From: an uncultured Clostridia bacterium
GTDB taxonomy: Bacteria; Bacillota; Clostridia; Oscillospirales; CAG-272
Direction: 5' to 3'
Length of the DNA stretch: 64,000 bases
Assembly (NCBI GenBank): GCA_947627475.1
Contig: CANQWE010000003.1
Coordinates: 1,005-65,004 of the forward strand
The notes beneath the pieces are model-generated. The model saw nothing but the letters and a program-made list of their open reading frames with translations, was not told the origin of the DNA and did no database searches. A program made the translations under genes and the position numbers. This document shows, piece after piece, positions 1 through 64,000 of this stretch (position 1 is the stretch's first letter; each line of letters begins with the position of its first letter).

Positions 1-759
1 GCAGCACTGGCCGCTATCGCCATTTTGGGCGCGTCTTTTGCGTATTTTACAGATACCGATGGGGAGACCAATACCTTCACCTTTGGCGGTGTTGCCATCG
101 ACCTGATCGAAGAGCAGGTCAACCAGGACGGCACAGCCCTGGAACCCTTTGTGCAGAATCAGACCCTGATGCCTATCGTAGGTTCTGCGCAGGGCGAGAA
201 GGACAGTTTCGGTCAGCCTATTGCCGAGAACTACATAGACAAGATGGTTACCATTAAAAACACCGGCAAATCAGACGCTTGGGTCCGCGCGTATTTTGCA
301 ATTCCCTCTGCCCTGGACGATGGCTTTGATACCTTTAACGCCGGCATGAATATCCTGCACTTCAACTTTGGCAACCAGGATGGAAAGACCACCTATAACG
401 AGCAGTGGCTGTGGGGTTCTGAGGCGGAGTCTGAAAACAGCGGCTGGAACTACTTTGAAACCGAGATTGACGGCGTCGCTTATAACGTGTACTACGCCGA
501 TTACTTTGAGCCTCTGGCAGCCGACTCTACCACCGAGCAGTTTGTTTCCGGTGTTTACCTGGACAAGGATGTGGATAGGAACGAGGAGGGGCAGTACGTC
601 ATTCAGCGCAATGGTACTGAGACTGTCATTGAGGGATTCGATGGTTTGGCGAATTGCCCTGTTTTTGCTGTGGCCGTGCAGGCCGACGGCTTTGCGAGCG
701 CTGCTGATGCTGTTACCGCGGCCTTTGGCGAGGACTTTAATCCTTGGGCTGCTGAATAA
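1..759 (+). CDS. TasA/camelysin-like (peptidase M73 family) secreted protein, 5' end outside window
   Basis: Frame 1 is open from base 1. The ...AAIAILGASFAYFTDTDGE junction (hydrophobic stretch then A-x-F-T-D) is the SipW-type signal-peptide boundary shared by the paralogs here. The track ORF 25..759 is in the same frame. Confidence 0.7.
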   Translation, partial: AALAAIAILGASFAYFTDTDGETNTFTFGGVAIDLIEEQVNQDGTALEPFVQNQTLMPIVGSAQGEKDSFGQPIAENYIDKMVTIKNTGKSDAWVRAYFAIPSALDDGFDTFNAGMNILHFNFGNQDGKTTYNEQWLWGSEAESENSGWNYFETEIDGVAYNVYYADYFEPLAADSTTEQFVSGVYLDKDVDRNEEGQYVIQRNGTETVIEGFDGLANCPVFAVAVQADGFASAADAVTAAFGEDFNPWAAE

Positions 760-827
760 GGTCGGGGATAGGAAAGCAATAAACCTATGACTGCGCGGTT
801 CCCCCGTGCCCAAAACGGGGGGCCGTA

Positions 828-880
828 CGAGAATATATCCGGTTGCAGGGCGTAGTCGGATATATTCTCGTATGGTTTGT
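828..880 (+). terminator. Terminator-like 14-bp perfect hairpin
   Basis: CGAGAATATATCCG (828..841) pairs with CGGATATATTCTCG (857..870), followed by TATGGTTTG. The T-tract is weak. Confidence 0.4.
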
Positions 881-954
881 AAGAATCAGAGCATAGAGCC
901 TGCACGTCTCTCAGGGAGAAGGATGCAGATAAAACCGGAAAGGAGCAGGAAAAA

Positions 955-1509
955 ATGAAGCAAAAATGTTTCGTTTTGTCGGTACTGACGATTTGCATAA
1001 GCCTCATTGCCTCCACAACGCTTTCGTATTTCAATGCCGACGACACGGCACGCAATGTAATCACGACGGGCGGAGTGGAGATTTCCCTTTGGGAATGGGC
1101 GGATACGGCAGGGACAATCCCCTTTGAAAGTCCCACGGACGTTATGCCAGGGGCGTCGGTCACAAAAATCGTCCAGGTGGAGAATACTGGCGGGAACGCG
1201 GCATGGATCCGTGTCTCTATCACAAAGAATATTACAGGCGCGGACGAGGACATCCTGGATCCGGAACTGGTGGAGCTGAACTTGAACACGTCCTACTGGA
1301 CACTAGAGGAGGACGGGTACCTATACTATCATGCTTCCCTGGAGCCGGGGGAGGTAACAGAACCGGTATTCACAACCGTCCATTTTGATCCGGCTATGGA
1401 CAACGCATATAAAAATGCCACCGCAACGGTGGAGGTAGCGGCACAGGCGGTTCAGACAGACAACAACGGCGTCTGTGCTTTGGATGCGCAGGGCTGGCCG
1501 CAGGCGTAA
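955..1509 (+). CDS. TasA/camelysin-like secreted protein with SipW-type signal peptide
   Basis: RBS GGAAAGGAGCAGG lies upstream. N-terminus is MKQK..LTICISLIASTTLSYFNADD, and a PGASVTKIVQVENTGGNAAWIRV motif resembles the TasA-family PGD..N.G motif. Confidence 0.8.
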   Translation: MKQKCFVLSVLTICISLIASTTLSYFNADDTARNVITTGGVEISLWEWADTAGTIPFESPTDVMPGASVTKIVQVENTGGNAAWIRVSITKNITGADEDILDPELVELNLNTSYWTLEEDGYLYYHASLEPGEVTEPVFTTVHFDPAMDNAYKNATATVEVAAQAVQTDNNGVCALDAQGWPQA

Positions 1510-1520
1510 GGGGGTAGAAG

Positions 1521-4500
1521 ATGGTTCTAAATAATAATGAAAGAAAAAAAGGGAGCATCTGTATGCGGCTTTACCGGGGCGCAGCACTTCTTGTGTGTTT
1601 GGTAATGCTTTTTTCGTCGTTTCATTTTGGCTGGATTCCAAGCCTTGCCGCGGCAGAGGACACAGCTTCCGTCACGGTAAACTACGTCTATGCCTCGAAC
1701 CAGAGCATGGTAGCGCAGCCATACCGGGCACAGGTGGCAATCGGCGCGCCCTTTAAAAAAACAGTGGAAATTCCAAAGCTGTTCAACTATTCTGTCCCGG
1801 CAGACCAAGCCCAGGGGCTGGGGGAGGAAATCACACTAAGCACCGGGGAAGACTATACCCTTACCTTTGACCTTGCCAGTGTAACGCAGGACGTAACGGT
1901 GACGCTCTATTATGTGGCGGGTCAGGCAAAGTACACGGTGTATCATTATTATCAAAATTTGGAAGATGACGATTACACCGATGAGGAGCCGACTGTCGTT
2001 TCGCTTGTAGGCGATATCGACGCCTACACAGAAGCTGTAGCAAATAACAGGCCCGGCTTTCACTGTAAGGGAGTGCCGCAGACAACCATCGCCGCAGACG
2101 GCACCACAACCGTGGAAATCTACTATGACCGGGATTATTATACCGTTACCTTTGACGTAAACGGCGGTATCGACGGACCTGAACCGATTTATGCGAAGTA
2201 CGGCACCACTTTTCAGGCAGGGGATATCCATGAGCCGAGACGTGCGGGATATATCTTTCTTGGCTGGGAGCCGACCCTGTCGGATACCGTGACAATAGAA
2301 AGCAATATCACGTACAAGGCGGTCTGGCAGCCGGAAAGGGGGCAGTCGGACTACACCATCGTAATATGGGGGCAGAATGCCAACGACGACGAATATTCCT
2401 ACATAAACTCCTATGAGGCGTGGGGCAATGTAGGCGGGGAGGTCTCATGGAACGAGAACACGCTGATCAGCCATGTACATACATCCGACTGTTATACAGG
2501 CTGCGATCAGGAAGAGCATACGCACAGTGCAGCGTGCCTTACATGCGGCAAGGAAGCCCATGTTCACACAGCCGATTGCTGCACATTAGAAGAGCATACC
2601 CACACAGGTGCATGCTATCCGGGAGGGACTTCTACTACTACTACTACTTTGTACTTTACTGATAGAAACCCAGAGAATGGTCAGATTTATTACAGCTATA
2701 TATACCAACAAAAATATTTGTATCATGACGGGGAGTGGTATCAGTACACGGGCAATTTGTCAGCTGACGAAATTGCCGAAATGGACTGCACAAAACGCAC
2801 GCATACACATGGCAGCGACTGCAATCATGCGGGGTGCGGCAAGGAAGCGCATACCCATGAAGCAGGTTGCTACGGCTGCGGGAAGGAAGAACACACCCAC
2901 AGCAGTGCCTGTAGCGGGCTGAACTGCGGCCTTTCCGATACGCCCCAAAAATATATGAGCGCTCTGCATCCGGGGACGGCGTTGTGGACCTACGAAAAAA
3001 GCGACACGGTAACGGTCAATGCAGACGGGTCTACTGTGCTGAATGTATACTTCACGCGGCGGGAATTTACGCTGACCTTTCAGTACGGGAGAAATAACAG
3101 TACAAGCGAAGCTATTACAGCCCGCTGGGGCGCGGATATTGCGGAAAGCTATAAAGCCGTTACAGAGCGGGCAGGCAGCAGTTTCTGGAGCAGAAATCAA
3201 TACAGTGGTCCCTATACAAACTACATCGGCGTTATGCCCCAGGAAAGCATTATCTATTATAATCATACCCCGGACGGCAGCAAGACCAACACAATGACCT
3301 ACTATGCCCAGGATCTGAACGGCAATTACCAGGAAATCTTTCGATTGTCCTTTCAGGGAAGCGGGTATACGGTCACAGACGAGGACCGCTATGCTTTCGA
3401 AGGCTTCACGTATGATCACGGCACAAACAACGGTGCAGACTGCGATGGCGCGGCGTTCTATTACACGCGTAACGAATATATGCTGTCATTTTACTCTGCA
3501 AGCAACAGTGTCCCGGATTCGTCGCACAATGTAAAGTATCAGATGCCGCTGGGGGGGTACGACTACACGCCTACGGCGAAGCCGGAAACAGTGGAAAGCG
3601 ACGCGGTCTTTGCGGGCTGGTATCAGAACCCGGAATGTACCGGTGAACGCTATGATCTGTCCGCCCACGTTATGCCGTCCCACAACATCGCCCTTTATGC
3701 AAAATGGGTCAACGGACTTTATACTGTAACAACCTATACCGATGAGACAATGGAGCAGCTGTATACCTACGAAGGCTATAGCGGGATACAGAAAGATATT
3801 GAAAAATATACGCTTGCTGACGAACCCACAGCACCTGCCAGGGACGGTTATGTGTTTGTAGGCTGGTTCTACAGGGACGGGGATGCAGAAAAGCCTTTTT
3901 CCTTTACCATGCCCATCACAAAGGATTACAGCCTGTACCCGAAGTTTTCAGAGCCTACGTCGGTGACTTACACGGTACACTATTACAAGGCGGGAGGGAC
4001 GGAAAAGGTGGCGGATGACCGCACCAATTCGGTGATGATCGGAACCACGGTTACAGAAAAGGCAAAAATGGGAACAGAATTGAACCTGCTGCCCGAGGAT
4101 GAGCGGAGCAAATACTATCCTACCAATACCAGTACCAGTGTGATCATTCAAGGGGGAAGCCAGGAAATCATCTTTTACTATACGCCGGCAGTTTCCATGG
4201 AGTATACCGTGTACTATCAGGATGCGGGCGGCAACGATTTGACGGAGCCTGTGGTGAAAACAACCGAGTATTCTACCGTAATAGAGTATTATAAGCCGAT
4301 TGAAGGCTATACGCCCCGTCAGTACAGCATCACGCAGGATCTTGCATCAGAGGCGGATAAAAACAAAATCGTTTTTATCTATGATATGGCGCGTACAACA
4401 CTGACGATAGAAAAATCGGGCGCGCAGGAAATCGACGAAAAGCAGACCTTTCTGTTTCAGGTTAAGGGTACCGATGAAAACACCAGGGATATTGATATCA

Positions 4501-4727
4501 CGGTAACGGTGCATGGCAATGGCAAAACTACGATCCAGGATCTGCCGGTGGGTCAGTACACCGTAACGGAAAAGACCGATTGGTCCTGGCGCTATACGCC
4601 AGAGGAAAGAGAGCAAAGTCTTAGGCTTTCCAGCGCGGAAACCGTTACCTTTGCAAACGAAAGAACCACGGACAAATGGTTAGACGGCAATGACTGGCGC
4701 GTCAACCATTTTGATACAGATCATTAA
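1521..4727 (+). CDS. Large secreted surface protein with Listeria-Bacteroides-type (InlB B-repeat-like) repeats, Cys/His-rich repeats and a C-terminal Ig-like stalk-type domain
   Basis: 1068-aa ORF with signal peptide LLVCLVMLFSSF..AAAED. Repeats GYIFLGWEP, FAGWYQNPECTG and GYVFVGWFY are present, plus two CxxCGKE.H.H blocks. An alternative start is at 1563, and both candidates have an RBS. No LPXTG motif. Confidence 0.8.
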   Translation: MVLNNNERKKGSICMRLYRGAALLVCLVMLFSSFHFGWIPSLAAAEDTASVTVNYVYASNQSMVAQPYRAQVAIGAPFKKTVEIPKLFNYSVPADQAQGLGEEITLSTGEDYTLTFDLASVTQDVTVTLYYVAGQAKYTVYHYYQNLEDDDYTDEEPTVVSLVGDIDAYTEAVANNRPGFHCKGVPQTTIAADGTTTVEIYYDRDYYTVTFDVNGGIDGPEPIYAKYGTTFQAGDIHEPRRAGYIFLGWEPTLSDTVTIESNITYKAVWQPERGQSDYTIVIWGQNANDDEYSYINSYEAWGNVGGEVSWNENTLISHVHTSDCYTGCDQEEHTHSAACLTCGKEAHVHTADCCTLEEHTHTGACYPGGTSTTTTTLYFTDRNPENGQIYYSYIYQQKYLYHDGEWYQYTGNLSADEIAEMDCTKRTHTHGSDCNHAGCGKEAHTHEAGCYGCGKEEHTHSSACSGLNCGLSDTPQKYMSALHPGTALWTYEKSDTVTVNADGSTVLNVYFTRREFTLTFQYGRNNSTSEAITARWGADIAESYKAVTERAGSSFWSRNQYSGPYTNYIGVMPQESIIYYNHTPDGSKTNTMTYYAQDLNGNYQEIFRLSFQGSGYTVTDEDRYAFEGFTYDHGTNNGADCDGAAFYYTRNEYMLSFYSASNSVPDSSHNVKYQMPLGGYDYTPTAKPETVESDAVFAGWYQNPECTGERYDLSAHVMPSHNIALYAKWVNGLYTVTTYTDETMEQLYTYEGYSGIQKDIEKYTLADEPTAPARDGYVFVGWFYRDGDAEKPFSFTMPITKDYSLYPKFSEPTSVTYTVHYYKAGGTEKVADDRTNSVMIGTTVTEKAKMGTELNLLPEDERSKYYPTNTSTSVIIQGGSQEIIFYYTPAVSMEYTVYYQDAGGNDLTEPVVKTTEYSTVIEYYKPIEGYTPRQYSITQDLASEADKNKIVFIYDMARTTLTIEKSGAQEIDEKQTFLFQVKGTDENTRDIDITVTVHGNGKTTIQDLPVGQYTVTEKTDWSWRYTPEEREQSLRLSSAETVTFANERTTDKWLDGNDWRVNHFDTDH

Positions 4728-4746
4728 AGAAGGGGGGAACAGTGCG

Positions 4747-5370
4747 ATGCATGGCAGTCATTACAAAAAACCTATACATACGCGTCAGCGCCTGACCTTA
4801 CTGTTTGTTTCCCTGCTTCTTGTGATCGGAGTGGGTATCGGTGCTACGTTTGCCTATATCCGGATGCAGACCCAGGAGGAACGCAACGTGTTCACACCGG
4901 GAAGGGTGGCCTGCGCGGTGGAGGAGACCTTTGACGGCAGTGAAAAAAAGGATGTTTCCATTAAAAATACCGGCAATACAGAGGCATATATCCGCGCGGC
5001 AGTCCATGTTACATGGATGCGGGACGATGAAAATCCTGACGCTGCCGACCAGACCGTAATGGCAAGCGTACCCCAGGAGGGGATCGACTATACCATCACC
5101 TATGCAGAAAACGCCGGCTGGCTCCGGATCGGCGACTATTGGTATTACCAAAGCCCGGTGGAGCCAGGCGACAGCACGGCTGTATTGGTTACTTCCTGCC
5201 GGCTGGCAGAGGGGGGAACCGTGCCCCAGGGGTATCATCTGTCTGTTGAAATTGTTTCTTCAGCCATACAGTCCCTCCCCAATACTGTCCCGGTGGAGAA
5301 ATGGAATGTGGAGATTGCTGACGGACAGATTATCGGCGCCGCTGTGGAAAGCGAGGTGACGGGAGAATGA
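4747..5370 (+). CDS. TasA/camelysin-like secreted protein with SipW-type signal peptide
   Basis: ATG at 4747 follows RBS AAGGGGGG. N-terminus is ..LLLVIGVGIGATFAYIRMQ, with a KDVSIKNTGNTEAYIRA motif. The track ORF starts earlier at 4690, overlapping the end of the upstream gene. Confidence 0.75.
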   Translation: MHGSHYKKPIHTRQRLTLLFVSLLLVIGVGIGATFAYIRMQTQEERNVFTPGRVACAVEETFDGSEKKDVSIKNTGNTEAYIRAAVHVTWMRDDENPDAADQTVMASVPQEGIDYTITYAENAGWLRIGDYWYYQSPVEPGDSTAVLVTSCRLAEGGTVPQGYHLSVEIVSSAIQSLPNTVPVEKWNVEIADGQIIGAAVESEVTGE

Positions 5371-6035
5371 AAGGGATTGGGAAAAGAAGTTTTTCCGTGC
5401 TGCTTGTATTTGCTCTGCTGCTGGCCTGTACCCAAGCCATTTTTGCCGGCGGCACGGTAACGTATCAGGGAGACGCGGAAAAATTTGTCTTTACGCCTGG
5501 AAGCGAGTATTCTCCCACAGATTTGTTTACAGACTTTAAAGGTGTCATGCCCGGCGACAGTATTACCCAAAGGGTGCAGATCAAAAATGCTGTTTCAAAT
5601 CATGTAAAGATCAAGCTGTACATGCGTGCTCTGGGCGCCGGGGAGGCGGGAGAAGATTTTCTCTCCAAGCTACGTTTGCAGGTAGTACAGGAGGGAGAGA
5701 CAGCGCTTTTTGACGCGCCTGCCAACCAAACCGCACAGCTGGATGATTGGGTGTACCTGGGCACGTTTTACTCCGGCGCGCAGGTGGATTTACAGGTGAC
5801 GCTGGACGTGCCCATAGAGCTTGACAACGCGTATCAGGAGGCCGTGGGATATATCGACTGGCAATTCAAGGCGGAAGAGTTCCCCGTAGAACCCAGTGAT
5901 CCGAAGGCGCCCCAAACGGGGGTCCCTTCCCAAATGGGACTGTGGTGTACGCTTGCGTGGATCAGCGGGGGCGCACTCGTCGTTCTTGGTGTACAACTTG
6001 GAAAAAGGAGATACAGGACCCACACAGAGGGATAA
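5367..6035 (+). CDS. PQTG-motif cell-wall-anchored protein with TasA-like core motif
   Basis: Sec-type signal peptide and a VMPGDSITQRVQIKN motif. The C-terminus KAPQTG + hydrophobic segment + KRRYR has sortase-substrate architecture. The start overlaps the upstream stop (ATGA). Confidence 0.75.
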   Translation: MKGIGKRSFSVLLVFALLLACTQAIFAGGTVTYQGDAEKFVFTPGSEYSPTDLFTDFKGVMPGDSITQRVQIKNAVSNHVKIKLYMRALGAGEAGEDFLSKLRLQVVQEGETALFDAPANQTAQLDDWVYLGTFYSGAQVDLQVTLDVPIELDNAYQEAVGYIDWQFKAEEFPVEPSDPKAPQTGVPSQMGLWCTLAWISGGALVVLGVQLGKRRYRTHTEG

Positions 6036-6042
6036 CAGGAGC

Positions 6043-6088
6043 GCGGCGGCAGTAAGCATTGTAAAAGTTTGCTGCCGCCGCTTCTGTT
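6043..6088 (+). terminator. Intrinsic terminator
   Basis: GCGGCGGCAG (6043..6052) pairs with CTGCCGCCGC (6072..6081), followed by TTCTGTT. Confidence 0.55.
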
Positions 6089-6153
6089 GAGGATACAAAA
6101 GGTACCCGTCAATAGCCGGGGAGAAAACAACAGCTTTTCTGAAGGAGTACATC

Positions 6154-6795
6154 TTGAAAGGGTTGGAAAGTCTCATAGGACAAAGATTTGATAAATTAGA
6201 GGTAGTAGAGCAAGCCGCGTCCACTGCAAGCGGGCAGCGCCGCTGGCTTTGTAAGTGTGATTGCGGAGGGAGCTGTATTGCAACCACCGGGAATTTGCAC
6301 AGCGGACGAACGACAAATTGCGGATGCAGAAAGTCGCCGGATTTAACCGGAAGGATTTTCGGAAAGCTAACGGTTCTTGGTCGGTCCGATCAGCGAAATG
6401 CAAGGGGAAGCCGTACAACGCCTATGTGGGAATGCAGATGTACCTGCGGTGCTATTACATATAAGGCGACAGATACACTGAAAAATTCCGCAACGAGTAT
6501 GTGTAGTACATGCGCGGGAAAGTACGCGGCGGAGAGTGCAAGACGCGCGGCCGGATTTGTGGGAGGAACGCAGATTACCAAGATCAGGGATATGAAGCCT
6601 GCCGCGGCAAACACAAGCGGTGTTCGCGGTGTATATTACGAAAAGAAAAGCAATAAATGGAGAGCACGCCTGCGATTTAAAGGAAAAACAATGAGCTTTG
6701 GTTCCTATGCCCGATTTGAGGATGCCGTTTGTGCACGAAAGAATGCCGAAAAGGTATATTTTGGCGCCTTCCTGGAAGAAAACGGTTTAGAATGA
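6154..6795 (+). CDS. AP2-domain / Cys-rich repeat DNA-binding-type protein (phage-associated family)
   Basis: TTG start 6 nt after GAAGGAG. Two repeats follow G.(R/I)FGKL.V..(W.C.C.CG)...CGC, and the C-terminal RGVYYEKKSNKWRARLRFKGK..FGSY..EDA is AP2-like. Confidence 0.55.
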   Translation: MKGLESLIGQRFDKLEVVEQAASTASGQRRWLCKCDCGGSCIATTGNLHSGRTTNCGCRKSPDLTGRIFGKLTVLGRSDQRNARGSRTTPMWECRCTCGAITYKATDTLKNSATSMCSTCAGKYAAESARRAAGFVGGTQITKIRDMKPAAANTSGVRGVYYEKKSNKWRARLRFKGKTMSFGSYARFEDAVCARKNAEKVYFGAFLEENGLE

Positions 6796-6908
6796 AAAAC
6801 GGAATAAAGGAATAAAGGAGATAGGAGAGGGGAAGATACAGCTTTGCCATATCTGTGTCAGGGGACAAAAAAATCTGCCATAGAGCGGCTTAGTTTTTCC
6901 TATACTGC

Positions 6909-6937
6909 TTGCAAAACGGAAGCAAAAGGGGTATAAT
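6909..6937 (+). promoter_or_regulatory. Sigma-A-type promoter of the thi operon
   Basis: TTGCAA (6909..6914), a 17-nt spacer, then TATAAT (6932..6937). Confidence 0.55.
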
Positions 6938-6949
6938 AAAAACGACAAC

Positions 6950-7090
6950 TGCATATAGGGGAGCTTGTAAACAGGCTGAGAGGAAGGTGCGACCTTCGAC
7001 CCATGAACCTGATTTGGATAATGCCAACGGAGGGAAGCGAAGGAAGACACTGCGGGAAGCTGCCAATTGGGGGCTTCCCGTATTTTTTTT
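6950..7090 (+). promoter_or_regulatory. TPP (THI-box) riboswitch with terminator expression platform
   Basis: GGGGAGC..CTGAGAGG..ACCC..GAACCTGATTTGGATAATGCCAACGGAGGGAAG matches the THI element core. It is followed by the hairpin CGGGAAGC/GCTTCCCG and a T8 run (7082..7090). Confidence 0.88.
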
Positions 7091-7121
7091 GCAGAAGAAT
7101 TGCCTGCAAGGAGGTGTATAC

Positions 7122-7316
7122 ATGGTAAAAATTAACGGAACAGAAAAGGAGCTTGCCGGGATGACGCTTTCAGCATACCTGGCAACAACAGACTATGACC
7201 CCGGGCAGATCGCCGTAGAGCGAAACGGCGAGATCGTGCCAAAGGCCCGATACAGCCAGGTTGTTCTCCAGGAGGGAGACAACCTGGAAGTGGTCAGCTT
7301 TGTGGGGGGCGGCTGA
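7122..7316 (+). CDS. thiS: Sulfur carrier protein ThiS
   Basis: 64 aa, ending in ..VSFVGGG (C-terminal GG). RBS AAGGAGG lies upstream. The longer track ORF 6909..7316 covers the riboswitch. Confidence 0.9.
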   Translation: MVKINGTEKELAGMTLSAYLATTDYDPGQIAVERNGEIVPKARYSQVVLQEGDNLEVVSFVGGG

Positions 7317-7317
7317 C

Positions 7318-7953
7318 ATGATCCCTACGAAAAAGGAATGGATGGATGCCCTGGCACGGCGGCATGGGGCGGCGCTGCAGAAAAGGTTTTCCGCTGCCTC
7401 CGTTGCGGTCTGTGGTCTTGGGGGACTTGGGTCCAATATTGCCACGGCTCTGGCCCGTGCAGGCGTGGGGCGGCTGATTCTCGTCGACTTTGACAGAGTG
7501 GACCTCTCCAATCTGCACCGGCAGCAGTACAAAGCACAACAAATCGGCCGCCGTAAAACAGACGCGCTGGCAGAAAATCTCTTGGAAATCGCGCCCTATG
7601 CAAAAATCGACTCCATCCCGGCGCAGATCACAGAAGAAAACTGTGTACAGCTTTTAGCGGGTGCGGATGTGGTCTGCGAAGCCTTTGACGATGCCCGCGC
7701 AAAGGCCATGCTGACAAATCAGGTTCTCACGGCAATGCCGGATACATATTTGGTAGCGGCCTCCGGCATGGCGGGATTGGGTAGTGCAAACGCCATCCGG
7801 ACAAAAAAGATTACAAACCGTTTTTACCTCTGCGGGGACAGGGTCAGCGATGCGGAAGCGGTCGGAGGACTGCTTTCTTCCCGGGTCATGGTGTGCGCTG
7901 CCCACCAGGCCCACATGGTCCTGCGGATCCTGGCAGGGAAATATGAAGTTTAG
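7318..7953 (+). CDS. thiF: ThiF-type adenylyltransferase
   Basis: [37 protein letters not shown] is an E1-like nucleotide-binding motif. The ATG at 7318 directly follows the thiS stop. Confidence 0.85.
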
Positions 7954-7969
7954 GAAAGAAGGATTCTAT

Positions 7970-8743
7970 ATGATACAGGACGATAAACTGACCATCGGCG
8001 GACACGCGTTCGATTCCCGCTTTATACTGGGCTCCGGCAAATACTCCATGAAGCTCATCGAGGCTGCTGTAAAGGACGCAGGAGCCCAGATGATCACCCT
8101 GGCGGTGCGCCGCGCCAATACAAAGGAGCAGGAGAACATTTTGGACTATATACCCAAAGGGGTTACCCTGCTGCCCAATACCTCCGGCGCCCGGGACGCG
8201 GGGGAGGCGGTGCGCATTGCCCGTCTTGCCAGAGAGCTTGGCTGCGGGGACTTTGTCAAGGTGGAGATCATGCGGGATACCAAGTACCTGCTGCCGGACA
8301 ACCAGGAAACCATCCGGGCCACGGAGATTTTGGCAGGGGAGGGCTTTGTGGTCATGCCCTATATGTATCCCGATCTGAACGCCGCCCGGGATATGGTAAA
8401 TGCCGGTGCCGCGGCCATTATGCCTCTGGCTTCCCCGATCGGTTCCAACAAGGGACTTGCAACCCGGGAGTTTATCCAGATCCTTATCGATGAAATCGAT
8501 CTGCCTATCATCGTAGATGCCGGCATCGGCAGACCTTCCCAGGCCTGCGAGGCCATGGAAATGGGTGCCGCAGCCATTATGGCCAATACTGCTCTGGCAA
8601 CCGCGGGGGACCTGCCCATGATGGCAGCAGCTTTCCGGCAGGCCATCGAAGCAGGCCGCCGTGCATACCTCTCCGGCCTTGGCCGGGTGCTGACCCGGGG
8701 CGCCAGCGCTTCTGATCCCCTTACGGGATTTCTGCGGGACTGA
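7970..8743 (+). CDS. thiG: Thiazole synthase ThiG
   Basis: N-terminus [25 protein letters not shown] and the overall TIM-barrel ThiG pattern. The internal ATG at 7970 was chosen over the track start at 7784, which overlaps thiF. Confidence 0.9.
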
Positions 8744-8754
8744 GAGGTGGGGAC

Positions 8755-10008
8755 ATGGAAAATACATTTTTTGTGGACTCCCAGCATCTGTCCCAAGCCG
8801 CGCTGGAAAAGAAGCATCGTTTGGAAACCGATCCCGCAAGCCGCAGAAATCACATGGAATATTTACCTGGGATGGAGGTGATCCAATCCGACGTGTGCCG
8901 GCAGGTTATGAATCAGGTGAAAAGCTACGACGACTCTGTATATGCTCCCAGGGATGTGCAGGCTGCACTGGAACATCAAACCTGTACCATAGAGGATTTC
9001 AAAGCCCTGCTCTCCCCAGCCGGGGCCCCCTTCCTGGAGGAGATGGCACAGCGGGCCAGGGCTGAGACCAGCAAGCACTTCGGAAATACGGTGTATCTTT
9101 TTACGCCCCTGTATATTGCCAATTACTGCGAAAATTACTGTGTTTACTGCGGCTTTAACTGCTACAACCATATCCGGCGCATGAAGCTGAATATGGAGCA
9201 GATCGAACATGAAATGCAGATCATCGCCCAGTCCGGCATGGAGGAAATCCTGATTTTGACCGGAGAAAGCCGGGCATGGAGCGACGTAGCTTATATTGGG
9301 GAAGCCTGCAAGCTGGCCCGGAGGTACTTCCGTATGGTTGGGCTGGAAATCTATCCTGTCAACACCGACGAATACCGGTACCTCCACCAGTGCGGCGCCG
9401 ACTATGTAACGGTCTTTCAGGAGACCTACGATACGGATAAATATGAAACCCTCCATCTGGCCGGCCATAAACGGGTGTGGCCCTACCGCTTCGACGCCCA
9501 GGAACGGGCACTGCGGGGCGGTATGCGTGGGGTGGCGTTCTCGGCGCTGCTGGGCCTTTCCGATTTCCGAAGGGACGCTCTGGCCAGTGCGCTGCACGTG
9601 TATTATCTGCAGCGAAAGTATCCCCATGCGGAGATGTCTCTGTCCTGTCCCCGGCTGCGTCCTATCATCAACAACGAGAAAATCAACCCCTTGGATGTAG
9701 GGGAGAGGGAGCTTTGCCAGGTGCTTTGCGCCTATCGGATCTTCCTGCCCTTTGTGGGGATCACCGTCTCCTCCAGGGAGAGTGCCGCATTCCGCAACGG
9801 GATCGTGAAGATTGCGGCTACCAAGGTGTCTGCCGGGGTTTCCACCGGCATTGGAGACCACGAAAGCAAGTATACGGGAAAGGAGGCGAGCAGCGTACAG
9901 GGCGACGAGCAGTTTGCAATCGACGACAACCGCAGCCTTTTGAAGATGTATCAGGATATTTCTGATGAGGGGCTGCAGCCTGTCCTGAACGACTATCTGT
10001 ATGTCTGA
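8755..10008 (+). CDS. thiH: 2-iminoacetate synthase ThiH (radical SAM)
   Basis: CENYCVYCGF is a CxxxCxxC radical SAM motif, in thi operon context. The true start may be a downstream ATG (MEYLPGMEV..). Confidence 0.85.
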   Translation: MENTFFVDSQHLSQAALEKKHRLETDPASRRNHMEYLPGMEVIQSDVCRQVMNQVKSYDDSVYAPRDVQAALEHQTCTIEDFKALLSPAGAPFLEEMAQRARAETSKHFGNTVYLFTPLYIANYCENYCVYCGFNCYNHIRRMKLNMEQIEHEMQIIAQSGMEEILILTGESRAWSDVAYIGEACKLARRYFRMVGLEIYPVNTDEYRYLHQCGADYVTVFQETYDTDKYETLHLAGHKRVWPYRFDAQERALRGGMRGVAFSALLGLSDFRRDALASALHVYYLQRKYPHAEMSLSCPRLRPIINNEKINPLDVGERELCQVLCAYRIFLPFVGITVSSRESAAFRNGIVKIAATKVSAGVSTGIGDHESKYTGKEASSVQGDEQFAIDDNRSLLKMYQDISDEGLQPVLNDYLYV

Positions 10009-10600
10009 TATTTTATGTGTGACAAACCGCCGGATGTGCAGGGGAGATTTTTTAACACGGATCGCAGAAATCGCGGCCTGCCGTCCCGCCGGGATCATCC
10101 TGCGGGAAAAGGATTTAACTTTGGCAGAATACGCTGACCTGGCGGGAAAAGTAATGGAAGTTTGCAGTCAGTACAGCATCCAGTGTATTCTCCACAGCTT
10201 TCCGGAGGTGGCGTTAAAACTTGGAGCGCGCGCACTCCATTTGCCCTTGCCAATCCTACGAGATATTCGGGGGGAAGAAAAAGCCTGTTTTACATATCTG
10301 GGCGCCTCCTGCCATAGTGTGGAGGACGCCCTGGAGGCCCAGCGACTGGGCTGTACATATATTACCGCCGGCCATGTATTTGACACCGATTGCAAAAGGG
10401 GCGTGCCTGGGAGAGGGCTTTCCTTTTTAAAAGCAGTGTGCGCCACCGCCTGTATTCCGGTGTACGCCATCGGCGGGATTAGGCCCCGGAACATCGGAGC
10501 TGTCCGTGCCGCCGGCGCCGCCGGCGCTTGCCTCATGGACAGCCTTATGAAAAGCGAAACTGTACAAGACCTTTTGCAGATGATGGAGGGAGCAGTATGA
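10001..10600 (+). CDS. TMP-TENI family protein (TenI-like thiazole tautomerase or second thiamine-phosphate synthase)
   Basis: ..GIILREKDL.. and HVFDT..K motifs of the ThiE/TenI fold. It overlaps the thiH stop, and a canonical thiE follows. Confidence 0.7.
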   Translation: MSDILCVTNRRMCRGDFLTRIAEIAACRPAGIILREKDLTLAEYADLAGKVMEVCSQYSIQCILHSFPEVALKLGARALHLPLPILRDIRGEEKACFTYLGASCHSVEDALEAQRLGCTYITAGHVFDTDCKRGVPGRGLSFLKAVCATACIPVYAIGGIRPRNIGAVRAAGAAGACLMDSLMKSETVQDLLQMMEGAV

Positions 10601-11238
10601 AATTCTTAAAAGAGATGCTGCGTTTGTACGCAGTTACCGACCAGGCCTGGGTGGGTAGGCAGACCCTGCTGGAACAAATCGAGGAGGCTCTGCAGGGCGG
10701 CGCTACCATGGTTCAGCTTCGGGAAAAGGAGCTGGATGGGGATGCCTTTTTGCAGGAGGCCGTGCAGGTCAGAGAGCTGTGTCACAGATACCATGTCCCT
10801 CTGATTATCAACGACAATGTGGATGTAGCCCGAAAAAGCAACGCCGACGGCGTCCATGTAGGGGTACAGGATACCCCGGCAGCCCAGGTTCGGGCCCAGA
10901 CAGGACCGGAGTTTATCATTGGCGTCACTGCTAAAACGGTGGAACAGGCAAGGCTTGCCTGGGAGAGTGGCGCAGATTATATAGGGGTGGGAGCGGTTTT
11001 TCCCTCGCCTACCAAAAAAAACGCGGTCCGCGTCACTATCCGGCAGCTGCACACTATCTGTTCCAGCGTCCCCATTCCAGCGGTGGCCATCGGCGGGATC
11101 GATTGCTGCAATCTATCCCAGCTACGGGACGGTGGAATGGAGGGCATCGCTGTTGTATCCGCTCTTTTTGGAGCAAAGGACATTTGCAGTGCCGCTGCGG
11201 CACTGCGGGAAGGGGTAGAAGCCATCCTGGGGACATGA
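10597..11238 (+). CDS. thiE: Thiamine-phosphate synthase ThiE
   Basis: LYAVTD...GGATMVQLREKE...LIINDNVDVA..ADGVHVGQ-like motifs. ATGA overlap with the upstream gene. Confidence 0.85.
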   Translation: MKFLKEMLRLYAVTDQAWVGRQTLLEQIEEALQGGATMVQLREKELDGDAFLQEAVQVRELCHRYHVPLIINDNVDVARKSNADGVHVGVQDTPAAQVRAQTGPEFIIGVTAKTVEQARLAWESGADYIGVGAVFPSPTKKNAVRVTIRQLHTICSSVPIPAVAIGGIDCCNLSQLRDGGMEGIAVVSALFGAKDICSAAAALREGVEAILGT

Positions 11239-11263
11239 CCGACAGTTTTTAATATAGGTTTTG

Positions 11264-11454
11264 TCCCTACAGATGCGTGGATAGAAAGCCTGCATCTCTC
11301 CCCCGTCGCCAATGGCGACACGCCCCAAGCGAATCGCAGACGAGGGGGCCATAAATAAGCAGGCCTCTTACTGCAGTGTTTCGCAAGTGAAACTGGCACA
11401 CCGTAGGTGTGTCGGAGGGGGAGTCTACGCTTTTCTTTCACGCATCTGTTGGGA
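11264..11454 (+). other. Structured intergenic element bounded by a 16-nt imperfect inverted repeat
   Basis: TCCCTACAGATGCGTG (11264..11279) against CACGCATCTGTTGGGA (11439..11454) pairs at 15/16 positions. Internal hairpins include GTCGCC-AAT-GGCGAC and ACACC-GTA-GGTGT. No THI-box is present. Confidence 0.4.
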
Positions 11455-11532
11455 CTGAGCTCTAAAATAAACAGCGGCAGACCGGGGGCACCACTCTCTG
11501 TCGCTTTAGAAAAATAATGTTAGGAGTAAACA

Positions 11533-12342
11533 ATGAAAACAGCATTATCTATCGCTGGCAGTGACTGCAGCGGAGGCGCCGGTATTCAGGCTGATCTGAA
11601 AACGATGGTTATGAATGGTGTATATGGAATGAGCGCGATCACAGCACTCACCGCACAAAACACCACCGGCGTGACAGACATTATGGAGGTTTCTCCGGAA
11701 TTTCTTGGAGAGCAAATCGATCGGATTTTTACCGACATCCCACCGGATGCGGTGAAAATCGGTATGGTTTCCAGCGCCCGGTTAATAGAGACCATCGCTC
11801 AGCGGCTTACCTTGTATCAGGCAGAAAAGATCGTGGTGGATCCGGTGATGGTATCTACCTCCGGATCCAGCCTGATGGAGACGGAGGCAGTGTCCACCTT
11901 AAAGGAAAAGTTGCTTCCCTTGGCCGCCGTCGTTACGCCGAACATACCCGAGGCGCAGATTCTTTCGGGTATGGAAATCAACGGAGAGGCGGACATGCCT
12001 GCCGCCGCCGCATATATCGGGGAAACTTATGGATGCGCTGTGCTGCTGAAGGGGGGACACAGCGTCAATGACGCCAACGATCTGCTTTGGGAGCGGGGAG
12101 AGAGCAAATGGTTTTACGGAAGACGCATTCACAATCCCAACACCCACGGGACCGGCTGCACGCTGTCCAGCGCCATTGCTGCAAACCTTGCGAAGGGGTT
12201 TGATCTGGAGGCATCTGTCCAGCGGTCAAAGGCGTATATTTCCGGCGCCCTTGCCGCCATGCTGGATCTTGGAGGGGGCAGGGGTCCCATGGACCATGCT
12301 TTCGATCTGACCAGTAAATATAAGGAAGAGGCCGGTTTATGA
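11533..12342 (+). CDS. thiD: Hydroxymethylpyrimidine/phosphomethylpyrimidine kinase ThiD
   Basis: N-terminus MKTALSIAGSDCSGGAGIQADLKT and a GTGCTLSSAIAA motif. Confidence 0.9.
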   Translation: MKTALSIAGSDCSGGAGIQADLKTMVMNGVYGMSAITALTAQNTTGVTDIMEVSPEFLGEQIDRIFTDIPPDAVKIGMVSSARLIETIAQRLTLYQAEKIVVDPVMVSTSGSSLMETEAVSTLKEKLLPLAAVVTPNIPEAQILSGMEINGEADMPAAAAYIGETYGCAVLLKGGHSVNDANDLLWERGESKWFYGRRIHNPNTHGTGCTLSSAIAANLAKGFDLEASVQRSKAYISGALAAMLDLGGGRGPMDHAFDLTSKYKEEAGL

Positions 12343-12956
12343 CAAATACAGTGATTACAATTGTCTTTACTATACTCTATTACGCCGCGGCGATCTCTTG
12401 TATGCGGGGGGTACGTCTGCATACAAGAAATTTTTGTATCTGCGGCCTTATGATTGCCATGACATTGCTGCTGGAATCGATTCGTATCCCGATCCCTACC
12501 GGCGCGACAATTCCGCTTTGTTCTCCCCTTCCTCTGCTTTTGCTTGCGGTTTTAATTGACCCCCGCCTGGCGATCCTTTCCGGATGGGTATGCGGGATTC
12601 TTGCAGCAGTTCTAGTCCCCGGCTGGCAGCCGGTTCACTGGGGACAGTTTTTTGTAGAGCATATGGTGTGTTTCTCCTGCCTGGGCTTTGCCGGAATATT
12701 TGGAAACAGCTGCAGGCGGAGGATTCTATGTGGACTGCTCCTTGCGTCGTTTCTGAAAATCATCGGACACCTGCTCAGCGGCGTATTGTTCTTTTCACAA
12801 AACGCGTGGGACGGTTGGGGTGCCTGGGGATATAGCCTGGGATATAATCTATCCCAGAATGTTCCCCTGTGCGTTTTGTCCGGCGCCGTGGTCCTGGCGC
12901 TTCCACTGAAAAATTTAAAAAAAGCCATTGAAAGGAATCATACAGCATGCGTGTAA
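12339..12956 (+). CDS. ECF-transporter S component, probable thiamine or thiamine-precursor transporter (ThiT/ThiW-like)
   Basis: 205-aa polytopic membrane protein translationally coupled (ATGA) to thiD inside the thi operon. Confidence 0.6.
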   Translation: MTNTVITIVFTILYYAAAISCMRGVRLHTRNFCICGLMIAMTLLLESIRIPIPTGATIPLCSPLPLLLLAVLIDPRLAILSGWVCGILAAVLVPGWQPVHWGQFFVEHMVCFSCLGFAGIFGNSCRRRILCGLLLASFLKIIGHLLSGVLFFSQNAWDGWGAWGYSLGYNLSQNVPLCVLSGAVVLALPLKNLKKAIERNHTACV

Positions 12957-13606
12957 CCGATCGTCTGATAGAGGCCACAAAAGAAATTTGGGCAGCCTAC
13001 AATCGCCACCCCTTTGTTCTGGGGATCCAGGACGGAACCTTGGACAGAGAAAAATTTCGGTACTATATTCTGCAGGATTACCTGTATCTGGAGGAGTATG
13101 CAAAGGTTTTTGCCATCGGCGTGGCAAAAGCCAAAAGCGCTGAGACAGCCCGCCTATTTGCCAGGTATGTGCAGGTTATGAATGGAGAAATGGACATTCA
13201 CAGCGGATATATGGGGAGACTGCAGATCACGCGGGAGGAGCTGGAGCGCACGCCCCGCGCGCTGGACAATCTGTCTTATACCTCTTATATGCTTCGAGTG
13301 GCATATGAGGAAGGGGAAGCGGAAGTTCTTGCGGCGATTCTTGCCTGCGCATACAGCTATGAAGTAATTGCAAAAAACATGATAAAAAACAATCCTGCGT
13401 CTGTGGAGGACCCATTCTACGGCCAGTGGATTCGGGGATATGCCAGCGATACATACGCCAGAGAAAATACAGTGCTGCTGGACACGCTGAACCGATTGAC
13501 TGATGCGTATGCCCAGGGGCAGATCCAGCACCTGGCCGATGTTTTTGTCGCCTGTTCCCGCTATGAGCTGGCGTTCTGGGAGCTTTCCTGGAATATGCGC
13601 AAATAA
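12947..13606 (+). CDS. tenA: Thiaminase II / aminopyrimidine aminohydrolase TenA
   Basis: HPFV.GI.DGTL..EKFRYYILQDYLYL is the TenA/PqqC-like signature. Confidence 0.88.
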   Translation: MRVTDRLIEATKEIWAAYNRHPFVLGIQDGTLDREKFRYYILQDYLYLEEYAKVFAIGVAKAKSAETARLFARYVQVMNGEMDIHSGYMGRLQITREELERTPRALDNLSYTSYMLRVAYEEGEAEVLAAILACAYSYEVIAKNMIKNNPASVEDPFYGQWIRGYASDTYARENTVLLDTLNRLTDAYAQGQIQHLADVFVACSRYELAFWELSWNMRK

Positions 13607-13634
13607 AAAAAGGCTGCCCGGGCAGCCTTTTTTC
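13607..13634. terminator. Bidirectional intrinsic terminator
   Basis: AAAAAAAGGCTGCC-CG-GGCAGCCTTTTTT lies between the convergent tenA and XRE genes. Confidence 0.8.
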
Positions 13635-13990
13635 TATTTCTGTGATTCCTTTTGCATGTAATCGATCAGATCCTGCACAATAGACAGGACAACATGCACC
13701 TGCGACGGAGACAATCCTTGCAGCATCTGCAGAATTTCAAGGCTTTCATTTTGAATGTAGCGCAGGGATCCACAGTCATTGTTTTTGAGACAAACGTCAG
13801 AGGATATCTGGAGTGCATTGATTAGGTTTACGTACACCTCCAGACTGGGAATACGTTTTCCTCTTTCTATCTCTCCCAGGTACTGCTCTGTAATTGCAAC
13901 CAAATCAGCCAGCGTCTCCCGGCTGATTTTTTGATTTTTACGGGCTTCTTTCAGCCTTTGTCCCATTTGAATTTTATCAATCGGTATCAT
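13634..13990 (-). CDS. XRE-family helix-turn-helix transcriptional regulator
   Basis: MGQRLKEARKNQKISRETLADLVAITEQYLGEIERGKRIPSLEVYVNL is a canonical HTH_3 motif. Confidence 0.85.
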   Translation of the reverse strand: MIPIDKIQMGQRLKEARKNQKISRETLADLVAITEQYLGEIERGKRIPSLEVYVNLINALQISSDVCLKNNDCGSLRYIQNESLEILQMLQGLSPSQVHVVLSIVQDLIDYMQKESQK

Positions 13991-14350
13991 TTGCAGTCCT
14001 CTCTCATTTGTGTCTCAAAAGGTCATAAAAAGTCCTATAGGATTTCTCCATAAAGAAACGAAAATATTGGCTGTATGCCAAATGCGGACGCGGATATAGC
14101 GTAAAATTTAAAAAAATCATTCACTCGACATATACAAACTTATCATAAGCAGCAAACGCAAGGAAACATAAAGTTATAGATCATCCTATCATAAAATACA
14201 TGTTTTATTCTGACGGGCCAAGGTCTATAGCATGGGCCAGTAGCCTGTTTTTATTTTGTTAATAATTGATATAATTATTTACATAAAGAGACAGATTTTA
14301 TAATATTTAGCCAAAAAAACAAACGGATAAAAAGGGAAGGAAGGAATAAT

Positions 14351-15415
14351 ATGAGCGAAGCAAAAATGCTGCCGATTAAAATTGATGCTGCTGTTATGAC
14401 AGAATGCTGGTCCCATGTAAAGTTATCTGTTACACAGGCTTCCCCCCATGGAGCAGCCTGGCTGGCAAGTCACTTTGAAATTTACATGGACAATGAATAC
14501 AAAATATATTTTGGTCATATAAACCAACCTTTTCGGATGATACATTTCGCAGAAATTTTGTCATTTAAAGAAATAGATATTTTATCGATAGATCCTGCAC
14601 ATATGGCGGATGCACTGATCCGGGAAATTAATCAAAACAACTATATGCTCATAAACCTGCTTTTTGAAGGAAATATATTTCACTACTACTTGTTTCACGG
14701 ATATGACAAAAAAACGCGGATGTTGTATTTTTCCAGACTAATCGACGGCGCCTTTCGACAAGTTTCGATGTCTTTTGATGACGTCAATAAATATTATACA
14801 GATTTTTATAACTATAGATTAAGAAATCCAGAAATGTTTCACTCCATTGGTTCAAATTTTTACTGCTTGACAAAAATAAGCGTAAGAGACGACTACACAG
14901 GTGAAAACTGTTTTGAAGATGCCTTTATGCGATTTGACGAGGAAATGCGTGGCAGCCGATACGGCATCAGCCCCTATGCAGATGGCGCGTTCGGGGAGGA
15001 AGCGTATTATTATACAGGGCTGGCGTGCTTGAAAATGATGGAGGTACGGGTATTCGAGTATCTGCGGGATCAGGAATATATTGTGGTTGCGGGATGGTAT
15101 GACAATCTGCTGCGGGAAATGCAGCTGAATTTTCAAAAACTGTCGGAGCACCGGTATATTATCTTATGCTCAATGGAATGGATGACAGCGCAATTTACAA
15201 AAATTGACGGCACAATTTATCCTGTGATAGAGGAATATAAAGCATGCTGCCGCACAGTTAAACAGATTGCCAATCTGGCCACAAAATTTGCTATGAGCAA
15301 GGACTGGGATATTTTGCGGCGAATACAAACGCTGATAACGGGGGAGTACGAAAAAGAAAAAAATATTTTGTCCAGGTTTACTTTTAAAATGCAGAACATG
15401 TATTTTAATAAATAA
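14351..15415 (+). CDS. Hypothetical protein, first gene of the carrier-protein cluster
   Basis: 354-aa ORF with RBS GGGAAGGAAGGA after an AT-rich 360-nt gap. A possible papain-like Cys (TECWSH) and His (FHYYLFHGYD) are present, but the family was not recognised with confidence. Confidence 0.6.
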   Translation: MSEAKMLPIKIDAAVMTECWSHVKLSVTQASPHGAAWLASHFEIYMDNEYKIYFGHINQPFRMIHFAEILSFKEIDILSIDPAHMADALIREINQNNYMLINLLFEGNIFHYYLFHGYDKKTRMLYFSRLIDGAFRQVSMSFDDVNKYYTDFYNYRLRNPEMFHSIGSNFYCLTKISVRDDYTGENCFEDAFMRFDEEMRGSRYGISPYADGAFGEEAYYYTGLACLKMMEVRVFEYLRDQEYIVVAGWYDNLLREMQLNFQKLSEHRYIILCSMEWMTAQFTKIDGTIYPVIEEYKACCRTVKQIANLATKFAMSKDWDILRRIQTLITGEYEKEKNILSRFTFKMQNMYFNK

Positions 15416-15443
15416 GGGTGACATAGGACTGGGGGAAAATAGC

Positions 15444-17279
15444 ATGAAAGGAAAAGGAAAAGAAACATTGGCAGGACGGGGGAGAGAGATAAAAAAAGTT
15501 TTTGCCAACCTCTGGTTTATGCTTCGGTTTTCCTGGGGCATATCCCGTTCCCTGTTTTTTATGACCGCCGTGTCAGTGGTCGTTCGTTCAGTGACACCCT
15601 TTTTGTTTTTGATCTTACCCAAGTATATCATAGACGAACTGAGCGGGGACAGGCGATGGGAAGTGGTGCTGGCCTATATTCTGCTGCTGATCGGCGTTAC
15701 GGCATTGGTAAAGGGGATTCATTGGCTTGTATGGTACCTGCAGGGAGAAGCCCGGCTGGTGACCCGGTACAAAAGCAATCGTGCTTTTCTCACTATGGAC
15801 CTGCATATGACATACAGCGACTTTGAAAGCAGCAATGTACGGGATCTGACCGCCCGGGTAAAAAACAATGTGAGCGTTCTGACATTTATTGAACAAATCA
15901 TCCCGAATTTTTTGGTGGACCTGTTTCAGCTGCTGGGATATACCTACATTATACTTCAGCTGCATCCGCTGATCCTTGTAGTCATTTTGCTAATTATCTT
16001 TGTAAACTCCAGGATATCGAAACGGCGGGAAAAACTGGGGTACGATTTTCAAAATGTCCTGGCAAATTTTTCCCGACGCTCCCAATACGTTTACAATTCC
16101 ATGATCAGCTTTGACGCCGGTAAGGATATTCGCATCAACAAGGCATCCCAGTGGCTGCGGGACAAATACCGTACAGAAACAGACAGGTATCTGGAAAAGT
16201 TTACGGAAAAGCAGAATCGGGAGCTGCGCCTTACAATCATAGACAATGTTATTGCTGCTCTCCAGGCCATTGTAATGTACGGATACAGCGCGTATATGGT
16301 AGCGGTGGGTAAAATATCTGTAGGCAGCTTCAGCGTATACCTGGGAGCCATCACCAATTTCATCACCAGTTTTACCGGTACGATTTCAAAATGTATCGGC
16401 ATCCGGTTCTGGTCCTATTTTGTAGACGATTTCAAAAAATATCAGGAAATCTCCGCCGGCCCCCCTGCAGAAAGCATCCGTTCTGACATCACGATGGAGG
16501 ATCTGGCAGATGGCATGGGAGACATCGAATTTGCAGATGTTTCCTTTCGATACCCGGGAACAGATACATACGTTTTGAAAAACGTCTCTTTCAAAATCGC
16601 GCGCGGGGAAAAGCTGTCCATTGTGGGATACAATGGAGCGGGCAAGTCTACCCTGATCAAGCTGCTGTGCAGACTGTATGAACCAACAAAGGGGAAAATT
16701 TTATATAACGGTATCGACATATCCACCATCGATTATTCGCTGTACTGCCGGCTACTGTCTGTCGTATTTCAGGATTTTCAGCTGTTTCCGTTTTCTGTCC
16801 GGGAAAACGTAGTTTTATCTGAAAAGTTCTGTGAAAAGCGGTTTTGGGACGCTGTTGTAAACGGCGACCTGAAAGAAAAGATTGATGCCTTGCCATATGG
16901 AGAAAAAACCTCTATCAGCCGGGAATTCGATCCCGCGGGGATCGAATTTTCCGGGGGAGAGGGACAAAAGCTTGCCTGTGCCAGAGCATATTACAAGGAC
17001 GCGCCTATCGTAATTTTGGACGAGCCTACCGCTGCCCTGGATCCGGCTGCCGAGGCCCGGCTGTATGCCCGGTTCAACCGGATTATGACTGACAAAACTG
17101 CCATCTACATCTCTCATCGTCTGGCATCCTGCAGATTTTGCGACAAGATTGCGGTGTTTGCAGGGGGAGAGCTGGTGGAATACGGCACCCACGATGCGCT
17201 GATCGCCAAAAAAGGGGAATATGAAAAAATGTTTGCCGTGCAGGCCCAGTACTACCAAAAGGAGGCGGCAGTATCATGA
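15444..17279 (+). CDS. ABC transporter, fused permease/ATP-binding subunit (exporter type)
   Basis: N-terminal 6-TM domain. Walker A GYNGAGKST, signature SGGEGQK and Walker B VILDEPTAALD. Confidence 0.9.
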   Translation: MKGKGKETLAGRGREIKKVFANLWFMLRFSWGISRSLFFMTAVSVVVRSVTPFLFLILPKYIIDELSGDRRWEVVLAYILLLIGVTALVKGIHWLVWYLQGEARLVTRYKSNRAFLTMDLHMTYSDFESSNVRDLTARVKNNVSVLTFIEQIIPNFLVDLFQLLGYTYIILQLHPLILVVILLIIFVNSRISKRREKLGYDFQNVLANFSRRSQYVYNSMISFDAGKDIRINKASQWLRDKYRTETDRYLEKFTEKQNRELRLTIIDNVIAALQAIVMYGYSAYMVAVGKISVGSFSVYLGAITNFITSFTGTISKCIGIRFWSYFVDDFKKYQEISAGPPAESIRSDITMEDLADGMGDIEFADVSFRYPGTDTYVLKNVSFKIARGEKLSIVGYNGAGKSTLIKLLCRLYEPTKGKILYNGIDISTIDYSLYCRLLSVVFQDFQLFPFSVRENVVLSEKFCEKRFWDAVVNGDLKEKIDALPYGEKTSISREFDPAGIEFSGGEGQKLACARAYYKDAPIVILDEPTAALDPAAEARLYARFNRIMTDKTAIYISHRLASCRFCDKIAVFAGGELVEYGTHDALIAKKGEYEKMFAVQAQYYQKEAAVS

Positions 17280-19069
17280 AAGGGAAAAAAACCATATCTA
17301 CCAGGGGCACATTTTCCAATATATGCTTTTGTCTGCGGTTTCTGTTTCAAATCAACAGAAAGCTGTTTTGGATTCGCGTTCCCAGCACAGTATTTCTGGT
17401 GCTTGCAAATTTTGTTAATGTAATTTTTATGCGCTATATATTCAACGCGCTCACCGAAGAGGGAGGCGTAAAAATTATTTTGTTGCTTGTTACGGGTATG
17501 GTGGCTGTCTCCTTCACCATCAGCACGCTGAACGCGTTCCTTTCCAAAATCGATACAAAGGAGCGAGAAATCACATCGTATAAGCTGAATTTGTTTTTAT
17601 CCGACCTGGCTATGAAAATGAAATACGCAGATCTGGAAGATCCTAAAATGAAGGATTTTATTTCTCTGGCCGGATCGGTGAATCCCTTTTTTGACGTGCT
17701 CACCTATACAACTGGATTTGTAACCGCACTGCTGAATGTCTCCGGGTTTGCCGCCATTATTATGACCATCCATCCCATTGTGTTTTTATTTTTGGGACTT
17801 GTGGTGCTTACGCAGATTATTATCGAGCGGAAGATGCGGGAATATCAGGGAGGTTGGCGGCAGGAAACCGGTCCGATTTTCCGAAGAAGAAATTACCTGG
17901 CAGATATGGCCAGTACTTTTCGATTTGGAAAGGAGATCCGTGCCAATCAGTTGGGACCGTGGCTTTTGGAGAAATTTTATCAGTATCACCAGGATCAGGT
18001 GTGGCCTGCCGACCGAAAAAACAGAAAAGCCGTGCTCCGCTTCAATACCTTAACGGAAGGCATTGCCGTTCTGCAGCAGGCAGCGGTGTATCTGTACCTT
18101 GGTTATAAGGTGGTTTTCCAGGGGATCCCCCTGGGGGATTTTACCATGTACATGACCAGCATTGATCAGTTTTCCAATTATGTCAGCGGTCTGATCGGCA
18201 ACTATTCTCTTCTTATGGGCGCCGGGATCACGGCAAGGGAAATCCGATATTGTATGGAAGTGGCGGGAAAGCAGGATGAGAACACAGAAGAAGGGAGTCT
18301 GGACGGCTTTGATAAGGCTTCTTTTGTGATAACATTTGAAAATGTTTCCTTTCGTTATCCCAATACGGAAAAGCTTATTTTAAATAATGTCAATATAGAA
18401 ATTCAATCCGGACAGACTCTTTCCCTAGTGGGAGAAAACGGTGCGGGAAAGTCTACCTTTGTCAAGCTGCTGTGCCGGTTTTATGAACCTACACAAGGAC
18501 GGATCCTTTTAAACGGAAAGGATGTGGCTACTATTCCCTATGCCGCCTATGCCGATTTGCTTGCCGTAGTCTTTCAGGACTATAAGCTGTTTGCCTATTC
18601 TGTGGAGGAGAATATCACGCTTTGTCAAAATCCCGACCCGGACCGGCTCCAGGAAAGTATTGAAAAAAGCGGACTAAAGGAAAAAGTAGATTCCCTGCCT
18701 CAGAAGGAGTCCACTATGATGTATAAAGAATTCGATCCGCAGGGCATTGAATTTTCCGGGGGAGAGGGACAGAAGGTGGCCATCGCCCGGGCGATATACC
18801 AAGACGCGCCCATCATTATTCTGGACGAGCCTACCTCTGCTCTAGACCCTATTGCAGAGTATGAAGTGTATAAGCGTTTTTCCGATATGTGCCGCGGTAA
18901 ATCTGCCATCTACATATCCCACAGGATGTCCTCATCCCGCTTTACCGATAAAATTGCTGTTTTTTCCCAGGGCAGAATCTGTGAATATGGCAGCCACCAG
19001 GAGCTGATGGAAATAGAAAACGGTGTCTATCAAAAAATGTTTACTATGCAGGCCCAATATTATCAATAA
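17276..19069 (+). CDS. ABC transporter, fused permease/ATP-binding subunit (exporter type), partner of upstream gene
   Basis: GENGAGKST, SGGEGQK and IILDEPTSALD motifs. It overlaps the upstream stop. Confidence 0.9.
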   Translation: MKGKKTISTRGTFSNICFCLRFLFQINRKLFWIRVPSTVFLVLANFVNVIFMRYIFNALTEEGGVKIILLLVTGMVAVSFTISTLNAFLSKIDTKEREITSYKLNLFLSDLAMKMKYADLEDPKMKDFISLAGSVNPFFDVLTYTTGFVTALLNVSGFAAIIMTIHPIVFLFLGLVVLTQIIIERKMREYQGGWRQETGPIFRRRNYLADMASTFRFGKEIRANQLGPWLLEKFYQYHQDQVWPADRKNRKAVLRFNTLTEGIAVLQQAAVYLYLGYKVVFQGIPLGDFTMYMTSIDQFSNYVSGLIGNYSLLMGAGITAREIRYCMEVAGKQDENTEEGSLDGFDKASFVITFENVSFRYPNTEKLILNNVNIEIQSGQTLSLVGENGAGKSTFVKLLCRFYEPTQGRILLNGKDVATIPYAAYADLLAVVFQDYKLFAYSVEENITLCQNPDPDRLQESIEKSGLKEKVDSLPQKESTMMYKEFDPQGIEFSGGEGQKVAIARAIYQDAPIIILDEPTSALDPIAEYEVYKRFSDMCRGKSAIYISHRMSSSRFTDKIAVFSQGRICEYGSHQELMEIENGVYQKMFTMQAQYYQ

Positions 19070-19081
19070 GGAGGAAGACTT

Positions 19082-19321
19082 ATGGAAATCAAAAATACTG
19101 TTCTGCATGCCGTCTCTCAGCTGTCCGCTGTCCCTCAGGAGCAGATTTGTCCGGCAGATACCCTGTCTTCTGTAGGAATCCATTCCATAAAAACGGTAGA
19201 ACTGATCGTGGCCCTGGAAGATTCCCTTGGCGTCACCTTCGCAGTAGAGGATCTGGATCCGGAAAATCTTACTTCCGTGGAAGATGTGATCTCTCTGGCG
19301 GAGCGGTATAAGGGCAGGTGA
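19082..19321 (+). CDS. Acyl/peptidyl carrier protein
   Basis: 79 aa. LSSVGIHSIKTVELIVALEDSLG has a carrier-protein helix II layout, with Ser in a G-x-x-S context. Confidence 0.75.
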   Translation: MEIKNTVLHAVSQLSAVPQEQICPADTLSSVGIHSIKTVELIVALEDSLGVTFAVEDLDPENLTSVEDVISLAERYKGR

Positions 19322-19327
19322 GCAGTA

Positions 19328-20776
19328 ATGAATATGTGGGCGTTTCTTTTCGGACGCATGAGTGCCTATCCTGATTCCCTGCTGTTTGACGGGGAGGAGC
19401 AGTGTACCTATCAGCAGATGCTGGAGCAGGTAAGAAAAGTGGGGGATGCCCTTGCAGGCGCGTGCCCGGCTGGAACCAAATGCGCTGTTTTGTGCGGCAG
19501 AGGGCTACATACGGCACAGGCACTGCTTGCCTGCTGGTATGCGGATATGGTTCCTATACCCATGTCCGTCCATTATGGAAGGGGCCACTGGGACGGCATT
19601 ATCGCCGGCACACAGCCCGCCCTGCTTATCACAGATCTGGAACAGTCCGATTTGCACATTCCCCGGTATCATATGGGGGAAAAACGCTTTTGGACAGAGA
19701 AGCCGGTCCCCGCCCCGGACCCGCAGCTGGAGGGCGCGGCGGTGATCCTGTGTACGTCCGGTACTACAGGGACACCCAAGGGAGTAGTCCTTTCTGCCTG
19801 GGGCGTGCAGCAGAACGTGGAAAAAATCCGCCGGTATTTTGCCGTAAAGTCCAAAGATCGGATTTTGATTGCCCGCCCCCTATACCACTGCGCTGTTTTG
19901 ATCGGAGAGTTTCTCACAGCCTTGTGCGGGGGGCTGGATATCGGCTTTTTGGATGAGAAATACAGTCCCGCGGCGGTGCTCCAATTTACAAAAAATCATA
20001 AAATCTCTGTTTTGGGCGGAACGCCTACATTGTTTTATCACCTCGCCGCCTTTATCCGGCGGGATGGACAGCAGTCCCACCGGATCCGTGCCATCGCTAT
20101 CAGCGGAGAATGTCTCCATGAGGCGGCGGCCCGCCAAATTCGGCAGGGATTTCCCGGGACAGATATTTATCACGTCTACGGCCTTACCGAAGCAGGTCCC
20201 CGAGTAAGCTGGCTTCCGCCCAGGGACTTTGATCAGGTGCCTACCTCTGCCGGTATTCCCCTTGCAGGGGTTCAGATCAAAATCGCAGAGACGGACGGCA
20301 CTCCCCTGCCGGCCTATACCCACGGACATATCTTTGTCCGTACACCCTGTAGAATGATCGGGTATTATAACGATCCCGAGGCCACCGACCGGGCATTTTT
20401 AGACGGGTGGCTGGACACAGGGGATATAGGCTATCAGGATGCGTTGGGATATCTGTTTATCCTGTCCCGTGCAGACGACAGAATCATTCAGGGGGGAATG
20501 AATATATATCCCCAGGAAGTGGAAGCGGGACTTGCACAGCTTCCCTTTATACAGGAATGCATGGTTTGGGGGGCGGCCGGTGCGGTGGGGCAGCACATCG
20601 CCGCCGCAGTGGTACTTCGACCGGAAAATCTGGATATGACACACAAGGAGGTGCTGTCCCGTATGGCAGAGGCGTTGCCGCCGTATCAGATTCCGTCGGA
20701 GCTGCAAATCGTAGAAATGCTGCCCAGAAACGCCTCTGGGAAAATTGTACGCAGGAGGCCAACATGTACGAGATAG
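19328..20776 (+). CDS. AMP-dependent synthetase/ligase (adenylate-forming enzyme)
   Basis: CTSGTTGTPKGVVLS, YGLTEAG, GWLDTGDIG and PRNASGKIVRR core motifs. Confidence 0.88.
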   Translation: MNMWAFLFGRMSAYPDSLLFDGEEQCTYQQMLEQVRKVGDALAGACPAGTKCAVLCGRGLHTAQALLACWYADMVPIPMSVHYGRGHWDGIIAGTQPALLITDLEQSDLHIPRYHMGEKRFWTEKPVPAPDPQLEGAAVILCTSGTTGTPKGVVLSAWGVQQNVEKIRRYFAVKSKDRILIARPLYHCAVLIGEFLTALCGGLDIGFLDEKYSPAAVLQFTKNHKISVLGGTPTLFYHLAAFIRRDGQQSHRIRAIAISGECLHEAAARQIRQGFPGTDIYHVYGLTEAGPRVSWLPPRDFDQVPTSAGIPLAGVQIKIAETDGTPLPAYTHGHIFVRTPCRMIGYYNDPEATDRAFLDGWLDTGDIGYQDALGYLFILSRADDRIIQGGMNIYPQEVEAGLAQLPFIQECMVWGAAGAVGQHIAAAVVLRPENLDMTHKEVLSRMAEALPPYQIPSELQIVEMLPRNASGKIVRRRPTCTR

Positions 20777-21861
20777 AAAATAAGCTGATTTTAGAGTTGT
20801 GTAAATTTTTAGATCCGGACAGAGAGAAAATCGCCGCGTATATGAAGGAAAGCCTTCATTGGCCATATATTTTGGGGCAGCTGCTATTCCACCGGGTGGG
20901 GGGCGCTGCATATTACACCCTGCTTTCCTGCGATCTGCTGGCAGGGGTGCACCGGGAATGCCGTCTCCCTTTGCAGATGCTGTTCGATGGAAACCGGGTA
21001 AAGGGGGAAAGCATGCAGGCGGCACTGGAACTACTTGGGAAGGCTCTGCCGACGGACATACCGTACGCCCTTTTGAAGGGAGCCTATCTGACCGGACTGT
21101 ATCCAGCGGGCCTGCGTACCTCCAACGATATAGACATTCTTCTGAGTGGAGAGCATCTTTCTGTTCTGGAGGGCGCCTTGCTGCAGGCAGGCTTTTTGCA
21201 GGGAAACATCCGCAGCGGCGCCTTTATACCCGCAGACCGGAAGGAAATCGTGATGTCCCGGATGACCCGGGGAGAGACGGTGCCCTTCATCCGGACGGTC
21301 CACTTGCCCCAGATGGAGTATCTGGAAATCGATTTGAATTTTTCTCTGGATTATCAGCCAGTGTCCTCCGCCGATACCGTATCCGCCTTTCTTAGCCGGG
21401 CGCAGCCGCTAATCCAGGCCGGGGGCGCCTGCCTCTATACCCTGGAGCCGGCAGATTTTCTGATCCATTTGTGTTGCCATTTATATAAGGAAGCAACGGT
21501 TTACGCCTGGGTGGCTATGGAACGGGATACATCCCTTTATAAATTTTTGGATTTGTATCTGCTTTTACACACTTGGACCGACCCGAACTGGTATAGGGCG
21601 CTTGAGTCGCTTATTCATCGGTACGGATTGGAGCAGGAATGCTACTATGCCCTGCTGCGCACCAAAGAGCTGTTTCATATAGAAAAACCCTATTTGGATG
21701 CGCTTCTTGTGGGACTCTGCCCCAAAGACACAGCCTATTTGCAGCAGATCATCCATCCTGGAGAAGGCAGGACCTATTATTATACAGACGTGTTTGCAGA
21801 TTGGGTATTTACCAGCAGAAAGAAGGAGAGACTTTATGAGATTACAGATGAAACCCCATAA
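20764..21861 (+). CDS. Nucleotidyltransferase-family protein (uncharacterised NTP_transf_5-like)
   Basis: ALLKGAYLTGLYPAGLRTSNDIDILL resembles the uncharacterised nucleotidyltransferase family found in some RiPP clusters. The ATG at 20764 overlaps the ligase stop. The track ORF starting at 20407 is a read-in artefact. Confidence 0.6.
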   Translation: MYEIENKLILELCKFLDPDREKIAAYMKESLHWPYILGQLLFHRVGGAAYYTLLSCDLLAGVHRECRLPLQMLFDGNRVKGESMQAALELLGKALPTDIPYALLKGAYLTGLYPAGLRTSNDIDILLSGEHLSVLEGALLQAGFLQGNIRSGAFIPADRKEIVMSRMTRGETVPFIRTVHLPQMEYLEIDLNFSLDYQPVSSADTVSAFLSRAQPLIQAGGACLYTLEPADFLIHLCCHLYKEATVYAWVAMERDTSLYKFLDLYLLLHTWTDPNWYRALESLIHRYGLEQECYYALLRTKELFHIEKPYLDALLVGLCPKDTAYLQQIIHPGEGRTYYYTDVFADWVFTSRKKERLYEITDETP

Positions 21862-22486
21862 TCAGCCAGGATATTTGTTTGTTTTCTGTGGGCTGGACGG
21901 AAGCGGGAAAACCACACAAATCACATTGCTGAGAGAATTTTTTCGCAGGATCAACATGGATATATCTATCACGAAACAGCCGACGGACGCCGTGCGAAGC
22001 TCTCCGATATTCCGGACCTATATGGACAGCCCCGACCACAGTATGTATGATTACCGTGCACTGTCCCTGTTGTGTGCGTCTGACCGGGTACAGCACAGCA
22101 ATCAGGAAATTCTTCCAAAAATTGCAGCGGGGGAAGTGGTTATTGCAGACCGGTATTTTTATTCCTGTCTGGCCAATCTTCGGGCTAGGGGGTATACAAG
22201 TGACCGGTGGATCTATGAGGTTTCCGGCTTTGTTCCCAAACCGGATCTTGCATTTTTTTTGGATATTGATGTGGACACAGCCATCTCCCGAGTGCGCAGC
22301 AGAAAGCAGGAAAAAAACCGATATATCGATACGGCGCTGCAGCACTGCCTGCGGGAGCAGTATCTGAATATTGCAAGAGAAAACGGCGGCGTTGTCATAG
22401 ACAGCAGCCTGCCGGTAGAGGAGATCTTTCAGACGATTTGCTCTAAGGTTATGCAAAAGCTTTGCAAAACCACGGACATGCATTAA
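21836..22486 (+). CDS. Thymidylate-kinase-like P-loop kinase
   Basis: FVFCGLDGSGKTTQITLL P-loop and an ADRYFYS motif typical of the dTMP kinase fold. RBS AAGGAGAG. It overlaps the upstream gene. Confidence 0.7.
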   Translation: MRLQMKPHNQPGYLFVFCGLDGSGKTTQITLLREFFRRINMDISITKQPTDAVRSSPIFRTYMDSPDHSMYDYRALSLLCASDRVQHSNQEILPKIAAGEVVIADRYFYSCLANLRARGYTSDRWIYEVSGFVPKPDLAFFLDIDVDTAISRVRSRKQEKNRYIDTALQHCLREQYLNIARENGGVVIDSSLPVEEIFQTICSKVMQKLCKTTDMH

Positions 22487-22500
22487 AGGAGAAAAGATGT

Positions 22501-23478
22501 ATGCTTCTTTCTGTAGAGCCGGTGCGGCAGGAATACTTTAGCTGTATCGATAGCGTGGTAGCTACAGCGGCAAATTATTTTGGTCGACCCGCTGCATTGA
22601 TGTTTTTAGGATACATGGGATTTTCGTATTCCCCTGACAAAAAAGGCGCCTACACCTATGCAGACAGGTTGTCCTACGGTGTGCTGCGGTATTCCCGGTA
22701 TACACTGGAGCAGTATTACAATATAAAGGTAAGCTGGGGGCATCCCGGGCAGTATAGGGTGTTGGAGCAGGTGATTCAGCGGGAGCTGGGGTACGACCGG
22801 CCTGTCGGAACGTATCTGGACAGCTTTTACTGCCCTTGGAACGCCGCCTATCAGAAATTTCATATTGAACATTTTGTGCTGATCATCGGGCAGGATACAG
22901 ACAAGGGGCATTTCATCTGTCTGGATCCCTATGCCTCAGAGGATACATATTTTCTTTCTGTAAATCATTTGAAAAAAGGATTTGGAAAGTATATTTTATT
23001 TGAGGCGCAGGAGGCGCGGGATATTCGCGCGTGCCCGCTGCCGGATATTTTAAAGGAAAGCCGATATACCTGCCAATACGAGCCGGTTTTTGAAAGAGCA
23101 TATAAAGGTATGCGACAGTTTGCCTTGGATATTGGAGAAAAGCTGGACATGGATCTGGAAGCCAAAAGGTGGAGAGGAGACCTGTCGAATACCAAGCTGC
23201 TGCGTCAGATCAGCACCTTTGGCAAAAACCGCACAAAGGTTTCTGTTTCCCTGACCGCTTTGGGAGAACTTTTTCCCAACAGAACGCTTGGGGAAATCGC
23301 GCGGCACACTGCCCTGCTGCGTCGGCAGTGGGATCATGTGAATACCCTGCTGATGAAATTTTATTTTTCCAGAGATCCGTCTTTACAAATTATCCTGCGC
23401 GATAAACTGCTTTCTATCGCGCAGGAGGAGCGCCGCATTGCATGGGAGCTGATTCAGCTGGCGGAGGGAGGATCGTAA
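22501..23478 (+). CDS. BtrH-N-like / papain-fold acyltransferase or peptidase
   Basis: The N-terminal nucleophile context YFSCIDSVVATAANYFG and downstream HIEHFVLIIG..D suggest a Cys-His(-Asp) papain-like arrangement, as in carrier-protein:acceptor acyltransferases. This is pattern recognition only. Confidence 0.5.
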   Translation: MLLSVEPVRQEYFSCIDSVVATAANYFGRPAALMFLGYMGFSYSPDKKGAYTYADRLSYGVLRYSRYTLEQYYNIKVSWGHPGQYRVLEQVIQRELGYDRPVGTYLDSFYCPWNAAYQKFHIEHFVLIIGQDTDKGHFICLDPYASEDTYFLSVNHLKKGFGKYILFEAQEARDIRACPLPDILKESRYTCQYEPVFERAYKGMRQFALDIGEKLDMDLEAKRWRGDLSNTKLLRQISTFGKNRTKVSVSLTALGELFPNRTLGEIARHTALLRRQWDHVNTLLMKFYFSRDPSLQIILRDKLLSIAQEERRIAWELIQLAEGGS

Positions 23479-23506
23479 TGCATCCGACAGCAGAAAGGAA
23501 TTTTCT

Positions 23507-25162
23507 ATGAAAGTTATTACAAAAGAGATGCTTCAAAGCCCCACGGTTACATTGTCCTGGCAGAGAAAAATCGGGATTTTGCTGGACAGAGACACGGCGT
23601 TGCTGTCTGCAGTATACAACTGCTACAGGCGCGGCATTACGTTTGTACCCCTGGACGCGCGCTGGCCCAGGGATCGGCTTTGCGGGATCCTGCAGAATGC
23701 CGGCGTGGACACAGTGCTAACTGCCAGGACTTACGCGGATCGCTTCGCGGAGGCAACGATCCTGTGCGTAGAAAACGACGTGGTAGTAGATTTTACTCCG
23801 CCTGAAGAAGAAAACAATATGGCATATTATGCCCACACTTCCGGTACTACCGGCACGCCCAAATGTATTGCCATATCCCGCCCTTCCCTGGATCATTTTA
23901 TTGCGGGAATGGGCGCCATAATCGATTTTTCTCCGGGGAAACGGATCTCCTGTCTGGCTGCGCCTTCCTTTGATGTATTCATGCTGGAAAGCATAGGGGC
24001 CCTGGAGATGGGGCTTTCCATTGTGCTTGCTAATGAAGAAGAACAGATCAACCCGAAGCTTCTGGGCGCGCTGATTACAGAAGGCCAGGTCGATATCGTG
24101 CAGATGACACCTTCCAGAATGCAGCTGCTGCTGAATTTTGATCCCAGTGTCTCTTGTCTGGCCAATGTTTCAAAAATTCTTCTGGGAGGAGAGTCTCTGC
24201 CCAGGCCCTTGCTGGAGGTACTGCGGGCAAACACCACCGCCAAAATATATAATCTGTACGGCCCTACAGAAACAACTGTGTGGGCTACGGCTGGGGAGAT
24301 GACAGAGGCAAACCATATTCACATCGGCCGGCCCCTTCCAGGTGTGGAAATTTATATTACAGATGCTCAGATGAATCAGGTTCCCGCTGGAGAGACCGGG
24401 GAAATCTGTATTGGAGGAACGGGCCTGGCCTGGGGATATGTAGGCAATGCAAAGCTTACAGAAGAGAAGTTTCTGACCCTGCCCGGCCGTCCCGATACAA
24501 AAGTATACCGGACAGGGGACTTGGGACGGTTGCTGCCGGGGGGAGACCTGGAATATTTGGGACGCAGGGATAATCAAATCAAAATACGGGGTCACCGGAT
24601 CGAACCGGAAGAAATTGAATTTTATCTGAACCAGATTCCTGGCATCCGGCAATCTGTGGTAACAGGCCGCAGCGTTTCTGATATGGATATAGTTTTGGAA
24701 GCGTATTATGTGGGAGACGCCTGTTTTTTATCCCAGGAGATCATACGCCATTTGGAGCAAAAGCTGCCTGCATACATGATTCCTGCCGTATACAAGCGGG
24801 TGGAGGCCTTTCCCCTGTCTTCAAACGGAAAGATCAACCGGAACAGTGTTTTCCAATGCAAAGAAATGAAAGGGGAGGAACCTGGGGCAGAGGCTTGCTC
24901 TATGACAGAGCGGCAAAAGAAAATTTTATCGGTCATCACTTCCAATATTATTCAGCCGCCCGCCGATCCAGTGCGTTTAGACGCGGCGCTGGCCGAAATC
25001 GGAATTGATTCCATTACGTTTATCCGGATCGTGATTGCACTTGAGGAGGCATTTAACATTAAATTTGAAGATGAAATTTTAATTCTCTCCGAATTTCCTA
25101 CAGTGAAAGACTTAATAGACTATGTGGATGAAAAAAATTTGCAGCAGGATGTACCTGCATAA
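23507..25162 (+). CDS. Stand-alone NRPS-like adenylation-thiolation (A-T) didomain protein
   Basis: YAHTSGTTGTPK, NLYGPTETT, YRTGDLGR, GRRDNQIKIRGHRIEPEEIE and SSNGKINR motifs. C-terminal carrier motif EIGIDSITFI. Confidence 0.88.
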   Translation: MKVITKEMLQSPTVTLSWQRKIGILLDRDTALLSAVYNCYRRGITFVPLDARWPRDRLCGILQNAGVDTVLTARTYADRFAEATILCVENDVVVDFTPPEEENNMAYYAHTSGTTGTPKCIAISRPSLDHFIAGMGAIIDFSPGKRISCLAAPSFDVFMLESIGALEMGLSIVLANEEEQINPKLLGALITEGQVDIVQMTPSRMQLLLNFDPSVSCLANVSKILLGGESLPRPLLEVLRANTTAKIYNLYGPTETTVWATAGEMTEANHIHIGRPLPGVEIYITDAQMNQVPAGETGEICIGGTGLAWGYVGNAKLTEEKFLTLPGRPDTKVYRTGDLGRLLPGGDLEYLGRRDNQIKIRGHRIEPEEIEFYLNQIPGIRQSVVTGRSVSDMDIVLEAYYVGDACFLSQEIIRHLEQKLPAYMIPAVYKRVEAFPLSSNGKINRNSVFQCKEMKGEEPGAEACSMTERQKKILSVITSNIIQPPADPVRLDAALAEIGIDSITFIRIVIALEEAFNIKFEDEILILSEFPTVKDLIDYVDEKNLQQDVPA

Positions 25163-25177
25163 AAAGGGGGGGCTAAT

Positions 25178-26578
25178 ATGAAAAAATATTTCTATACTGT
25201 CACGTTGCTGATTTTGCTTCTTTTTGCAGGCTGCAGTGAGCATCCGGTGCAGCCTCCTGCAGAGGATGCACCCGCAACCACCGCAGCCACCCCTGTGGAG
25301 ATTGATATGGAAGCGCAGGGGCACGTAGAGCAGTTGCATGACTACGACTCACCTTATACAATTTGCTATAGAAACAGCGATGATACGTATTCCATGTATG
25401 TGTTTGCCGGGCCGGTGCAATACAAGGGAGAGGACGGATATCAGGTTATTGACAACGCCCTTATCCCCTCTGAGAGGGAAGGTTTTTTCTTTGAAAACAA
25501 AGCAAACGAAGTGAAAACTTATTTTCCAGAGACGTTGGACGGGGTCTTTCGCATAGAAAAGGGAGCAGATTATATGGAATTTGCCCCGCAGTGTTCTGCA
25601 GAGGGATTTTCCGCGGGAGAAAAAACGGATTTCACCAATATGTACGGGGACACTGTGGAGGCGGTGGTCTATCAACGTAGCGATATGGATATGGCGTTTT
25701 ACCCCACCAAAGCTGGGATCAAGCTGGAGATTGTGCTCAAGGAGCGTCCGGATGCAAACGATTTTTTCTTTCGGGTAGAAAGCAATGCTGTGGGATTTGA
25801 AAACAAGAAAAACGGCTATATCACCTTTCTTAAGGGAAACCAGATCAAAAATATTATCTATCAGCCGCTTGTGCAGTATACAAAAGCAGGAGAGGCCCAA
25901 ATGAGTACAGACGCCTATATGAATGTAGAGAGAAAGGAGGGCGATATCATTGTACAGATGATTGTTGGGGGTGCAATTTTTCATGAAAAGGGGGATACCG
26001 AATACCCGGTCCGGCTGGATCCTTCGTTTGAAATGTACTTGAACAAAATGCCTGATTCCACAGTATATGAAAAAAAGGATGTCAATCAGTACCTGGCCAA
26101 TTATGCAGTAGTAGGCAACCATCCTTATTGGGGCCAGAGCCAGCACTATATGCGTCTGCGGCTGAATTACTTTATGACGGTAAACGGAGAGGATATTGAA
26201 GATGCAAACTTCTTTGTGCGGCCGTTGTTGAGCTGCGGGGTTCCGGAGGATTTGAGAGCCTACGAAGCAGAGTCCCAATGGTCCAGCACCCAGATGCTGT
26301 GGGACACCAAAGTATCAGAGGGGGAACCCCTTCAGACGTATGTGGAGGAAAACGGATATTGGAAGCTGCCCATGCGCGACTATATCAGGGAGTGCTTTGG
26401 AGATCCTACCTGGCAAAAGGAGTCTGTTGGATTTCTGGTGCGCGGAGAGGAGGTGGGAAAATATGGAATGATAGCAACCTCGGATAACACCCTGTATACC
26501 CCCTATTTGAGAATTGACTTAAATCAGCTCCCCATTTATTTTGAAGCAAAGGACAATATCAATCAAATTCAGTTTTAA
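25178..26578 (+). CDS. Lipoprotein of unknown function
   Basis: Lipobox LLLFAGC after a signal peptide. 466 aa, with RBS AAGGGGGGG. Confidence 0.7.
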   Translation: MKKYFYTVTLLILLLFAGCSEHPVQPPAEDAPATTAATPVEIDMEAQGHVEQLHDYDSPYTICYRNSDDTYSMYVFAGPVQYKGEDGYQVIDNALIPSEREGFFFENKANEVKTYFPETLDGVFRIEKGADYMEFAPQCSAEGFSAGEKTDFTNMYGDTVEAVVYQRSDMDMAFYPTKAGIKLEIVLKERPDANDFFFRVESNAVGFENKKNGYITFLKGNQIKNIIYQPLVQYTKAGEAQMSTDAYMNVERKEGDIIVQMIVGGAIFHEKGDTEYPVRLDPSFEMYLNKMPDSTVYEKKDVNQYLANYAVVGNHPYWGQSQHYMRLRLNYFMTVNGEDIEDANFFVRPLLSCGVPEDLRAYEAESQWSSTQMLWDTKVSEGEPLQTYVEENGYWKLPMRDYIRECFGDPTWQKESVGFLVRGEEVGKYGMIATSDNTLYTPYLRIDLNQLPIYFEAKDNINQIQF

Positions 26579-26751
26579 AAATGATTTATTAGGAGGATTT
26601 TACAAGGAAATTAATTGTGAGATAGGTTACTCGGGTAGACAAATTGAGGAAATTTGTATGGATAAACAAAATACATAATGGTATTTCCAAATATTCAAAT
26701 ATTGTAGAAGAGAACAGTACTAACAAAAAATAATAAAACTAGGAGAAGAAA

Positions 26752-28071
26752 ATGAAAAAAATAAAATGGGTTGCGTTTTTTCTAGCTCTGACATTGTTAC
26801 TTGTGGCAGTACCGGTTGGAGCTCAGCAAGGTACTATCGCGTCTTATCGGGCATTGTCCGCAAGCGGGCAATTTGTTTACGATTCTATGACCATCACAGA
26901 AAATACAGATTGGTTGGAATGGGCAAAAAATTTTGCACCTGACATGCAGGAGGAATATATCAACTTTGTATCTGATTCAGATAATCGGGAAAATCATATT
27001 GGAATTTTTACTGTTCTTTCAGCAGAGGTTGTTGACATTGAACAGGTTCCGAATGGAATGGTAGACGCATATTATGAAATTGATACATATTTACAAACAT
27101 ACGAAGAAGTGGAAACCTATATAGTAGGTGTAAACTATACGGTTTCAGAGGAGACCAGCTATTACACCAACGGTATCAGTTACAGAATGGTAATCATCGC
27201 TAAGATGGATGGGCAGTGGTACAAGGTACAGGAAGCGCATTGTACCCGATCTATGCTGGAAAACAACGGCAATCAGGAATATACTAAAACTGCGTTGGAA
27301 AAGTTGGATGAAAAGGAGTCACTTGCGTTGACCGGATATCGTGCCATGTCCAAGGAACAAGTAGAAAACTTAGAAAAGCAGGGGAAGTCTGTATTCCAAC
27401 AGGCACAGCAGACGCGTTCTACCAATGCTGTTGGTACGCAGGCAGCTGCAGCGAAGGTAGGCGTGGAAAATCATAAAGTAATCAAGACTATTCGTGTAAA
27501 AATGACGAGACTTTACGGTGAGCCTGTGCACAGTGTAAATATGGAAGAATATATAAAAGTAGTATTGGCAAATGAAGTGTATCCAACTTGGAATGGTGAT
27601 GCGTTACGGGCTTGTGCAATGGCAGTTAAAATGTACGGATGGTATCGGGTTTTAGTGCCGAAATATCCTGGAATGGGCTATGATGTAAAAGATACGTCTG
27701 TAGACCAGAATTACAATCCCAGTGGAGCAAACGTGGGGAATGCCAATATTGTGCGTGCCTGTAATGATATCAATACGGCGATTCTTTTAAACAGCGATTT
27801 TAACTTTTTCTGTACCTATTATAAAGCCGGGCCCCAAAATGTGGATCCATATAGTGTAACAACACCCTATCAGGCAAATGTAAGCCATCCCCAATACTGT
27901 GGAGATTTATCCCAATGGGGGGCACAGTATCTTGCAAAAAACTATGGAATGTTGGACTGGCATATTTTATATTTTTATTATGATTATTCAGGAAGACCAG
28001 ATGGAAGTACAGGACAAACATATTGGTTTTATTATTCAGATTATTTCTATGGATGTTATATGTATCATTAA
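26752..28071 (+). CDS. Secreted protein with SpoIID/LytB-like C-terminal domain
   Basis: Signal peptide present. EEYIKVVLANEVYPTWNGDALRACAMAVKMYGWYR resembles the SpoIID motif. The gene is visibly AT-richer than its flanks. Confidence 0.5.
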   Translation: MKKIKWVAFFLALTLLLVAVPVGAQQGTIASYRALSASGQFVYDSMTITENTDWLEWAKNFAPDMQEEYINFVSDSDNRENHIGIFTVLSAEVVDIEQVPNGMVDAYYEIDTYLQTYEEVETYIVGVNYTVSEETSYYTNGISYRMVIIAKMDGQWYKVQEAHCTRSMLENNGNQEYTKTALEKLDEKESLALTGYRAMSKEQVENLEKQGKSVFQQAQQTRSTNAVGTQAAAAKVGVENHKVIKTIRVKMTRLYGEPVHSVNMEEYIKVVLANEVYPTWNGDALRACAMAVKMYGWYRVLVPKYPGMGYDVKDTSVDQNYNPSGANVGNANIVRACNDINTAILLNSDFNFFCTYYKAGPQNVDPYSVTTPYQANVSHPQYCGDLSQWGAQYLAKNYGMLDWHILYFYYDYSGRPDGSTGQTYWFYYSDYFYGCYMYH

Positions 28072-28218
28072 ATACGAATTACTTTTTAAAAGAAATCGTA
28101 TCAGCAGCCTTGACAAAAACAAGGCTGCTGATATATCTTATTAATATCAATATATTTAATGTCACAAAACGTTTTTGCCGATTGTTATATAGTTGAAAGA
28201 TCCGTCGGGGGGAACAGT

Positions 28219-28749
28219 ATGAGCGATTTTACTCTTATCAGAGAAATAGCATCTGGGAATATTGCCGCACTGGACACCCTGTATGAAAAATACAGGGCAG
28301 ATGTTTATCGGTTGGCCTATATGATGACCAGGCACCCGCAAACTGCAGAGGATGTGATGCAGGATGTTTTTCTCGCCGTGGTCAGGGGAGCCCCCGGCTT
28401 TCAAAAGGATATCAGCGTGAAGGGATGGATTTTGACCATTACACGCAACACTGCCATTAATATGCTCCGGCACGGCGCCAGGGTATATTCGGTGGGGGAG
28501 GAGATAGAATGGCTCAGTGACGGGGAGGCGCCAGACCCCTTCGCCTTTTCCGAATTGCTCAGCGAACTGAGCGCGTCAGAGCAGGAGATCATTATTTTGC
28601 ATATTGTATACGGACACGGACATAAGGAAATTGCGAAAATGCTTTCCATTAAGCACGATACTGTGCGCAAACAGTATCAGCGCGCTCTGAAAAAGCTGCG
28701 CAATAGTTTTGAGATAGAAAGGAGAGGACAACATGCCCCGGACGCTTAA
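28219..28749 (+). CDS. ECF-type RNA polymerase sigma-70 factor
   Basis: Region 2 (YEKYRADVYRLAYMMT..AEDVMQDVFL) and region 4 (IIILHIVYGHGHKEIAKMLSIKHDTVRKQYQRALKKL). Confidence 0.85.
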   Translation: MSDFTLIREIASGNIAALDTLYEKYRADVYRLAYMMTRHPQTAEDVMQDVFLAVVRGAPGFQKDISVKGWILTITRNTAINMLRHGARVYSVGEEIEWLSDGEAPDPFAFSELLSELSASEQEIIILHIVYGHGHKEIAKMLSIKHDTVRKQYQRALKKLRNSFEIERRGQHAPDA

Positions 28750-30100
28750 AAAAAATCTAAAAAAAGAGTTAAATGCGATTCCGGTTCCTACAGTACCCCT
28801 TAGTGAAGCCACCTATGCTGCCTGTAGAAGAAACAAATCAGGTCCCCGCCGAAAAATCGTTATTAAGCCTGTTGTCGTTGTGGTCCTTGCAGTCGCTATC
28901 CTATTTGGTACAGTTTTCAGTATTAGCGCAGGACTGCGCAATATGGTCATCTCGATATTTCGCTCTCCCGAGGCGGAAGTGATCCCGGAGGACATATTCT
29001 CTCCGTCCGGGCATGCTCCGTCAGGAATTTCCTTTGCAGGCCGTCAGAAAATAGAAGAAATCGCAGATATTCAGTATTTTCGTATGGAAGGGCCTTTTAC
29101 GCTGCAAAACAACGTAGCTACTGTGCGTACAGATGAGGGCCTGGAATACTACAAAATTTCTGATACCATAGAAAAGTTGGATTTTGCATCCACCCATATT
29201 TCAGATGAAATTGTATATAATGCTATTTCATATCCGCTGTCCTTTGACTACGGCTATCTGGATGGAAGACTTCATATAGAAAACCAGGCAGATTCCATGG
29301 AGCAGTCCTACAGCACCAATGTACTGAGACCGTACGGCGAGGAGCAGGTGTGGATGGAGCTGATTGATCCGCAAAGCGCATCCTACTATGTGCTCTACAA
29401 TCTGAAAACCGGTGTGGTAACAGATATTCTTCGGGGTTATCTGGACGAAGATGCGGTGCTATCCTATTTTGAAATCAGCCCCAGCGGCAATTATTTTCTG
29501 CTGGGACTGGACAAATTTTATGTGGTTCATACCCAGGAACAGCGTATGGTTTCCCTATCCGAGGAACCCCTTGTGAGTTGTACCTTTATCAACGAAGAAT
29601 GGATATCTGTCCTCCGGCAACAGGACGGGGAGGGATATCATGCATATACGTACAATGTGAAATCCGGCGCTCAGTTTACCTTGTTTGAAAACGGCCAGCT
29701 TTTAGATGCGCTGGGAAAAGTTGCGGTTGGGTATATCTCCCTTGGCAGCGGGTATTACATGCATCGCTCCCCCGAGGGGTACACTTTGATTGAACCCAAT
29801 GGTGAGGTCTCCCGCATTTCAGGGTTACAGGCGACCGGTAATATGGAATTTCTTCTCAGCCCGGACAAAACAAAAATAGCTGTGGCAAATTTGGATGCGG
29901 CCAGTCAGAGCAGCCTGCAGATCACAGAGCTTGGAGTCATAGATTTGCAGAAAAAAGAGCTGCGAATCTTCAACAGAGAAGATTACAGCAAAGGCTGTGA
30001 AACCAGCATGTTCTGGAATGATGCAAGCAGTCTTGCAGTGACGGCGGAAAATGGGAGCCATTCTCTGTATTTGTATAGATTTACAGAGGATGGGAAATAA
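28733..30100 (+). CDS. Putative anti-sigma factor, single-pass membrane protein with large extracytoplasmic domain
   Basis: Overlaps the sigma gene stop. Single TM segment KPVVVVVLAVAILFGTVF. 455 aa. Confidence 0.6.
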   Translation: MPRTLKKNLKKELNAIPVPTVPLSEATYAACRRNKSGPRRKIVIKPVVVVVLAVAILFGTVFSISAGLRNMVISIFRSPEAEVIPEDIFSPSGHAPSGISFAGRQKIEEIADIQYFRMEGPFTLQNNVATVRTDEGLEYYKISDTIEKLDFASTHISDEIVYNAISYPLSFDYGYLDGRLHIENQADSMEQSYSTNVLRPYGEEQVWMELIDPQSASYYVLYNLKTGVVTDILRGYLDEDAVLSYFEISPSGNYFLLGLDKFYVVHTQEQRMVSLSEEPLVSCTFINEEWISVLRQQDGEGYHAYTYNVKSGAQFTLFENGQLLDALGKVAVGYISLGSGYYMHRSPEGYTLIEPNGEVSRISGLQATGNMEFLLSPDKTKIAVANLDAASQSSLQITELGVIDLQKKELRIFNREDYSKGCETSMFWNDASSLAVTAENGSHSLYLYRFTEDGK

Positions 30101-30364
30101 TGCGGCATATTTTTCTTTGGGCCGCAAAAAGAGAGGGTACCTCCCCCTCTCTTTTTTCTGCTTTTGCTGCGTGCAAAACTACCCAGGCAAATTACAAGCG
30201 ATTTGCAAATTCAGAGCGCAACAGCAAGCACGCAAAATACACCGAAAATCAAATTAGGGTTTCACGAACGATTGATCTCAATCATTGGCTGGTTACAACG
30301 ATGTTGCTTATAGAATTTGTTGAAAAAAATATCAAATTTACAACATGATTCGACATAATCCTTG

Positions 30365-30393
30365 TTGACATTGTATAAAAAATATCCTATAGT
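30365..30393 (+). promoter_or_regulatory. Orphan sigma-A-type promoter in a non-coding gap
   Basis: TTGACA (30365..30370), a 17-nt spacer, then TATAGT (30388..30393). No ORF with an RBS follows for about 680 nt. Confidence 0.4.
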
Positions 30394-31074
30394 AAGAAAA
30401 AATGCAAAAACCTTACATAAAGGAATTGCTATCGAATCAGGGTTTATATTGGCTGCCATCCTATAGTACAGGGACGTACAGCAAATTTAGGAACGTCTTA
30501 TCAGAAATAGAATTGTGATTGGATTTGTCGGTGGTAACACAGGATGGTATCTATCCCTGTAAATACATACTATAAGAAACGAAAACCGTGCGTTTGCGGT
30601 TTTTGCCGGAATCGGCAAGGATAATGTACAGGAAATACAGCTTAATTCTGGCATGGATACTCGCGGATAGGGTGATTACAAGAGTTTGATGAAAGAAAAC
30701 GGAGAATATGGTACAGAAAAGGCTATAGAAGCCACAGTGGAAATAGAAGGGTTTTTGCTATTGATACAATAAATTACGATTTTGAAAAAAGAATAAATGA
30801 AAGAAACAATAAAATCCATACACGAAAACGCAAAATAACGAATCAGGTTAGTAAGCCTGAGAATAAGGAGAGCATGCCATTTATCGATTTCCAGAAGCGG
30901 TATAGGACAAGTCCTTTACAGGGTATCCAAGCAGGCTGGCTGGCAAACAGCGGTGACACAGATGATGCTTGCGAAAACTGACAGAAATGGGCCCGTGTAC
31001 AAAAATTGTTCTATCGGTGTTGTCAGAAAAGATAGGGTTACTTTTAATTTAACGGATGAAAGGAAAAGCTTATT

Positions 31075-32343
31075 ATGAAAAAATTTCGTACGGTTTTTGT
31101 TGTCCTGACACTGGTTTGTAGCTTGTTTATGAATAGCTTTGCATATATGCCAAGCGATGTGCAAAGCTACGATGAAGGCGTAACGGCGATTGAATTTGCA
31201 CAGGGGTTTATCGATGGAATAGAGCCTGGTAAAGATTTTGTTGCAGGGGAATCTATCAATATTTATGACCAGAACGATATGCTGATCGGATTTTGCATTG
31301 ATTTATTTAAAGACGAAGAACCGTCAGGCTATGTGGTGATCAAGCTGACGGAGGCAGGGCCGGTAGTTGAGGAATTTGCTACGGAGGCAGGCGTCTCGAA
31401 TTTGTATGATTGTATTGCAGACAGTGACACAACGTCCGAAGAATTTGCGGATAAGAAATTGTATGGCTTTGGTCCTATGGAATATGTGGTCCCCAAAGAA
31501 GCAGATGGGGAGACCGTTTACATAGACAATACCGGTGAAAAATTTACAGAAGAAGAATATGATTTCATCGTCGAAGAATGGGAGCAGGAACAGGCGCTGT
31601 CTGTAGAGGAGAACGGCAGCGAAACGATCTCTTCTTATACGTATGAGGAGGTAAACTTTCAGGAAGATGAAGGAATAAATGATCCTGAAACCGCTACAAG
31701 TATAGTAGATGGATACTCTGTGATCTGCAGCTATGAAACATTTCTGGCAAACAAAGGTACGACCACAAGTTATAACTCATTGCCTGGTTATTTGAGGAAT
31801 ACCGTCTACGGTCAATCCGATTTTACAAACGCAACCGGCAGATATGCGTGTTCGGTTGTCGCTTTGACGAATATGGTAAGCTATTTTCAAAACAATGGAT
31901 ATAGCAGAGCGCTAATAAACAAAAAAATACGGGACACTTTCAACTCGTTATGGACCTTGACGGAAACTTCTGTGACACATACAAATAATGGAATTTCATA
32001 CGGGGGTACCGTAATATCCAAACAAGCCGGCGCCATTGAAACGTATTTTTCCCAAAGAGGTTACAATGTGACTGTTGATGAATATACTTCCGTAAGTTTT
32101 TCCAACTATATGCGGGATATCAATGCAAATAAACCATGTATTTTTGATTATGGGGCTATTTTTAACGGGAAGGCAGGCGGACATTCTGTCTTTGTAGTAG
32201 GATATAGCCAGACGACAGGACCCGACTATTTACTGGTAGAAGATGGTTGGAGTAATTACTACAGATATTTGAATTTCGATAGTAATTTTTCATTTAAGTA
32301 CGGTCGGTCTGTCAAAATGAACTCGTCTCCCGGCTACAAATAA
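31075..32343 (+). CDS. Secreted papain-like cysteine peptidase (putative)
   Basis: Signal peptide, an acidic linker, then GRYACSVVALTNMV (Cys) and GGHSVFVVGY (His) followed by VEDGWSNY. This is a Cys-His peptidase layout. The gene is AT-rich. Confidence 0.5.
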   Translation: MKKFRTVFVVLTLVCSLFMNSFAYMPSDVQSYDEGVTAIEFAQGFIDGIEPGKDFVAGESINIYDQNDMLIGFCIDLFKDEEPSGYVVIKLTEAGPVVEEFATEAGVSNLYDCIADSDTTSEEFADKKLYGFGPMEYVVPKEADGETVYIDNTGEKFTEEEYDFIVEEWEQEQALSVEENGSETISSYTYEEVNFQEDEGINDPETATSIVDGYSVICSYETFLANKGTTTSYNSLPGYLRNTVYGQSDFTNATGRYACSVVALTNMVSYFQNNGYSRALINKKIRDTFNSLWTLTETSVTHTNNGISYGGTVISKQAGAIETYFSQRGYNVTVDEYTSVSFSNYMRDINANKPCIFDYGAIFNGKAGGHSVFVVGYSQTTGPDYLLVEDGWSNYYRYLNFDSNFSFKYGRSVKMNSSPGYK

Positions 32344-32363
32344 TACAAATGCTGACAAGAACC

Positions 32364-32389
32364 AGGGAGCAAGTGTCCTTGCTCCCTGT
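32364..32389 (+). terminator. Hairpin downstream of the peptidase gene
   Basis: CAGGGAGCAAG-TGTC-CTTGCTCCCTG, with no clear T-tract. Confidence 0.35.
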
Positions 32390-32732
32390 GCTCTGCCACA
32401 GCAAACGAATAAATGATGGTTCTTGAAATTTTCTCCTGAATCCGCTCTGGTCGCTTCTCTGCTGCGTTGAGGTACTACAGTGTTTCCGTATCAATTGTAA
32501 AGGCATCGGAGCGTTGCTTTGGATAGATGGCTGAAGGTAGCTCTTGTATTTTCTCTCCGCCTCTTGCTGTGTAGCCTTTCTGCTTATTATGCTGAGCCGA
32601 TGGTCGGGTACGCTGCAATGGCTTTGGCGTTTCTATATACTACAGTATATAAAGTATATTAGCGCGCCAAAAAGTCCGAACCCGCAAGATGCGCACACGA
32701 TTTACGACTCTATAAGTAAAGGAGGGATTCAT

Positions 32733-33277
32733 TTGACTGATGATAAAATCATTTTACTCATATCGGAAAAACAGCAAGTCGGATTGGAACACCTGGAAAA
32801 AAGTATAAATCCTACGCGCAAAAAATAACACAGCAGTTTCTGCAAAGCCCGGAGGATGCTGAGGAATGTATTAATGATGCATTGTTTGATGTATGGAATG
32901 CAAGAAATATAAAAGAAATCAAAAATTTAAAGGCTTTTGTGGCTGTCTGCGTCAGAAGACGCTGTATTGATTTGCTCAGGAATATGCATGCACAAAAGCG
33001 CAGTCAAAACGTGAAAATACTGTTGTCAGAATTGGATGAGGTGTGCGCACCCCTATCCACAGAAGATTCTTTTGAAAACAGACAGCTTGGCACGTGGATC
33101 GATCGTTTTATCAACGCGCTGGGGCAACCGGATAAAGACATTTTTCTGCTGCGATATTTTTATGGGATGGACATCTGGGAAATCGCCAAACAAAAGCGTC
33201 TGAGCCGAAGCGCCGTTGACAGCCGCCTTTTCCGATGCAGAAAAAAATTAAAAGCCGAATTGGAGGGATTCATGTGA
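32733..33277 (+). pseudogene. ECF sigma factor gene interrupted by a frameshift at an A6 run
   Basis: TTG start after GGAGGGATTCAT. Frame a reads ..QQVGLEHLEK then stops. Frame b continues from the A6 run (32797..32802) as KKYKSYAQKITQQFLQSPEDAEECINDALFDVW.. through region 4 (LRYFYGMDIWEIAKQKRLSRSAVDSRLFRCRKKL). Confidence 0.7.
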
Positions 33278-34239
33278 ACAGCTTTAAGCTTTTGGAGGAG
33301 ATTGGAAATCTGCCCCTTGAAACAATACAAGTCAAAGAGGCGGGTAAAATGCGCCGTGTTTTTATACCGTGTGTTGCCGCGGTGCTGTCCATGATACTCT
33401 TGGTTGAAGGAGGGATTCTTATCCACCGCTATATGTTAAAGCCTGCTTTGCCTGAACAGCAGCCGCCTGCCCAGTCGCTGCAGCCTCCCGCAGACAGCAA
33501 CGCGACGCAAACACAACCAGCCGCCCGCTTCGGCCCAGTTACGGCCTTTGGACTTGCGCCGTTAGAGGGAGAAAGCGTGAGCCTCCTGGCGGAAAATGTC
33601 GTCTTTACAAAAGATACAACATCCACCGGGATCCTTTACGGCTTCTATACTACAGAGATGCACTATACGGTGGAGCTGTCCGGTAAGGCGTCCTTTGTCC
33701 TGCCATATGCAATGACCCGTGAAACAGAGAAATATGTACAAACAGAAATATATATAGACGGCAGCCCGATCGATTTTAAGACGGAGCGGCATCCAAACGC
33801 CAGTGTAGAGGTGCCGATTCTGTATGCAGGCGGTGGGCGGCACTCTGTAAAGATATACGGTTCCGATCATTGGAAAGACGCCGATCAGCCTTCTCACACC
33901 TATACGTTGCTTATGCAGGCGTGGAAAGAAAAGCCTGTCCCTCCATTCACAGAAGAATCTATTGCCCGGATGATAGAAAAAAGCAGCGCCGGATGGATCG
34001 ATATGGATACCTTTGAAATCGGGGAGGCTGGGACACATGAGATCGAAATCAGGCTTGTGGTAAGAGGAGAGAGCGATTTATGCAGCAGCAATATGCTGGA
34101 ATGGGCCGCCTCGCCGGAAAATATGTGGGCCCAGGCAAAGGAGCGAAACATGTCCGTAGTGATCGGTGAAGAGACATATTCCTTTGCCATTCAAGATACA
34201 CTCTTTTTGTTTGAACAGCCCAGAGAAACAAAAGAATGA
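33274..34239 (+). CDS. Putative anti-sigma factor / membrane-anchored protein
   Basis: GTG start after the same GGAGGGATTCAT context, overlapping the sigma stop. TM segment VFIPCVAAVLSMILLVEGGILI. Confidence 0.55.
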   Translation: MNSFKLLEEIGNLPLETIQVKEAGKMRRVFIPCVAAVLSMILLVEGGILIHRYMLKPALPEQQPPAQSLQPPADSNATQTQPAARFGPVTAFGLAPLEGESVSLLAENVVFTKDTTSTGILYGFYTTEMHYTVELSGKASFVLPYAMTRETEKYVQTEIYIDGSPIDFKTERHPNASVEVPILYAGGGRHSVKIYGSDHWKDADQPSHTYTLLMQAWKEKPVPPFTEESIARMIEKSSAGWIDMDTFEIGEAGTHEIEIRLVVRGESDLCSSNMLEWAASPENMWAQAKERNMSVVIGEETYSFAIQDTLFLFEQPRETKE

Positions 34240-34535
34240 CTGGGACGTCCAGGGATTTTTCTTGCCCATACGGAGAATCCTTGCCAGCACAGAACCCGGA
34301 TACAGGCGCAATGGAGAAAAAGCAATCCGATACCCGTATACACGGGGAAGCTCCCGTTGTCCGGAGCGATTGCGGCAATAGGGGGAGCCTGACTACAGGC
34401 CCCCTCTGTTTTTATAAAGCGCTGTTACAAGAGATGAGAGGGTATGCAAAAGCGCGCCGGCCTTTCAGATGCAGCAAGGCTGGGCAGTAGATGCTACAGC
34501 GTCCGGAATGGACGTGTGCCAGGCGAAATAAAAAA

Positions 34536-34562
34536 TAAAAACGCCCCGCGTGGGCGTTTTTA
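34536..34562 (-). terminator. Intrinsic terminator of the lipoprotein gene
   Basis: AAACGCCC-CGCGT-GGGCGTTT with T/A runs on both sides, 10 nt beyond the stop at 34572. Confidence 0.7.
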
Positions 34563-34571
34563 TTCGGATGA

Positions 34572-35144
34572 TTATTTCGCAATCGGCAGCTTGACCTCTA
34601 TCTTTTCAGAAGAAAGCATTTCACTGAATTCTATGTAGTAATCTCCGTCTCCGTCATACACAATATGGAAAGCAGAAGTAATAGAAGCGCCGCTTCTCAT
34701 ATCTCCCGCAAATTCGATATCGGAATCTGAAAAATATGCGCTGGCCGTATCTGCCTCAGTGCCGGCTGAACCGTAGATTTTGTAGTAGAACATATTGAGA
34801 CTGTGGGATTCGCTTTTCAAATTCTTGACGGTAACAGGCAGCACGATTACGTCTTTGCCATTGTTTTCCGAAAACTCGTTGTCGATTGTGGTCCAGGTAA
34901 CGTCCTCTGCATTTCCGATGGTGATTTCCAAGTCGTCAAAAACAAAGGTGGAACCAAAGGTCAGCTCGTCCTTTTTTGCCGCGTCCTCCGCGGTAGTTTC
35001 TGGACTTGTTGTTTCCAGCCCGCTGCCTGCGGTGGTCGTATCGCCGTCTTTGACCTCTATGTCAGCGGGCTGGGTTTCCACTTTACACGCAGTAAAGGCA
35101 GTCAAGGCGGCAAGTGCGAAAAGTAAGGCGAAAAATTTTTTCAT
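34572..35144 (-). CDS. Lipoprotein, DUF4352/DUF5067-like Ig-fold
   Basis: Lipobox LTAFTAC, a T/E-rich linker, and a GKDVIVLPVTVKNLKSESHSL motif. Confidence 0.7.
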   Translation of the reverse strand: MKKFFALLFALAALTAFTACKVETQPADIEVKDGDTTTAGSGLETTSPETTAEDAAKKDELTFGSTFVFDDLEITIGNAEDVTWTTIDNEFSENNGKDVIVLPVTVKNLKSESHSLNMFYYKIYGSAGTEADTASAYFSDSDIEFAGDMRSGASITSAFHIVYDGDGDYYIEFSEMLSSEKIEVKLPIAK

Positions 35145-35343
35145 AATACTCCTCCCAAAAAAATGTATACTATAATATATAGAAAAAACAACTAAAAGTC
35201 AACAATTTGTCCATAATTTCGCCATAAAATAACAAAAAATAAAGGCCAGAAGCATAAAAGCCTGCTTCTGGCACTACTTTCAGGCGTAACACTGGGACGC
35301 ACTTCAGGAAGAGACCTATGAAACTTCCTTATTTACGTATTCT

Positions 35344-35709
35344 CTATGTACCCTTAACGTGCCGTTTGATCGCTTCAAAGGTTTCGTCGCTGATATCGTG
35401 CTCTATTTTACAGGCATCTTCTGCAGCCGTTTTTGCACATACCCCAAGACGCACAAAAAAGTCTGTCATCATGGTATGCCTTTCATAGATTTTCTGCGCA
35501 ATTTCCAGACCGGAATCGGTCAGGGACAGGCAGCCCTCCCTATCTACAGACACATAGCCGCCATTCTTCAAGATCCCAATTGCCCTGCTTACGCTTGGCT
35601 TGGAATAGCCCATATATTCTCCAACATCGATAGATCGAACGCAGCGGTGCTGTTTCGATAAAATATAAATCGTCTCCAAATACATTTCGCCGGATTCCTG
35701 CAGACGCAT
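35344..35709 (-). CDS. DtxR/MntR-family metal-dependent transcriptional repressor
   Basis: ESGEMYLETIYIL...IDVGEYMGYSKPSVSRAIGILKNGGYV...ERHTMMTDFF is the DtxR N-terminal HTH plus dimerisation pattern. Confidence 0.85.
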   Translation of the reverse strand: MRLQESGEMYLETIYILSKQHRCVRSIDVGEYMGYSKPSVSRAIGILKNGGYVSVDREGCLSLTDSGLEIAQKIYERHTMMTDFFVRLGVCAKTAAEDACKIEHDISDETFEAIKRHVKGT

Positions 35710-35840
35710 AACAGTCTCCTCCTATTCAGCCGACTTGTTTTCAATTGGCTACCCATAGCATAGCATAGATATCCTTTAAAATCAAGGCTGCAGGGGAGAG
35801 GATCATGCATGGCCTGTGGTGACAAACTGCACAAAAATAT

Positions 35841-35858
35841 GGTTAGCAAATGCTAACC
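35841..35858. promoter_or_regulatory. Palindromic operator GGTTAGCAAATGCTAACC (copy 1)
   Basis: Perfect 7-N4-7-type palindrome, resembling DtxR/IdeR box half-sites TTAGG/GCTAAC. It lies between the repressor gene and feoA. Confidence 0.6.
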
Positions 35859-35948
35859 ATATGCTGGATTTGCCAAAATTTCAAATACAAGGGAATTTTA
35901 TCCGAAGAAATATTGACAATACTGTTTTGTTGGCATATAATAACAAAC

Positions 35949-35966
35949 GGTTAGCAAATGCTAACC
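35949..35966. promoter_or_regulatory. Palindromic operator GGTTAGCAAATGCTAACC (copy 2)
   Basis: Identical 18-mer, 63 nt upstream of the feoA start. Confidence 0.6.
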
Positions 35967-36028
35967 AAAAATGAAAGAAATAGATACATTTTGCTATTGA
36001 AATATACGCTTTGAAGGAAGGCGAAACG

Positions 36029-36241
36029 ATGATGCCGCTTACGCTTGCAGGGGTTGGAGAAGAAAGAATTATACGAAAAATCGGTGGAAAGCCACAGGTG
36101 CGGGCCCATTTGGAAAATCTGGGATTTGTAGTGGGAAGCGCCGTTACTGTGATCAGTACCATCGGCGGAAACGTCATTGTAAATGTAAAGGAGTCACGGA
36201 TCGCAATCAGCCGGGAAATGGCACAGAAAATCATGATCTGA
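36029..36241 (+). CDS. feoA: FeoA-family protein
   Basis: MMPLTLAGVGEERIIRKIGG...LENLGFVVGSAVTVI is the FeoA SH3-like pattern. The ATG lies 7 nt after AAGGAAGG. Confidence 0.85.
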   Translation: MMPLTLAGVGEERIIRKIGGKPQVRAHLENLGFVVGSAVTVISTIGGNVIVNVKESRIAISREMAQKIMI

Positions 36242-36291
36242 TTTTTTTGGAGTTTGTACTCTAGTAATAGAAAGAAAGGTATGGTCTAAGC

Positions 36292-36513
36292 ATGAAAACA
36301 CTCAGACAGGCAAAGGTGGGCGACACAGTGAAGGTAGTAAAGCTCCATGGGGAGGGTGCTGTCAAACGCCGTATCATGGACATGGGACTCACCAGAGGCG
36401 TGGAGGTGCAGATTCGTAAAGTAGCGCCGCTGGGAGATCCCATAGAGGTAACGGTCCGGGGATATGAGCTGTCCCTGCGCAAGGCAGACGCGGAAATGGT
36501 AGAGGTTGGGTAA
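36292..36513 (+). CDS. feoA: FeoA-family protein (second copy)
   Basis: VGDTVKVVKLHGEGAVKRRIMDMGLTRGVEVQIRKVAPLGDPIEV. Confidence 0.85.
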   Translation: MKTLRQAKVGDTVKVVKLHGEGAVKRRIMDMGLTRGVEVQIRKVAPLGDPIEVTVRGYELSLRKADAEMVEVG

Positions 36514-36561
36514 GAAATATGTTTGCAGCGGGGGATATCCCCCGTATTATTTGGAATATAA

Positions 36562-36577
36562 GTTAGCGTGTGCTAAC
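36562..36577. promoter_or_regulatory. Operator variant GTTAGCGTGTGCTAAC (copy 3)
   Basis: Same half-sites, immediately upstream of the feoB RBS. Confidence 0.5.
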
Positions 36578-36599
36578 GCAGAAAGTGAGGAAAGCATCG

Positions 36600-39131
36600 A
36601 TGGATCTGCGAATTGCTCTTGCGGGCAACCCCAACAGTGGAAAAACCACATTGTTTAACGCCCTTACCGGCGCGAATCAGTTTGTGGGAAACTGGCCGGG
36701 CGTTACGGTAGAGAAAAAGGAAGGCAAGCTAAAAAAGCATGACGGCGTGATCATCACGGACCTTCCCGGTATTTATTCCCTATCTCCATATACCCTGGAA
36801 GAGGTGGTTGCCAGAAACTATCTGGTAGGCAGCCGGCCAGATGGAATTTTAAACATCATTGACGGCACAAACCTGGAGCGTAATCTGTATCTGACAACAC
36901 AGCTTACGGAGCTGGGAATTCCCGTAGTGGTTGCCATCAACATGATGGATGTGGTGGAAAAAAACGGGGACAAAATCGATACTGCCCAGCTGTCCAAGGC
37001 TCTGGGATGCCCGGTGGTGGAGATCTCTGCGCTGCGGGGCACCGGCATTACACAGGCTGCACAGGCCGCCATTGAGGCGGCACAGTATGGGAAGACCGTC
37101 CCCCAGCATACCTTTTCCGGCGTTGTGGAGCATGCTTTGGCCCACATTGAGGAAGCTGCCCTGCATAATTTGCCCGAGGAGCAGCAGCGTTGGTATGCCA
37201 TCAAGATTTTTGAGCGGGACAATAAGGTGCTGGAGCAGCTGCAGCTGTCCGGGGAGATCCTTGCGCATATGGAAGAGGATATCCAGGCGGCGGAGAAGGA
37301 ATGGGACGACGACGCGGAATCCATCATCACCAATGAACGATATGCTTATATCGGAGAGATGCTCCGGGGCTGCTATAAGAAAAAGTCTGCCGGAGGGCTT
37401 TCCGTCTCTGATAAAATCGATCAAGTAGTGACCAACCGGTGGCTGGGGCTGCCGATCTTTGCTGCGGTCATGTTTCTGGTGTACTATATTTCCATGGTTA
37501 CGGTAGGCGCGGCAGCCACCGACTGGGTCAACGATGGACTGTTTGGAGACGGCTGGCATCTGTTTGGTATCGGCTCCGGCGCCTGTGAAGAAGCGGCGGA
37601 AAGCTATGGGGACAGCGATCAGATTATCGACGCATTTGCAGCAGAATATGGCAATGATGCAATTGCCGGCGCTTTGGATATGGAGGCAGACACCTACAGC
37701 GAAGCAAATGCAAAGGCGGCGCTGGAAGCGTTGATTGCACTGACTCCGGCGGACGCCAGCATCATCTATGAGACAGAGGATGAGGAAACCCTGGAGGTGA
37801 CGGAGCATCCGGGTACCACGAAGGCGGAACTGGAGGCAGCCGTGGCAGCTTACCTGGAAACGGATGACAAAGAGTCTCAGGGCGCGCCTGACCCTGCCGC
37901 CTATGGGGTATGGGTGCCCGGCATCTCGGTTCTCGTGGGCAGCGGGCTGGAGGCTGTGGGTGCAGCGGACTGGCTCAGCGGCCTGATCAACGACGGCATC
38001 GTAGCCGGTGTAGGCGCAGTGCTCGGTTTTGTTCCCCAAATGCTGGTGCTGTTTTTGCTTTTGGCATTCCTGGAGGCCTGCGGATATATGTCCCGTATCG
38101 CGTTTGTACTGGACCGGGTGTTCCGTAAATTCGGCCTTTCCGGCAAGTCCTTTATTCCCATGCTGGTAGGGGTCGGCTGCGGGGTTCCGGGAATCATGGC
38201 CTCCAGAACCATCGAAAACGAGCGGGACCGGCGCATGACCATTATGACCACCACCTTTATCCCCTGCGGGGCAAAGGTCCCCTTTATCGCCATGATCGCC
38301 GGCGCCCTGTTCGGCGGCTCACCCTGGGTGTCCACCTCCGCATACTTTATCGGGATGGCTGCCATTATCGTTTCCGGGATTATTTTGAAGAAAACCAAAA
38401 TGTTCTCCGGAGATCCGGCGCCCTTCGTTATGGAGCTGCCGGCATATCACTGGCCCACGGTCAAAAATGTACTGCGTTCCATGTGGGAGCGGGGTTGGTC
38501 CTTTATAAAAAAGGCAGGAACGATCATCCTTTTGTCCACCATTTGTGTGTGGTTTGCTACATATTTCGGATTTGTAGACGGGTCCTTCCGGATGCTTAGC
38601 GAAGAAGAGATTGACCATTCTATTTTGGCTGCCATCGGCGGCGCCGTTGCCTGGATTTTCCAGCCCCTGGGCTGGGGTACCTGGCAGGCGGCTGTGGCTT
38701 CTATCACAGGCCTTGTGGCAAAGGAAAACATCGTGGGCACCATGGGCATTCTCTACGGCGCCGCAGGCAATGTTTACGCTACCCTCGGCAGCGTGTTCAC
38801 TGGCATCACCGCGTACTCCTTCCTGGTGTTCAACCTGCTGTGCGCGCCCTGCTTTGCAGCGATCGGAGCCATCAGGCGGGAAATGAACAGCGCAAAATGG
38901 ACCTGGTTTGCCATTGGGTATCAGTGCGGGTTTGCATATCTGATCGCGTTGATGATCAACCAGTTCGGCAGTCTGTTTACAGGAAACGCAAATATAGTGG
39001 GGCTGATTTTCGCAGGGATTGCTTTTGCAGGGATGATCTACATGCTGATCCGTCCCTATAAGGAAGCCACAAAGCTTACCAAAAAGGTGAAAATTGGAGC
39101 AAAATCCGAAATAAAAAGAGGGGAAATCTGA
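36600..39131 (+). CDS. feoB: Ferrous iron transporter FeoB
   Basis: G-domain IALAGNPNSGKTTLFN, DLPGIYSL and NMMD motifs, followed by a polytopic membrane domain. The ATG at 36600 follows GAGGAA. The track start at 36570 lies inside the operator. Confidence 0.92.
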   Translation: MDLRIALAGNPNSGKTTLFNALTGANQFVGNWPGVTVEKKEGKLKKHDGVIITDLPGIYSLSPYTLEEVVARNYLVGSRPDGILNIIDGTNLERNLYLTTQLTELGIPVVVAINMMDVVEKNGDKIDTAQLSKALGCPVVEISALRGTGITQAAQAAIEAAQYGKTVPQHTFSGVVEHALAHIEEAALHNLPEEQQRWYAIKIFERDNKVLEQLQLSGEILAHMEEDIQAAEKEWDDDAESIITNERYAYIGEMLRGCYKKKSAGGLSVSDKIDQVVTNRWLGLPIFAAVMFLVYYISMVTVGAAATDWVNDGLFGDGWHLFGIGSGACEEAAESYGDSDQIIDAFAAEYGNDAIAGALDMEADTYSEANAKAALEALIALTPADASIIYETEDEETLEVTEHPGTTKAELEAAVAAYLETDDKESQGAPDPAAYGVWVPGISVLVGSGLEAVGAADWLSGLINDGIVAGVGAVLGFVPQMLVLFLLLAFLEACGYMSRIAFVLDRVFRKFGLSGKSFIPMLVGVGCGVPGIMASRTIENERDRRMTIMTTTFIPCGAKVPFIAMIAGALFGGSPWVSTSAYFIGMAAIIVSGIILKKTKMFSGDPAPFVMELPAYHWPTVKNVLRSMWERGWSFIKKAGTIILLSTICVWFATYFGFVDGSFRMLSEEEIDHSILAAIGGAVAWIFQPLGWGTWQAAVASITGLVAKENIVGTMGILYGAAGNVYATLGSVFTGITAYSFLVFNLLCAPCFAAIGAIRREMNSAKWTWFAIGYQCGFAYLIALMINQFGSLFTGNANIVGLIFAGIAFAGMIYMLIRPYKEATKLTKKVKIGAKSEIKRGEI

Positions 39132-39134
39132 AAA

Positions 39135-39311
39135 ATGCTGTTATGGATCGGCGCAAATATTGGAACGATCCTGGTTGCCTTGGTACTGCTTGCAGCAGTG
39201 GTCGGGATCGTCCTTGTGATGAAAAGAGACAAAAAGCGGGGAAAATCCCCTTGCGGCAACTGCGGCAACTGCGGGCACTGCCCGATGCGCGGCTCCTGTC
39301 ATGGGCCCTGA
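39135..39311 (+). CDS. FeoB-associated Cys-rich small membrane protein (58 aa, absent from ORF track)
   Basis: Own translation: MLLWIGANIGTILVALVLLAAVVGIVLVMKRDKKRGKSPCGNCGNCGHCPMRGSCHGP*. It has one TM segment and a CxxCxxCxxC tail, and begins 4 nt after the feoB stop. Confidence 0.7.
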   Translation: MLLWIGANIGTILVALVLLAAVVGIVLVMKRDKKRGKSPCGNCGNCGHCPMRGSCHGP

Positions 39312-39437
39312 CAAAAATAGGGAGACGCAAGCGCTTCTTGCGTCTCCTGCAGAGTCTGCGGCAGGATTTGACAGCATTGGATACAGAAATAAAAGAAATA
39401 CAGCCATTGGTAAAAATGGCTGATTCTGTTCCCAAAC

Positions 39438-39455
39438 GGTTAGCGTATGCTAACC
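39438..39455. promoter_or_regulatory. Operator variant GGTTAGCGTATGCTAACC (copy 4)
   Basis: Same palindrome, 16 nt upstream of the DUF2325 gene start. Confidence 0.55.
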
Positions 39456-39471
39456 AAAAAGGAGATAGAGC

Positions 39472-39759
39472 ATGAGCGTAGTAATTGTGGGCGGCAATGA
39501 AAGAATGGTTCGCCAGTATAAGGATTTGTGCAGCGCATACAACTGCAAAGCAAAGGTGTATCCGAAAATGGGGGGCAACATGAAAAATATCGGAAGGCCG
39601 GATCTGCTGGTGTTGTTTACCAACACAGTCTCCCATAAGATGATATACTGTGCCCTGCAGGAAACAAAGGGGCAGAAGGTGCGGATCGCACGTTCTCATA
39701 CAAGCTCCATCTGCGCCCTGAAAAATATTTTAGAAGCGCATGTTCCGTGCAATGCGTAA
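39472..39759 (+). CDS. DUF2325-like small protein
   Basis: VVIVGGNERMVRQYKDLC...DLLVLFTNTVSHKM pattern, recognised from memory of the family. RBS AAAGGAGA. Confidence 0.65.
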   Translation: MSVVIVGGNERMVRQYKDLCSAYNCKAKVYPKMGGNMKNIGRPDLLVLFTNTVSHKMIYCALQETKGQKVRIARSHTSSICALKNILEAHVPCNA

Positions 39760-39770
39760 AAGGAGGCAAT

Positions 39771-40331
39771 GTGTCAGAGGAGTTAATCATCCGCCATTGC
39801 GCCCCTACGCTGGCAGGAATGAAAACGGGGAATCTGTTCGCCTGCAGCTTTGCCGACGCAGAGGACATGAAACAACATCTGCGGCGCATCAATGGCATTT
39901 TTGCGGGAAAGGATCTGCGGATCCTGCCGCTGCGCTTTCAGAACAAGCAGGCGCTGATTTATGTATATCGGCCGGCAAAGCTTTCGGCGGATCTGCGGGG
40001 GGATGCTGCCTGCCGGCTGCTGCAGCAGCGCGGCTATACGCCACAGGCGCCTGGGCGGTGTATCGTAGAGCTGATCCGGCGCCTGCAAAGCGGGGGCGCA
40101 TTTCCCCATGAAATTGGCCTGTTTTTGGGGTATCCGCCGGAGGATGTACATGGATTTATTGAAAATAAGGCGCAGGGATACAAGTGCGCAGGCGGCTGGA
40201 AGGTATACGGCGACGTCCAGGCGGCGGAAAAGCGTTTTGCAAAATATCAGAAATGTACAAATATTTATTGTGCGCTGCATGCAAAAGGGCGATCCATTGA
40301 AAATCTTGCAGTAGCCGTGAAAACCATATAA
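39771..40331 (+). CDS. DUF3793-like protein
   Basis: HCAPTLAGMKTGNLF...FPHEIGLFLGYPPEDVHGFI pattern. GTG start after AGGAGG. Confidence 0.6.
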   Translation: MSEELIIRHCAPTLAGMKTGNLFACSFADAEDMKQHLRRINGIFAGKDLRILPLRFQNKQALIYVYRPAKLSADLRGDAACRLLQQRGYTPQAPGRCIVELIRRLQSGGAFPHEIGLFLGYPPEDVHGFIENKAQGYKCAGGWKVYGDVQAAEKRFAKYQKCTNIYCALHAKGRSIENLAVAVKTI

Positions 40332-40354
40332 ATAGCATAAGGAGATTGATGCAA

Positions 40355-40777
40355 ATGGGTAAAATTGCGATCGTTTATTGGAGTGGAACTGGAAATACAG
40401 AGGCAATGGCGGCCGCGGTACAGGCGGGCGCGAAAGGCAAGGGCGCAGAGACGGCACTGCTTACCGCAGAGGAGTTCGATGCCTCTATGATGGACGGATT
40501 CGACGCGGTTGCGTTTGGCTGCCCGTCAATGGGGGCGGAGCAGCTGGAGGAAAGCGTGTTCGAGCCTATGTTCTCCGCTTGCGAGTCTAAGCTAAAGGGA
40601 AAAAAGATTGCTCTGTTCGGCTCTTACGGATGGGGAGATGGAGAGTGGATGCGCACATGGGAGGAGACCTGCGTTTCCGACGGCGCGGTGCTTGCATGCG
40701 ACGCCGTCATCTGCAACGAAGCTCCGGACGATGCCGGACTGGACGCCTGCAGAGCGCTTGGCGCGGCTTTGGCTTGA
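40355..40777 (+). CDS. Short-chain flavodoxin
   Basis: IAIVYWSGTGNTEAMA is an FMN-binding loop, and FGSYGWGDGEWM is also present. The start could instead be the ATG at 40349. Confidence 0.88.
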   Translation: MGKIAIVYWSGTGNTEAMAAAVQAGAKGKGAETALLTAEEFDASMMDGFDAVAFGCPSMGAEQLEESVFEPMFSACESKLKGKKIALFGSYGWGDGEWMRTWEETCVSDGAVLACDAVICNEAPDDAGLDACRALGAALA

Positions 40778-40780
40778 TCC

Positions 40781-41029
40781 ATGGTAAAAATCACATTGCA
40801 GATTGCGGGGATGGCCTGCGGAATGTGCGAGTCTCACATCAATGACGCGATCCGCAAGGCGTTTCCTGTAAAAAAGGTCGCTTCTTCCTATAAAAAAGGA
40901 ATGACGGTGATCCTATCGGAAAATCCATTGGAGGACCGGGTCCTGGAACGCACGATCGGGCAGACGGGGTACCAGGTGCTGTCTGTCAGAACAGAGGTAT
41001 ATGAGAAAAAGGGGTTGTTTGGCCGATGA
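40781..41029 (+). CDS. Heavy-metal-associated (HMA) domain protein
   Basis: ITLQIAGMACGMCESHI contains a GMxCxxC metal-binding motif. Confidence 0.8.
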   Translation: MVKITLQIAGMACGMCESHINDAIRKAFPVKKVASSYKKGMTVILSENPLEDRVLERTIGQTGYQVLSVRTEVYEKKGLFGR

Positions 41030-41133
41030 GGAAAAGGCATGGCAGTGAAAAACAGGCCCCCTGACAGGGGGGAAGCGCAGCCGCATTTACAAAGCTTTGA
41101 TACAGCCTGCATATTAGCCGCGCAAGCGTGAAA

Positions 41134-41163
41134 TAAAAAAAGCCGCAGCCGCGGCTTTTTTTA
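41134..41163. terminator. Bidirectional intrinsic terminator
   Basis: AAAAAAAGCCGC-AGCC-GCGGCTTTTTTT lies between convergent genes. Confidence 0.8.
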
Positions 41164-41164
41164 T

Positions 41165-44100
41165 TTATACCTGCCCGGTAAGCATGGGAACTTCCAGATA
41201 CTTGTGCTCAAAATCTGCCATGGGGATGGGCTTATTATAAAGATACCCCTGGGCAAAGGTGCAGCCGAATGCCTTCAGGATCTCCAGCTGTTCCTGTTCT
41301 TCTACGCCTTCTGCAATACTGTCGATCTTCATCTCCTTACAGGCATAGATCAGATTTTTTACCAGCAGGCGGGTGGCAGGATTGGAATATAAATCATTGA
41401 TTACGCTTTTGTCAAACTTCAGGCCGTGGAGGGGCAGGGAGGTCAAAATCGAAATGTTGCTGTACTGTGATCCGAAGTCATCCAGATACAGCCGGTATCC
41501 GCACGCAACAATCTGTTGACTGACCTCGATCAGCCTTCTTCGCTCCATATCTCCTGCACTTTCTGTAATTTCAATCCCCAAAGAAGAACGCTCCACTTTG
41601 TATTTATCCACGACCTCGTTGATTTTATCCACGATGTTTTCTTCTGCCAGGGTATATCGGGAAAAATTCAGAGTAACGGGAAGGGTAGGCAGTCCCCGCT
41701 TTTTCCAGGAGCACACCATGGCGCACACGCTTTCCAGTACAAAGAAATCAATATGGCGGATATTGTTTCCCGCCTCGAGTTGGGGGATAAATTTTGCCGG
41801 GGTCACCACGCCGTGCTTCTCGTCCACATATCGCACCAGGGCTTCCACCCCGCAGATTTTTCCGCTGGAAATTTGTGCCTTAGGCTGCAGGTAAACCTGA
41901 AACTGATGCTCCTGCAGCGCCTTTTTCAGACGCTGCAGGCGAATAGCCCGCAGACGACTGTCCATCGTTGTGCATTCCTTTCTCTTTTGCTTGGCCAGAG
42001 AAAGATTGTCATAGGCGTGGCTTTGCAGCTGACTAGGCTCAATATCCACATCTGTCCAGGCACTGCCTATAATGATGCTGCCCGGATATTCCCTGTCCAT
42101 CTTCTGCTGGAGCCTATGGGTCTGGGAAAAAAACGATTCATAGGTGATATCCTGACAGAGCACTGCAAAAGAGTCTCCCGACAGACGGAAGGCCGTTTGG
42201 TTTGGGAAAATTTCCTGCAGATTGCGGGCAAGGGACTGAAGCAGACGGTCGCCGGAATCAACACCATATTCCAGGTTCAAAAGATGTAGGTGATGGATGT
42301 CAATCATGAGGATACCCAAAGAGGAGATTGCATCCGGATGGATTTTGGAAAAGCATTGGGTATAACTTTTCCAATTCAGCAGTCCTGTGGCGGGGTCATG
42401 CCTATCCACAAAGCATTGCTTTTCCCGCATATTCCGCTTGCTGATTTCATTTTGCATAAAATAGGAAAGAGATTTGAGCAAGGTAGTGTTGTCCAGATTG
42501 CTTCTGGGGTTTTCGATTCCGATATAGCCAACAAGGCTGCCGTCTTCATCGAACACTGCGGCTGCCGCGAAGGAGATGACCCCTTTTTCCTGCAGCACGG
42601 AATATTTTACAGGGTACAGATCCCGCATTTGCTCCAGACTGTTGAACAAGGCTACCCGCACTGTGCGAAGCCCGCAAAGCCACCTATGCAGATCGCTTTG
42701 CTCCAGGCGCTGGTTTTCTCCTGTTATGACTGAGGCCTGGGGAGAGTGCCAATCCTTGTCGGAGATCAAAACGGTGCGCATGTCCTGGCTTTTGGCAAAG
42801 TATGCCCGGTCCGCTTCATAAAATTTTCCCAGGTTCTCCATGACCGCCTGAATGGCTGCATCCAGAGAGCAGGTGGTGAGCAGGATAGATATACATTCCA
42901 GAAGCACTTTTTCTGCCTTTATCTTGGCTTCCATAAGAAATTCTCTGCGGGACATATCGGTGAAGATTTCCAGCCGTACCCGTCTGTTGTCCCAGCGGAT
43001 GATCTTATCCCGGATCATAAAGCGCTTGTGGAGGCGGGTATTTCGGTGCTCCCATATTTTGAATTCCTTGTCGCCGGGCAGGTGACTCTGACAAAATACA
43101 CAGGGATGGGAGAAGCCTTGGAGAATATCGTAACATTTTTTGCCGTGATAGTCTTCAATATCAAAGGTTTTGCGGGCTACCTGATTCATAAACAGCACAT
43201 CGTGGGTGGCGTCATCGATAACGAAAACAGAGTCGTCCACATGGTCGATCATACATTGCTCGCCCAGATGCTGCCGGGCCACACAGCCGTCCCGCAGTAT
43301 ATAGGTTTGGTGCAGGGGCGCTTGTGTGTCCTGAAAGTAGACGTAAGTGGCTTTTCCTCCGGATTTGGCCTGATATAGCGCCGCGTCTGCCTGCTGAAAC
43401 ATTTCTTTGAAATTTGCATCCTTGCAGGGAGCGGTGACCAGTCCCACCGAAGCGGAGGTATACAGCGTTTTTCCGTCCACTACATACTGTACATTGAGCC
43501 TTTGACAGATCTGTTCTGCCAGATCAGTGGCCCACTGTTTATTGGGCACTCCGTCTGCGTAAATCAGAAATTCATCACCGCCCAGCCGGCCGGCAATACA
43601 TTTCCCATATGAATCCTCCCGCAGGATGCGGCCGATTTCCTGGAGAAGCCGATCCCCCACAAAGTGACCGTGCCGGTCGTTTACCTGCTTGAACGCATCC
43701 ATATCGATAATAAAAAGCGCGCACTGATCGGCGCTGCTCTGATGCCGAAACATCCTCTGATGAATCATGGATTCTACGGTTTGCCGGTTGTACAGGCCGG
43801 TAAGCGCATCCCGTTCTGCCCGTTCCTGAAGTGCAAGCTCTGTTTTTTTTCGGTCGTCAATATCCCGGATATATAAAATTCCCACCTGCTCCGCGGTGAC
43901 AGGATCTGAAATGATCATAAGGCGGAAAGCGCACCAAATTATCTGCCCGGTGCGCCTGGTACAACGAAATTCCCCATATATACTGCTTTGATTCTCCATA
44001 GCAGCTCTGGACAGGGCATCCTTGGAAAACTGTTCCAAATACCGCTTTTTATCATTTTTATGAGTAATATGTTCTGCAATACTATAAAAGAGGGATTCAT

Positions 44101-45034
44101 AGGAGAGGATACCCTCCATATTTTCCTTTTCATAAGCATTACTCCATATGTACAGCACCTTGTTGGAGCTCAGATTTACTTTCACAGACAAAAGCATGTC
44201 TGCAGAGAGCATTTCCCGCAGATACTCTTCCTGGTAGTACCGCTGTTCTGCCTCCACCTGAGAAGAAATATCTTCCGACACAGCCACTGCCCGAACAGGC
44301 ACGCCTGTATCGCTCAGGATGTTGGTATAGGTGATCTTCTCCCAGCGATATTTCCGGTCAGCTCCAAGAATACGAATAACGGCGCAGGCTTGCTTTTTTC
44401 CCTGACGCAGCCTTGTATACAAGGCTGCATACTTTTGGGCATCGTCCGGATGAATTACGCGGCTTTCAATCTGACTATCCGGCACATTGGGAATGACGCT
44501 TCCGTTTTTATGGAAGCGCCCTGCTTTTTCGGACTGTATAATACTGCCGGAAGCAAAATCGTATTCCCACACGTTGATCCGCGTCTGCTCAATGGCCGTT
44601 TGAAACCGCTTTTCACTCCAGATCAGCTGCTGTTCATAGTTTTTACGTTCATCGATATTGATCACCATACCGCTGAGCAGGGCTTTTCCATTGGTATAGG
44701 TGAGACCGGCGCTGGCGTGCAGCCATGCGCGCCTGCCGTCTTTTCGCAGCACCCTGTATTCCAGAGTAACAGAAGTCTGCTTTTTATCCATGGCGTCCTG
44801 GAGCTTTTGGGACACCGCTGCGATATCTTCGGGCACTACCACATTATGTGCCTGGTTGTGAAACAGCGTTTCAAATTCTTCTTTTGTGTAACCGTGGAGC
44901 TGATAGTAATAATCGTTTGCGTATAAAAGAGGAAAGCCATCTGTCAGGCTCGCTTGAAATATGCCGCCGATTTGGGCTTGGTCGATAAAAGACAGCACGT
45001 CTGTGCCGGTAATTTGCTTTTCCGTCATACTCAT
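41165..45034 (-). CDS. Multi-PAS GGDEF / degenerate-GGDEF / EAL c-di-GMP turnover protein
   Basis: Active-site RLGGDEFLIY, a second degenerate domain (LSGDSFAVL), and EAL motifs EALVRY, DDFGSQYSN and EGVEEQEQ. The start was chosen at MSMTEKQ (45034), just after the upstream small ORF. The track start is 45130. Confidence 0.88.
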   Translation of the reverse strand: MSMTEKQITGTDVLSFIDQAQIGGIFQASLTDGFPLLYANDYYYQLHGYTKEEFETLFHNQAHNVVVPEDIAAVSQKLQDAMDKKQTSVTLEYRVLRKDGRRAWLHASAGLTYTNGKALLSGMVINIDERKNYEQQLIWSEKRFQTAIEQTRINVWEYDFASGSIIQSEKAGRFHKNGSVIPNVPDSQIESRVIHPDDAQKYAALYTRLRQGKKQACAVIRILGADRKYRWEKITYTNILSDTGVPVRAVAVSEDISSQVEAEQRYYQEEYLREMLSADMLLSVKVNLSSNKVLYIWSNAYEKENMEGILSYESLFYSIAEHITHKNDKKRYLEQFSKDALSRAAMENQSSIYGEFRCTRRTGQIIWCAFRLMIISDPVTAEQVGILYIRDIDDRKKTELALQERAERDALTGLYNRQTVESMIHQRMFRHQSSADQCALFIIDMDAFKQVNDRHGHFVGDRLLQEIGRILREDSYGKCIAGRLGGDEFLIYADGVPNKQWATDLAEQICQRLNVQYVVDGKTLYTSASVGLVTAPCKDANFKEMFQQADAALYQAKSGGKATYVYFQDTQAPLHQTYILRDGCVARQHLGEQCMIDHVDDSVFVIDDATHDVLFMNQVARKTFDIEDYHGKKCYDILQGFSHPCVFCQSHLPGDKEFKIWEHRNTRLHKRFMIRDKIIRWDNRRVRLEIFTDMSRREFLMEAKIKAEKVLLECISILLTTCSLDAAIQAVMENLGKFYEADRAYFAKSQDMRTVLISDKDWHSPQASVITGENQRLEQSDLHRWLCGLRTVRVALFNSLEQMRDLYPVKYSVLQEKGVISFAAAAVFDEDGSLVGYIGIENPRSNLDNTTLLKSLSYFMQNEISKRNMREKQCFVDRHDPATGLLNWKSYTQCFSKIHPDAISSLGILMIDIHHLHLLNLEYGVDSGDRLLQSLARNLQEIFPNQTAFRLSGDSFAVLCQDITYESFFSQTHRLQQKMDREYPGSIIIGSAWTDVDIEPSQLQSHAYDNLSLAKQKRKECTTMDSRLRAIRLQRLKKALQEHQFQVYLQPKAQISSGKICGVEALVRYVDEKHGVVTPAKFIPQLEAGNNIRHIDFFVLESVCAMVCSWKKRGLPTLPVTLNFSRYTLAEENIVDKINEVVDKYKVERSSLGIEITESAGDMERRRLIEVSQQIVACGYRLYLDDFGSQYSNISILTSLPLHGLKFDKSVINDLYSNPATRLLVKNLIYACKEMKIDSIAEGVEEQEQLEILKAFGCTFAQGYLYNKPIPMADFEHKYLEVPMLTGQV

Positions 45035-45051
45035 CTCACTTGTTTGGGTTA

Positions 45052-45261
45052 TTATGCATCCCCAGCTGCTCCCAAAAAGTCCTGCACTACATCCATAAGA
45101 TGAAGGGAGGATAGGGAAGTGCGGTTGCACAGGATGACCAGTTTTTCCATTGCGCTTCTATCACAGGTCACGTCTTCAATAGTTATCTGCTCATTTGCGA
45201 TTCCATAGCCGGTATAAACAGTGTTCTCGCAGCAGTACGATCCTTCAGTCAAGTGATACAT
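45052..45261 (-). CDS. Small conserved hypothetical protein (69 aa)
   Basis: First ORF downstream of the riboswitch terminator. The ..YGIANEQITIEDVTCDRSAMEKLVILCNRTSLSSLHLMDVVQDFL pattern resembles a small Clostridia-specific family. The assignment is uncertain. Confidence 0.5.
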   Translation of the reverse strand: MYHLTEGSYCCENTVYTGYGIANEQITIEDVTCDRSAMEKLVILCNRTSLSSLHLMDVVQDFLGAAGDA

Positions 45262-45285
45262 GAAAGTCTACCAATCCTGTCGTTA

Positions 45286-45325
45286 CTAAAAAAATAAATG
45301 ACCTGCAGGCGAAAGCTTGCAGGTC
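45286..45325 (-). terminator. Intrinsic terminator acting as riboswitch expression platform
   Basis: Minus strand reads GACCTGCAAG-CTTTCG-CCTGCAGGTC followed by ATTTATTTTTTT, 25 nt upstream of the 45261 start codon. Confidence 0.75.
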
Positions 45326-45339
45326 AACAGTACCCATCG

Positions 45340-45465
45340 CAAAAAACAATATAGCACTACAATACATGCAGTGCATCCATTGCTGCAACTGGCTGTCATG
45401 TCAGAGACGAAGACCCTATAGCTTTGCGTCGCCGATTTTCATCGGGTTTGCCAAATATTATTTTT
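45340..45465 (-). promoter_or_regulatory. c-di-GMP-I (GEMM-I) riboswitch
   Basis: Minus strand reads GGCAAACCCGAUGAAAAUCGGCGACGCAAAGCUAUAGGG. This matches the GEMM-I core (GGCAAAC, a GAAA tetraloop hairpin and ACGCAAAGC), for example Vc2 GGCAAACCAUUCGAAAGAGUGGGACGCAAAGCC. The 3' boundary is approximate. Confidence 0.85.
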
Positions 45466-45468
45466 ATC

Positions 45469-45497
45469 AATGTACCATATTTGGTATAATTTGTCAA
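45469..45497 (-). promoter_or_regulatory. Promoter of the riboswitch-controlled unit
   Basis: Minus strand has TTGACA (45497..45492), a 17-nt spacer ending in TGG, then TACATT (45474..45469). This places the TSS about 10 nt before GGCAAAC. Confidence 0.5.
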
Positions 45498-45740
45498 TAG
45501 ATAATCTGTATTTTGTTAAAAAATATAATTTAACGCTGCAGATAGTCGGAGGAGAGATATATGAAATTAACTACCACTCAGTCGGCTTCGCCGCCAGCCC
45601 CCGAACAAGGGAGCCTGATATAGGGGTAGCCGCCGGCTCCCGACGAAGAGGGACTTGATATCTATCATGCGTTTTGCCGAATACGCTTACTGAAGTGTGC
45701 CGTAAGTGAAGCGCTGGGGGTGTCGGGGAAGAAAACGAAC

Positions 45741-45782
45741 GAGGAAAAAGAATAGCCCCGCTGAAAACTTTCAACGGGGCTA
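45741..45782 (-). terminator. Minus-strand intrinsic terminator just outside the left inverted repeat
   Basis: Minus strand reads TAGCCCCG-TTGAAAGTTTTCAG-CGGGGCTA followed by TTCTTTTTCC. Confidence 0.6.
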
Positions 45783-45807
45783 AATGTGTAAGATCCGACT
45801 GACAAAA

Positions 45808-45833
45808 TCCCATCGCAGAGTTGACTCATCTAA
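45808..45833. repeat. Left inverted repeat (IR-L), 26 bp
   Basis: TCCCATCGCAGAGTTGACTCATCTAA. Its exact reverse complement is at 47323..47348. Confidence 0.95.
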
Positions 45834-45871
45834 GAGACGATTTTGCACAGCATTTTGCTTATATTTACCGT

Positions 45872-45900
45872 ATTATAACACGATTTAGAAAAAATTGCAA
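45872..45900 (-). promoter_or_regulatory. Outward (leftward) sigma-A-type promoter inside the segment
   Basis: Minus strand has TTGCAA (45900..45895), a 17-nt spacer ending in TGT, then TATAAT (45877..45872), 39 nt from IR-L. Confidence 0.55.
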
Positions 45901-45998
45901 GGAAATTCGTATAAAAATTTTTAAAAAAGTGTGTTTTCTTGTACGTTGAACCGTCTGTACAACCGTCAAATTTATGCTTAATGAAAGGAGACTACGCA

Positions 45999-47102
45999 AT
46001 GTCAAAACGAGGAGAGAATATTTACAAGCGCAAGGACGGCCGGTGGGAGGGCCGGTATGTGAAAAGTCGGGACTCCAGTGGCCGGCCGCGTCTAGGCTAT
46101 GTTTACGGAAAAACTTATCGGGAGACAAAGGAAAAATTATGGAAAGAAAAGATGCAGCCATCCAGCTGCTCCAGCAGCCGCAATCTGTTTTCCCGATACT
46201 GCGACGAATGGCTGCTTCTACGCAGAAATTGCGTGAAACCGTCCACATATATAAAATATCATGGAATGATAAACAGGCAAATTAAGCCCACCCTGGGAAA
46301 GGTGTCCCTACAGCATATGAGCACCGTTTTGGCAGAGGAGTTCAGCCACTCTCTGCTAACAGAGAAAGGGCTTTCTCCGAAAACAGTAAAAGATATCCTT
46401 GTGGTTTTACGCGCCGTTTTACAGCACGCCAAGCGGCAGACGGGAGAGCATTTTCAGATGGAGGTAGTATATCCTAAGGAAAGCAAAAAAGAGATGCGGG
46501 TCATGTCCCTGGAAGAGCAGAAAAGACTTACGGCTTTTTTGCTGCGCGATCCAAGTCCGGATCAATTTGGAATTATGTTGGCTCTCCTTACGGGGATGCG
46601 CATCGGAGAGGTGTGTGCCCTGCGTTGGCGGGATATCTGTTTGGATACCGGAGAAATCCGTGTCCGGGCGACGATGCAGCGGCTGCAAAAATTAGAGCCT
46701 GTGGACGGAAAAAGGACGGAGATCGTGGTAGGAGAGGCAAAAAGCTATGCTTCCTGCCGAACAATTCCGCTGACGGGTACTGCTTTGCAGCTCTGTGGGA
46801 AAATGCGGATGGGCGATCCGAATGCTTTCGTTTTGACCGCCAGGGCAGATCGCTTTATGGAACCCAGAGCCTTGCAATACCGCTTAAAAAAATATACAAA
46901 GGCCTGCGGAATATCCGACATTCACTTCCATACTTTACGGCATACCTTTGCAACCCGCTGTGTTGAAGTGGATTTTGAAGTTAAATCTCTGTCAGAAATA
47001 CTGGGCCATGCAAGCGCCAAGGTCACATTGGACCGGTATGTCCATTCTTCTATAGAATTGAAAAGAAAAAATATGAAAAAATTAGCGGCAGCAGGGTTAT
47101 AA
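45999..47102 (+). CDS. Tyrosine site-specific recombinase (phage-integrase family)
   Basis: N-terminal IYKRKDGRWEGRY arm-type DNA-binding module. Catalytic GMRIGEVCALRWRD (R), HTLRHTFATR (HxxR) and GHASAKVTLDRYVH (H..Y). RBS AAAGGAGA. Confidence 0.9.
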   Translation: MSKRGENIYKRKDGRWEGRYVKSRDSSGRPRLGYVYGKTYRETKEKLWKEKMQPSSCSSSRNLFSRYCDEWLLLRRNCVKPSTYIKYHGMINRQIKPTLGKVSLQHMSTVLAEEFSHSLLTEKGLSPKTVKDILVVLRAVLQHAKRQTGEHFQMEVVYPKESKKEMRVMSLEEQKRLTAFLLRDPSPDQFGIMLALLTGMRIGEVCALRWRDICLDTGEIRVRATMQRLQKLEPVDGKRTEIVVGEAKSYASCRTIPLTGTALQLCGKMRMGDPNAFVLTARADRFMEPRALQYRLKKYTKACGISDIHFHTLRHTFATRCVEVDFEVKSLSEILGHASAKVTLDRYVHSSIELKRKNMKKLAAAGL

Positions 47103-47163
47103 AGACTATTTTTGTGCCGTCAAAATAGGCCGTCAAATTTCTGGAAAAAAAGGAGATTCATGC

Positions 47164-47192
47164 TTGAAAAATAATTTGATGCATGTTATAAT
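47164..47192 (+). promoter_or_regulatory. Outward (rightward) sigma-A-type promoter inside the segment
   Basis: TTGAAA (47164..47169), a 17-nt spacer ending in TGT, then TATAAT (47187..47192), 131 nt from IR-R. It points into the fibre operon. Confidence 0.6.
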
Positions 47193-47322
47193 AATAAAGA
47201 ATATAGGCAGAAGACAATAGATCGTCTCTTGCAGTGCTTTTCCAGAAGCGTTTTGCAGTGCGAGAGCAGAGGGGAATTGTTTGGCTCCTGCTTTTCGGCA
47301 GTAACGTGCGGTTGATCCTGTG

Positions 47323-47348
47323 TTAGATGAGTCAACTCTGCGATGGGA
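47323..47348. repeat. Right inverted repeat (IR-R), 26 bp
   Basis: TTAGATGAGTCAACTCTGCGATGGGA is the exact reverse complement of 45808..45833. Confidence 0.95.
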
Positions 47349-47446
47349 CTGCGGAAAATTCAGTATATTTGCTTTTGAATCGTCATGCTACAATCAGTAT
47401 TCCCATTTTAACAAGTTTTATGAAATCCACAAGGGGGCATATATAG

Positions 47447-48286
47447 ATGGAAACGCAGCAGAAAAAGAATCCGATAAAAGCTGCCATTGTCTTGCTGGCA
47501 GTTTTGCTTGGACTCAGTATTATTGCGCTGGTCGGCCTGCTGTTTTATACGCATTTTGCAGACGGTAAGCCTGCTTCTGCAGCCGTACCCGGCAATGTAA
47601 TCGCCACGTCGGCACAGGCCGGCCGGGGCTCCTTGACACAGCTTGCCGCTGTGCCGCTGGCAGCAGATAATATTGCGGCGCAGCGCGCCGCGGCAACCAA
47701 TGCTGCAGCGCAGTCGGGCACGCAGATATCTGAAGAGGCGAAAGCAAAAGCGCAAATGCTGGAACTGTATAAGGGCCATGGGGCGGATACCGTTCCCTTT
47801 GCAGTGGATAACCTGTTCCCGGGAGATACTATTACCCAGTATTATGGCGTGAAAATTTCCCACAAAGAGGATGTGGACCTGCTCTTTCGTCCCGACGTAA
47901 CAGAAGAGACAAAGGCGCTTGGCGGCGTGCTGCATATAAAAGTTGCCAATATGGAAACGGGTGAAGTACTGTTCGACGGTAAATTTGCAGAGGCAGATGG
48001 GAAAGAAGTTTCCCAAACGATTGCAGCAAACGATGCAGAAGAAAGCATTTCCTACTTTGAGGTTACTGTATCCCTGGACCAGTCCGTAGGCAACGAATAC
48101 CAGGCAGCCAGACTGCTGGCAGATTTTCATTGGTATGCTGCCCAGGAAGAGGGTTTGATCCGCCCGCCCCAGACGGGGGACATCTTTATGATCCTGCTGG
48201 GGACCGTTATCGCAGTATCGGCAGCTTTGCTGACATTGCTTGTAGTGTATAAACGCAGAAAGGAGGGCGGGAACCGTGTCCGGTAA
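47447..48286 (+). CDS. PQTG-motif cell-wall-anchored protein with TasA-like core motif
   Basis: N-terminal signal/TM segment and an FPGDTITQYYGVKISHKEDVDLLF motif. C-terminal RPPQTG + hydrophobic segment + KRRKEGG. Paralogous in layout to 5367..6035. Confidence 0.75.
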   Translation: METQQKKNPIKAAIVLLAVLLGLSIIALVGLLFYTHFADGKPASAAVPGNVIATSAQAGRGSLTQLAAVPLAADNIAAQRAAATNAAAQSGTQISEEAKAKAQMLELYKGHGADTVPFAVDNLFPGDTITQYYGVKISHKEDVDLLFRPDVTEETKALGGVLHIKVANMETGEVLFDGKFAEADGKEVSQTIAANDAEESISYFEVTVSLDQSVGNEYQAARLLADFHWYAAQEEGLIRPPQTGDIFMILLGTVIAVSAALLTLLVVYKRRKEGGNRVR

Positions 48287-48824
48287 AAGATCCTCGAAAA
48301 AACAGCTGACCAGAGGGATTGCGGCGATTGCGGTTCTTGCTGTTTGCCTTTGTGTCACAACCCTTGCCCTGGTTTATTCTATGGTGTCCGTAGAGGGCAA
48401 CCTGTTCCAGACCGGAACCATTGCAATCAACTTAAACGATGGGAAACCGGTGATCGAAGAAAATGAATTTTTGTTTGAACCGGGGATGACGGTAGAGAAG
48501 ACCTTCTTTATAGAAAATACCGGAACATGGGATGTGTATTACAAACTTTATCTGGAAAATCTAGAGGGTGGCCTTGCAGATGTGCTGGAGGTATCTGTGC
48601 GTGACAAGGATACCACACTCTTTAGCGGACAGGCGTCCGATTTCACCAAAGAGAAAGCAGACGCGGCGACAGAGCTTCTTGCGTTGGGCGAGCATCGGGA
48701 ACTTACCATGACGTTCCATTTTCCACAGGACGCGTCCAACAATACGGAAAATCTGTCTCTATCCTTTGATTTGCGGGCCGACGCAGTACAGGCAAAGAAC
48801 AATCCCGATAAATTGTTTGAGTAA
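48276..48824 (+). CDS. TasA/camelysin-like secreted protein (short form)
   Basis: GTG start after AAGGAGGG. The signal peptide ends ..LALVYSMVSVEGN. EPGMTVEKTFFIENTGTWDVYYKLY motif. Confidence 0.75.
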   Translation: MSGKRSSKKQLTRGIAAIAVLAVCLCVTTLALVYSMVSVEGNLFQTGTIAINLNDGKPVIEENEFLFEPGMTVEKTFFIENTGTWDVYYKLYLENLEGGLADVLEVSVRDKDTTLFSGQASDFTKEKADAATELLALGEHRELTMTFHFPQDASNNTENLSLSFDLRADAVQAKNNPDKLFE

Positions 48825-48862
48825 TTTTTGAAGATTTGTTTTTTTACAGATCTTGCTTATTT

Positions 48863-49059
48863 GGAGGTTTCTTATGAAACATGCACAAATGGAAAAAAAT
48901 TCCAGCGGGGGGGGGCTTTCAAACCCTGCAGTTAGGTAAATTGTCTGATTCCCCGGAAAAGGGTACAGAATAAATAGATGCGCTCCGGTTTTGGCGGCAT
49001 TTTCGGGGGCATCTTGTCCTGGAAAAGCCGACAAAATACATAAGGAGCGTGTCAGAAAA
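48863..49059 (+). repeat. Conserved leader module, copy A
   Basis: AGGAGGTTTC, ATG mini-ORF, G9, TTAGG..CCT hairpin, AGATGC..CTCCGG/CGGGGG..GCATCT hairpin, GCCGACAAAATA and the RBS. It aligns with copies B, D and E. Confidence 0.8.
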
Positions 49060-50613
49060 ATGACAACAAAGAAAAACACGAAACGCGCACTGCTCACCAG
49101 CGTGATGGCTACCGTGCTGTGTGCGGCAATGTTAATCGGCACCACCTTTGCATGGTTTACCGACAGCGTAGCCAGCGGGAAAAACAAGATCGTCGCTGGG
49201 AATCTGGATATTGATCTGGAATACAGCACCGATGGCGCAAACTGGAACGAGGTTGATGCCGACACCAATCTGTTCAAGCCTACCGAGGGCGTGGCCCTTT
49301 GGGAGCCCGGTCACACGGAATATGTCTATCTTCGGGTAAGCAACGCCGGCTCCCTGGCATTGAAATATCAGTTGGCCGTCAATGTATTTGGCGATGAGAA
49401 CGGCGGCGCGGAAAAAGAGTATACCAACAAAGAAGGCGGCAAGTTTCAACTCTCCGACTATCTGGTGTTTAGCCAGACGGATGGAGCAGCATCTGTAACC
49501 AAGCGGGAAGATTTGTGGATAAAAGACGCTGCTGCTGAAAAAGCAGCTATGGGCAAGCTGGACGGAGTCGGTATGACAGATATTCTGCTCTCCGGCGAAA
49601 ATAACGTCCTGACGCTGGCGGTATATATGCCGACACAGGTAGGAAACGAAGCAAATCAGCTCACCTTTGCAAAAGAAACGGAAGGCGAGCCTACCGTTTA
49701 TCTTGGCCTGACACTAAACGCTACCCAGACGCCGGAAGAGGAAGACAGCTTTGGCAAGACGTATGACGAGGGCGCATGGAGCGATTTTGAAAAGCAGCAG
49801 CATTTGGAGGATTTGTTAGAGGAAGGCTATGTTCCGGTTGAATCCAACAGCGCATTTACGGAAGCAACAAAAACAGAAGAGAAAATCGTAGTAACGAATG
49901 ACCTTGTTGTGGATCAAAACACACCAAGCATACAGGGAAGCACCACTATTGACTTTAACTATGGGCAGGTAACCCGCGTAACGGCCAGTGGCAACGGCTT
50001 GCTTGTTCAAAATTACGCTGCGGATATCACCCTGCAAAATGCCAATTTTGTCAGTGTAAAAGGCGGTGTGGTTGTCCGGGTTGAGGGCGCCAATCATTTA
50101 ACCGTGAAAAACAGCAATTTTATATGCGAAGCTGACGGGTCTACCGGAAATAAGATTTTTCAGTTGACGCCTTCAGAAGCAGATAAAAAAATGACTGTGA
50201 CTTTTGAAAACTGTGTTTTCGACACAGGATATGTTGCCTTTGAGGGATATAACAATATTACGGAATATGACGTTCGCTTTATAAACTGTAAATTCTTATG
50301 GGATGATAAAAATGGCAGCAGCTTTGTACAGGCCGGCAGCTATGCAAAGGGAAGTTACAGCTTTGAAGGGTGTACCTTTGCGTATACAAATTGGTGGAGC
50401 GGTCCGCTGGTACGGGTGAATAATCCAAACGCCCAAAGCAGCGTTACACTTCAGGATATAACGGTGAACGGTTCCGGCAGCAAAAAGCCGTATGTGGTAA
50501 GCGGATTCTCTGTTGTCGGCAAAAGAAATCTGACGGTAACTTCCACGGGAACAAATCAGTATTCTTACAATGACAGCATACTGGACTGGGAAACCGTTGC
50601 GGCAGAGAAGTAA
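49060..50613 (+). CDS. TasA-like N-terminal domain fused to right-handed beta-helix (PbH1-type) C-terminal domain
   Basis: MTTKKNTKRALLTSVMATVLCAAMLIGTTFAWFTDSV is a SipW-type signal. The C-terminal half has periodic ..NANF.., KNSNF, ENCVF, INCKF and EGCTF repeats typical of parallel beta-helix. Confidence 0.8.
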   Translation: MTTKKNTKRALLTSVMATVLCAAMLIGTTFAWFTDSVASGKNKIVAGNLDIDLEYSTDGANWNEVDADTNLFKPTEGVALWEPGHTEYVYLRVSNAGSLALKYQLAVNVFGDENGGAEKEYTNKEGGKFQLSDYLVFSQTDGAASVTKREDLWIKDAAAEKAAMGKLDGVGMTDILLSGENNVLTLAVYMPTQVGNEANQLTFAKETEGEPTVYLGLTLNATQTPEEEDSFGKTYDEGAWSDFEKQQHLEDLLEEGYVPVESNSAFTEATKTEEKIVVTNDLVVDQNTPSIQGSTTIDFNYGQVTRVTASGNGLLVQNYAADITLQNANFVSVKGGVVVRVEGANHLTVKNSNFICEADGSTGNKIFQLTPSEADKKMTVTFENCVFDTGYVAFEGYNNITEYDVRFINCKFLWDDKNGSSFVQAGSYAKGSYSFEGCTFAYTNWWSGPLVRVNNPNAQSSVTLQDITVNGSGSKKPYVVSGFSVVGKRNLTVTSTGTNQYSYNDSILDWETVAAEK

Positions 50614-50723
50614 TACATCCTTGTCCTCTCCCTCCGGTGAGGGAGAGGCAATCTAAGGGCATAAGCTATGGTTTGTGCCTTTGGATTGCCTGCGTGGAAC
50701 AACATATACGAAGGAGACTTTCC

Positions 50724-51503
50724 ATGAAAAAAGCACTCCATATTGCAAAAAACGTACTGACATGGCTTATTGTAGTCCTGGCGGTATGTATGATGATTTT
50801 TACCATTGTATCCAGTATGACCTTTAATCGCGTAGACCGGGACCTCTTCGGATATAAGGCGTTTATCGTTCTGTCCGACTCTATGAGCGCAACGGATTTT
50901 GACGCAGGAGATTTGGTGCTGGTAAAGGAAGTAGATCCGGAAACCCTAAAGGCTGGCGACATCATCGCGTATCAGTCCACCAATACGGAAAACTACGGCG
51001 AGGTGGTCACCCATAAGATCCGGGAGCTGACCACCGATGCCCAGGGTAATCCCGGGTTCGTTACATACGGCACGACGACGGATCAGAACGACGAGAACGT
51101 AGTCACCTACGACTTTGTACTCGGGAAGTATCAAAAGAACCTGCCGGGGGTGGGAGCGTTCTTTCAGTTTTTAAAAACCACACCCGGATATATCGTCTGT
51201 ATTTTTCTCCCGTTCCTGGCGCTGATCCTCATACAGGGGATCAACAGCATCCGACTGTTCCGCCGGTATAAAAAGGAACAGCTGGAGGAAATCGAGGCCC
51301 AGCGGGAACAGCAGAAGCTGGAGCTGGAAGAAGAGCGGGAACGCCTTGCCCGGCAGCAGGCTGAGTCTCAGAAAATGATGGCGGAGCTGATGAAATTGAA
51401 AAACGAACTGTCTGGGGAGGCGACCCCGGCAGAACCGGAAAAACCACTTCAGGAAGAATCGGCGGCAGAAAAGGACTTGGAAAAAGATACAGGCGGCCAA
51501 TAG
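50724..51503 (+). CDS. sipW: Signal peptidase I, SipW (archaeal/ER) type, with extended charged C-terminal tail
   Basis: N-terminal TM segment, IVLSDSMSATDFDAGDLVLV (Ser box), VVTHKI (His box) and a C-terminal TM. A coiled-coil-like tail of about 85 aa follows (KKEQLEEIEAQREQQKLELEEERERLARQQ..). Confidence 0.85.
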   Translation: MKKALHIAKNVLTWLIVVLAVCMMIFTIVSSMTFNRVDRDLFGYKAFIVLSDSMSATDFDAGDLVLVKEVDPETLKAGDIIAYQSTNTENYGEVVTHKIRELTTDAQGNPGFVTYGTTTDQNDENVVTYDFVLGKYQKNLPGVGAFFQFLKTTPGYIVCIFLPFLALILIQGINSIRLFRRYKKEQLEEIEAQREQQKLELEEERERLARQQAESQKMMAELMKLKNELSGEATPAEPEKPLQEESAAEKDLEKDTGGQ

Positions 51504-51597
51504 GCCGATGGTATTGTAAAAGAAGGGTCCATAGAGAGCGGCTGGTGGATGCCTTTATGAAACGGCGTGTTTACTGTAAAATAAAAAAATATTTCCT

Positions 51598-51879
51598 GTA
51601 CATCCCCTTTGTGGGGGTGCGGGGATCCAAGGGCATAGATTTGTTGTGCCCCTGGATCCCCGAAGTCGGGAATCCACAGGAGGTTTCATTATTATGAAAC
51701 ATGTACAAATGGTAAAATATTCCATCGGGGGGGGGTGCCGATCCCCACAATTAGGCGATTTGCCTAAGCTTCTGGGGAAAGGGTTTATAGCAAAATAGAC
51801 GCGCTCCGATTTTGGCGGCATTTATCGGAGACGTCTTGTCCCGGGAAAGGCCGACAAAATATTAAAGGAGTAGAGAGAA
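51598..51879 (+). repeat. Conserved leader module, copy B
   Basis: Hairpin 1 CATCCCC..GGGGGTG, hairpin 2 GGGGATCCAAGGGCA..TGCCCCTGGATCCCC, AGGAGGTTTC, mini-ORF, G9 and the AGACG..CTCCGAT/ATCGGAG..CGTCT hairpin. Confidence 0.85.
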
Positions 51880-53282
51880 ATGACAACAAAGAAAAGCACA
51901 AAGAGCGCACTGCTGTCCAGTGTGCTGGCTACAGTTCTGTGCGTGGCCATGCTCGTTGGAACAACCTTTGCATGGTTTACAGACAGCGTAACAAGCGGGA
52001 AAATAAAATCGTCGCAGGTAATCTGGACGTAGAGCTGGTTGACGCACAGGGAAATTCCCTGGAAGGGGAAGTGCTGGGCTGGAAAGCATTTGACAATCGG
52101 GAGCAGGAGCAGATCCTGTGGGAGCCTGGCTGTACCTATAATACAGAGGAATTTTACATTAAAAATGACGGCAGCCTAAATCTAAAATTTAAGTTTGCAG
52201 TTTCCGGTATCCAAGGAGACGCGAAGTTGCTGGAGGTTATTGACTTCACCGCTATGGCTGATACAAGCTGGTTCAAGTTTAATACCGGTGCCGTTTCTAT
52301 ATCCCCTGAAAGCAGCGAATTTGACCTTTTGAAGGGTTGTGATATTGATACGCTGTTTTACGGTAAGATGCACTTTGACGAATATACTCTTGCGCCTGGG
52401 CAGACAGTTGGTCCGATCACCCTGACCGGTCATATGCAGGAAGAAGCGGGGAACGAGTATCAGGGCCTGTCTATCGATGGCATCGCCATTACGCTGATTG
52501 CCACACAGGCAACGGGTGAGGAAGACAGCTTCAATGGTACATATGACAAGGATGCCAAATTTCCTATAGCCGGAACGGAAGAAGAATTGCAGACACTGTT
52601 GAAAGCGGCGCAGCCTGGTGATACAGTAACGATCGATTCAGAATTTACAGGAAATGTTGTTGTTCCGGAGGGGCTGCAGGACGTAACGATTGCCTCCATG
52701 AACGCGCAGGTAAATAAAATCGAGATAAAAGCCGACGGAATCGACAATGTTACTTTTGACGGATTTGAATTTGACCAGGTAACGGGAAATGCAATCGAGC
52801 TGGCAGGGGAAGCTGCAATCGGTACAGTTACGTTTAAGGATTGCCATATAACTGGTACAGGTGTGAAAAGCGGAAGAGGCTTTTCCGGTGCGAACCAAAA
52901 TACAGAGTTGGTTTTTGAAAATTGCTTCTTTACCGATATTGGATATCCAATCTATGATGCGTTTGGCGGATATAAGAGTTTGACGGTTCGCGGATGTACT
53001 TTTAGCAACAGTGCCGCTGCAGGTTCAAAGTCCTGGGCCATGATGGTGCAGGGTGCATTGGATACTGTGGTAATTGATGGTTGTACCTTTAACGGATGCA
53101 CCGATGGTATTTTAAAAATGACTGGGGGCTGTGCTACATCCTTTACATTCACAAATAACACTATGATCAATTGCAGCGCCCATGATCCATATGGTTTGTT
53201 CCAAATGAAATTTGGTGAAACTTGTGTAAAAAATGCTTCCAATAACACATTTGACGGGGAAGACTTTCCCTTTGATTTTTAA
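51880..53282 (+). pseudogene. TasA-like/beta-helix paralog with a 1-nt frameshift just after the signal peptide
   Basis: The ATG at 51880 gives MTTKKSTKSALLSSVLATVLCVAMLVGTTFAWFTDSVTSGKIKSSQVIWT*. The mature part (NKIVAGNLDVELVD.. to 53282) is intact in the +1 frame. Compared with paralogs, GGGAAAAACAAGATC has become GGGAAAATAAAATC. Confidence 0.75.
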
Positions 53283-53524
53283 AATAAATTTTGTGGTCTC
53301 TCCCGCAGGGGAGAAGAGATAATCTAAGGGTAAGACAAATGTGTTCATTGCCGGAAGACAGGTATATCCTGTAACCCCCTAAAAATTTAAACAGGCTCCT
53401 CACCGAAACGGTGAGGGGCGATCCAAGGGCATAACGATAGGTCGGATGTGCCTTTGGATCGCCGTATTGGCAGCAACATCCTGCAGTTGTTGCAGGAATG
53501 AGATAAATTGAGGAGAAATTTGCG
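53283..53524 (+). repeat. Divergent leader, copy C (hairpin pairs only)
   Basis: A degenerate pair (TCTCTCCCGCAGGGGAGA; ATAATCTAAGGGTAAG..) is followed by an intact pair (CCTCACCGAAACGGTGAGG; CGATCCAAGGGCA..TGCCTTTGGATCG). It lacks the G-tract module. Confidence 0.6.
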
Positions 53525-55111
53525 ATGTCACAAAGAAAACATACAAAGAAAGCCCTGATCACCGCAGCTGTATCGATCGGTCTGTGCATAGCGATGCTTT
53601 TTGGAACAACATTGGCGTGGTTTTCTGACAATAGTGCCGGCAGCAGAAATAAATTCGTGGCAGGCAATTTGGATGTGGCGCTTTATAATACCACTGGGGA
53701 TACGGAAGCATTGGTCCATCCCGATGCCCCTTTATTCGGCACAGCTGCCCGGTGGGAGCCCGGTCAGGTAAAATATGTGAACCTGCGCGTGGACAATACG
53801 GGAACGCTGGCGCTGAAATATCAGTTAGGCATTCGCATTGCCGAGGAAAAAGGCAGTATAAATGTGTTTGGCGAGAAATTTTTTCTCTCTGACTTTATGC
53901 ATTATGCAGTTGTTCCTGGCAAACAAATGTATACCGACGACGAAGCAGGAAGGCAAACGGCCATTGCTGCGGCAGAGCAAGCGGGAGCAGCGCCTATATC
54001 TCAAAGCCCCTTGTCCCAGGACGGATTCCTGTGCGCAAAGGGACAGGATACCGATACGGCTTCCAGTAAAAATGAGATGACATTGATCGTTTATATGGTG
54101 CAGGATAATGAAAACCGGGCCAACGTAAGAAAGGGAGAGGAAGAGCCCGTTCTTGACTTGGGTGTGACACTGTCTGCGACCCAAGCCCCCAGCGAACAGG
54201 ACAGCTTTGATGATGGCTATGACCAAGACGCAGGCATTGTCGCAGTTACGCCGGAAACGGCACAGGCAGCGCTGGACGCGGCGGATTTTGGGGAAACACT
54301 GTACCTTGCACCTGGAAACTACGGAACTTTGTATCTGGATCAGGCAAAGGAAACCAGCCTTGTAAGGGACAGACAGTACTCCCGTACCTTGGAAAATGTG
54401 TCTATTGTGGGCCAGGCCGGCGTTATAATAGACGGAATTCAGTTCAAAACCGGCCATATTTACGGAGAAGGTACAAACCCGGTGAATGGACAGCCGTTGA
54501 ATGGGACTGCAAATTCCTATTACAGCACGCTGCATATCAAGAATCTTACCATAGAAAAAGTAGCGCTGACAAAGTCTATTTATATTGGTGCAGATACCTC
54601 TTCCTTCCTGAACCTGGATGGGCTTACCGTACGGGATTGTTCCTATACCGGTACAGACCGTACGCACAATGATAAGACCAATAAACTGCTGCATATAGCA
54701 GGCGGCGAAAACTATATGAGAAATATTCTTGTGGAAAACTGCACTGTACATACTGCTTTCCAGGGGATATATACTTACGGAAACCGAGATATCGTTGTGC
54801 GCGGATGCACCTTTGATAATTTGGGTCACAACGCTGTTGCCATTCAGGATGCCTCTCCGGATCAGGGAGCTACGATTTATAATGGCGGGACAATTCTGAT
54901 TGAAGGCAATAAGATTTCTCAGGTATCCGACCGGGTTTTCCGGGTTGGAAATTTTCGGGAAGGATCTATCCGATTTGTGAATAACAGTATTACTGCGTCC
55001 GGTGATGCAAGTGACTCTGCAAACCCGATTTATAAAGCAACGTCTGTGGCTGCCGGCGCTGAGGTTTCCTTCACAGGAAATACAGTGGACGGAGCAGAAT
55101 GGGCTGGCTGA
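53525..55111 (+). CDS. TasA-like N-terminal domain fused to beta-helix C-terminal domain (divergent paralog)
   Basis: MSQRKHTKKALITAAVSIGLCIAMLFGTTLAWFSDNS. C-terminal repeats VRDCSY, VENCTV and VRGCTF. Confidence 0.8.
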   Translation: MSQRKHTKKALITAAVSIGLCIAMLFGTTLAWFSDNSAGSRNKFVAGNLDVALYNTTGDTEALVHPDAPLFGTAARWEPGQVKYVNLRVDNTGTLALKYQLGIRIAEEKGSINVFGEKFFLSDFMHYAVVPGKQMYTDDEAGRQTAIAAAEQAGAAPISQSPLSQDGFLCAKGQDTDTASSKNEMTLIVYMVQDNENRANVRKGEEEPVLDLGVTLSATQAPSEQDSFDDGYDQDAGIVAVTPETAQAALDAADFGETLYLAPGNYGTLYLDQAKETSLVRDRQYSRTLENVSIVGQAGVIIDGIQFKTGHIYGEGTNPVNGQPLNGTANSYYSTLHIKNLTIEKVALTKSIYIGADTSSFLNLDGLTVRDCSYTGTDRTHNDKTNKLLHIAGGENYMRNILVENCTVHTAFQGIYTYGNRDIVVRGCTFDNLGHNAVAIQDASPDQGATIYNGGTILIEGNKISQVSDRVFRVGNFREGSIRFVNNSITASGDASDSANPIYKATSVAAGAEVSFTGNTVDGAEWAG

Positions 55112-55407
55112 TCGATCTTTTTCCGCCTCTCTCCGGAGGGGCGGGGATCCAAGGGCATAACAAAGACAGGGTTTGTGCCCTTGGATCCCTGAAGCCGGGA
55201 TAACATAGGAGGTTTCTTATGAAATTTGCACAAATGGTAAAAATTTCCAACGGGGGGGGGCTGTCCATTCCCAATGTTAGGCACTTTGCCTGATTTTTTG
55301 GGAAAGAACGTCATAGCAAAATAGATGCGCTTTGGTTGTATCGGCATTTTCCAAAGGCATCTGATCCGGAAAACGTCGACGATATTACTAAAGGAGCGTG
55401 TCAGAAA
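55112..55407 (+). repeat. Conserved leader module, copy D
   Basis: Hairpin 1, perfect hairpin 2 GGGATCCAAGGGC/GCCCTTGGATCCC (55144..55189), mini-ORF, G9 (55252..55260) and the hairpin AGATGC..CTTTGG/CCAAAG..GCATCT. Confidence 0.85.
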
Positions 55408-57252
55408 ATGACAACAAAGAAAAGTACGAAACGCGCACTGCTGTCCAGTGTTCTGGCTACCGTGCTGTGCGCAGCAATGCTGATCGGTACGACCTTTGCA
55501 TGGTTTACCGACAGCGTGACATCCGGCAAAAACAAGATAGTTGCTGGGAATCTGGATATAGAGCTGTACCAGGTCGAGGGTAGCACGGAAACCCCTGTGA
55601 CAGCAGATACCAATCTGTTCCGGGAGGATGCGCTGTGGGAGCCTGGACATGTAGAGGTAGTCACTTTGAAGATGGCCAACCTGGGCACACTGGCATTGGA
55701 ATATGCGCTGGATATATCCATTGCAAATGAAACAGCCGGCACAAATGCAGCCGGAGATCCTTTCCGGCTTTCTGATTATATTCAGTTCGCTGCTGTTGAC
55801 GGGAACAATACATATGCAACCCGAGAACAGGCGATTGCGGCCGCAGAGGCAGCCGGCTCCACACCTATTTCCCAGTTGGCAGCGGGGAAAAGCGGCGTAC
55901 TGTATCCTGCAGACAAAGCCACTGCTGAAAATCCTGCATTGGAATATGTTACGCTGATCGTTTATATGCCCGAGACTGTCGGAAACGAAGCCAACTACAA
56001 AACCGGCACGACTGCGCCCACCATTGATATGGGTATTTCCCTGCTGGCTACACAGACGCCCTATGAGGCAGACAGCTTTGATCAGAAGTATGACGATAAA
56101 GCCGGCGAACTGAATTTCACAGAGCCTGGGGACTATACGGTTGACCTGGACGAGACACCCGCATACGGCAACGGCGATTATGGCGTAATCCAGGCGCAAA
56201 AGGATGTAACAGTCAATATTACCGGCAGCGGTGCGGTCAAGGCGCAGGAAAGTTCGGACAAATATGCAATGGCCGTGGCCGCGTATGAGGGAGGCACTGT
56301 CAATATCTATGGCGGTACCTATACACAGGAAATTACCGGTTCAGATGAACAGTATGACATGATTTATGCTGCGTACGGCGGAAATATCAATATTTACGGC
56401 GGTACCTTTAAGAGCGTCACACCCAAGTGGACATTGAACGTCCGGGACGCGGATTACCAGAGCGGCGCGTCAAAAATTACTGTGTACGGAGGGACCTTCT
56501 ATAAATATAACCCGGCCCAGAGCGATACAGAACCCGGCGGCCCAGTGAGCTATGTTGCAGACGGCTACACTGTTATACAAAACGGGGATTGGTATACTGT
56601 AGTAAAAGCAGCAGTTGACAGCGCAGAGGCGCTAAAAGACGCAATTGCAAGTGCAAATGACGGGGATACCATCGTTCTGACGAAGGACATAGAGCTGACT
56701 ACATCCGCGCGTACCATCGATAAAAACATTACCTTCGACGCCCAGGGGAATACAATTTCCGGTGTACCCATGTATATTGGCAGTACAAACAATGTCACCG
56801 TGAAGAATGCCGTGTTTGACAACGCGAAGGGAACGAAGGAATCCTGTGTTTATGTAAATAATACCAGCGGCATAAATGTTTTTGAAAACTGCGTGTTTGA
56901 AAATACCAATTGGGATGTCATTCAAATGACCGGCAACATTGAAGGGGCACAGCTGGTTGTCAACAACTGTACTTTTGCCAATGCTGCACAGCGGTATATC
57001 CATGTGGAAGCTTTGGAAAACGGCAGTCCGGATTATAATACAAATGTAAAAGTTACCATTACCAATAACACATTTGGGCAAAATCCTACCGGCAATGATG
57101 CAATTGGTCTGTATTACATAGCTGACGCAGGTATTACTGCATATAACAATACATTTGCATCAGAAGAACCTACAATATATATCTGCAGCGCATCCATTTC
57201 TCCGTCCATTTCTCAGGAGGACGCCATCGCGATGTTTACTGCAAAAAAGTAA
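55408..57252 (+). CDS. TasA-like N-terminal domain fused to beta-helix C-terminal domain
   Basis: MTTKKSTKRALLSSVLATVLCAAMLIGTTFAWFTDSV. C-terminal repeats ENCVF and NNCTF, plus IYGGT repeats. Confidence 0.8.
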   Translation: MTTKKSTKRALLSSVLATVLCAAMLIGTTFAWFTDSVTSGKNKIVAGNLDIELYQVEGSTETPVTADTNLFREDALWEPGHVEVVTLKMANLGTLALEYALDISIANETAGTNAAGDPFRLSDYIQFAAVDGNNTYATREQAIAAAEAAGSTPISQLAAGKSGVLYPADKATAENPALEYVTLIVYMPETVGNEANYKTGTTAPTIDMGISLLATQTPYEADSFDQKYDDKAGELNFTEPGDYTVDLDETPAYGNGDYGVIQAQKDVTVNITGSGAVKAQESSDKYAMAVAAYEGGTVNIYGGTYTQEITGSDEQYDMIYAAYGGNINIYGGTFKSVTPKWTLNVRDADYQSGASKITVYGGTFYKYNPAQSDTEPGGPVSYVADGYTVIQNGDWYTVVKAAVDSAEALKDAIASANDGDTIVLTKDIELTTSARTIDKNITFDAQGNTISGVPMYIGSTNNVTVKNAVFDNAKGTKESCVYVNNTSGINVFENCVFENTNWDVIQMTGNIEGAQLVVNNCTFANAAQRYIHVEALENGSPDYNTNVKVTITNNTFGQNPTGNDAIGLYYIADAGITAYNNTFASEEPTIYICSASISPSISQEDAIAMFTAKK

Positions 57253-57555
57253 GCGGCTTGAAAATCTGACCCGCATCCCCCTATAGGGGATGCAGGGATC
57301 CAAGGGCATAGATTTGTTGTGCCTTTGGATCCCCGAAGGCGGGAAAACACAGGAGGTTTCATTGTTATGAAACATGTACAAATGGTAAAAATTTCCAACG
57401 GGGGGGGGGCTGTCAATCCCCACAGTTAGGCAAATTGCCTGATCTACCGGGGAAATGTTACAAAGTACAATAGATGCACTCCGATTTTGACGGCATTTTT
57501 CGGAGGCGTCTTGTCCCGGAAAAAGCCGACAAAATACCATAAAAGGAGTGTCAAA
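57253..57555 (+). repeat. Conserved leader module, copy E
   Basis: Hairpin 1 GCATCCCC-CTATA-GGGGATGC, hairpin 2 (57295..57333), mini-ORF, G10 (57400..57409) and the hairpin AGATGC..CTCCGA/TCGGAG..GCGTCT. Confidence 0.85.
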
Positions 57556-59022
57556 ATGACGACAAGGAAAAGTACGAAACGCGCACTGCTGTCCAGTGTT
57601 CTGGCTACCGTGCTGTGCGCAGCAATGCTGATCGGTACGACCTTTGCATGGTTTACCGACAGTGTAATCAGTGGGAAAAATCGGATTGTCGCGGGAAACC
57701 TGGACGTAGATCTTATAATGGATAAGCTGGACGGAGAAGGGTACGTAAGTATCGCCGACGGAGAGGGAGACATTTTTCAGGAAGCGGACGTTGCGCAGAA
57801 TAGCAACGCCACCCTTTGGGAGCCCGGCAAAACGCAAATTGTGTATCTTGGCGTGCAAAATAAGGGAAGCCTTGCACTGAAATACAATATTTTGCTGCAG
57901 GTGACGGATGGCGGTCTAATTGGTTCTTTGGAATACGCTGTAATTGATGGAATCAAGGCTGCAGATTTAACAGCGGCAAACTGGACAGAGTTGAAAGCGG
58001 CTGCATCCAGCACCGGTGATATTGCTGCCGGTAGCATGATCGCTGCACCAAACGGCTGCCTGGATGAGATTGTAAACGGACAGGCAAATGAAACCGATTA
58101 TTTTGCCTTGGCGGTACATATGAAGGAAGAAGCCGGCAATCAGTACCAGGCCAAAGACATTACTATTGATCTGACGGTAGTCGCAACCCAGGCTACAGCA
58201 GAGAGTGACAGCTTTGACAATCAATATGACAAGGAAGCGCCGTTGGATTTTGTTCCGGTTGCAAACGCAGATGAACTGCAAAATGCCATCGATGCGGGAA
58301 AGGCCGTTTCACTCACAGCGCCTGTGGAATTGGAAGGCGCTTTGCAGGCAACCGGCGATGTTACGATTAACGGAAACGGAAATGCGCTTACCATCCCCAG
58401 TGGTACCGACCGTGTGATCAATATTACCGGGACAGAGAATCCTGTTACCATTGCTTTGTCCAATGTAGATATTCAGGGCCCCACTACCGGGTCATACACA
58501 AGAGGTATTTCTATCTATGACGCGAAAAAAGTGAAGCTGGTTATGGACAATTGTTCTCTCTCTGCCAACTACTACGCCCTCAATGTGGCAAGCGCAAGCG
58601 ATGAGGCAGAGGTTGTAATTCGTAATTCCACATTATCCGGATGGTGTGCCTTCCAGACACATTCTCCCAACGCAAATGTGACATTTGAAAACTGCACATT
58701 GGTTGGATTGAACGATAAGGGATATAATGCAGAGGGCTGGAATGATTTTGCAACGGTTGTAATAAACGAATTTAGTGAAGGCAATCCCGATCCAGAGGGA
58801 GCCCACGATGGCACCTTTACATTTAAAAATTGCCGGATTGAAGCCAATCAGACTACAGGGAACAAACAATATTTTCTGTCTGTCAGAGCAAAAAATACCA
58901 CATTAATTGCTGAAAACTGTACTTTTTATGTTGATGGAGAAAGAATCAGTCAGGACAAAGTGCCCGACTATGTTGCGGTTTATCCGGAAGTAATGGAGAG
59001 TTTTCAGTTTACATTACGGTAA
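57556..59022 (+). CDS. TasA-like N-terminal domain fused to beta-helix C-terminal domain
   Basis: MTTRKSTKRALLSSVLATVLCAAMLIGTTFAWFTDSV. C-terminal repeats MDNCSL, RNSTL, ENCTL, KNCRI and ENCTF. Confidence 0.8.
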   Translation: MTTRKSTKRALLSSVLATVLCAAMLIGTTFAWFTDSVISGKNRIVAGNLDVDLIMDKLDGEGYVSIADGEGDIFQEADVAQNSNATLWEPGKTQIVYLGVQNKGSLALKYNILLQVTDGGLIGSLEYAVIDGIKAADLTAANWTELKAAASSTGDIAAGSMIAAPNGCLDEIVNGQANETDYFALAVHMKEEAGNQYQAKDITIDLTVVATQATAESDSFDNQYDKEAPLDFVPVANADELQNAIDAGKAVSLTAPVELEGALQATGDVTINGNGNALTIPSGTDRVINITGTENPVTIALSNVDIQGPTTGSYTRGISIYDAKKVKLVMDNCSLSANYYALNVASASDEAEVVIRNSTLSGWCAFQTHSPNANVTFENCTLVGLNDKGYNAEGWNDFATVVINEFSEGNPDPEGAHDGTFTFKNCRIEANQTTGNKQYFLSVRAKNTTLIAENCTFYVDGERISQDKVPDYVAVYPEVMESFQFTLR

Positions 59023-59201
59023 TGGATGGAAGACATAGGATTTTTAATATATAGAAGTCTGCAAGTTACACCATCCATAGGAGTTAAAATCTACGACAAA
59101 TATTCCCAAGCCTCTATAGAGGCTTGGGAGGCAATCAAAGGGTATAATATCCATTGTGTCCTTTGATTGCCTTGACGCTGGCGGAAAGGGGAGCAAATAC
59201 A

Positions 59202-59945
59202 TTGAGAAACTTATTGAAATTCCGAACCAAAGAGAAACCTACTGATGATAATATCATGCGGCTGATCCTGCCCACTGTTTGGGGGATCGTTCTCTGCATG
59301 GCTTGTTTGTGCGGCACCACCTGGGCGTGGTTTTCCGGAGTAATGGCATCCGGTACAGCTACCGTGCAGGCGGCGAACTATGCGGTCAGTGCAAAGGTGA
59401 CCGACGCATCCGGTACAGAGGTGTCTGCGCAGAGAAACGATACATTTACACTGGCCGCGGAAAAAAGCTATACAGTGGAACTTACTGTAGTGGGAACAGT
59501 CGAGAAAACTGCCGGCTACTGCAGGGTCACCTATCAGGATAAGCAGTATTATACTGGTGCCATGGAAAAAGGCGATACAATACAGTTTTCTGTGTCTGCC
59601 GGAGCAGAAGGAGGCACACTGTCTGTTTTGGGCCTTTGGGGAACTTACAGCGGAGAGGTCACGCTGTCGGCGGGGAATACCATTATGGGCAGAACCGGAA
59701 CGAATCAGGTTCCTTCCAATAGCGAACCTGCCATGTCTGCAGATACATCAGCAGATACCCCGCAAGCCGAGGTGACAACGGCTGACACGGAAAAAGACGA
59801 GACGGGCACAGAGGAGACGTCAGCGCCTGTAGATGAAACCACCCAGGCACCGGAAGATACAACCGGTACTTCTCAAGAAACTACCGGAGCAGAGGAAGAC
59901 ACCACCCAGACAGAACCCTTAGGCGAGACAACATCCATACAATAA
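59202..59945 (+). CDS. Small SipW-type-signal protein with acidic Thr/Glu-rich tail
   Basis: ..ILPTVWGIVLCMACLCGTTWAWFSGVMAS junction. The C-terminal 70 aa are low-complexity T/E/D-rich. The start is uncertain: TTG 59202 after GGGGAG, or ATG 59256. Confidence 0.6.
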   Translation: MRNLLKFRTKEKPTDDNIMRLILPTVWGIVLCMACLCGTTWAWFSGVMASGTATVQAANYAVSAKVTDASGTEVSAQRNDTFTLAAEKSYTVELTVVGTVEKTAGYCRVTYQDKQYYTGAMEKGDTIQFSVSAGAEGGTLSVLGLWGTYSGEVTLSAGNTIMGRTGTNQVPSNSEPAMSADTSADTPQAEVTTADTEKDETGTEETSAPVDETTQAPEDTTGTSQETTGAEEDTTQTEPLGETTSIQ

Positions 59946-59979
59946 AAAAGCAGACCGGTTGCAGCCGGTCTGCTTTTTT
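59944..59979. terminator. Bidirectional intrinsic terminator ending the fibre operon
   Basis: AAAAAAGCAGACCGG-TTGCAG-CCGGTCTGCTTTTTT. Confidence 0.85.
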
Positions 59980-59998
59980 GGGACAATGAATCAGGACA

Positions 59999-61387
59999 TC
60001 AAATGGTCACATCGCAGCACTGAAAGTCGGAGTCAATATTGTTGGCGAAAACTCTTACCCTAAAGTTGCGCTGATTGCACATTGCTGTGGGAGATCCGCC
60101 GGAAACATCCAGGTCCTCAGGCAGGACAAACTTAATACATTTTACCAGCACGTCCCGGCATGTGGGATATTGGTGTGCTGGTACTGTCAGGGTTTTCATC
60201 CCCCGCGGGTGTTCTCCGCCCTGATCGTCAATTTCTGTAAGCACAACAGCCAGCGCAACCCGGCGATTCGGGCAAACATTTCGAACATTCACATCTACCT
60301 GAAGAATTCTGCCCAGGGACTCCAGATACGTGTCTCCCAGGTCATAAATCACCGAGTCCTGGCATCCGTTTATTTCAAGATCTACTGGGGTAGGACAGGG
60401 CTCCGGCCGTACCACGATCCCACAGTCCACTTCTACGGTGGGGGCGGGGAAGTTGGCTTGGTTCATCTCATCATCTGTATAGGTGATAGATGCATTGACC
60501 AGCTTGGTGCCGGATGTGTCGGCAACGTGCCGGATGAGAAATTCCAGCGTGGCGCCTTCTCCCGCGGTAGTTCCCAGCTCGTCTATGGTCCACCTTAACG
60601 TGTTTGTGCTCACAAGGTTGGCGCTTCCCTTGGTAGGTGCCAGAATACTGGTAATCACAAAATCCGGGTTCACCACTTCGTCAATAACAATGTTGGTGGC
60701 GCCCGGGTTGGAGATGTTTGCTGCCAGATCCGCAAACAAATCCTCCAGGGCCGCTTCATCCGGTGTGATGGCTACATGAGAGGTGTCTGGGTCGGTGGCC
60801 CATTCGTTCAGTTCTGCCGGATCGATCCCATCTGCCCCGATAAGCCCGATACAGTATATGGTGATCCCCGCTGCTCTGGCGGCAGCCGCCACAGGATTCG
60901 GGTTGGGTCCGGCGGTGGTTTTTCCATCGGTGAACATGACGATCACCTTTGCATTGGTAGAGGCCGGGTCAAACAGTGCCGTCGCCTGCGCAAATGCATC
61001 GGCGTGATTGGTAGAACCCCCTGCGCTCAGACTGTTTACCGCAGCCTTCAGGGTAGCCACAGATGTGATCAGCTGTGTGTTCTGCACGGCGGTATCTGCA
61101 AAGCTCACAATGCCGATCCGGCTGCCGGAGCCGATGTTGCCGTCAGGGGCGCCGTCCGTAGCCTCGTCGATGATATCGATAAACGTATTCGCTCCTGACT
61201 TCATGTTGGCGAGGGGAGTGCCTGCCATACTGCCGGAACGGTCCAAAATCAGAACGATATCTGTGGGATTGCTGCTGATATCCGGGGACGCGGCCAAGGC
61301 CAAGGTAACCCGCAGAGAACCGTAGCAGTCAATTTGATTTGTGCTAATGGTTTTATTTGCATTGGTAAGTCCCATTTTGCTTTCCAT
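59999..61387 (-). CDS. VWA-domain protein with DUF11-like repeat and Cys-rich C-terminal domain, no signal peptide
   Basis: MIDAS LILDRSGSM..., TDG. A central NIVIDEVVNPDFV...TLRWTI..L segment looks like a conserved repeat domain. The last 150 aa contain 10 Cys and end FQCCDVTI. The start may be the ATG at 61375. Confidence 0.7.
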   Translation of the reverse strand: MESKMGLTNANKTISTNQIDCYGSLRVTLALAASPDISSNPTDIVLILDRSGSMAGTPLANMKSGANTFIDIIDEATDGAPDGNIGSGSRIGIVSFADTAVQNTQLITSVATLKAAVNSLSAGGSTNHADAFAQATALFDPASTNAKVIVMFTDGKTTAGPNPNPVAAAARAAGITIYCIGLIGADGIDPAELNEWATDPDTSHVAITPDEAALEDLFADLAANISNPGATNIVIDEVVNPDFVITSILAPTKGSANLVSTNTLRWTIDELGTTAGEGATLEFLIRHVADTSGTKLVNASITYTDDEMNQANFPAPTVEVDCGIVVRPEPCPTPVDLEINGCQDSVIYDLGDTYLESLGRILQVDVNVRNVCPNRRVALAVVLTEIDDQGGEHPRGMKTLTVPAHQYPTCRDVLVKCIKFVLPEDLDVSGGSPTAMCNQRNFRVRVFANNIDSDFQCCDVTI

Positions 61388-61620
61388 TCCTTTCTATACT
61401 ATCCTGCAGGGATACTGCAAAATAGAGCGTGGAAAAGAATATTGTGGATACAAATTGCTTTCCACGCTGTGTTCCTGTATTTTCAGGCTGCCTTTCGCGC
61501 AGCCTTATTGTCATCATATGCTGATAAACGTGGTGCAGTGTACCCATCAGTATCGACTTCAGTCCCATTTTGTGCTATACTATATAAAAACACTTAATGA
61601 AATACAGGGGGAAAACGCAT

Positions 61621-61968
61621 ATGCAACTACTTCTGATCGTTCTGAATAAAACAGAAAAGCTCAATTCGCTCCTGGACGCCTGGATGGAGCAGGGAATCGG
61701 GGGAGCTACTGTACTGAAAAGCTCCGGTATGGTACGCATACTGGCAAAAAATATAGAGCAATACCCGATTGTGGGATCTCTGCGGCGGATGCTTACAGAT
61801 ATAGATGAGCGCAAAGACAGCCGTACGATTTTTATGGCCCTGCAGGACGAAAAGATTGAAGCGGCAAAAGCAGTAGTACGCGGGGTTGTAGGGGATCTTT
61901 CCCAGCCAGACACCGCTGTTATGTTTACGCTGCCGGTGCTTTCTGTGGAAGGGGTGGACCTGCTTTGA
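61621..61968 (+). CDS. PII-like small regulatory protein
   Basis: MQLLLIVLNKTEKLNSLLDAWMEQGIGGATVL.. is a ferredoxin-like PII-family pattern. It is coupled to the downstream antiporter. Confidence 0.55.
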   Translation: MQLLLIVLNKTEKLNSLLDAWMEQGIGGATVLKSSGMVRILAKNIEQYPIVGSLRRMLTDIDERKDSRTIFMALQDEKIEAAKAVVRGVVGDLSQPDTAVMFTLPVLSVEGVDLL

Positions 61969-63179
61969 CCTTCACCATCCTGTTTTATCTGTCTGTTATA
62001 CTGTTTGGGGGACTGATTATGGGCCGGGCAGTGAAGCTGATCCGCCTGCCCAACGTGACCGGATACCTGCTTGCGGGACTACTGCTTGGCCCCTGCGTAC
62101 TGGGATTTCTGCCTGCCGGCTTTGTTCATGAAATGGAACTGGTGTCGGAAATGGCACTGGCTCTGATCGCACTGACCATCGGAGCAGAATTTGAATTTTC
62201 CTATTTAAAAAAGGTGGGCATTGCACCGCTGATCATAGCTTTGCTGGAGGCATTCGGCGCTATGTTTTTGGTATGCGCGGTGTTGCTTGTCTTGGGATTT
62301 GATATAGAAGTGTCTTTGCTGTTGGGGGCCATTGCTTCTGCCACTGCTCCTGCAGCCACAGTAATGGTGGTGAAGCAGTATAAGGCAAAGGGCCCGGTTA
62401 CGGAGACGCTTCTCAGCGTTGTGGCGTTGGACGACGCCGTAGCGCTGATCGCGTTTGGTATCGCCATGGCCGTTGTGAATACCCTGCAGAATCCTGGGGA
62501 GGTATCGATGGTATGGGCGGTGGCAAAGCCCTTTGTGGAAATACTGGGATCCGCGGTGATTGGGATTGCGCTGGGGCTCTTATTCCGGATCCCCCTGCGG
62601 TTTTTCAAAAAATCCTCAAACCGGCTGATTATCACACTGGCGTTTACTTTCCTGGGAACATCGCTGGCATCGATGCTGGGGTTGTCCTCTTTGCTGCTGT
62701 GTATGTTTATGGGGGCAACCCTGATCAACTTGTGTTCGGACGGCGCAGATATCCTGGAAATTGCCGACACCATAACGCCTCCCATTTATCTCATGTTTTT
62801 CGTTATATCGGGTGCGGAGCTTAATCTGTTTATCTTGCCTCAGATCGGGTTGCTGGGAATCGCGTATATAATAGCCCGCGTGGCAGGAAAGATCGGAGGC
62901 GCTTCACTTGGCGCGGTCATTGCCCATTCCAAACCTACCGTGCGCAAGTATATCGGCCTTACCCTGATCCCACAGGCAGGAGTGGCCATTGGTCTGTCCC
63001 TTATGGCGGCCAAGGCCCTGCCGGATATCGGGGAAACGATTCAGGCGGTGATTCTCTGCGGTACCCTGATATATGAGCTGACCGGTCCCGTCTGTACCAA
63101 GCTGGCCCTCATCCGGGCAGGAGAAATCCAGCGCGGGTCAAAAAAAGAGAAAGAATCTACTATAGGAGCATCCAAATGA
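61965..63179 (+). CDS. Cation:proton antiporter (CPA2-type Na+/H+ or K+/H+ exchanger family)
   Basis: 404-aa protein with about 12 TM segments. ..LPNVTGYLLAGLLLGP.. is the typical N-terminal motif. The TTG start overlaps the upstream stop. Confidence 0.8.
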   Translation: MTFTILFYLSVILFGGLIMGRAVKLIRLPNVTGYLLAGLLLGPCVLGFLPAGFVHEMELVSEMALALIALTIGAEFEFSYLKKVGIAPLIIALLEAFGAMFLVCAVLLVLGFDIEVSLLLGAIASATAPAATVMVVKQYKAKGPVTETLLSVVALDDAVALIAFGIAMAVVNTLQNPGEVSMVWAVAKPFVEILGSAVIGIALGLLFRIPLRFFKKSSNRLIITLAFTFLGTSLASMLGLSSLLLCMFMGATLINLCSDGADILEIADTITPPIYLMFFVISGAELNLFILPQIGLLGIAYIIARVAGKIGGASLGAVIAHSKPTVRKYIGLTLIPQAGVAIGLSLMAAKALPDIGETIQAVILCGTLIYELTGPVCTKLALIRAGEIQRGSKKEKESTIGASK

Positions 63180-63715
63180 AATTACTGCTGCATACGTGCT
63201 GCGCGCCGTGTTCCATCAAGTGTATTGAAACCTTGCGCGGCGAGGGGATCGATCCAGATCTGTACTGGTTTAACCCCAATATCCATCCCTTTACGGAATA
63301 CCGCAGCCGCAGGGATACCCTTGTAACATATGCCGCGTCTGTAAAGGCGCCTCTGTATTTGGAGGATACATATGGGCTGCGTTCTTTTGTGGCAGCTGTT
63401 TCGCCGGACTTTGAAAGTCGCTGCGCATACTGCTACAGCGTGCGTATGTCGGCCGCTGCCCGGTGGGCGGCGGAGCACGGGTACGATGGATTTTCTACGA
63501 CGCTGCTGATCAGCCCCTATCAGAATCATGAGGGGATTTGTGAGGCGGCTCGGCAAGCCGGCCAGGAGTACGGGGTCTCGTTTGTGTATCGGGATTTTCG
63601 GCCGTATTTCCGGGAGGGACAGCAGGCTGCCAGGGACTTGGGGCTGTATATGCAGAAATATTGTGGCTGCATTTTCAGCGAGGAAGACCGCTATAGAAAG
63701 AAAAAGAAAAAATAA
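63176..63715 (+). CDS. queH: Epoxyqueuosine reductase QueH
   Basis: LLLHTCCAPCS...NPNIHP..EY..R and YCGCIFS are signature Cys motifs of DUF208/QueH. Confidence 0.85.
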   Translation: MKLLLHTCCAPCSIKCIETLRGEGIDPDLYWFNPNIHPFTEYRSRRDTLVTYAASVKAPLYLEDTYGLRSFVAAVSPDFESRCAYCYSVRMSAAARWAAEHGYDGFSTTLLISPYQNHEGICEAARQAGQEYGVSFVYRDFRPYFREGQQAARDLGLYMQKYCGCIFSEEDRYRKKKKK

Positions 63716-63721
63716 AAGTTA

Positions 63722-63750
63722 TTAAAAGAGGGGTACATCCTCTCTTTATT
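63722..63750. terminator. Hairpin between convergent genes
   Basis: AGAGGGGTACATCCTCTCT is flanked by A/T runs. Confidence 0.5.
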
Positions 63751-64000
63751 TGAGATGATCCCAAGGTAGAAGGGAAACGTGCGTCTCTCCGCCCACCCGG
63801 GGAAACCGGGACCCTTGCAATTCGCCCCCGAAACCCCAGTGAGGGACTACAAAATTTGTGCTGACTTTGTAGTAAAGGAGATAGCCGAAGCAAGATATCG
63901 CAGGGTCTGCAAAGGCACTGTAGTTCCAGCCTGAAGCAGACAAGGTCTCTACCAAACGGACGCGATAGCGAAGCTGGGGACCCAGCCCCGCCCCACCGGA
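63746..64000 (-). CDS. Hypothetical protein, 5' end outside window
   Basis: The minus-strand frame stays open from the window edge to the stop at 63746 (..LRYRVRLVETLSASGWNYSAFADP..). No family was recognised. Confidence 0.4.
   Translation of the reverse strand, partial: SGGAGLGPQLRYRVRLVETLSASGWNYSAFADPAISCFGYLLYYKVSTNFVVPHWGFGGELQGSRFPRVGGETHVSLLPWDHLK

Follow-up and report, generated by a model that had tools for sequence, protein, structure and literature searches.

A recombinase-bearing invertible segment beside a predicted SipW/TasA-type fibre operon in an uncultured gut Clostridia bacterium

A 1541-bp DNA segment (positions 45808..47348) that lies upstream of a putative SipW/TasA-type operon occurs in both orientations in natural gut samples, and the inversion takes place exactly at the 26-bp inverted repeats that bound it. 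In the window, the whole 64,000-nucleotide stretch of DNA that was analysed, the segment stands in orientation A, in which its tyrosine recombinase gene reads toward the fibre operon. The opposite orientation, B, is found in a 36.5-kb MEGAHIT metagenome contig (L114, ERZ27316974), where the whole segment is flipped with both breakpoints inside the repeats, and in a second contig (L006, ERR11477226) that carries one flipped junction, running from the inner right end of the segment through the repeat into the reverse complement of the left flank. A search of metagenomes for the opposite orientation was proposed in the preliminary description of this DNA, and these two contigs are its outcome. 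The segment is likely to be a self-contained site-specific inversion switch that renders SipW-dependent surface fibres phase-variable, and its inversion probably changes expression of the fibre operon, as judged from the arrangement of predicted signals. Within this reading, we infer that the recombinase is the catalyst, that it binds arm-type sites, that the promoters are active, and which orientation is ON.

The segment and its inverted repeats

The left inverted repeat, IR-L (TCCCATCGCAGAGTTGACTCATCTAA, 45808..45833), has the form of a core-type recombination site, and IR-R (47323..47348) is its exact reverse complement. Their description as perfect 26-bp repeats beyond chance expectation holds: with up to three mismatches permitted, the repeat has two matches in total in the 64-kb window, and none of 100 shuffled windows matched it. 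Extended inward, the repeat reaches 34 nt with 91% complementarity. In IR-L, a central spacer separates the outer half-site, TCGCAGAGT, from an inner half-site that is weak, and the natural inversion breakpoint in L114 maps within it. A third site resembling the core motif at 49445 has two mismatches, which is within chance, and was set aside. The repeats enclose one real gene, as originally proposed; the assignment to the tyrosine recombinases is borne out by the open reading frame (45999-47102), Pfam matches, and invariant catalytic residues.

The recombinase and its putative arm-type sites

The recombinase (45999..47102, plus strand; 367 aa) was characterized by Pfam, alignment, AlphaFold, Foldseek, and phmmer. 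It matches Phage_integrase (PF00589, 7.5e-26) as well as Phage_int_SAM_3, and R201, H311, R314, H337, and Y347 are invariant in an alignment of 26 sequences, so that the R...HxxR...H/W...Y residues and the Phage_integrase fold of the tyrosine recombinase superfamily are both present. The AlphaFold model (pLDDT 82.6) is one of three domains: an N-terminal three-stranded sheet with a helix (strands 8-10, 16-24, and 30-37; helix 40-52), a SAM-like core-binding domain, and a catalytic domain. Residues 1-71 matched no arm-binding family in Pfam, and the call of the N-terminal domain rests on predicted secondary structure together with the alignment to full-length lambda Int. The best Foldseek matches of the model are Tn1549 Int (6EMZ) and full-length lambda Int (1Z1B/1Z1G), the latter aligned over 364 columns, with further matches to XerA and Cre; in phmmer searches against the PDB, Tn1549 Int ranks first. 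The enzyme is a lambda/Tn1549-type integrase.

Two other classes of invertase were considered and rejected. Fim-type invertases are short, two-domain proteins encoded outside their element, whereas this recombinase is internal, 367 aa long, and reaches only 26.7 of the 222 bits required by NF007371 (NCBIfam 'tyrosine-type DNA invertase'). A serine DNA invertase of the Hin/Gin type is contradicted by the domain searches, which returned tyrosine-recombinase domains only.

Two pairs of direct repeats, distinct from the core sites, flank the open reading frame on the plus strand. The left pair (45949..45972) consists of two copies of AACCGTC spaced 12 bp apart, ~30-50 bp upstream of the start codon, and the right pair (47117..47139) of two copies of GCCGTCA spaced 13 bp apart, just 3' of the stop codon. 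The three CCGTC repeats counted previously are thus in fact four, arranged as two pairs (45951 and 45963; 47117 and 47130) at a spacing of 12-13 bp. Their conservation across the family of related cassettes described below is strand-biased, with CGTC counts of 62 and 69 on the sense strand versus 18 and 7 on the antisense strand, and variants of the motif match between the two sides of one cassette. This conservation and left/right co-variation support the earlier suggestion that the CCGTCA-type repeats are putative arm-type sites for the N-terminal domain of the recombinase, with which the predicted three-domain integrase fold agrees.

A paralogous cassette and a wider family

A second, paralogous cassette, 56% identical, lies ~49 kb upstream in the same genome and also adjoins a SipW/TasA-like operon. 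It flips too, since one contig (L098) carries its flipped junction and another (L101) extends from repeat to repeat, and its repeat spacer differs from that of the window cassette.

Beyond this genome, relatives of the recombinase are encoded in at least 554 of 600 candidate stretches examined from GTDB species representatives. Genes of the family are annotated merely as 'site-specific integrase'. Cultured carriers include Ruminococcus albus 7 (RUMAL_RS19675), Enterococcus gilvus CR1 (EGCR1_RS17455, in front of a WxL cluster), Butyricicoccus pullicaecorum DSM 23266, and Clostridium sp. AF27-2AA. A single-protein search of the GTDB representative contigs, among which the organism itself is not included, gave no close relative; a search with the alignment was successful. 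Eighty homologous loci from other species were examined for repeats around the recombinase gene: perfect inverted repeats of 15 bp or more bracket it in 56, direct repeats of that length in only five. Of the 56, 53 share a common geometry. These 53, two loci fetched separately, and the window make up a detailed set of 56 cassettes, 1.35-1.66 kb in size.

The cassettes have in common their core-type repeats, a strong promoter that points outward and lies antisense to the recombinase, and the CCGTCA-type direct repeats that flank the open reading frame in two pairs. The core-site consensus, TTTCGCAGAGT-N6-8-ACTCTGCGAAA, is palindromic, of core type, and constant in geometry. The sequence between the repeats diverges, and the repeats and recombinase are kept at constant geometry in dozens of species. 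The right-flank gene is directed away from the cassette at 44 of 52 loci. Terminators are found outside IR-L at 11 of 51 loci versus two of 51 outside IR-R; terminators and T-tracts concentrate on the flank opposite the operon, and two exceptional loci have the operon at the left.

The chances are about even that the locus is one of many autonomous invertible promoter cassettes, 1.35-1.66 kb in size, that together form a large family in Clostridia and Enterococcus. In such a family, a domesticated lambda/Tn916-type heterobivalent integrase would act on four arm-type sites and two core-type inverted repeats, possibly as an 'Int invertasome', and orthogonal switches coexisting in one genome would each gate a different surface structure or regulator. 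Their targets would comprise SipW/TasA-like fibres, WxL clusters, MucBP adhesins, and regulators of the NusG, HTH, and OmpR types. Paralogous cassettes have diverged both in the spacer of the repeats and in the arm motif, so that on this reading one genome could accommodate several orthogonal switches.

The target operon and the flanks

The putative target operon (47447..59945, plus strand) was assigned from Pfam and further profile matches. It codes for an LPXTG-like (PQTG) anchored protein, a TasA/camelysin-like protein of 182 aa, a protein of 540 aa bearing a SipW-type signal, the SipW signal peptidase (50637-51503), a 263-aa open reading frame, and four more proteins with an M73 N-terminus, three of which also match Beta_helix. 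TIGR02228 matches at 70.1 bits (cutoff 51.85) and TIGR04088 at 23.4 bits (cutoff 19), and PF12389 is above its cutoff in five of the proteins. These profile matches to the SipW peptidase and the camelysin/TasA N-terminus uphold the first reading of a PQTG/TasA-like/SipW operon starting at 47447; the operon fits the SipW-dependent TasA/BsaA type, and fibre formation is predicted. Between IR-R and the first gene lies a fixed leader (47349..47446, plus strand) that is highly conserved among orthologs.

On the left flank, a c-di-GMP-I riboswitch is present on the minus strand (45381-45462, 60.6 bits). The preliminary description was correct in placing a riboswitch unit there, but this unit is separate from the switch: the riboswitch, with a promoter of its own, forms the leader of the divergent DUF6514/PAS-GGDEF-EAL genes. 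Just outside IR-L, an intrinsic terminator on the minus strand (45743..45782) comprises a 13-bp stem (45782-45753, 7 G-C) and a T-run, in agreement with the claim that leftward transcripts meet a terminator. It is conserved in two orthologs (L102 and L095), and no plus-strand gene ends there. This terminator would halt leftward transcripts from the segment and, after inversion, the recombinase transcript.

Promoters and the predicted action of the switch

Promoters and terminators were predicted solely from consensus matches or energies. The two outward promoter-like sites claimed at first are both found. P1 (45872..45900, minus strand, read 45900-45872) is TTGCAA-17-TGTTATAAT with a TG and lies antisense to the recombinase; P2 (47164..47192, plus strand) is TTGAAA-17-TGTTATAAT with a TG and faces the fibre operon in orientation A. 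A further fixed promoter proposed near 47384 is not sustained, as it lacks a good -35 and is disrupted in an 81% ortholog.

The notion that inversion swaps two promoters in front of the operon survives as regards their existence; their equivalence probably does not. Of 54 family cassettes, 40 have an equivalent of P1 with a score of 10 of 12 or more; at the other three promoter positions this score is reached in 0-3 of them, a P2-like right-hand promoter being found in only three. P2 is confined to the lineage and is followed by two weak terminator-like hairpins, each with a U-run (47231-47256 and 47262-47298, plus strand), in the P2 leader and the recombinase 3' region; P1 and P2 are therefore probably not equivalent. 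Local folding gives the hairpins -7.7 and -11.2 kcal/mol. L102 and L095 have the first hairpin at the same position, built from different stem sequences. Neither passed stricter terminator scans, and whole-leader minimum free energy folds singled out no terminator in the P2 leader, the weak hairpins being visible only in local folds. A terminator inside the cassette after the recombinase is present in 11 of 54 cassettes, and thus is not a general feature of the family. A role of the P2 leader as a riboswitch was considered and dropped, since an Rfam search of 45300-47600 with E-values up to 10 gave nothing credible in the P1 or P2 leaders and the P2 leader is also poorly conserved among orthologs.

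In the proposed mechanism, the internal 367-aa recombinase would recombine the two 26-bp core-type repeats and thereby flip the 1541-bp segment. Delivery and bridging of the enzyme would probably depend on its N-terminal domain binding the four CCGTCA-type arm sites within the segment, and four protomers would match four core half-sites plus four arm sites. In orientation A, P1 would fire leftward through IR-L and a U-tract into the strong terminator, and the operon would be low or OFF, receiving only such transcripts as pass the weak hairpins that follow P2 and the recombinase gene. In orientation B, P1 would come to lie beside IR-R and read into the PQTG/TasA-like/SipW operon across ~155 nt of leader that contains no terminator; the operon would be ON, and the recombinase and P2 would read into the left-hand terminator. 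SipW-dependent surface fibres would be phase-variable as a result.

The operon may, however, be expressed in both orientations, because P2 faces it in orientation A and has a -10 that is identical in three orthologs. The principal alternative is accordingly a segment that inverts without ON/OFF control of the operon: both promoters would drive it, so that only the leader or the level changes, or inversion would mainly control expression of the recombinase or of a short P2 transcript. P2 has an extended -10 and a score of 11 of 12; its -10 and TG are identical in all three orthologs, although the -35 of L095 differs by one base (TTGCAA), and the hairpins behind it are weak. P1 itself is degraded in L102 (an 88% ortholog), though conserved in L095. 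Against these points, the P1-type promoter alone is conserved across the family, terminators and T-tracts stand on the side that P1 faces when directed away from the operon, a strong terminator guards the left flank in the window, and a switch without any difference in expression would be hard to maintain. The alternative is thus the less probable, with perhaps one chance in a few, and control of the operon by P1 is preferred.

Natural inversion and its alternative explanations

The segment was followed in ~21 samples, with orientation A in ~16 and orientation B in only two, so switching may be rare. In three further cases, contigs end exactly at the repeat edges (ERR11457836 with L007 and L108, SRR35114171 with L013, and ERZ28595176 with L120), and L007 and L120, of 1541 and 1542 bp, extend exactly from repeat to repeat. 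Breaks of this kind are expected from a de Bruijn graph if both orientations are present. Exact-pattern searches of JGI metagenomes for the flipped left junction and for the left flank with the repeat gave 0 matches; the species is absent from them, so the result is uninformative on orientation. The flipped contigs, the contig ends at repeat edges, and the absence of an empty site bear out the choice of a hin- or fim-like invertible switch over an integrated element.

Finding both orientations within one sample may mean that two strains live together and not that a clone switches, alternatives which metagenome assemblies cannot distinguish. This and the small number of samples with orientation B are compatible with fixed strain polymorphisms that arose by rare RecA-dependent recombination between the repeats. 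Such an origin is very unlikely. The recombinase haplotypes ATATTA and GCCCC- are each found in both orientations, and the paralogous cassette flips as well. The repeats are built like core sites of the recombinase and are conserved with it at constant geometry around a divergent interior, and 26 bp is a marginal length for RecA-dependent recombination.

Equally improbable is a small mobile element, i.e. a tyrosine-recombinase transposon with terminal inverted repeats that inserted upstream of the operon in either orientation. It would account for the terminal repeats with an internal recombinase, for homologs on plasmids and virome contigs, and for the several copies per genome in some species. 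However, the window holds no second copy, and the paralog in the same genome is merely 56% identical with another repeat spacer. No extra copies were seen, an empty site is absent from the ~25 contigs covering either flank, and both orientations use the same nucleotide boundaries. In one related locus (L025), the recombinase is 49% and the TasA-like protein 54% identical, so that cassette and operon have diverged together. Known tyrosine-recombinase elements, moreover, leave direct rather than inverted core repeats.

That the flipped contigs are assembly artefacts is scarcely credible: inverted repeats can mislead assemblers, and one contig (L017) does look chimeric, with 99-nt identical ends in a k=99 assembly, but the k-mers used (31 for Logan, 141 for the MEGAHIT contig L114) exceed the 26-bp repeat in length, so every repeat-spanning junction k-mer must exist in the reads, and the first bases beside the repeat differ between orientations.

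Significance and relation to known systems

The locus provides a concrete and testable example, in uncultured gut Clostridia, of TasA-like (SipW-dependent) fibres that are probably phase-variable. It also presents a compact and portable switch design, with recombinase, arm sites, promoter, and core sites in ~1.5 kb, that recurs in hundreds of species. Should the arm sites function in the proposed way, a heterobivalent integrase would have been re-purposed from mobility to regulation, and the family would offer naturally orthogonal recombinase/site pairs for synthetic biology. The literature searched, which does not cover subscription journals, contains no description of this recombinase-bearing cassette type or family and no inversion control of TasA-like (SipW-dependent) fibres.

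The nearest relatives of the enzyme in sequence and structure, lambda Int and Tn916/Tn1549 Int, share its three-domain layout; their arm sites are resembled by the direct repeats near the segment ends, and the core sites are likewise inverted half-sites around a spacer. The lambda and Tn916/Tn1549 integrases integrate and excise mobile DNA (attP x attB), with directionality provided by Xis and host factors. In the window, in contrast, the core sites are in cis and inverted, the segment has no xis gene, and inversion is the sole product. A role in integration or excision of mobile DNA, with attP x attB recombination, direct core repeats, and Xis, was rejected on the basis of the inverted cis cores and the lack of an xis-like gene, second copy, or empty site.

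As in the Salmonella Hin/hix system, a recombinase gene and an outward promoter lie inside a segment bounded by inverted sites, ~1 kb in Salmonella, and inversion is predicted to connect and disconnect the promoter and an adjoining surface-structure operon. Hin is a serine invertase that needs a Fis-bound enhancer, whereas the window enzyme is a lambda/Tn1549-type tyrosine recombinase with putative arm-type sites, in a segment of 1.5 kb with a second promoter. The resemblance to Escherichia coli fimS with FimB/FimE, and to fim-like switches (MrpI, Ipu), is that a tyrosine recombinase inverts a promoter to give phase-variable fimbriae or, as predicted here, fibres. The fim recombinases, ~200 aa long and devoid of an N-terminal arm-binding domain, rely on IHF and Lrp, and their genes lie outside the invertible element, which is 314 bp long and has 9-bp repeats. 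The recombinase of the window differs in being internal and three-domain and in having its own putative arm-type repeats.

Among Clostridia, the RecV switches of Clostridioides difficile (cwpV, flgB, cmrRST, pdcB) are likewise invertible regulatory elements of surface or c-di-GMP-linked traits, and some RecV-dependent switches act through leader termination. The c-di-GMP link has a parallel in the riboswitch-controlled GGDEF/EAL gene that adjoins the window locus, albeit as a separate divergent unit. RecV works in trans on several short (~150-300 bp) elements (PMC5903667), whereas each switch of the window type carries its own recombinase.

A further resemblance is to PhaseFinder-type gut invertons, which are invertible promoters beside surface-structure genes in gut commensals. 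Over 75% of the elements in the DeepInverton training set are under 300 bp (PMC11602134), and inverton surveys treat recombinases as neighbours of the elements (PMC11892184). Unlike these mostly short catalogued invertons, cassettes of the window type measure 1.35-1.66 kb and bear their recombinase. The family may be missed where standard inverton catalogues are dominated by far shorter elements, which suggests that present inverton censuses undercount the switches of Firmicutes.

Natural inversion of the segment

The interval at 45808-47348 is bounded by perfect 26-bp inverted repeats, as the preliminary description had reported, with TCCCATCGCAGAGTTGACTCATCTAA at 45808-45833 (IR-L) and its exact reverse complement at 47323-47348 (IR-R). 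Even with up to three mismatches allowed, the 64-kb window contains no further match, and none of the shuffled sequences searched contained a match. The claim of a single tyrosine recombinase also stands: one credible gene lies between the repeats (45999-47102, +), with a good ribosome-binding site and matches to Phage_integrase (7.5e-26) and Phage_int_SAM_3. The N-terminus of its product, MSKRGENIYKR, is common to all homologs, and the residues R201, H311, R314, H337, and Y347 are invariant in an alignment of 26 sequences.

The same description proposed an invertible switch, and the search of metagenomes for the opposite orientation bears this out. Public contigs were retrieved if they encoded exactly this recombinase or one of its close alleles, the protein that opens the operon, or the DUF6514 protein on the left. 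The orientation of the window (orientation A), in which the recombinase reads toward the fibre operon, is found in sixteen samples. In a 36.5-kb MEGAHIT contig (L114, ERZ27316974), the whole of 45808-47348 is inverted relative to both flanks (orientation B), and the only overlap among its three BLAST pieces lies inside the 26-bp repeats. The Logan contig L006 (ERR11477226) carries a flipped junction, running from the inner right segment end through the repeat into the reverse complement of the left flank. In ERR11457836, the segment forms a separate contig of exactly 1541 bp, repeat to repeat (L007), and the left-flank contig (L108) stops exactly at the inner edge of IR-L. A 1542-bp contig in ERZ28595176 (L120) likewise runs from repeat to repeat, and the right-flank contig of SRR35114171 (L013) begins exactly at IR-R.

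Assembly artefacts are ruled out as the source of these junctions and breaks, because the 26-bp repeat is shorter than the assembly k (31 or 141) and the bases bordering it differ between the orientations, so that reads of both kinds are needed. The recombinase gene varies at six sites, which separate two haplotype groups, each found in both orientations; inversion has therefore occurred at least twice. No empty site or second insertion site was seen in public contigs of the locus. The invertible-switch interpretation is supported, and inversion very likely proceeds by the proposed mechanism.

A family of recombinase cassettes

A profile search in which each GTDB species was represented by one genome yielded at least 600 candidate stretches, at least 554 of which encode a relative of the recombinase; 80 were kept. 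Among the matches listed, the family loci come from Lachnospiraceae, Oscillospiraceae, other Clostridia, and many Enterococcus. Of the 80 loci kept from the at least 554 relatives, 56 have the gene enclosed by a perfect inverted repeat of 15 bp or longer; a direct repeat of that length is present in only 5. One geometry is common to 53 of those 56 loci, the window, its 81% ortholog (L095), and a paralogous cassette of the same genome (L096): the start codon follows IR-L by ∼170-260 bp and the stop codon precedes IR-R by ∼60-130 bp, for a total length of 1.35-1.66 kb. The repeats are core-type sites, consisting of inverted half-sites with a 6-8-bp spacer and the consensus TTTCGCAGAGT-N-ACTCTGCGAAA, or TTTCTTGTTTT-N-AAAACAAGAAA in enterococcal cassettes.

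Promoters were scored in 54 cassettes, leaving out L017 and the duplicate L039, with a cut-off of at least 10 of 12. An outward promoter, antisense to the recombinase, is present at the left end of 40 cassettes and an inward one in 3; at the right end, the corresponding counts are 3 and 0. Many of the left outward promoters are a perfect TTGACA-17-TATAAT. The arm-type repeats are direct pairs of (G/C)CGTCA(A/G)A, 12-13 bp apart and always on the recombinase strand, just 5' of the start codon and just 3' of the stop codon. CGTC is counted 62 and 69 times in sense versus 18 and 7 times in antisense, and lineage variants of the motif (AGTCA, GGTCA, CTGGT) agree between both sides within one cassette.

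The flanks are asymmetric as well. The first gene on the right is directed away from the cassette in 44 of 52 loci; on the left, directions are mixed (29 away, 20 toward). Terminators lie directly outside IR-L in 11 of 51 loci versus 2 outside IR-R, and both of the latter (L018, L068) have the operon on the left. A T-rich tract on the outward strand follows IR-L in 15 of 45 loci versus 2 of 45 at IR-R. These repeat, promoter, arm, and flank patterns thus define a common design: terminator or neutral flank, inverted repeat, outward promoter, arm pair, recombinase, arm pair, inverted repeat, and target operon. The promoter is directed away from the target in most assemblies and toward it in few (L018, L029, others).

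Among the loci listed, the targets of the closest relatives are SipW/TasA-like operons (L018, L022, L025, L026, L029, L095, L096). Other targets include HTH and OmpR-type regulators, NusG paralogs, MucBP adhesins, and, in Enterococcus gilvus, a WxL/DUF916/DUF3324 surface cluster. In E. gilvus CR1 (L123, pCR1A, EGCR1_RS17455), the gene precedes that surface-protein cluster, and the best repeat around it reaches only 18 nt at 89%. Perfect repeats of 20-25 bp clearly flank the gene in Ruminococcus albus 7 (L122, pRUMAL02, RUMAL_RS19675, with five homologous places on the plasmid), Clostridium sp. AF27-2AA (L038), and Butyricicoccus pullicaecorum DSM 23266 (L039). The integrase genes of these cultured carriers are annotated merely as 'site-specific integrase', and the strains are ready experimental systems.

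An unverified virome contig (L124, MT837341.1, 'Bacteriophage sp.') encodes a 44%-identical homolog between 24-bp perfect inverted repeats (1063-2502), and represents either a switch carried by a phage or bacterial DNA that entered a virome. The architecture is different in a Clostridia MAG (L034, JAFYMD010000035.1, 2510-6447), where a homolog without the N-terminal domain is flanked by two divergent TasA-like genes that agree exactly over their first ∼42 codons, with a 54-bp inverted repeat inside those coding 5' ends; inversion would give each fibre subunit the promoter and start codon of the other, as in antigenic variation. In the 1625-bp contig L017 (CAAEYL010000287.1, k99 assembly), a cassette has the same flank on either side, and the contig ends are inverted and identical over 99 nt; this resembles the trace that mixed orientation in the sample would leave in an assembly graph.

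Recombinase architecture and the paralogous cassette

The nearest solved relatives of the recombinase, by sequence and predicted structure, are Tn1549 Int and full-length lambda Int. In the structure model (pLDDT 82.6), the N-terminal residues 8-52 form a three-stranded sheet and a helix that precede the SAM-like and catalytic domains, the same layout as in heterobivalent integrases. Pfam does not recognize the N-terminal domain, and its provisional assignment to the arm-binding type comes from the model. A recombinase tetramer could bridge the four arm-type repeats and four core half-sites inside the segment. The inner half-sites of the window repeats fit the palindromic family consensus poorly (∼5 of 9), which would fit a dependence on arm-site delivery.

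P0095, a 56%-identical paralog encoded ∼49 kb upstream on the same contig of 2.47 Mb, falls immediately beyond the left end of the window. Its 1486-bp cassette (L096 5739-7224, ENA ERZ28758767 contig_8506) has 31-bp repeats, AAGTATGATTTTTCGCAGAGATCATCCCTCT; downstream come a SipW-like gene, a faint Peptidase_M73 protein, and Flg_new proteins. The distal part of this operon occupies window 1-6000 and includes a 1068-aa Flg_new/DUF7601 protein (1521-4727). Ten of the 12 contigs carrying P0095 are under 2 kb; L101 spans the cassette repeat to repeat and L098 has a flipped junction. The two cassettes have the half-site TCGCAGAG in common with differing spacers, which should prevent recombination between them.

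Predicted regulatory logic at the window locus

In the putative target operon (47447-59945), one product ends in a PQTG sorting-signal-like C-terminus (TIGR01167, just above cutoff) and another, of 182 aa, is camelysin/TasA-like. A 540-aa protein carries a SipW-type signal peptide (TIGR04088), and a SipW signal peptidase (TIGR02228) is encoded as well. Four further proteins have the same M73 N-terminal module, three of them with an additional Beta_helix match, and the operon also includes a 263-aa ORF. Among studied systems, TasA of B. subtilis and BsaA of C. perfringens (PMC7395162) come closest. Expression of BsaA is heterogeneous; no report of inversion-based control of it was found in the literature searched.

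A promoter scan of the 3-kb region ranks the two outward promoters of the preliminary description first and second: P2 (47164-47192, +; TTGAAA-17-TATAAT with TG, 11/12 matches) and P1 (45900-45872, -; TTGCAA-17-TATAAT with TG, 10/12). The leftward terminator is likewise recovered, with a 13-bp stem (45782-45753, -). In orientation A, P1 would fire leftward through IR-L and meet TTTTG and then this strong terminator (45782-45743). No + strand gene ends at 45743-45782, so the terminator makes sense only for transcripts exiting the segment. In orientation B, P1 would start near flipped coordinate 47291 and supply a ∼155-nt leader, in which no terminator-like feature was found, up to the ATG at 47447, and transcription of the recombinase gene and from P2 would run into the terminator on the left.

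The right arm of the window lineage, at 230 bp, is longer than in the rest of the family and contains P2. The -10 of P2 with its extended TG is identical in the window, L102 (the 88% ortholog), and L095; the -35 differs by one base in L095. The 130 bp downstream of the -10 diverge among the three and hold two weak hairpins, each followed by a U-run (47231-47256 and 47262-47298), the first of which has a counterpart at the equivalent position, with another stem sequence, in each of the three orthologs. Both hairpins fall short of a stricter terminator filter. The somewhat favored reading is low, attenuated expression in orientation A and full P1-driven expression in orientation B, a polarity that is plausible. 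Alternatively, the operon could be expressed in both orientations with different leaders, a reading that seems rather unlikely.

A fixed promoter suggested near 47384 (TGCTACAAT, 47386-47394) lacks an acceptable -35, and its sequence is disrupted in L095. The fixed leader that joins IR-R to the operon (47349-47446) is highly conserved in the three orthologs, unlike the adjoining cassette interior, and might be a regulatory RNA or protein-binding site.

The c-di-GMP riboswitch noted on the left is real (c-di-GMP-I, 45381-45462, -; 60.6 bits), but it has its own promoter-like site (45497-45469, -) and leads divergent DUF6514 and PAS-GGDEF-EAL genes, and is therefore a neighbor rather than a component of the switch. 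These genes (41165-45261, -), encoding a 69-aa DUF6514 protein and then a 1287-1321-aa PAS-GGDEF-EAL protein, point away from the switch, with the terminator at 45743-45782 as insulation between the two. A c-di-GMP circuit adjoining a fibre switch may have functional meaning. A TPP riboswitch (6947-7052, +; 58.1 bits) is unrelated to the switch.

Comparison with known switches

The principle of such a switch is already known. In the literature searched, no description was found of the cassette family or its arm-site anatomy, or of inversion control of SipW/TasA-like or WxL operons. The default search of PhaseFinder is reportedly confined to repeats within ∼750 bp, and such size limits would explain why the family was missed. 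Elements under 300 bp predominate in large-scale inverton catalogues (PMC11602134). Identities as a serine invertase, a Fim-type invertase, or a mobile element were each rejected. The window switch is functionally like Hin, in which recombinase and promoter both lie inside the segment, chemically like the fim and C. difficile switches, which use tyrosine recombinases, and related by descent to lambda/Tn916-type integrases.

Follow-up and report, generated by a model that had tools for sequence, protein, structure and literature searches.

Which surface structure could be built by an operon in which the gene of one signal peptidase is surrounded by genes for eight proteins whose leader sequences are of the SipW type or related to it? 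We addressed this question for a locus of an uncultured gut Oscillospirales bacterium (Clostridia), located in a 64-kb stretch of DNA (hereafter the window). The original prediction described a block of nine genes, all on the plus strand and closed by a strong terminator. All nine ORFs were present where they had been placed, and the terminator could be read directly from the sequence as GCAGACCGG-TTGCAG-CCGGTCTGC followed by TTTTTT (Table 1). Gene 1, gene 2, sipW, several large paralogs and a P9-like gene occur in the same order in Anaeromassilibacillus, UMGS856, Blautia celeris, and other MAGs. The operon appears to encode a switchable Gram-positive adhesive pilus of a kind not yet described.

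Table 1. Features of the operon and of the cassette upstream of it (positions in the window).
Feature	Position	Strand	Description
Intrinsic terminator just outside IR-L	45753..45782	-	13-bp stem, then TTCTTTTTCC
Left inverted repeat (IR-L)	45808..45841	.	34 nt, 91% complementary to 47315-47348
Promoter-like site P_L, outward	45872..45900	-	TTGCAA, 17 nt, TGnTATAAT; consensus match only
Tyrosine recombinase within cassette	45999..47102	+	367 aa; Pfam Phage_int_SAM_3 and Phage_integrase
Promoter-like site P_R, outward	47164..47192	+	TTGAAA, 17 nt, TGnTATAAT; operon-facing in the window
Right inverted repeat (IR-R)	47315..47348	.	Pairs with IR-L 45808..45841
Operon	47447-59945	+	Sortase-signal protein, minimal subunit, signal peptidase, five large paralogs, small signal/donor-strand-segment protein
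Gene 1, candidate wall-anchored end subunit	47447..48286	+	279 aa; TIGR01167 match
Gene 2, minimal TasA-like subunit, candidate shaft	48276..48824	+	182 aa; PF12389
Structured leader before P3	48850..49059	+	Poly-G tract 48907-48915
P3	49060..50613	+	517 aa; TasA-like N-domain and 277-aa C-domain, fold unconfirmed
Double hairpin, first copy, before peptidase gene	50630..50691	+	Repeat families D6 and D9
SipW-like (archaeal/ER-type) signal peptidase I	50721..51503	+	TIGR02228; charged C-terminal tail
Double hairpin and structured leader before P5	51604..51879	+	Poly-G tract 51727-51735
P5	51880..53282	+	TasA-like N-domain and beta-helix; frameshifted in the window; PF13229
Double hairpin before P6	53400..53464	+	Without long leader or G tract
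P6	53525..55111	+	528 aa; TasA-like N-domain and beta-helix; PF12389 25.7 bits, PF13229 36.7 bits
Double hairpin and structured leader before P7	55126..55407	+	Poly-G tract 55252-55260
P7	55408..57252	+	614 aa; TasA-like N-domain, then two beta-solenoid domains (AlphaFold)
Double hairpin and structured leader before P8	57277..57555	+	Poly-G tract 57400-57409
P8	57556..59022	+	488 aa; TasA-like N-domain and beta-helix; PF12389 25.4 bits, PF13229 29.6 bits
Hairpin before P9	59129..59172	+	Inverted repeat I5; variant GGCAAUCAAAGGG...CCUUUGAUUGCC
P9	59154..59945	+	SipW-type signal peptide, donor-strand-like segment, small beta domain, Thr/Glu-rich tail
Bidirectional intrinsic terminator, operon end	59944..59979	.	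Direct reading: AAAAAAGCAGACCGG-TTGCAG-CCGGTCTGCTTTTTT

The large paralogs had been predicted to share a near-invariant signal peptide and a TasA-like N-terminal domain. We recovered both: the signal peptides are of the SipW type, and the N-domain, of about 235 aa, ends in ATQxxxExDSFxxxYD. PF12389 exceeded its cut-off in P3, P6, P7, and P8, with alignments spanning mainly the first 50-90 residues (P3 scored 23.1 bits, and 23.5 bits with TIGR04088). Searches at the sequence level matched none of the solved structures. The AlphaFold model of P7 (pLDDT 80.4, pTM 0.73), the better of two, had the TasA fibre 8aur_A as its top Foldseek match (probability 1.00, E 2e-3, TM 0.41 on target), and the same fibre ranked third for the independent model of P8 (probability 1.00, E 6e-4), with TM-scores of the models to TasA that were modest (0.35-0.41). 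The archaeal bundling pilus 7ueg and the donor-strand pilins CfaB and FimG were also listed for P7, and the N-domain matches included the PapG pilin domain. The N-domain of the large paralogs is thus a TasA-like jellyroll. Its segment FAWFTDSV.SGKN.IVAGNLD, which resembles the TasA donor strand, is the best-conserved part of these proteins, each of which carries it together with a full TasA-like core. In the models of P7 and P8 this segment (approximately residues 26-44) had a pLDDT <50, as expected for a strand needing a partner.

The C-domains diverge, and our analyses support right-handed beta-helices in four of the five paralogs. PF13229 exceeded its cut-off in P5 (52.1 bits), P6, and P8, and the P7 model contained beta-solenoids; the C-domain of P3 had no Pfam match and just a weak rung-like match over 44 residues, so that the proposal that all C-terminal halves are beta-helices held for P5 to P8 but was not confirmed for P3. 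The P8 C-domain was modelled with a pLDDT of ~90; besides 8aur_A, Foldseek retrieved tailspikes, SRRP, and pectate-lyase folds for P8, which also matched PF20585 weakly. For P7, the two-beta-helix enzymes PL6 and GH55 ranked after 8aur_A. The right-handed parallel beta-helix is shared with the Lactobacillus reuteri SRRP binding region (5NY0/5NXK), phage tailspikes, and the Pectate_lyase_5 "adhesive domain", with only ~10-12% sequence identity and low TM-scores to beta-solenoid adhesins and tailspikes; it is joined here to a TasA-like polymerisation domain, whereas it is joined to a serine-rich stalk or a phage tail in SRRP and tailspikes. P5, the one frameshifted paralog, bears a single 1-nt deletion (A5->A4) near 52000; three further assemblies of this species (L004, L006, and L008) carry the uninterrupted 467-aa gene.

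The fusion of TasA with a beta-helix had not been recognised as a described architecture, and we indeed found no paper describing it. It is nevertheless common in sequence space: a search with the N-domain yielded 6,077 clusters at 50% identity, of which 143 of the 150 best exceeded 350 aa, and members are already listed at NCBI, either as "TasA family protein" or as "right-handed parallel beta-helix repeat-containing protein". The fused architecture is therefore catalogued, without an assigned function. The latest survey of the TasA superfamily filtered its data to 100-350 aa.

Gene 1, predicted to be a PQTG-anchored TasA-like protein, comprises an N-terminal membrane segment, an Ala-rich linker, a TasA-like core, and a sorting signal (PPQTGD, a hydrophobic stretch, then KRRK). 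It scored above the cut-off of the LPXTG-anchor model TIGR01167 (18.3 vs 15.9 bits), and its core aligned with the paralog N-domains in hhalign (80% probability, E 1.4e-5). In five genomes, all gene 1 homologs share this C-terminal layout, with [PS/N]P[QK]TGD followed by hydrophobic residues and a basic tail; the clostridial SrtB motif class covers the [PS]P[QK]TGD type (PMC4155245), and the signal of gene 1 itself is of the clostridial (S/P)PxTG kind. No sortase gene was found within the 64-kb window. Gene 2, the short TasA-like protein, matched PF12389 (Peptidase_M73/camelysin-TasA) with 32.2 bits (cut-off 22.5). The peptidase, with SDSM and THK motifs in its translation, passed the archaeal-type signal peptidase I model TIGR02228 (70.5 bits, cut-off 51.85) but failed the Bacillus SipW equivalog model (73.5 vs 190 bits), and is 78% identical to its homolog in Anaeromassilibacillus. 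P9, the small protein with a SipW signal and a Thr/Glu-rich tail, aligned with the paralog N-domains over residues 2-48 only (95% probability), recalling B. subtilis TapA in having only the N-terminal strand in common; its homolog in Anaeromassilibacillus has a LysM domain. P9 is a candidate TapA-like nucleator or cap.

Our preferred reading, to which we would give about an even chance, is a phase-variable, wall-anchored, SipW-processed donor-strand fibre of the TasA family showing interchangeable adhesin-like heads; we infer fibre assembly and head function. TasA assembles via an N-terminal donor strand, the first strand being given by TapA (PMC9674648). Here, the peptidase would cleave the subunits, which would then likewise polymerise by donor-strand exchange. 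Going by domain logic only, the conserved gene 2 product would form the shaft, gene 1 would fix one fibre end to peptidoglycan via a sortase, and P9, like TapA, would contribute an initial or final donor strand. The large paralogs would join the fibre as subunits with their C-terminal beta-helix heads pointing outward and binding ligands in an adhesin-like manner. FimH and PapG (chaperone-usher) and AbpA bundling pili, which also combine a donor-strand pilin-type domain with a separate binding domain, would work alike, a resemblance of mechanism and not of family. Unlike chaperone-usher pili, the operon has no chaperone or usher, and its proposed heads lie at the C-terminus instead of the N-terminus; as each subunit retains a donor strand of its own, its place, in contrast to FimH and PapG, need not be restricted to the tip.

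The closest known systems share parts of this scheme. The B. subtilis tapA-sipW-tasA operon (PDB 8AUR) likewise has a dedicated archaeal-type signal peptidase gene amid its substrates, SipW-type signal peptides, and a jellyroll subunit with an N-terminal donor-strand motif. It differs in the single-domain TasA of 261 aa (here 488-614 aa with C-terminal beta-helix domains), in control by SinR (here probably by an invertible cassette), and in its peptidase, ours falling under the Bacillus equivalog score; in the present operon, moreover, a minimal subunit accompanies five paralogs and one protein carries a sortase signal. Paralogous SipW-dependent fibre subunits beside sipW are also found in B. 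cereus sipW-tasA-calY (with CapP) and C. perfringens sipW-bsaA, although the B. cereus system is explicitly sortase-independent with single-domain subunits, and gene 2 reached only 17.7 bits with the BsaA family model (cut-off 60).

One alternative, which we consider rather unlikely, is that every large paralog polymerises separately into a homopolymeric TasA-like matrix fibre. The paralogs would then be alternative scaffolds and not heads on a gene 2 shaft, gene 2 being minor or accessory like CalY beside TasA in B. cereus. The donor-strand segment and full TasA-like core of every large paralog, the B. cereus TasA/CalY heterofilaments made of paralogs (PMC13082335), and the separate leaders with their own G tracts, which would suit one-at-a-time expression, all speak for it. 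However, gene 2 was found in every related operon and is the most conserved TasA-like protein, with 46-67% identity across Anaeromassilibacillus, Blautia, and MAG loci as against ~30-39% for the large paralog N-domains, and the sortase-anchored and donor-strand-only partners suggest a single organised fibre.

It is less probable still that no fibre forms and that the large paralogs act as monomers, secreted or associated with the wall, in the role of carbohydrate-active enzymes or of adhesins; their TasA-like N-domain would then be merely a SipW-dependent export tag and beta-sandwich spacer. The C-domains did retrieve the folds of GH87, GH55, PL6, PL3, RbmB lyase, and a phage tailspike depolymerase, and charged or aromatic residues invariant across orthologs in the P8 beta-helix (D268, R286, Y314-G317, D331, E429, and R444) suggest a defined site. 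Yet the enzyme-fold matches had low TM-scores (0.15-0.25), and no catalytic GH or PL Pfam family was significant in the large paralogs or in 70 relatives, so that the earlier suggestion of glycan-degrading heads is not supported. The partner domains of these relatives are of adhesin type (Beta_helix, BspA-LRR, the Ig-like Big_2, Glug, and the Pectate_lyase_5 "adhesive domain"). Moreover, conservation peaks at the donor-strand motif, and all related operons also encode a minimal subunit, an anchor, and a protein limited to the donor strand.

The preferred fibre would be switchable. Upstream of the operon lies an invertible cassette of 1.5 kb (45808-47348) with 34-nt inverted repeats, a tyrosine recombinase gene, and two outward promoter-like sites. 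The IR-L core is a perfect 26-nt repeat (TCCCATCGCAGAGTTGACTCATCTAA); P_R matches 11/12 consensus positions, the best of the region, and P_L 10/12 with an extended -10. The cassette inverts in natural populations: the public contig L017 carries a flipped cassette junction, L018 extends exactly from IR to IR, and L008 and L010 both begin at 47323, precisely where the IR core has its inner edge. Inversion would exchange P_R and P_L, with their 5' UTRs, before the whole operon, and the terminator outside IR-L would stop whichever promoter faces left. As strong promoter-like sites are present at both ends, inversion may alter the level or 5' UTR instead of turning the operon on and off; the predicted folds of the two alternative UTRs favoured neither possibility. 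Inverted repeats around a promoter segment, an adjoining tyrosine recombinase, a position upstream of a surface-structure operon, and both orientations in natural samples are features shared with E. coli fimS (FimB/FimE), Bacteroides capsule invertons, and the C. difficile cwpV and flgB switches. Unlike in fimS-type switches, the recombinase gene lies here inside the invertible segment, outward promoter-like sites are present at both ends, and a terminator stands on the far flank. Homologous operons in Anaeromassilibacillus and Blautia are preceded by unrelated switches with 24-31-nt inverted repeats and a XerC/D-like recombinase, one of which was recovered in its flipped state (contig L033). 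Three non-homologous switches at the same place before the same operon in different genera argue for selection for switching. None of the papers we found connects a TasA or SipW operon with an inverton.

A second layer of variation may lie in the structured leaders of ~230 nt before P3, P5, P7, and P8, whose G8-G11 tracts may tune single paralogs. Apart from these four tracts, the 64 kb contain no G or C run of at least 8, and the tracts differ in length among samples otherwise 99-100% identical, although these differences could in part be homopolymer assembly errors. Leader pairing was kept at 96%, with 8 pairs changed on both sides, whereas shuffles gave 2.3 +/- 1.3 and slid controls 1-4; the P8 leader had a folding z-score of -6.5. 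In the relative L040 (~90% identical) the G tract is interrupted, so that conservation does not extend to the tract itself; related genera lack the leader, and no Rfam family matched it. That these regulatory extras are functionless, with transcription in either orientation, leaders acting as duplicated spacer, and G-tract differences due to assembly noise or neutral slippage, would agree with the equally good promoter-like sites of the cassette and with the patchy conservation of leader and tract, but seems very improbable given the recurrent switches, the double-sided pair changes, the uniqueness of the tracts, and their variation among near-identical samples.

Paralog cassettes were also gained and lost between strains: P7 is present or absent depending on the strain, being missing from L004 and L006. 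Leader and signal-peptide sequences are repeated, and recombination between the copies could add or remove such cassettes. The idea of a variable surface array thus gained strong new support from the inverting promoter cassette, the hypervariable poly-G tracts, and this gain and loss. The double-hairpin motif is confined to the operon within the window, and the variant of the hairpin upstream of P9 showed compensatory changes in the alignment.

The long ORFs of consequence between 47447 and 59945 were all located on the plus strand, with gene 2 overlapping gene 1 by 11 nt (Table). The closest matches of the operon proteins came from Anaeromassilibacillus. For FeoB, encoded in the same window, identity to proteins from uncultured Oscillospirales Clostridia did not exceed 85%. 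The terminator that had been predicted to end the operon was confirmed as a hairpin with flanking A and T runs. It is common to the operon and to the convergent gene of a 462-aa protein with an N-terminal VWA domain, which has a precomputed CsxB-family match at its C-terminus in related contigs and is fragmented in L040, a relative about 90% identical. The peptidase carries SDSM and THK motifs and passed the model of archaeal-type signal peptidase I (TIGR02228, 70.5 bits for a cut-off of 51.85) but scored below the Bacillus SipW equivalog NF046067 (73.5 bits versus a cut-off of 190), so that its assignment to the SipW type stood for the former model and not for the latter. The 70 C-terminal residues of this peptidase form a long, highly charged, coiled-coil-like tail (RRYKKEQLEEIEAQREQQKLELEEERERLARQQAESQKMM...) that is kept in the Anaeromassilibacillus homolog and extends beyond the model matches, which end at residues 171 (TIGR02228) and 197 (NF046067).

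Table. Positions of the features discussed (window coordinates unless a contig is named)
Feature	Position	Strand	Description
TPP riboswitch	6947-7052	+	58.1 bits (gathering 54.3)
PAS-GGDEF-EAL gene	41165-45028		1,287 aa
c-di-GMP-I riboswitch	45381-45462	-	60.6 bits (gathering 35)
Promoter-like site at the c-di-GMP-I riboswitch	45497-45469	-	
Terminator	45782-45753	-	strong
IR-L / IR-R	45808-45841 / 47315-47348		34-nt inverted repeats, 26-nt perfect core
P_L	45900-45872	-	outward promoter-like site facing the 45782-45753 terminator
Tyrosine recombinase gene	45999-47102		enclosed by the inverted repeats
10-nt inverted repeat	47139-47148 / 47238-47247		around P_R
P_R	47164-47192	+	outward promoter-like site facing gene 1
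ATCGTCTCTT	47222-47231		between P_R and IR-R
Gene 1	1st in operon	+	279 aa
Gene 2	2nd	+	182 aa
P3	3rd	+	517 aa
Signal peptidase (sipW)	4th; 50721-51503	+	260 aa
P5	5th	+	467 aa if repaired
P6	6th	+	528 aa
P7	7th	+	614 aa
P8	8th	+	488 aa
P9	9th; start 59154	+	263 aa, TTG start
Short ORFs across poly-G tracts	48863-48990, 51683-51810, 55208-55335, 57356-57485		Shine-Dalgarno GGAGG, 6-8 nt, ATG
Terminator after last stop codon	59944-59979	bidirectional	9-bp GC-rich hairpin between A6 and T6
VWA protein gene	59999-61387	-	462 aa
P3-type gene remnant	L040 3601-4220		
P5-like paralog	L040 11426-12836		71-aa and 409-aa pieces
Short switch segments before homologous operons	L002 8171-8450; L019 8698-8991; L025 5647-5944; L033 1-51		

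The large paralogs (P3 and P5 to P8) share a near-identical signal peptide and an N-domain of about 235 aa with the C-terminal motif ATQxxxExDSFxxxYD, beyond which they diverge. The TasA-like nature proposed for this N-domain was borne out by PF12389 (camelysin/TasA, gathering 22.5 bits), which matched P3 (23.1 bits), P6 (25.7), P7 (23.9) and P8 (25.4) as well as gene 2 (32.2), the matches being largely confined to positions 3-49 or 3-79 of the 196-position model. No PF12389 match was obtained for gene 1, P9 or P5, in the case of P5 because a frameshift cuts off the N-terminus. The SipW-dependent-type signal peptide model TIGR04088 (cut-off 19 bits) was passed by P3 (23.5), P6 (19.8) and P7 (28.6), P8 falling just under it (17.7). 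PDB sequence searches with P8 and its family profile retrieved no TasA match, and it was fold comparison alone that found TasA: Foldseek listed the TasA fibre 8aur_A with a probability of 1.00 for both models, at rank 3 for P8 (E 6e-4) and rank 1 for P7 (E 2e-3), with a modest TM-score on the target (0.35-0.41) and an rmsd of 9-12 A. Foldseek also listed donor-strand pilins and 7ueg, a bundling pilus of archaea. The segment FAWFTDSV..GNLD is conserved in the N-domains and had low pLDDT in the monomer models of P8 and P7, two indirect signs of polymerisation by N-terminal donor-strand exchange.

A beta-helix was accepted in the C-terminal halves, or heads, when PF13229 exceeded its gathering threshold (25.9 bits) or a beta-solenoid was modelled with confidence. 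P5 (52.1 bits), P6 (36.7) and P8 (31.8) passed the first test. The AlphaFold model of P7 (pLDDT 80.4, pTM 0.73) was better overall than that of P8 and contained two stacks of short strands (pLDDT 85-95) with Foldseek matches to PL6 and GH55; in the P8 model the C-terminal beta-helix was confident (pLDDT about 90) and the N-domain weaker. Among the Foldseek matches of the C-domains were beta-helices of GH87, GH55, PL6, tailspike, SRRP and pectate-lyase type. The original prediction of beta-helices in all heads thus held for four of them but not for P3, whose Pfam search was empty and for which one rung-like motif was the sole support. Heads that degrade glycans, also envisaged, gained no support: catalytic GH or PL Pfam families were found neither at E <= 10 in any C-domain nor at E <= 1e-3 among 70 relatives. 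Since these families are missing and the partner domains of the relatives are of adhesin type, the sequences suggest that the heads are adhesin-like ligand binders.

As anticipated, one paralog was frameshifted: P5 has lost a single base (A5->A4) and is intact in three other assemblies of the species. A P5-like paralog of L040 has an independent frameshift at a G6 run; both P5-type frameshifts sit in homopolymers, and this paralog may undergo repeated slippage or pseudogenisation.

When the P7 N-domain was searched against the complete set of 1.84 billion representative proteins, it matched 6,077 clusters (E <= 1e-3), 1,474 of them with E <= 1e-30. The N-domain was always N-terminal in the best 150 of the 6,077 clusters, and 143 of these 150 exceeded 350 aa, reaching up to 1,204 aa. 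PF12389 matched 63 of the 70 relatives, whose partner domains were Beta_helix (9), BspA-type LRR, LRR_8, Big_2, Glug and a "pectate lyase-like adhesive domain." Database names were generic ("TasA family protein," "right-handed parallel beta-helix repeat-containing protein," "SipW-dependent-type signal peptide-containing protein"), and our literature searches found no published description of the TasA/beta-helix fusion. The fusion, put forward as a possibly undescribed architecture, thus proves to be widespread and already catalogued, though its function is undescribed. The latest survey of the TasA superfamily was restricted to proteins of 100-350 aa (10.64898/2026.01.04.697558), a length filter that left out the fused forms, which make up most of the closest of these roughly 6,000 clusters. 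The large paralogs, at 467-614 aa with extra C-terminal domains, fall outside this single-domain range, into which only gene 2 fits.

The PQTG anchor proposed for gene 1 was supported by the TIGR01167 sorting-signal model (18.3 bits, cut-off 15.9) and by the retention of the signal, as [PS/N]P[QK]TGD, at the C-terminus of gene 1 homologs in five genomes. In gene 1 itself, PPQTGD is followed by 20 hydrophobic residues and KRRKEGGNRVR. The protein also has a membrane segment and a linker of low complexity, and its core can be aligned with the TasA-like N-domain (hhalign 80%, E 1.4e-5). Its sorting motif resembles those of clostridial SrtB substrates, being of the same class as that of the C. difficile SrtB substrates (PMC4155245). 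No ORF of at least 120 aa with a TLxTC motif was present in the 64-kb window, and the cognate sortase may be encoded elsewhere in the genome. The similarity of P9 to the paralogs (hhalign, 95% probability) was limited to the signal peptide and the donor-strand segment (residues 2-48), and its Anaeromassilibacillus homolog has a LysM domain. P9 thereby follows the logic of TapA, whose N-terminus is similar to the donor strand of TasA and has been proposed as the source of the first strand (PMC9674648), in that similarity to the fibre subunits is confined to the N-terminal strand region.

Upstream of the operon, outside the interval covered by the original prediction, a cassette bounded by two inverted repeats inverts in nature. 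The window orientation was present in nine contigs of the same species. The Logan contig L017 represents the flipped state, position 47348 being joined to the reverse complement of 45833-45625; L018 corresponds exactly to 45808-47348; and L008 and L010, from different samples, start at 47323, the exact inner edge of the repeat core. This evidence is at the assembly level, from contigs located through their encoded proteins. We reasoned that an assembly would join or break in this way only if both orientations were present among the reads, because the core is shorter than the assembler k-mer and the flanking bases differ. An exact search for the core in GTDB representative genomes and JGI metagenomes, two sets from which the species is absent, returned nothing. 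P_R and P_L were of similar quality and, since both cassette ends are promoter-like, inversion could act as an ON/OFF switch or change the level or the 5' UTR of the transcript. The two alternative 5' UTRs differ, and their folding showed no orientation-specific terminator. The 10-nt inverted repeat around P_R was dropped as a switch because chance alone would give about 0.4 pairs of this kind (an estimate) and the 34-nt repeats account for the flipped contigs. ATCGTCTCTT matches the inner end of IR-L in reverse complement; it might bind the recombinase as an additional site, or the match may be due to chance.

Homologous operons in other genera were also preceded by switches. Directly upstream of the operon in Anaeromassilibacillus sp. 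SJQ-5 and UMGS856 lies an XerC/D-like recombinase that is not orthologous to the window enzyme (28% identity over 68 residues), and after it comes a 232-bp segment between inverted repeats of 24-31 nt. In Blautia celeris, a 26-nt perfect inverted repeat surrounds 246 bp and adjoins a 55%-identical recombinase. Eleven of the 12 informative contigs with the Anaeromassilibacillus-type switch had one orientation, the flipped one being seen only in L033, a low-coverage metagenome contig. The sole promoter-like site of the L002 segment faces away from the operon and is weak (9/12). The occurrence of three distinct types of switch in front of one and the same operon argues for selection of switching.

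The large paralogs P3, P5, P7 and P8 are each preceded by a leader of about 230 nt that folds far better than shuffled sequences (z = -6.5). Across eight distinct copies (window, L012 and L040), the consensus structure was 96% paired, with 8 pairs changed on both sides; shuffles gave 2.3 +/- 1.3 such pairs and slid controls 1-4. Each leader has a G tract within a predicted helix, and these four tracts were the sole G or C runs of at least 8 nt in the 64 kb. Between assemblies 99-100% identical elsewhere, tract length varied in the leaders of P3 (8, 9 or 11 G) and of P5 and P8 (G8-G10) and was constant in that of P7 (G9). Such differences among near-identical assemblies mark the G tract as hypermutable. 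In L040 the tract is interrupted and its helix retained. A role as promoter spacer was rejected, as no promoter-like site extends across the tract and manual inspection revealed no conserved -35 or -10 element.

A short ORF runs across each tract, called as 30-34 aa by gene callers in other assemblies. Its stop is set by tract length and is either early or, in one frame of three, a conserved TAG at the foot of the last leader hairpin (AGAUGCGCUCCGA...UCGGAGGCAUCU). In one L040 copy, the ATG was replaced by a compensatory change and the hairpin was kept; we consequently demoted a leader peptide to a possibility, RNA structure being the better explanation. A second element, confined to the operon within the window, is a hairpin (GGxGAUCCAAGGGCA-loop-UGCCyyUGGAUCxCC) in every intergenic region downstream of P3. 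The GGGGAUCCAAGGGCA intergenic hairpins mostly have a short GC hairpin on their 5' side, and their copies show compensatory changes (GGGGAUCC/GGAUCCCC, GGCGAUCC/GGAUCGCC, GGCAAUCA/UGAUUGCC). None has a U-run on its 3' side, and we infer a processing or stabilising element rather than a terminator. With gathering thresholds or with E <= 1, Rfam gave no family for the leaders or the hairpins; both are candidates for a new cis-regulatory or processing RNA element.

The paralogs themselves turn over. P7 is missing from L004 and L006, and in L006 the P7 leader is fused to the P8 body, the mark of a recombination event between repeats of the leader and signal peptide. The frame of recombinase, gene 1, gene 2 and sipW is shared by L040, with other paralogs (691, 522 and 614 aa and one frameshifted) and a P3-type remnant in which the leader is fused to a C-terminal beta-helix fragment.

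The operon and its surroundings thus combine TasA-like N-domains, four beta-helix heads, one member with a sortase signal and one sharing only the donor strand with natural cassette inversion, G-tract polymorphism and paralog turnover. TasA-type fibres are single-domain biofilm scaffolds in Bacillus and pili in archaea. Unlike the Bacillus scaffold, the TasA module is here joined to varied adhesin-like heads, for which it appears to serve as polymerisation and anchoring handle. The subunits would assemble by donor-strand exchange, with gene 2 as the putative shaft, gene 1 as putative wall anchor and P9 as putative nucleator or cap; the choice of gene 2 follows from its conservation (46-67% between genera), the highest of the TasA-like proteins. 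A modular, sortase-anchored, multi-paralog TasA/SipW fibre system with an inverton was absent from the literature that we searched. Should this model hold, it would provide a new adhesion route in Gram-positive anaerobes, account for many hypothetical proteins named "TasA family" or "beta-helix repeat" and supply a concrete example of phase variation at several levels in Clostridia. Surveys of invertons have dealt mostly with Bacteroidota, and the hosts are gut commensals (Oscillospiraceae, Ruminococcaceae and Lachnospiraceae) that are abundant and little studied. As a rival to a common shaft, each large paralog may build its own fibre, for which its own N-domain would be at hand; the conservation of gene 2 favours the shared shaft. 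The paralogs could also be monomeric secreted enzymes or adhesins, with no catalytic family match to support enzymes. That the regulatory extras are functionally neutral fits poorly with the apparent selection of switching.

Taken jointly, an anchored TasA-type shaft, interchangeable adhesins and combinatorial variation might define a third class of Gram-positive pili in gut Clostridia, a reading that we advance tentatively and hold to be rather unlikely. Such a class would differ both from type IV pili and from sortase pili. Its shaft, processed by SipW and anchored by a sortase, would be built by donor-strand exchange from a conserved minimal TasA-like subunit and would carry two-domain adhesin subunits (TasA module plus beta-helix, LRR or Ig heads). 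Three mechanisms would vary its repertoire: the inverton, recombination of cassettes and poly-G tracts within a structured leader RNA of a new kind. If the reading is true, the family comprises thousands of uncharacterised proteins of the human gut microbiome.

About 350 nt to the left of the cassette, a c-di-GMP-I riboswitch lies upstream of a 69-aa ORF and the PAS-GGDEF-EAL gene, with the strong minus-strand terminator between the riboswitch and the left-facing promoter; the fibre switch may be connected with c-di-GMP signalling. The TPP riboswitch of the window is unrelated to the fibre operon.

Follow-up and report, generated by a model that had tools for sequence, protein, structure and literature searches.

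What is the function of the similar sequences that precede four paralogous genes for SipW-dependent TasA/camelysin-like (biofilm-fibre) proteins in the 64-kb stretch of DNA from an uncultured gut Clostridium analyzed here (the window)? All elements listed in the original prediction were recovered at their places in copies A, B, D, and E, except that the SD of copy A is GGAGG and not AGGAGG. A covariance model search retrieved exactly these four copies from the 64 kb and no further ones (E values of 1e-24 to 1e-31), and the motif ATGAAACATGYACAAATGG occurs four times with at most two mismatches, compared with an expectation of 0.06. The leader is a structured RNA of about 165 to 300 nt on the sense strand, directly 5' of some of the fibre genes, and its modules are arranged 5' to 3' as a uORF that has an SD of its own and runs through a poly-G tract, the stems P1 and P2, the hairpin P3, a tail, and the SD and start codon of the gene (Table 1). 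A separate module of two hairpins, hp1 and hp2, is often located 5' of the uORF; it opens copies B, D, and E, is lacking in copy A, and stands without the leader before paralog C (53525). The boundaries originally drawn for B, D, and E took in hp1 and hp2, which the accompanying description passed over. Neighbors of the cluster are a c-di-GMP signalling gene, which has a riboswitch of its own, and a tyrosine recombinase with 34-nt inverted repeats.

Table 1. Leader copies, their elements, and neighboring genes (positions count from the first letter of the window)
Feature	Position	Strand	Remarks
Leader copy A	48863..49059	+	Alignment; covariance model match 48899-49059, 126.7 bits
TasA-like gene A	49060-50613		Downstream of leader copy A
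Leader copy B	51601..51879	+	Includes hp1 (51601-51619) and hp2 (51620-51662); covariance model match 51719-51882, 140.4 bits
Gene B, frameshifted	starts 51880		Downstream of leader copy B
Leader copy D	55123..55407	+	Includes hp1 (55123-55144) and hp2 (55145-55188); covariance model match 55244-55408, 112.7 bits
Gene D	55408-57252		Downstream of leader copy D
Leader copy E	57273..57555	+	Includes hp1 (57273-57293) and hp2 (57295-57333); covariance model match 57392-57558, 139.1 bits
Gene E	57556-59022		Downstream of leader copy E
hp1+hp2 module	50625..50690	+	Before the SipW signal peptidase gene (50724-51503)
hp1+hp2, further copy	53398-53463		Before gene C
hp1+hp2, further copy	59104-59171		After gene E
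uORF A	48874..48939	+	MKHAQMEKNSSGGGLSNPAVR; SD GGAGG 48863-48867; stop within P2 loop
uORF B, long frame	51694..51798	+	34 aa; SD 51678-51683; TAG stop overlaps first P3 pair
uORF D	55219..55293	+	24 aa; SD 55207-55212; TGA stop within P2 3' arm
uORF E	57367..57429	+	20 aa; SD 57351-57356; TAG stop within P2 5' arm
G9 tract, copy A	48907..48915	+	
G9 tract, copy B	51727..51735	+	
G9 tract, copy D	55252..55260	+	
G10 tract, copy E	57400..57409	+	
P1 around P2, copy B	51742..51778	+	P1 TCCCCA/TGGGGA; P2 TTAGGC/GCCTAA
P1/P2 equivalents	A 48923-48964; D 55268-55304; E 57417-57453		
P3 hairpin, copy B	51797..51836	+	5' arm is the anti-SD strand; loop TTTTGGCGGCATTTA; RNAalifold and pair counts
P3 equivalents	A 48976-49014; D 55323-55362; E 57472-57511		
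Tail and gene SD, copy B	51843..51870	+	Tail GGGAAAGGCCGACAAAATA, complement of the P3 loop; SD AAGGAG
Tail and SD equivalents	A 49021-49047; D 55368-55396; E 57518-57548		

Contrary to the earlier assumption of a locus-specific element, about 30 contigs, derived from many different Clostridia, carry the leader, and all carriers are uncultured. The matches outside the window comprise locus L001, 7 loci from GTDB MAGs, and 20 metagenome contigs, with covariance model scores of 70 to 155 bits. None of the five closest protein homologs, an unbiased sample, has the leader. Neither the leaders of the window nor those of six homologous loci match an Rfam family, in agreement with the proposed cis-regulatory structured RNA outside the known classes. 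Judged by these matches, the leader RNA is a previously undescribed family with members in many uncultured Clostridia. Related clusters that have no leader showed a G7 run within a clear promoter spacer (L004) and a C15 run beside a -35 element (L001).

Within the window, the leaders are 56 to 84% identical, the first 150 coding nucleotides 79 to 88%, and the remaining coding sequence about 52%. The higher identity of the coding 5' ends would fit a homogenization of paralog 5' ends by recent duplication or gene conversion, of which the leader would be a functionless remnant, an outcome that the original prediction had tied to a lack of conservation outside the strain. This origin is extremely improbable and is refuted by the cross-organism covariation: many other organisms share the leader, double changes preserve its pairing, and the P1-P2 part has retained its structure at an identity of only 56 to 73% between the window copies. 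Because the paralogs have diverged to about 52% past codon 50 and the leader is found in so many contigs, the comparison identifies the paralogs as old and the leader as something other than a recent duplication.

The compensatory changes described for the four copies extend to 23 to 35 homologs from other organisms. The inner stem of P3 reads CTCCGA/TCGGAG in B and E, CTTTGG/CCAAAG in D, and CTCCG/CGGGG in A, with the loop GGCATTT in all of them; across the homologs, P3 is 96.4 to 97.5% paired with double changes in 6 to 8 of 10 pairs (RNAalifold and pair counts), which was matched by none of 500 shuffles, and slid controls were 35 to 55% paired. P2 (consensus TTAGGY...GYCTRA; 80 to 83% paired) and the core pairs of P1 covary as well, and selection on pairing rather than on a peptide, as originally proposed, is thereby supported. 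Conserved sequences are the P3 loop (AUUUUGGCGGCAUUUU) and the tail (AAAGCCGACAAAAU; GGAAA.GCCGACAAAATA, divergent in copy D), the conservation of tail and SD being partly a matter of ascertainment, because homologs were sought with patterns in which the tail, the SD, and the FAWFTD codons were already specified. Loop and tail are complementary at 92.5% over 14 pairs, including a change from CGGC/GCCG to CGGU/ACCG in L001 and L039; one pair only of this helix covaries. A DNA-level element, i.e., an internal promoter with the G-tract inside its spacer or an operator or recombination site for the adjoining recombinase, would be in keeping with the inverted repeats of the latter and with the G7 and C15 runs of the leaderless clusters. 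It is nevertheless very unlikely, since folding is better for the sense than for the antisense strand, hp2 retains G.U pairs that are A.C mismatches on the opposite strand, and the recombinase is missing from the other leader-carrying loci. Moreover, the + strand within the leaders contains no promoter-like (sigma-70-like) site, and inspection revealed no conserved -35/-10 pair around the G-tract.

Thermodynamics and conserved complementarity predict that the 3' module is a two-state translational switch, whose SD would be free when P3 is formed and hidden by an extended helix. In the last 100 nt, the MFE structure is the SD-sequestering extended hairpin in 10 of 10 leaders folded; folds of 125 nt contained it in most of 20 leaders, the exceptions being L058, L020, L024, and L040. 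The window leaders have folding z-scores of -6.3, -2.8, -2.2, and -4.9. Of 17 core leaders, 11 have a probability of an unpaired SD of no more than 0.03, compared with about 0.45 to 0.55 after shuffling of the upstream sequence, and the extended state exceeds the state with enforced P3 in stability by 6 to 17 kcal/mol. The complementarity between anti-SD and SD is conserved, with no covariation above column shuffles. Of the modes of action originally considered, translation control fits best because nearly all copies are predicted to form the alternative helix that sequesters the SD, whereas antitermination does not fit because the leaders lack a hairpin followed by a U-tract. The third one, mRNA stability, deserves consideration since every intergenic gap of the cluster holds hp1+hp2, a covarying 18-bp hairpin without a U-tract, and since the leaders without promoter-like sites follow a strong promoter 5' of the whole cluster. 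The hairpins of a long polycistronic RNA could then be RNase sites or 5'/3' protection that set half-lives per cistron instead of switching translation. In Bacillota, mRNA is indeed stabilized by stable 5' hairpins beside a strong SD, e.g., in aprE, ermC, and the STAB-SD of cryIIIA. Such a role is quite improbable here, as the most stable fold hides the SD, unlike a pure stabilizer-enhancer, and a stabilizer needs no specific conserved loop and tail, no uORF, and no SD-burying alternative helix.

The four leader tracts are the only runs of at least eight G or C in the 64 kb. Six contigs with flanks of 93 to 99% identity have tract lengths of 8, 9, 10, 10, 10, and 12, and a second near-identical pair has G10 versus G8; by this comparison, the G-tract is a hypermutable repeat of hypervariable length (G8 to G12). 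The lack of a conserved frame past the tract, already noted in the original prediction, was confirmed by the different stops (Table 1). The mini-ORF had been set aside on these grounds, and its peptide is indeed not conserved, but its SD, start codon (SD and ATG in most lineages), and three-frame stops are, the latter being located in one or the other arm of P2 (5' or 3') or at the exact foot of P3. Because this pattern is conserved, it is probably the translation of the uORF, and not the peptide, that contributes to the mechanism. In 15 of 20 leaders, compared with 5.5 in shuffles, one frame continues past the tract without interruption until it reaches a stop at the first P3 pair, a count from related sequences that share a conserved AAUAG motif; the other frames stop in P2. 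These long frames (32 to 35 aa, e.g., MKHVQMVKYSIGGGCRSPQLGDLPKLLGKGFIAK) encode similar peptides, and a real small protein that is phase-varied by the G-tract, with secondary hairpins, might be imagined. This is highly improbable: conserved DNA yields similar peptides in any frame, P1 and P2 vary within the frame by paired substitutions, the distance from tract to P3 differs by non-multiples of 3, and the RNA elements persist in L052a, L008, and L029 with an ORF of only 4 to 11 codons.

We tentatively favor a translational two-state leader whose input would probably be the uORF frame as set by the G-tract, resulting in phase variation of each single paralog, and consider this model possible, if somewhat short of probable. 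In the extended helix, the P3 5' arm (..CUCC..) would pair with the gene SD and the P3 loop with the tail, so that the SD would be buried, and exposed upon formation of P3. The ribosome on the uORF may serve as the input, in a frame determined by tract length modulo 3. Two frames would end within P2, and the third would reach the UAG whose G is the first base pair of P3; a ribosome terminating at this foot could cover or melt the anti-SD strand and so expose the SD or, at the minimum, reset the folding. Each paralog would then be turned on or off heritably, and independently of the others, by slipped-strand changes of its G-tract.

Members without an intact uORF or with no long G-tract are L008, L052a, L029 (no SD), L033, and L058, and in Ca. 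Howiella (L020), a promoter is located directly 5' of P3, so the P3/tail/SD core can work without uORF input. The core lacks uORF or G-tract also in L010 and L019, and the tract is degenerate in L008, L033, and L052a. This argues for a switch operated in trans by a metabolite, second messenger, protein (e.g., a CsrA-like GGA binder), or small RNA. Bound to the P1-P2 domain, to the P3 loop, or to the tail, this factor would determine the ratio of P3 to the SD-sequestering helix, and uORF and G-tract would be accessory or incidental features. The strong conservation of loop and tail beyond what pairing requires, the covarying multi-stem domain, several GGA motifs (P1 3' arm, P3 3' arm, and SD), and the riboswitch-bearing c-di-GMP signalling gene next to the cluster point in the same direction. 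We regard such a factor as somewhat unlikely: no Rfam aptamer matches, and the conserved nucleotides are mostly one loop and its complementary tail, already explained by self-complementarity. Furthermore, most lineages keep a long hypervariable G-tract inside an SD-preceded uORF with three-frame stops, a persistence that is not expected of an incidental tract.

The favored uORF-dependent switch resembles the leader-peptide translational attenuators of ermC and cat, and also secM-secA, where the leader ribosome stalls on a specific arrest peptide in response to an inducer or to a secretion defect. Common to them are a short SD-preceded uORF and alternative helices, one of which buries the gene SD, and the position of the leader ribosome selects the helix, as it may do here. 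Sequence and fold are unrelated, however, the peptide is not conserved in our leaders, and the proposed variable is the frame, hence the stop site, via a hypermutable G-tract. Meng, Turnbough and Switzer reportedly described in 2004 the attenuation of Bacillus subtilis pyrG by reiterative G addition, where poly-G on the 5' side can likewise pair with a downstream pyrimidine-rich strand otherwise engaged in another helix. In pyrG, however, RNA polymerase supplies the Gs without an encoded tract, and what is controlled is a terminator, an element that our leaders lack; here, pairing of the G-tract with CCCYC is unsupported beyond composition and, like that of UUUCC with GGAAA, was no better than in slid controls. 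The Helicobacter pylori tlpB leader carries a variable G-repeat that is untranslated and bound by the trans-acting sRNA RepG (PMC8295292). There too, a G-repeat of variable length in the mRNA leader of a surface/behaviour gene tunes expression post-transcriptionally, but the tract studied here lies inside a uORF and would have to pair in cis (CCCYC), if at all, and organisms and genes are unrelated. Contingency loci with poly-G/poly-C tracts are found in Campylobacter, Neisseria, and Haemophilus (for C. jejuni, see bioRxiv 10.1101/2022.11.09.515450), and, as in our leaders (G8 to G12), the tract length varies between near-identical genomes and changes a frame. Their tracts are located in the regulated ORF or a promoter spacer, whereas the present one is part of a separate uORF about 150 nt upstream, and a relay through the RNA fold would therefore be needed. 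If this holds true, each biofilm-fibre gene may flip on and off at random.

The leaders upstream of the TasA-like paralogs A, B, D, and E form a new family of structured RNAs, with a predicted switch that hides the Shine-Dalgarno sequence (SD). From 5' to 3', they comprise an upstream open reading frame (uORF) with its own SD and a G-tract, the helix P1 enclosing P2, the hairpin P3, a tail, and the gene SD. The original prediction of four related copies was confirmed, since the upstream regions align end to end and every element listed for them was located. A covariance model (CM) search of the 64 kb recovered exactly four copies (E values of 1e-24 to 1e-31) and no further ones, and the uORF motif occurs four times in the window versus 0.06 expected. 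Upstream of paralog C and of sipW, just the hairpins hp1 and hp2 are present, without a leader; the same two hairpins open copies B, D, and E and are both missing from copy A.

Identity among the window copies is 74-84% in the uORF part, 56-73% in P1-P2, and 65-82% in P3, tail, and SD, and within the paralogous genes nucleotide identity is 79-88% in the initial 150 nt, which encode the signal peptide, and about 52% beyond. Judged from their sequences, the leader copies are not the product of a recent duplication, and the combination of a similar 5' module (leader plus signal peptide) with diverged gene bodies suggests gene conversion or a strong constraint on the 5' end. Homologs were sought in genome and metagenome collections with a pattern linking the tail motif to the FAWFTD codons. 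Conservation of the tail, SD, and signal-peptide codons is partly a matter of ascertainment, because these parts were fixed in the scan patterns; the uORF, G-tract, P1, P2, P3, and P3 loop lie outside them. Seven true leader loci were found in GTDB MAGs (Clostridiales/Eubacteriales MAGs, Ca. Howiella intestinavium, and a rabbit-gut Clostridia MAG) and 20 in metagenome contigs, at least one of which is labelled human gut. About 27 further genome-scan matches from unrelated phyla were discarded as chance, recognizable by the absence of any TasA-like gene, and viral contigs scanned with the P3 pattern gave no match. Among the related loci from other organisms (designated L001 and so on), L001, an ENA contig, has the leader's 3' half upstream of one paralog, and L004 has a TasA-like cluster without the leader. 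The leader is also absent from five loci (L059-L063) that were fetched via the closest protein homologs and chosen regardless of its presence; the family thus has a wide distribution but occurs sporadically on TasA-like genes. Other paralogs in the related loci (L019, positions 938 and 5367; L039, 3127; L042, 2456) are preceded by a much shorter conserved motif, TTGTCATTGA(C)AAAAT and then GGAGG. This motif resembles the leader tail TTGTC...GACAAAAT and may represent its minimal form.

The conserved structure was derived from a MAFFT alignment of 23 leaders and a CM-fitted alignment of 35 distinct sequences. P3, predicted by RNAalifold from the former, is paired in 96.4% (MAFFT) and 97.5% (CM-fitted) of cells, with double changes in 6/10 and 8/10 of its pairs, respectively. 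P2 is paired in 80-83% of cells and has double changes in 4-7 of its 7 pairs; P1, in which the register slips, reaches 62-64% overall around a core of three covarying pairs (CG/UA). Across lineages, the arms of P1 were seen by eye as CCCC/GGGG, CCCUC/GAGGG, CUCUC/GAGAG, UUCCCAA/UUGGGAA, ACCCU/AGGGU, and UUUUUCUAU/AUGGGAAAA. None of 500 shuffles reached the observed values for the whole structure, slid controls gave 35-55% pairing, and the antisense strand folds less well than the sense strand. The compensatory changes first noted between the window copies are thus one instance of a general pattern, and their interpretation as a structured cis-regulatory RNA of no known class is both supported and extended by the covariation in homologs and the lack of an Rfam match. 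Two other pairings, UUUCC/GGAAA and G-tract/CCCYC, do appear in single-sequence folds and are each paired in about 70%, but slid controls were equally high, indicating an effect of composition.

The fold of minimum free energy (MFE) for the last 100 nt, from P3 to the start codon, was not P3 in any of the four window copies or in six other leaders folded. Instead, a single long hairpin was predicted: the 5' arm of P3 (..GCRCUCC.., the anti-SD strand) pairs with the gene SD and the following bases, and the P3 loop with the tail. The z-scores for the four window copies are -6.3, -2.8, -2.2, and -4.9. This extended helix is the predicted MFE structure in these copies and most homologs, exceptions in 125-nt folds being L058, L040, L020, and L024; the best fold obtained when P3 is forced to form is 6-17 kcal/mol less stable. 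In the ensemble, the unpaired fraction of the SD does not exceed 3% in 11/17 core leaders, versus about 45-55% after shuffling of the upstream sequence. Complementarity between loop and tail amounts to 92.5% over 14 pairs, against 44-55% in slid controls, and one pair has changed on both sides (CGGU/ACCG in L001 and L039 in place of CGGC/GCCG). At the anti-SD:SD core, CUCC and GGAG are nearly always complementary, without covariation beyond shuffles; consistent complementarity is confined to these 4-6 bp, and a proposed extension (columns 133-138 with 217-222) did no better than column shuffles. Where the inner stem has changed to CUUUGG, in copy D and the leader L049a, the 5' arm retains complementarity, its partner being the AAAGG right at the SD. 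P3 is proven to be real by covariation, yet thermodynamically disfavoured. The simplest reading is that the 3' part of the leader would act as a kinetic two-state translational switch: P3 would fold first, with the SD free, and in the extended helix the SD would be hidden.

Searches of Rfam 15 (gathering score and E up to 5) yielded no match on the leaders or hp1/hp2 in the window, and nothing was found on the leader or hp2 in six homologous loci. The model RF01051 does not match the leaders either, its sole window match being the c-di-GMP-I riboswitch in the table. With regard to a riboswitch, the leader has a covarying multi-stem RNA and a putative expression platform, and no known aptamer class matches. 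No intrinsic terminator (GC hairpin plus U-tract) follows any leader hairpin, P3, P2, hp1, or hp2, and the sequence 3' of P3 is UUGUCC or CCGG rather than a U-tract; the sole terminator-like call, P2 of copy D, is not conserved. Attenuation by terminator and antiterminator, e.g., of the T-box, trp, or PRD/RAT type, was rejected because U-tracts are missing. A leader-internal promoter with the G-tract as its spacer was likewise rejected, since prediction and inspection gave no consistent -35/-10 pair; promoter-like sites on the plus strand of the leaders were not found.

The window copies have AGGAGG 7-11 nt 5' of the uORF ATG. SD and ATG ahead of the G-tract are kept in most lineages, the uORF being shortened in a few members (L008, L052a, and L029), and the G-tract is read as Gly codons. 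With slip-prone homopolymers taken as about 8 or more, the tracts of the window copies (G9, G9, G9, and G10) are the sole runs of G or C of at least 8 in the 64 kb. Length polymorphism was seen among homologs of the window leaders: six homologous contigs with 93-99% identical flanks have tracts of 8, 9, 10, 10, 10, and 12, and a second pair has G10 versus G8. Such variation is the signature of a slippage-prone repeat. Tract length changes the frame of the uORF and its stop site, and the three frames 3' of the tract stop at three recurring sites: a UAG (GUUAG) within the P2 5' arm, a UAA or UGA inside the P2 3' arm or immediately past it, and a UAG, UGA, or UAA ending at most 3 nt from the first P3 pair, with an overlap (+1) in 12/15 leaders. 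The frame from the tract to this last stop is open in 15/20 leaders versus 5.5 expected from shuffles; since the sequences are related, this excess is no more than suggestive. In the window, the uORF of copy B is the only one in the long frame, and those of A, D, and E stop in P2.

The nearest precedents are leader-ribosome switches of the erm/cat/secM type, the tlpB leader of Helicobacter pylori with its variable G-repeat (PMC8295292), and classical poly-G contingency loci. With the erm/cat/secM attenuators, the leader shares a short uORF that lies ahead of the regulated gene and has an SD of its own, as well as alternative, mutually exclusive helices, one hiding the gene SD (P3 covaries; the anti-SD:SD helix is predicted, without covariation). 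The uORF peptide is poorly conserved across lineages, which argues against an arrest peptide of that type. With phase-variation loci, it shares a long homopolymer and length polymorphism among near-identical sequences. Literature searches on SipW or TasA with phase variation, homopolymeric tracts, riboswitches, or RNA motifs retrieved nothing relevant.

The TasA-like genes lie in a same-strand cluster at 47.4-60 kb of the window, and paralogs A-E all combine a SipW-dependent signal peptide (TIGR04088), a camelysin/TasA-like N-domain, and beta-helix C-terminal parts. The gene order recurs in contigs from other uncultured Clostridia, and the best protein relatives, from Clostridia MAGs, are 58% identical. 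Paralog B has a 1-nt deletion near position 52003 in comparison with its paralogs (GGGAAAATAAAATC versus GGGAAAAACAAGATC), which splits it into ORFs at 51880-52032 and 51939-53282 and makes it either a pseudogene or an assembly error. Next to the cluster, 34-nt inverted repeats (45808-45841 and 47315-47348) with 91% complementarity bound what is likely an invertible DNA segment; its tyrosine recombinase was not seen in the other fetched loci. The c-di-GMP riboswitch and the PAS-GGDEF-EAL gene, on the strand opposite to the cluster, directly adjoin this segment and the fibre cluster. Homopolymers also lie at promoters in related TasA-like clusters that lack the leader: L004 has a G7 within a TTGACA-N18-TACAAT spacer (about 9920-9960), and L001 a C15 beside the -35 element of the first cluster gene (about 5685-5700). 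Repeat-based phase variation seems to recur in such clusters by differing routes.

Positions of features in the window
Feature	Position	Strand	Remark
TPP riboswitch	6947-7052	+	
PAS-GGDEF-EAL protein	41165-45130	-	1321 aa; downstream of RF01051 riboswitch
c-di-GMP-I riboswitch	45381-45462	-	RF01051, 60.6 bits
Sigma-70-like promoter TTGCAA-17-TATAAT	45900-45872	-	strong, outward; between the inverted repeats
Tyrosine recombinase gene	45939-47102	+	between 34-nt inverted repeats
Sigma-70-like promoter TTGAAA-17-TATAAT	47164-47192	+	strong, outward; between the inverted repeats; reads into TasA-like cluster
LPXTG-type protein	47447-48286	cluster strand	
Camelysin-like protein	48276-48824	cluster strand	182 aa
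Large paralog A	49060-50613	cluster strand	
SipW signal peptidase	50724-51503	cluster strand	
Large paralog B	start 51880	cluster strand	
Large paralog C	53525-55111	cluster strand	
Large paralog D	55408-57252	cluster strand	
Large paralog E	57556-59022	cluster strand	
Further distant relative of the paralogs	about 59154-59945	cluster strand	
hp1+hp2 module	50625-50690, 51601-51662, 53398-53463, 55123-55188, 57273-57333, 59104-59171		

The hp1+hp2 module occupies most intergenic gaps 3' of gene A. Hairpin hp1 is GC-rich and differs in sequence in each copy; hp2, which abuts it, is of the type GGCAATCAAAGGGCATA...TGCCTTTTGATTGCC and, in 28 copies from many organisms, forms a stem of 18 bp in which 9 pairs covary and G.U pairs are conserved, the latter indicating a sense-strand RNA. 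It has no U-tract 3' and no Rfam match. Integron attC sites are imperfect inverted repeats with GTTRRRY/RYYYAAC cores and a linked integrase. A role of hp2 as such a recombination site was rejected, since inspection revealed no such cores, strand-specific G.U pairs are kept, and other loci bearing hp2 have no recombinase. The module may be a site of RNase III cleavage or other processing, or of 3' stability.

With respect to the trigger of the SD-hiding switch, a frame-to-fold relay is proposed because a ribosome terminating at the P3 foot would cover the roughly 11-nt anti-SD strand. Poly-G length modulo 3 would set whether the uORF ribosome stops in P2 or at the P3 foot, and the stop site would in turn decide whether the anti-SD strand hides the RBS of that TasA-like paralog. 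Such a poly-G/uORF trigger is plausible as a model, and we only infer from sequence an effect of G-tract length on TasA-like gene expression. L020 (Ca. Howiella) has a strong promoter, TTGCAA-17-TATAAT, immediately 5' of P3, and L019 retains tail and SD only, so the P3/tail/SD core can occur on its own, without input from a uORF, and a model with a trans-acting factor stays viable. Under the proposed relay, four leaders behind an invertible promoter segment could give one cluster a large repertoire of surface or biofilm fibre combinations. That each leader is a heritable, reversible poly-G/uORF switch of its paralog's RBS, acting combinatorially with the invertible promoter, is a tentative proposal that we consider rather unlikely to hold in full.

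Overall, the leaders represent a cis-regulatory RNA family with clear covariation, without an Rfam match or a description in the literature searched, that occurs on TasA-like extracellular fibre genes of abundant, uncultured gut Clostridia. If the relay is true, it would be a new route of gene control by simple sequence repeats, in which the frame of an upstream mini-ORF steers an RNA switch, and the contingency repeat would work via uORF and RNA fold instead of the regulated ORF or its promoter. Commensal Clostridia would then diversify their matrix or surface fibres one gene at a time, atop a DNA-inversion switch.
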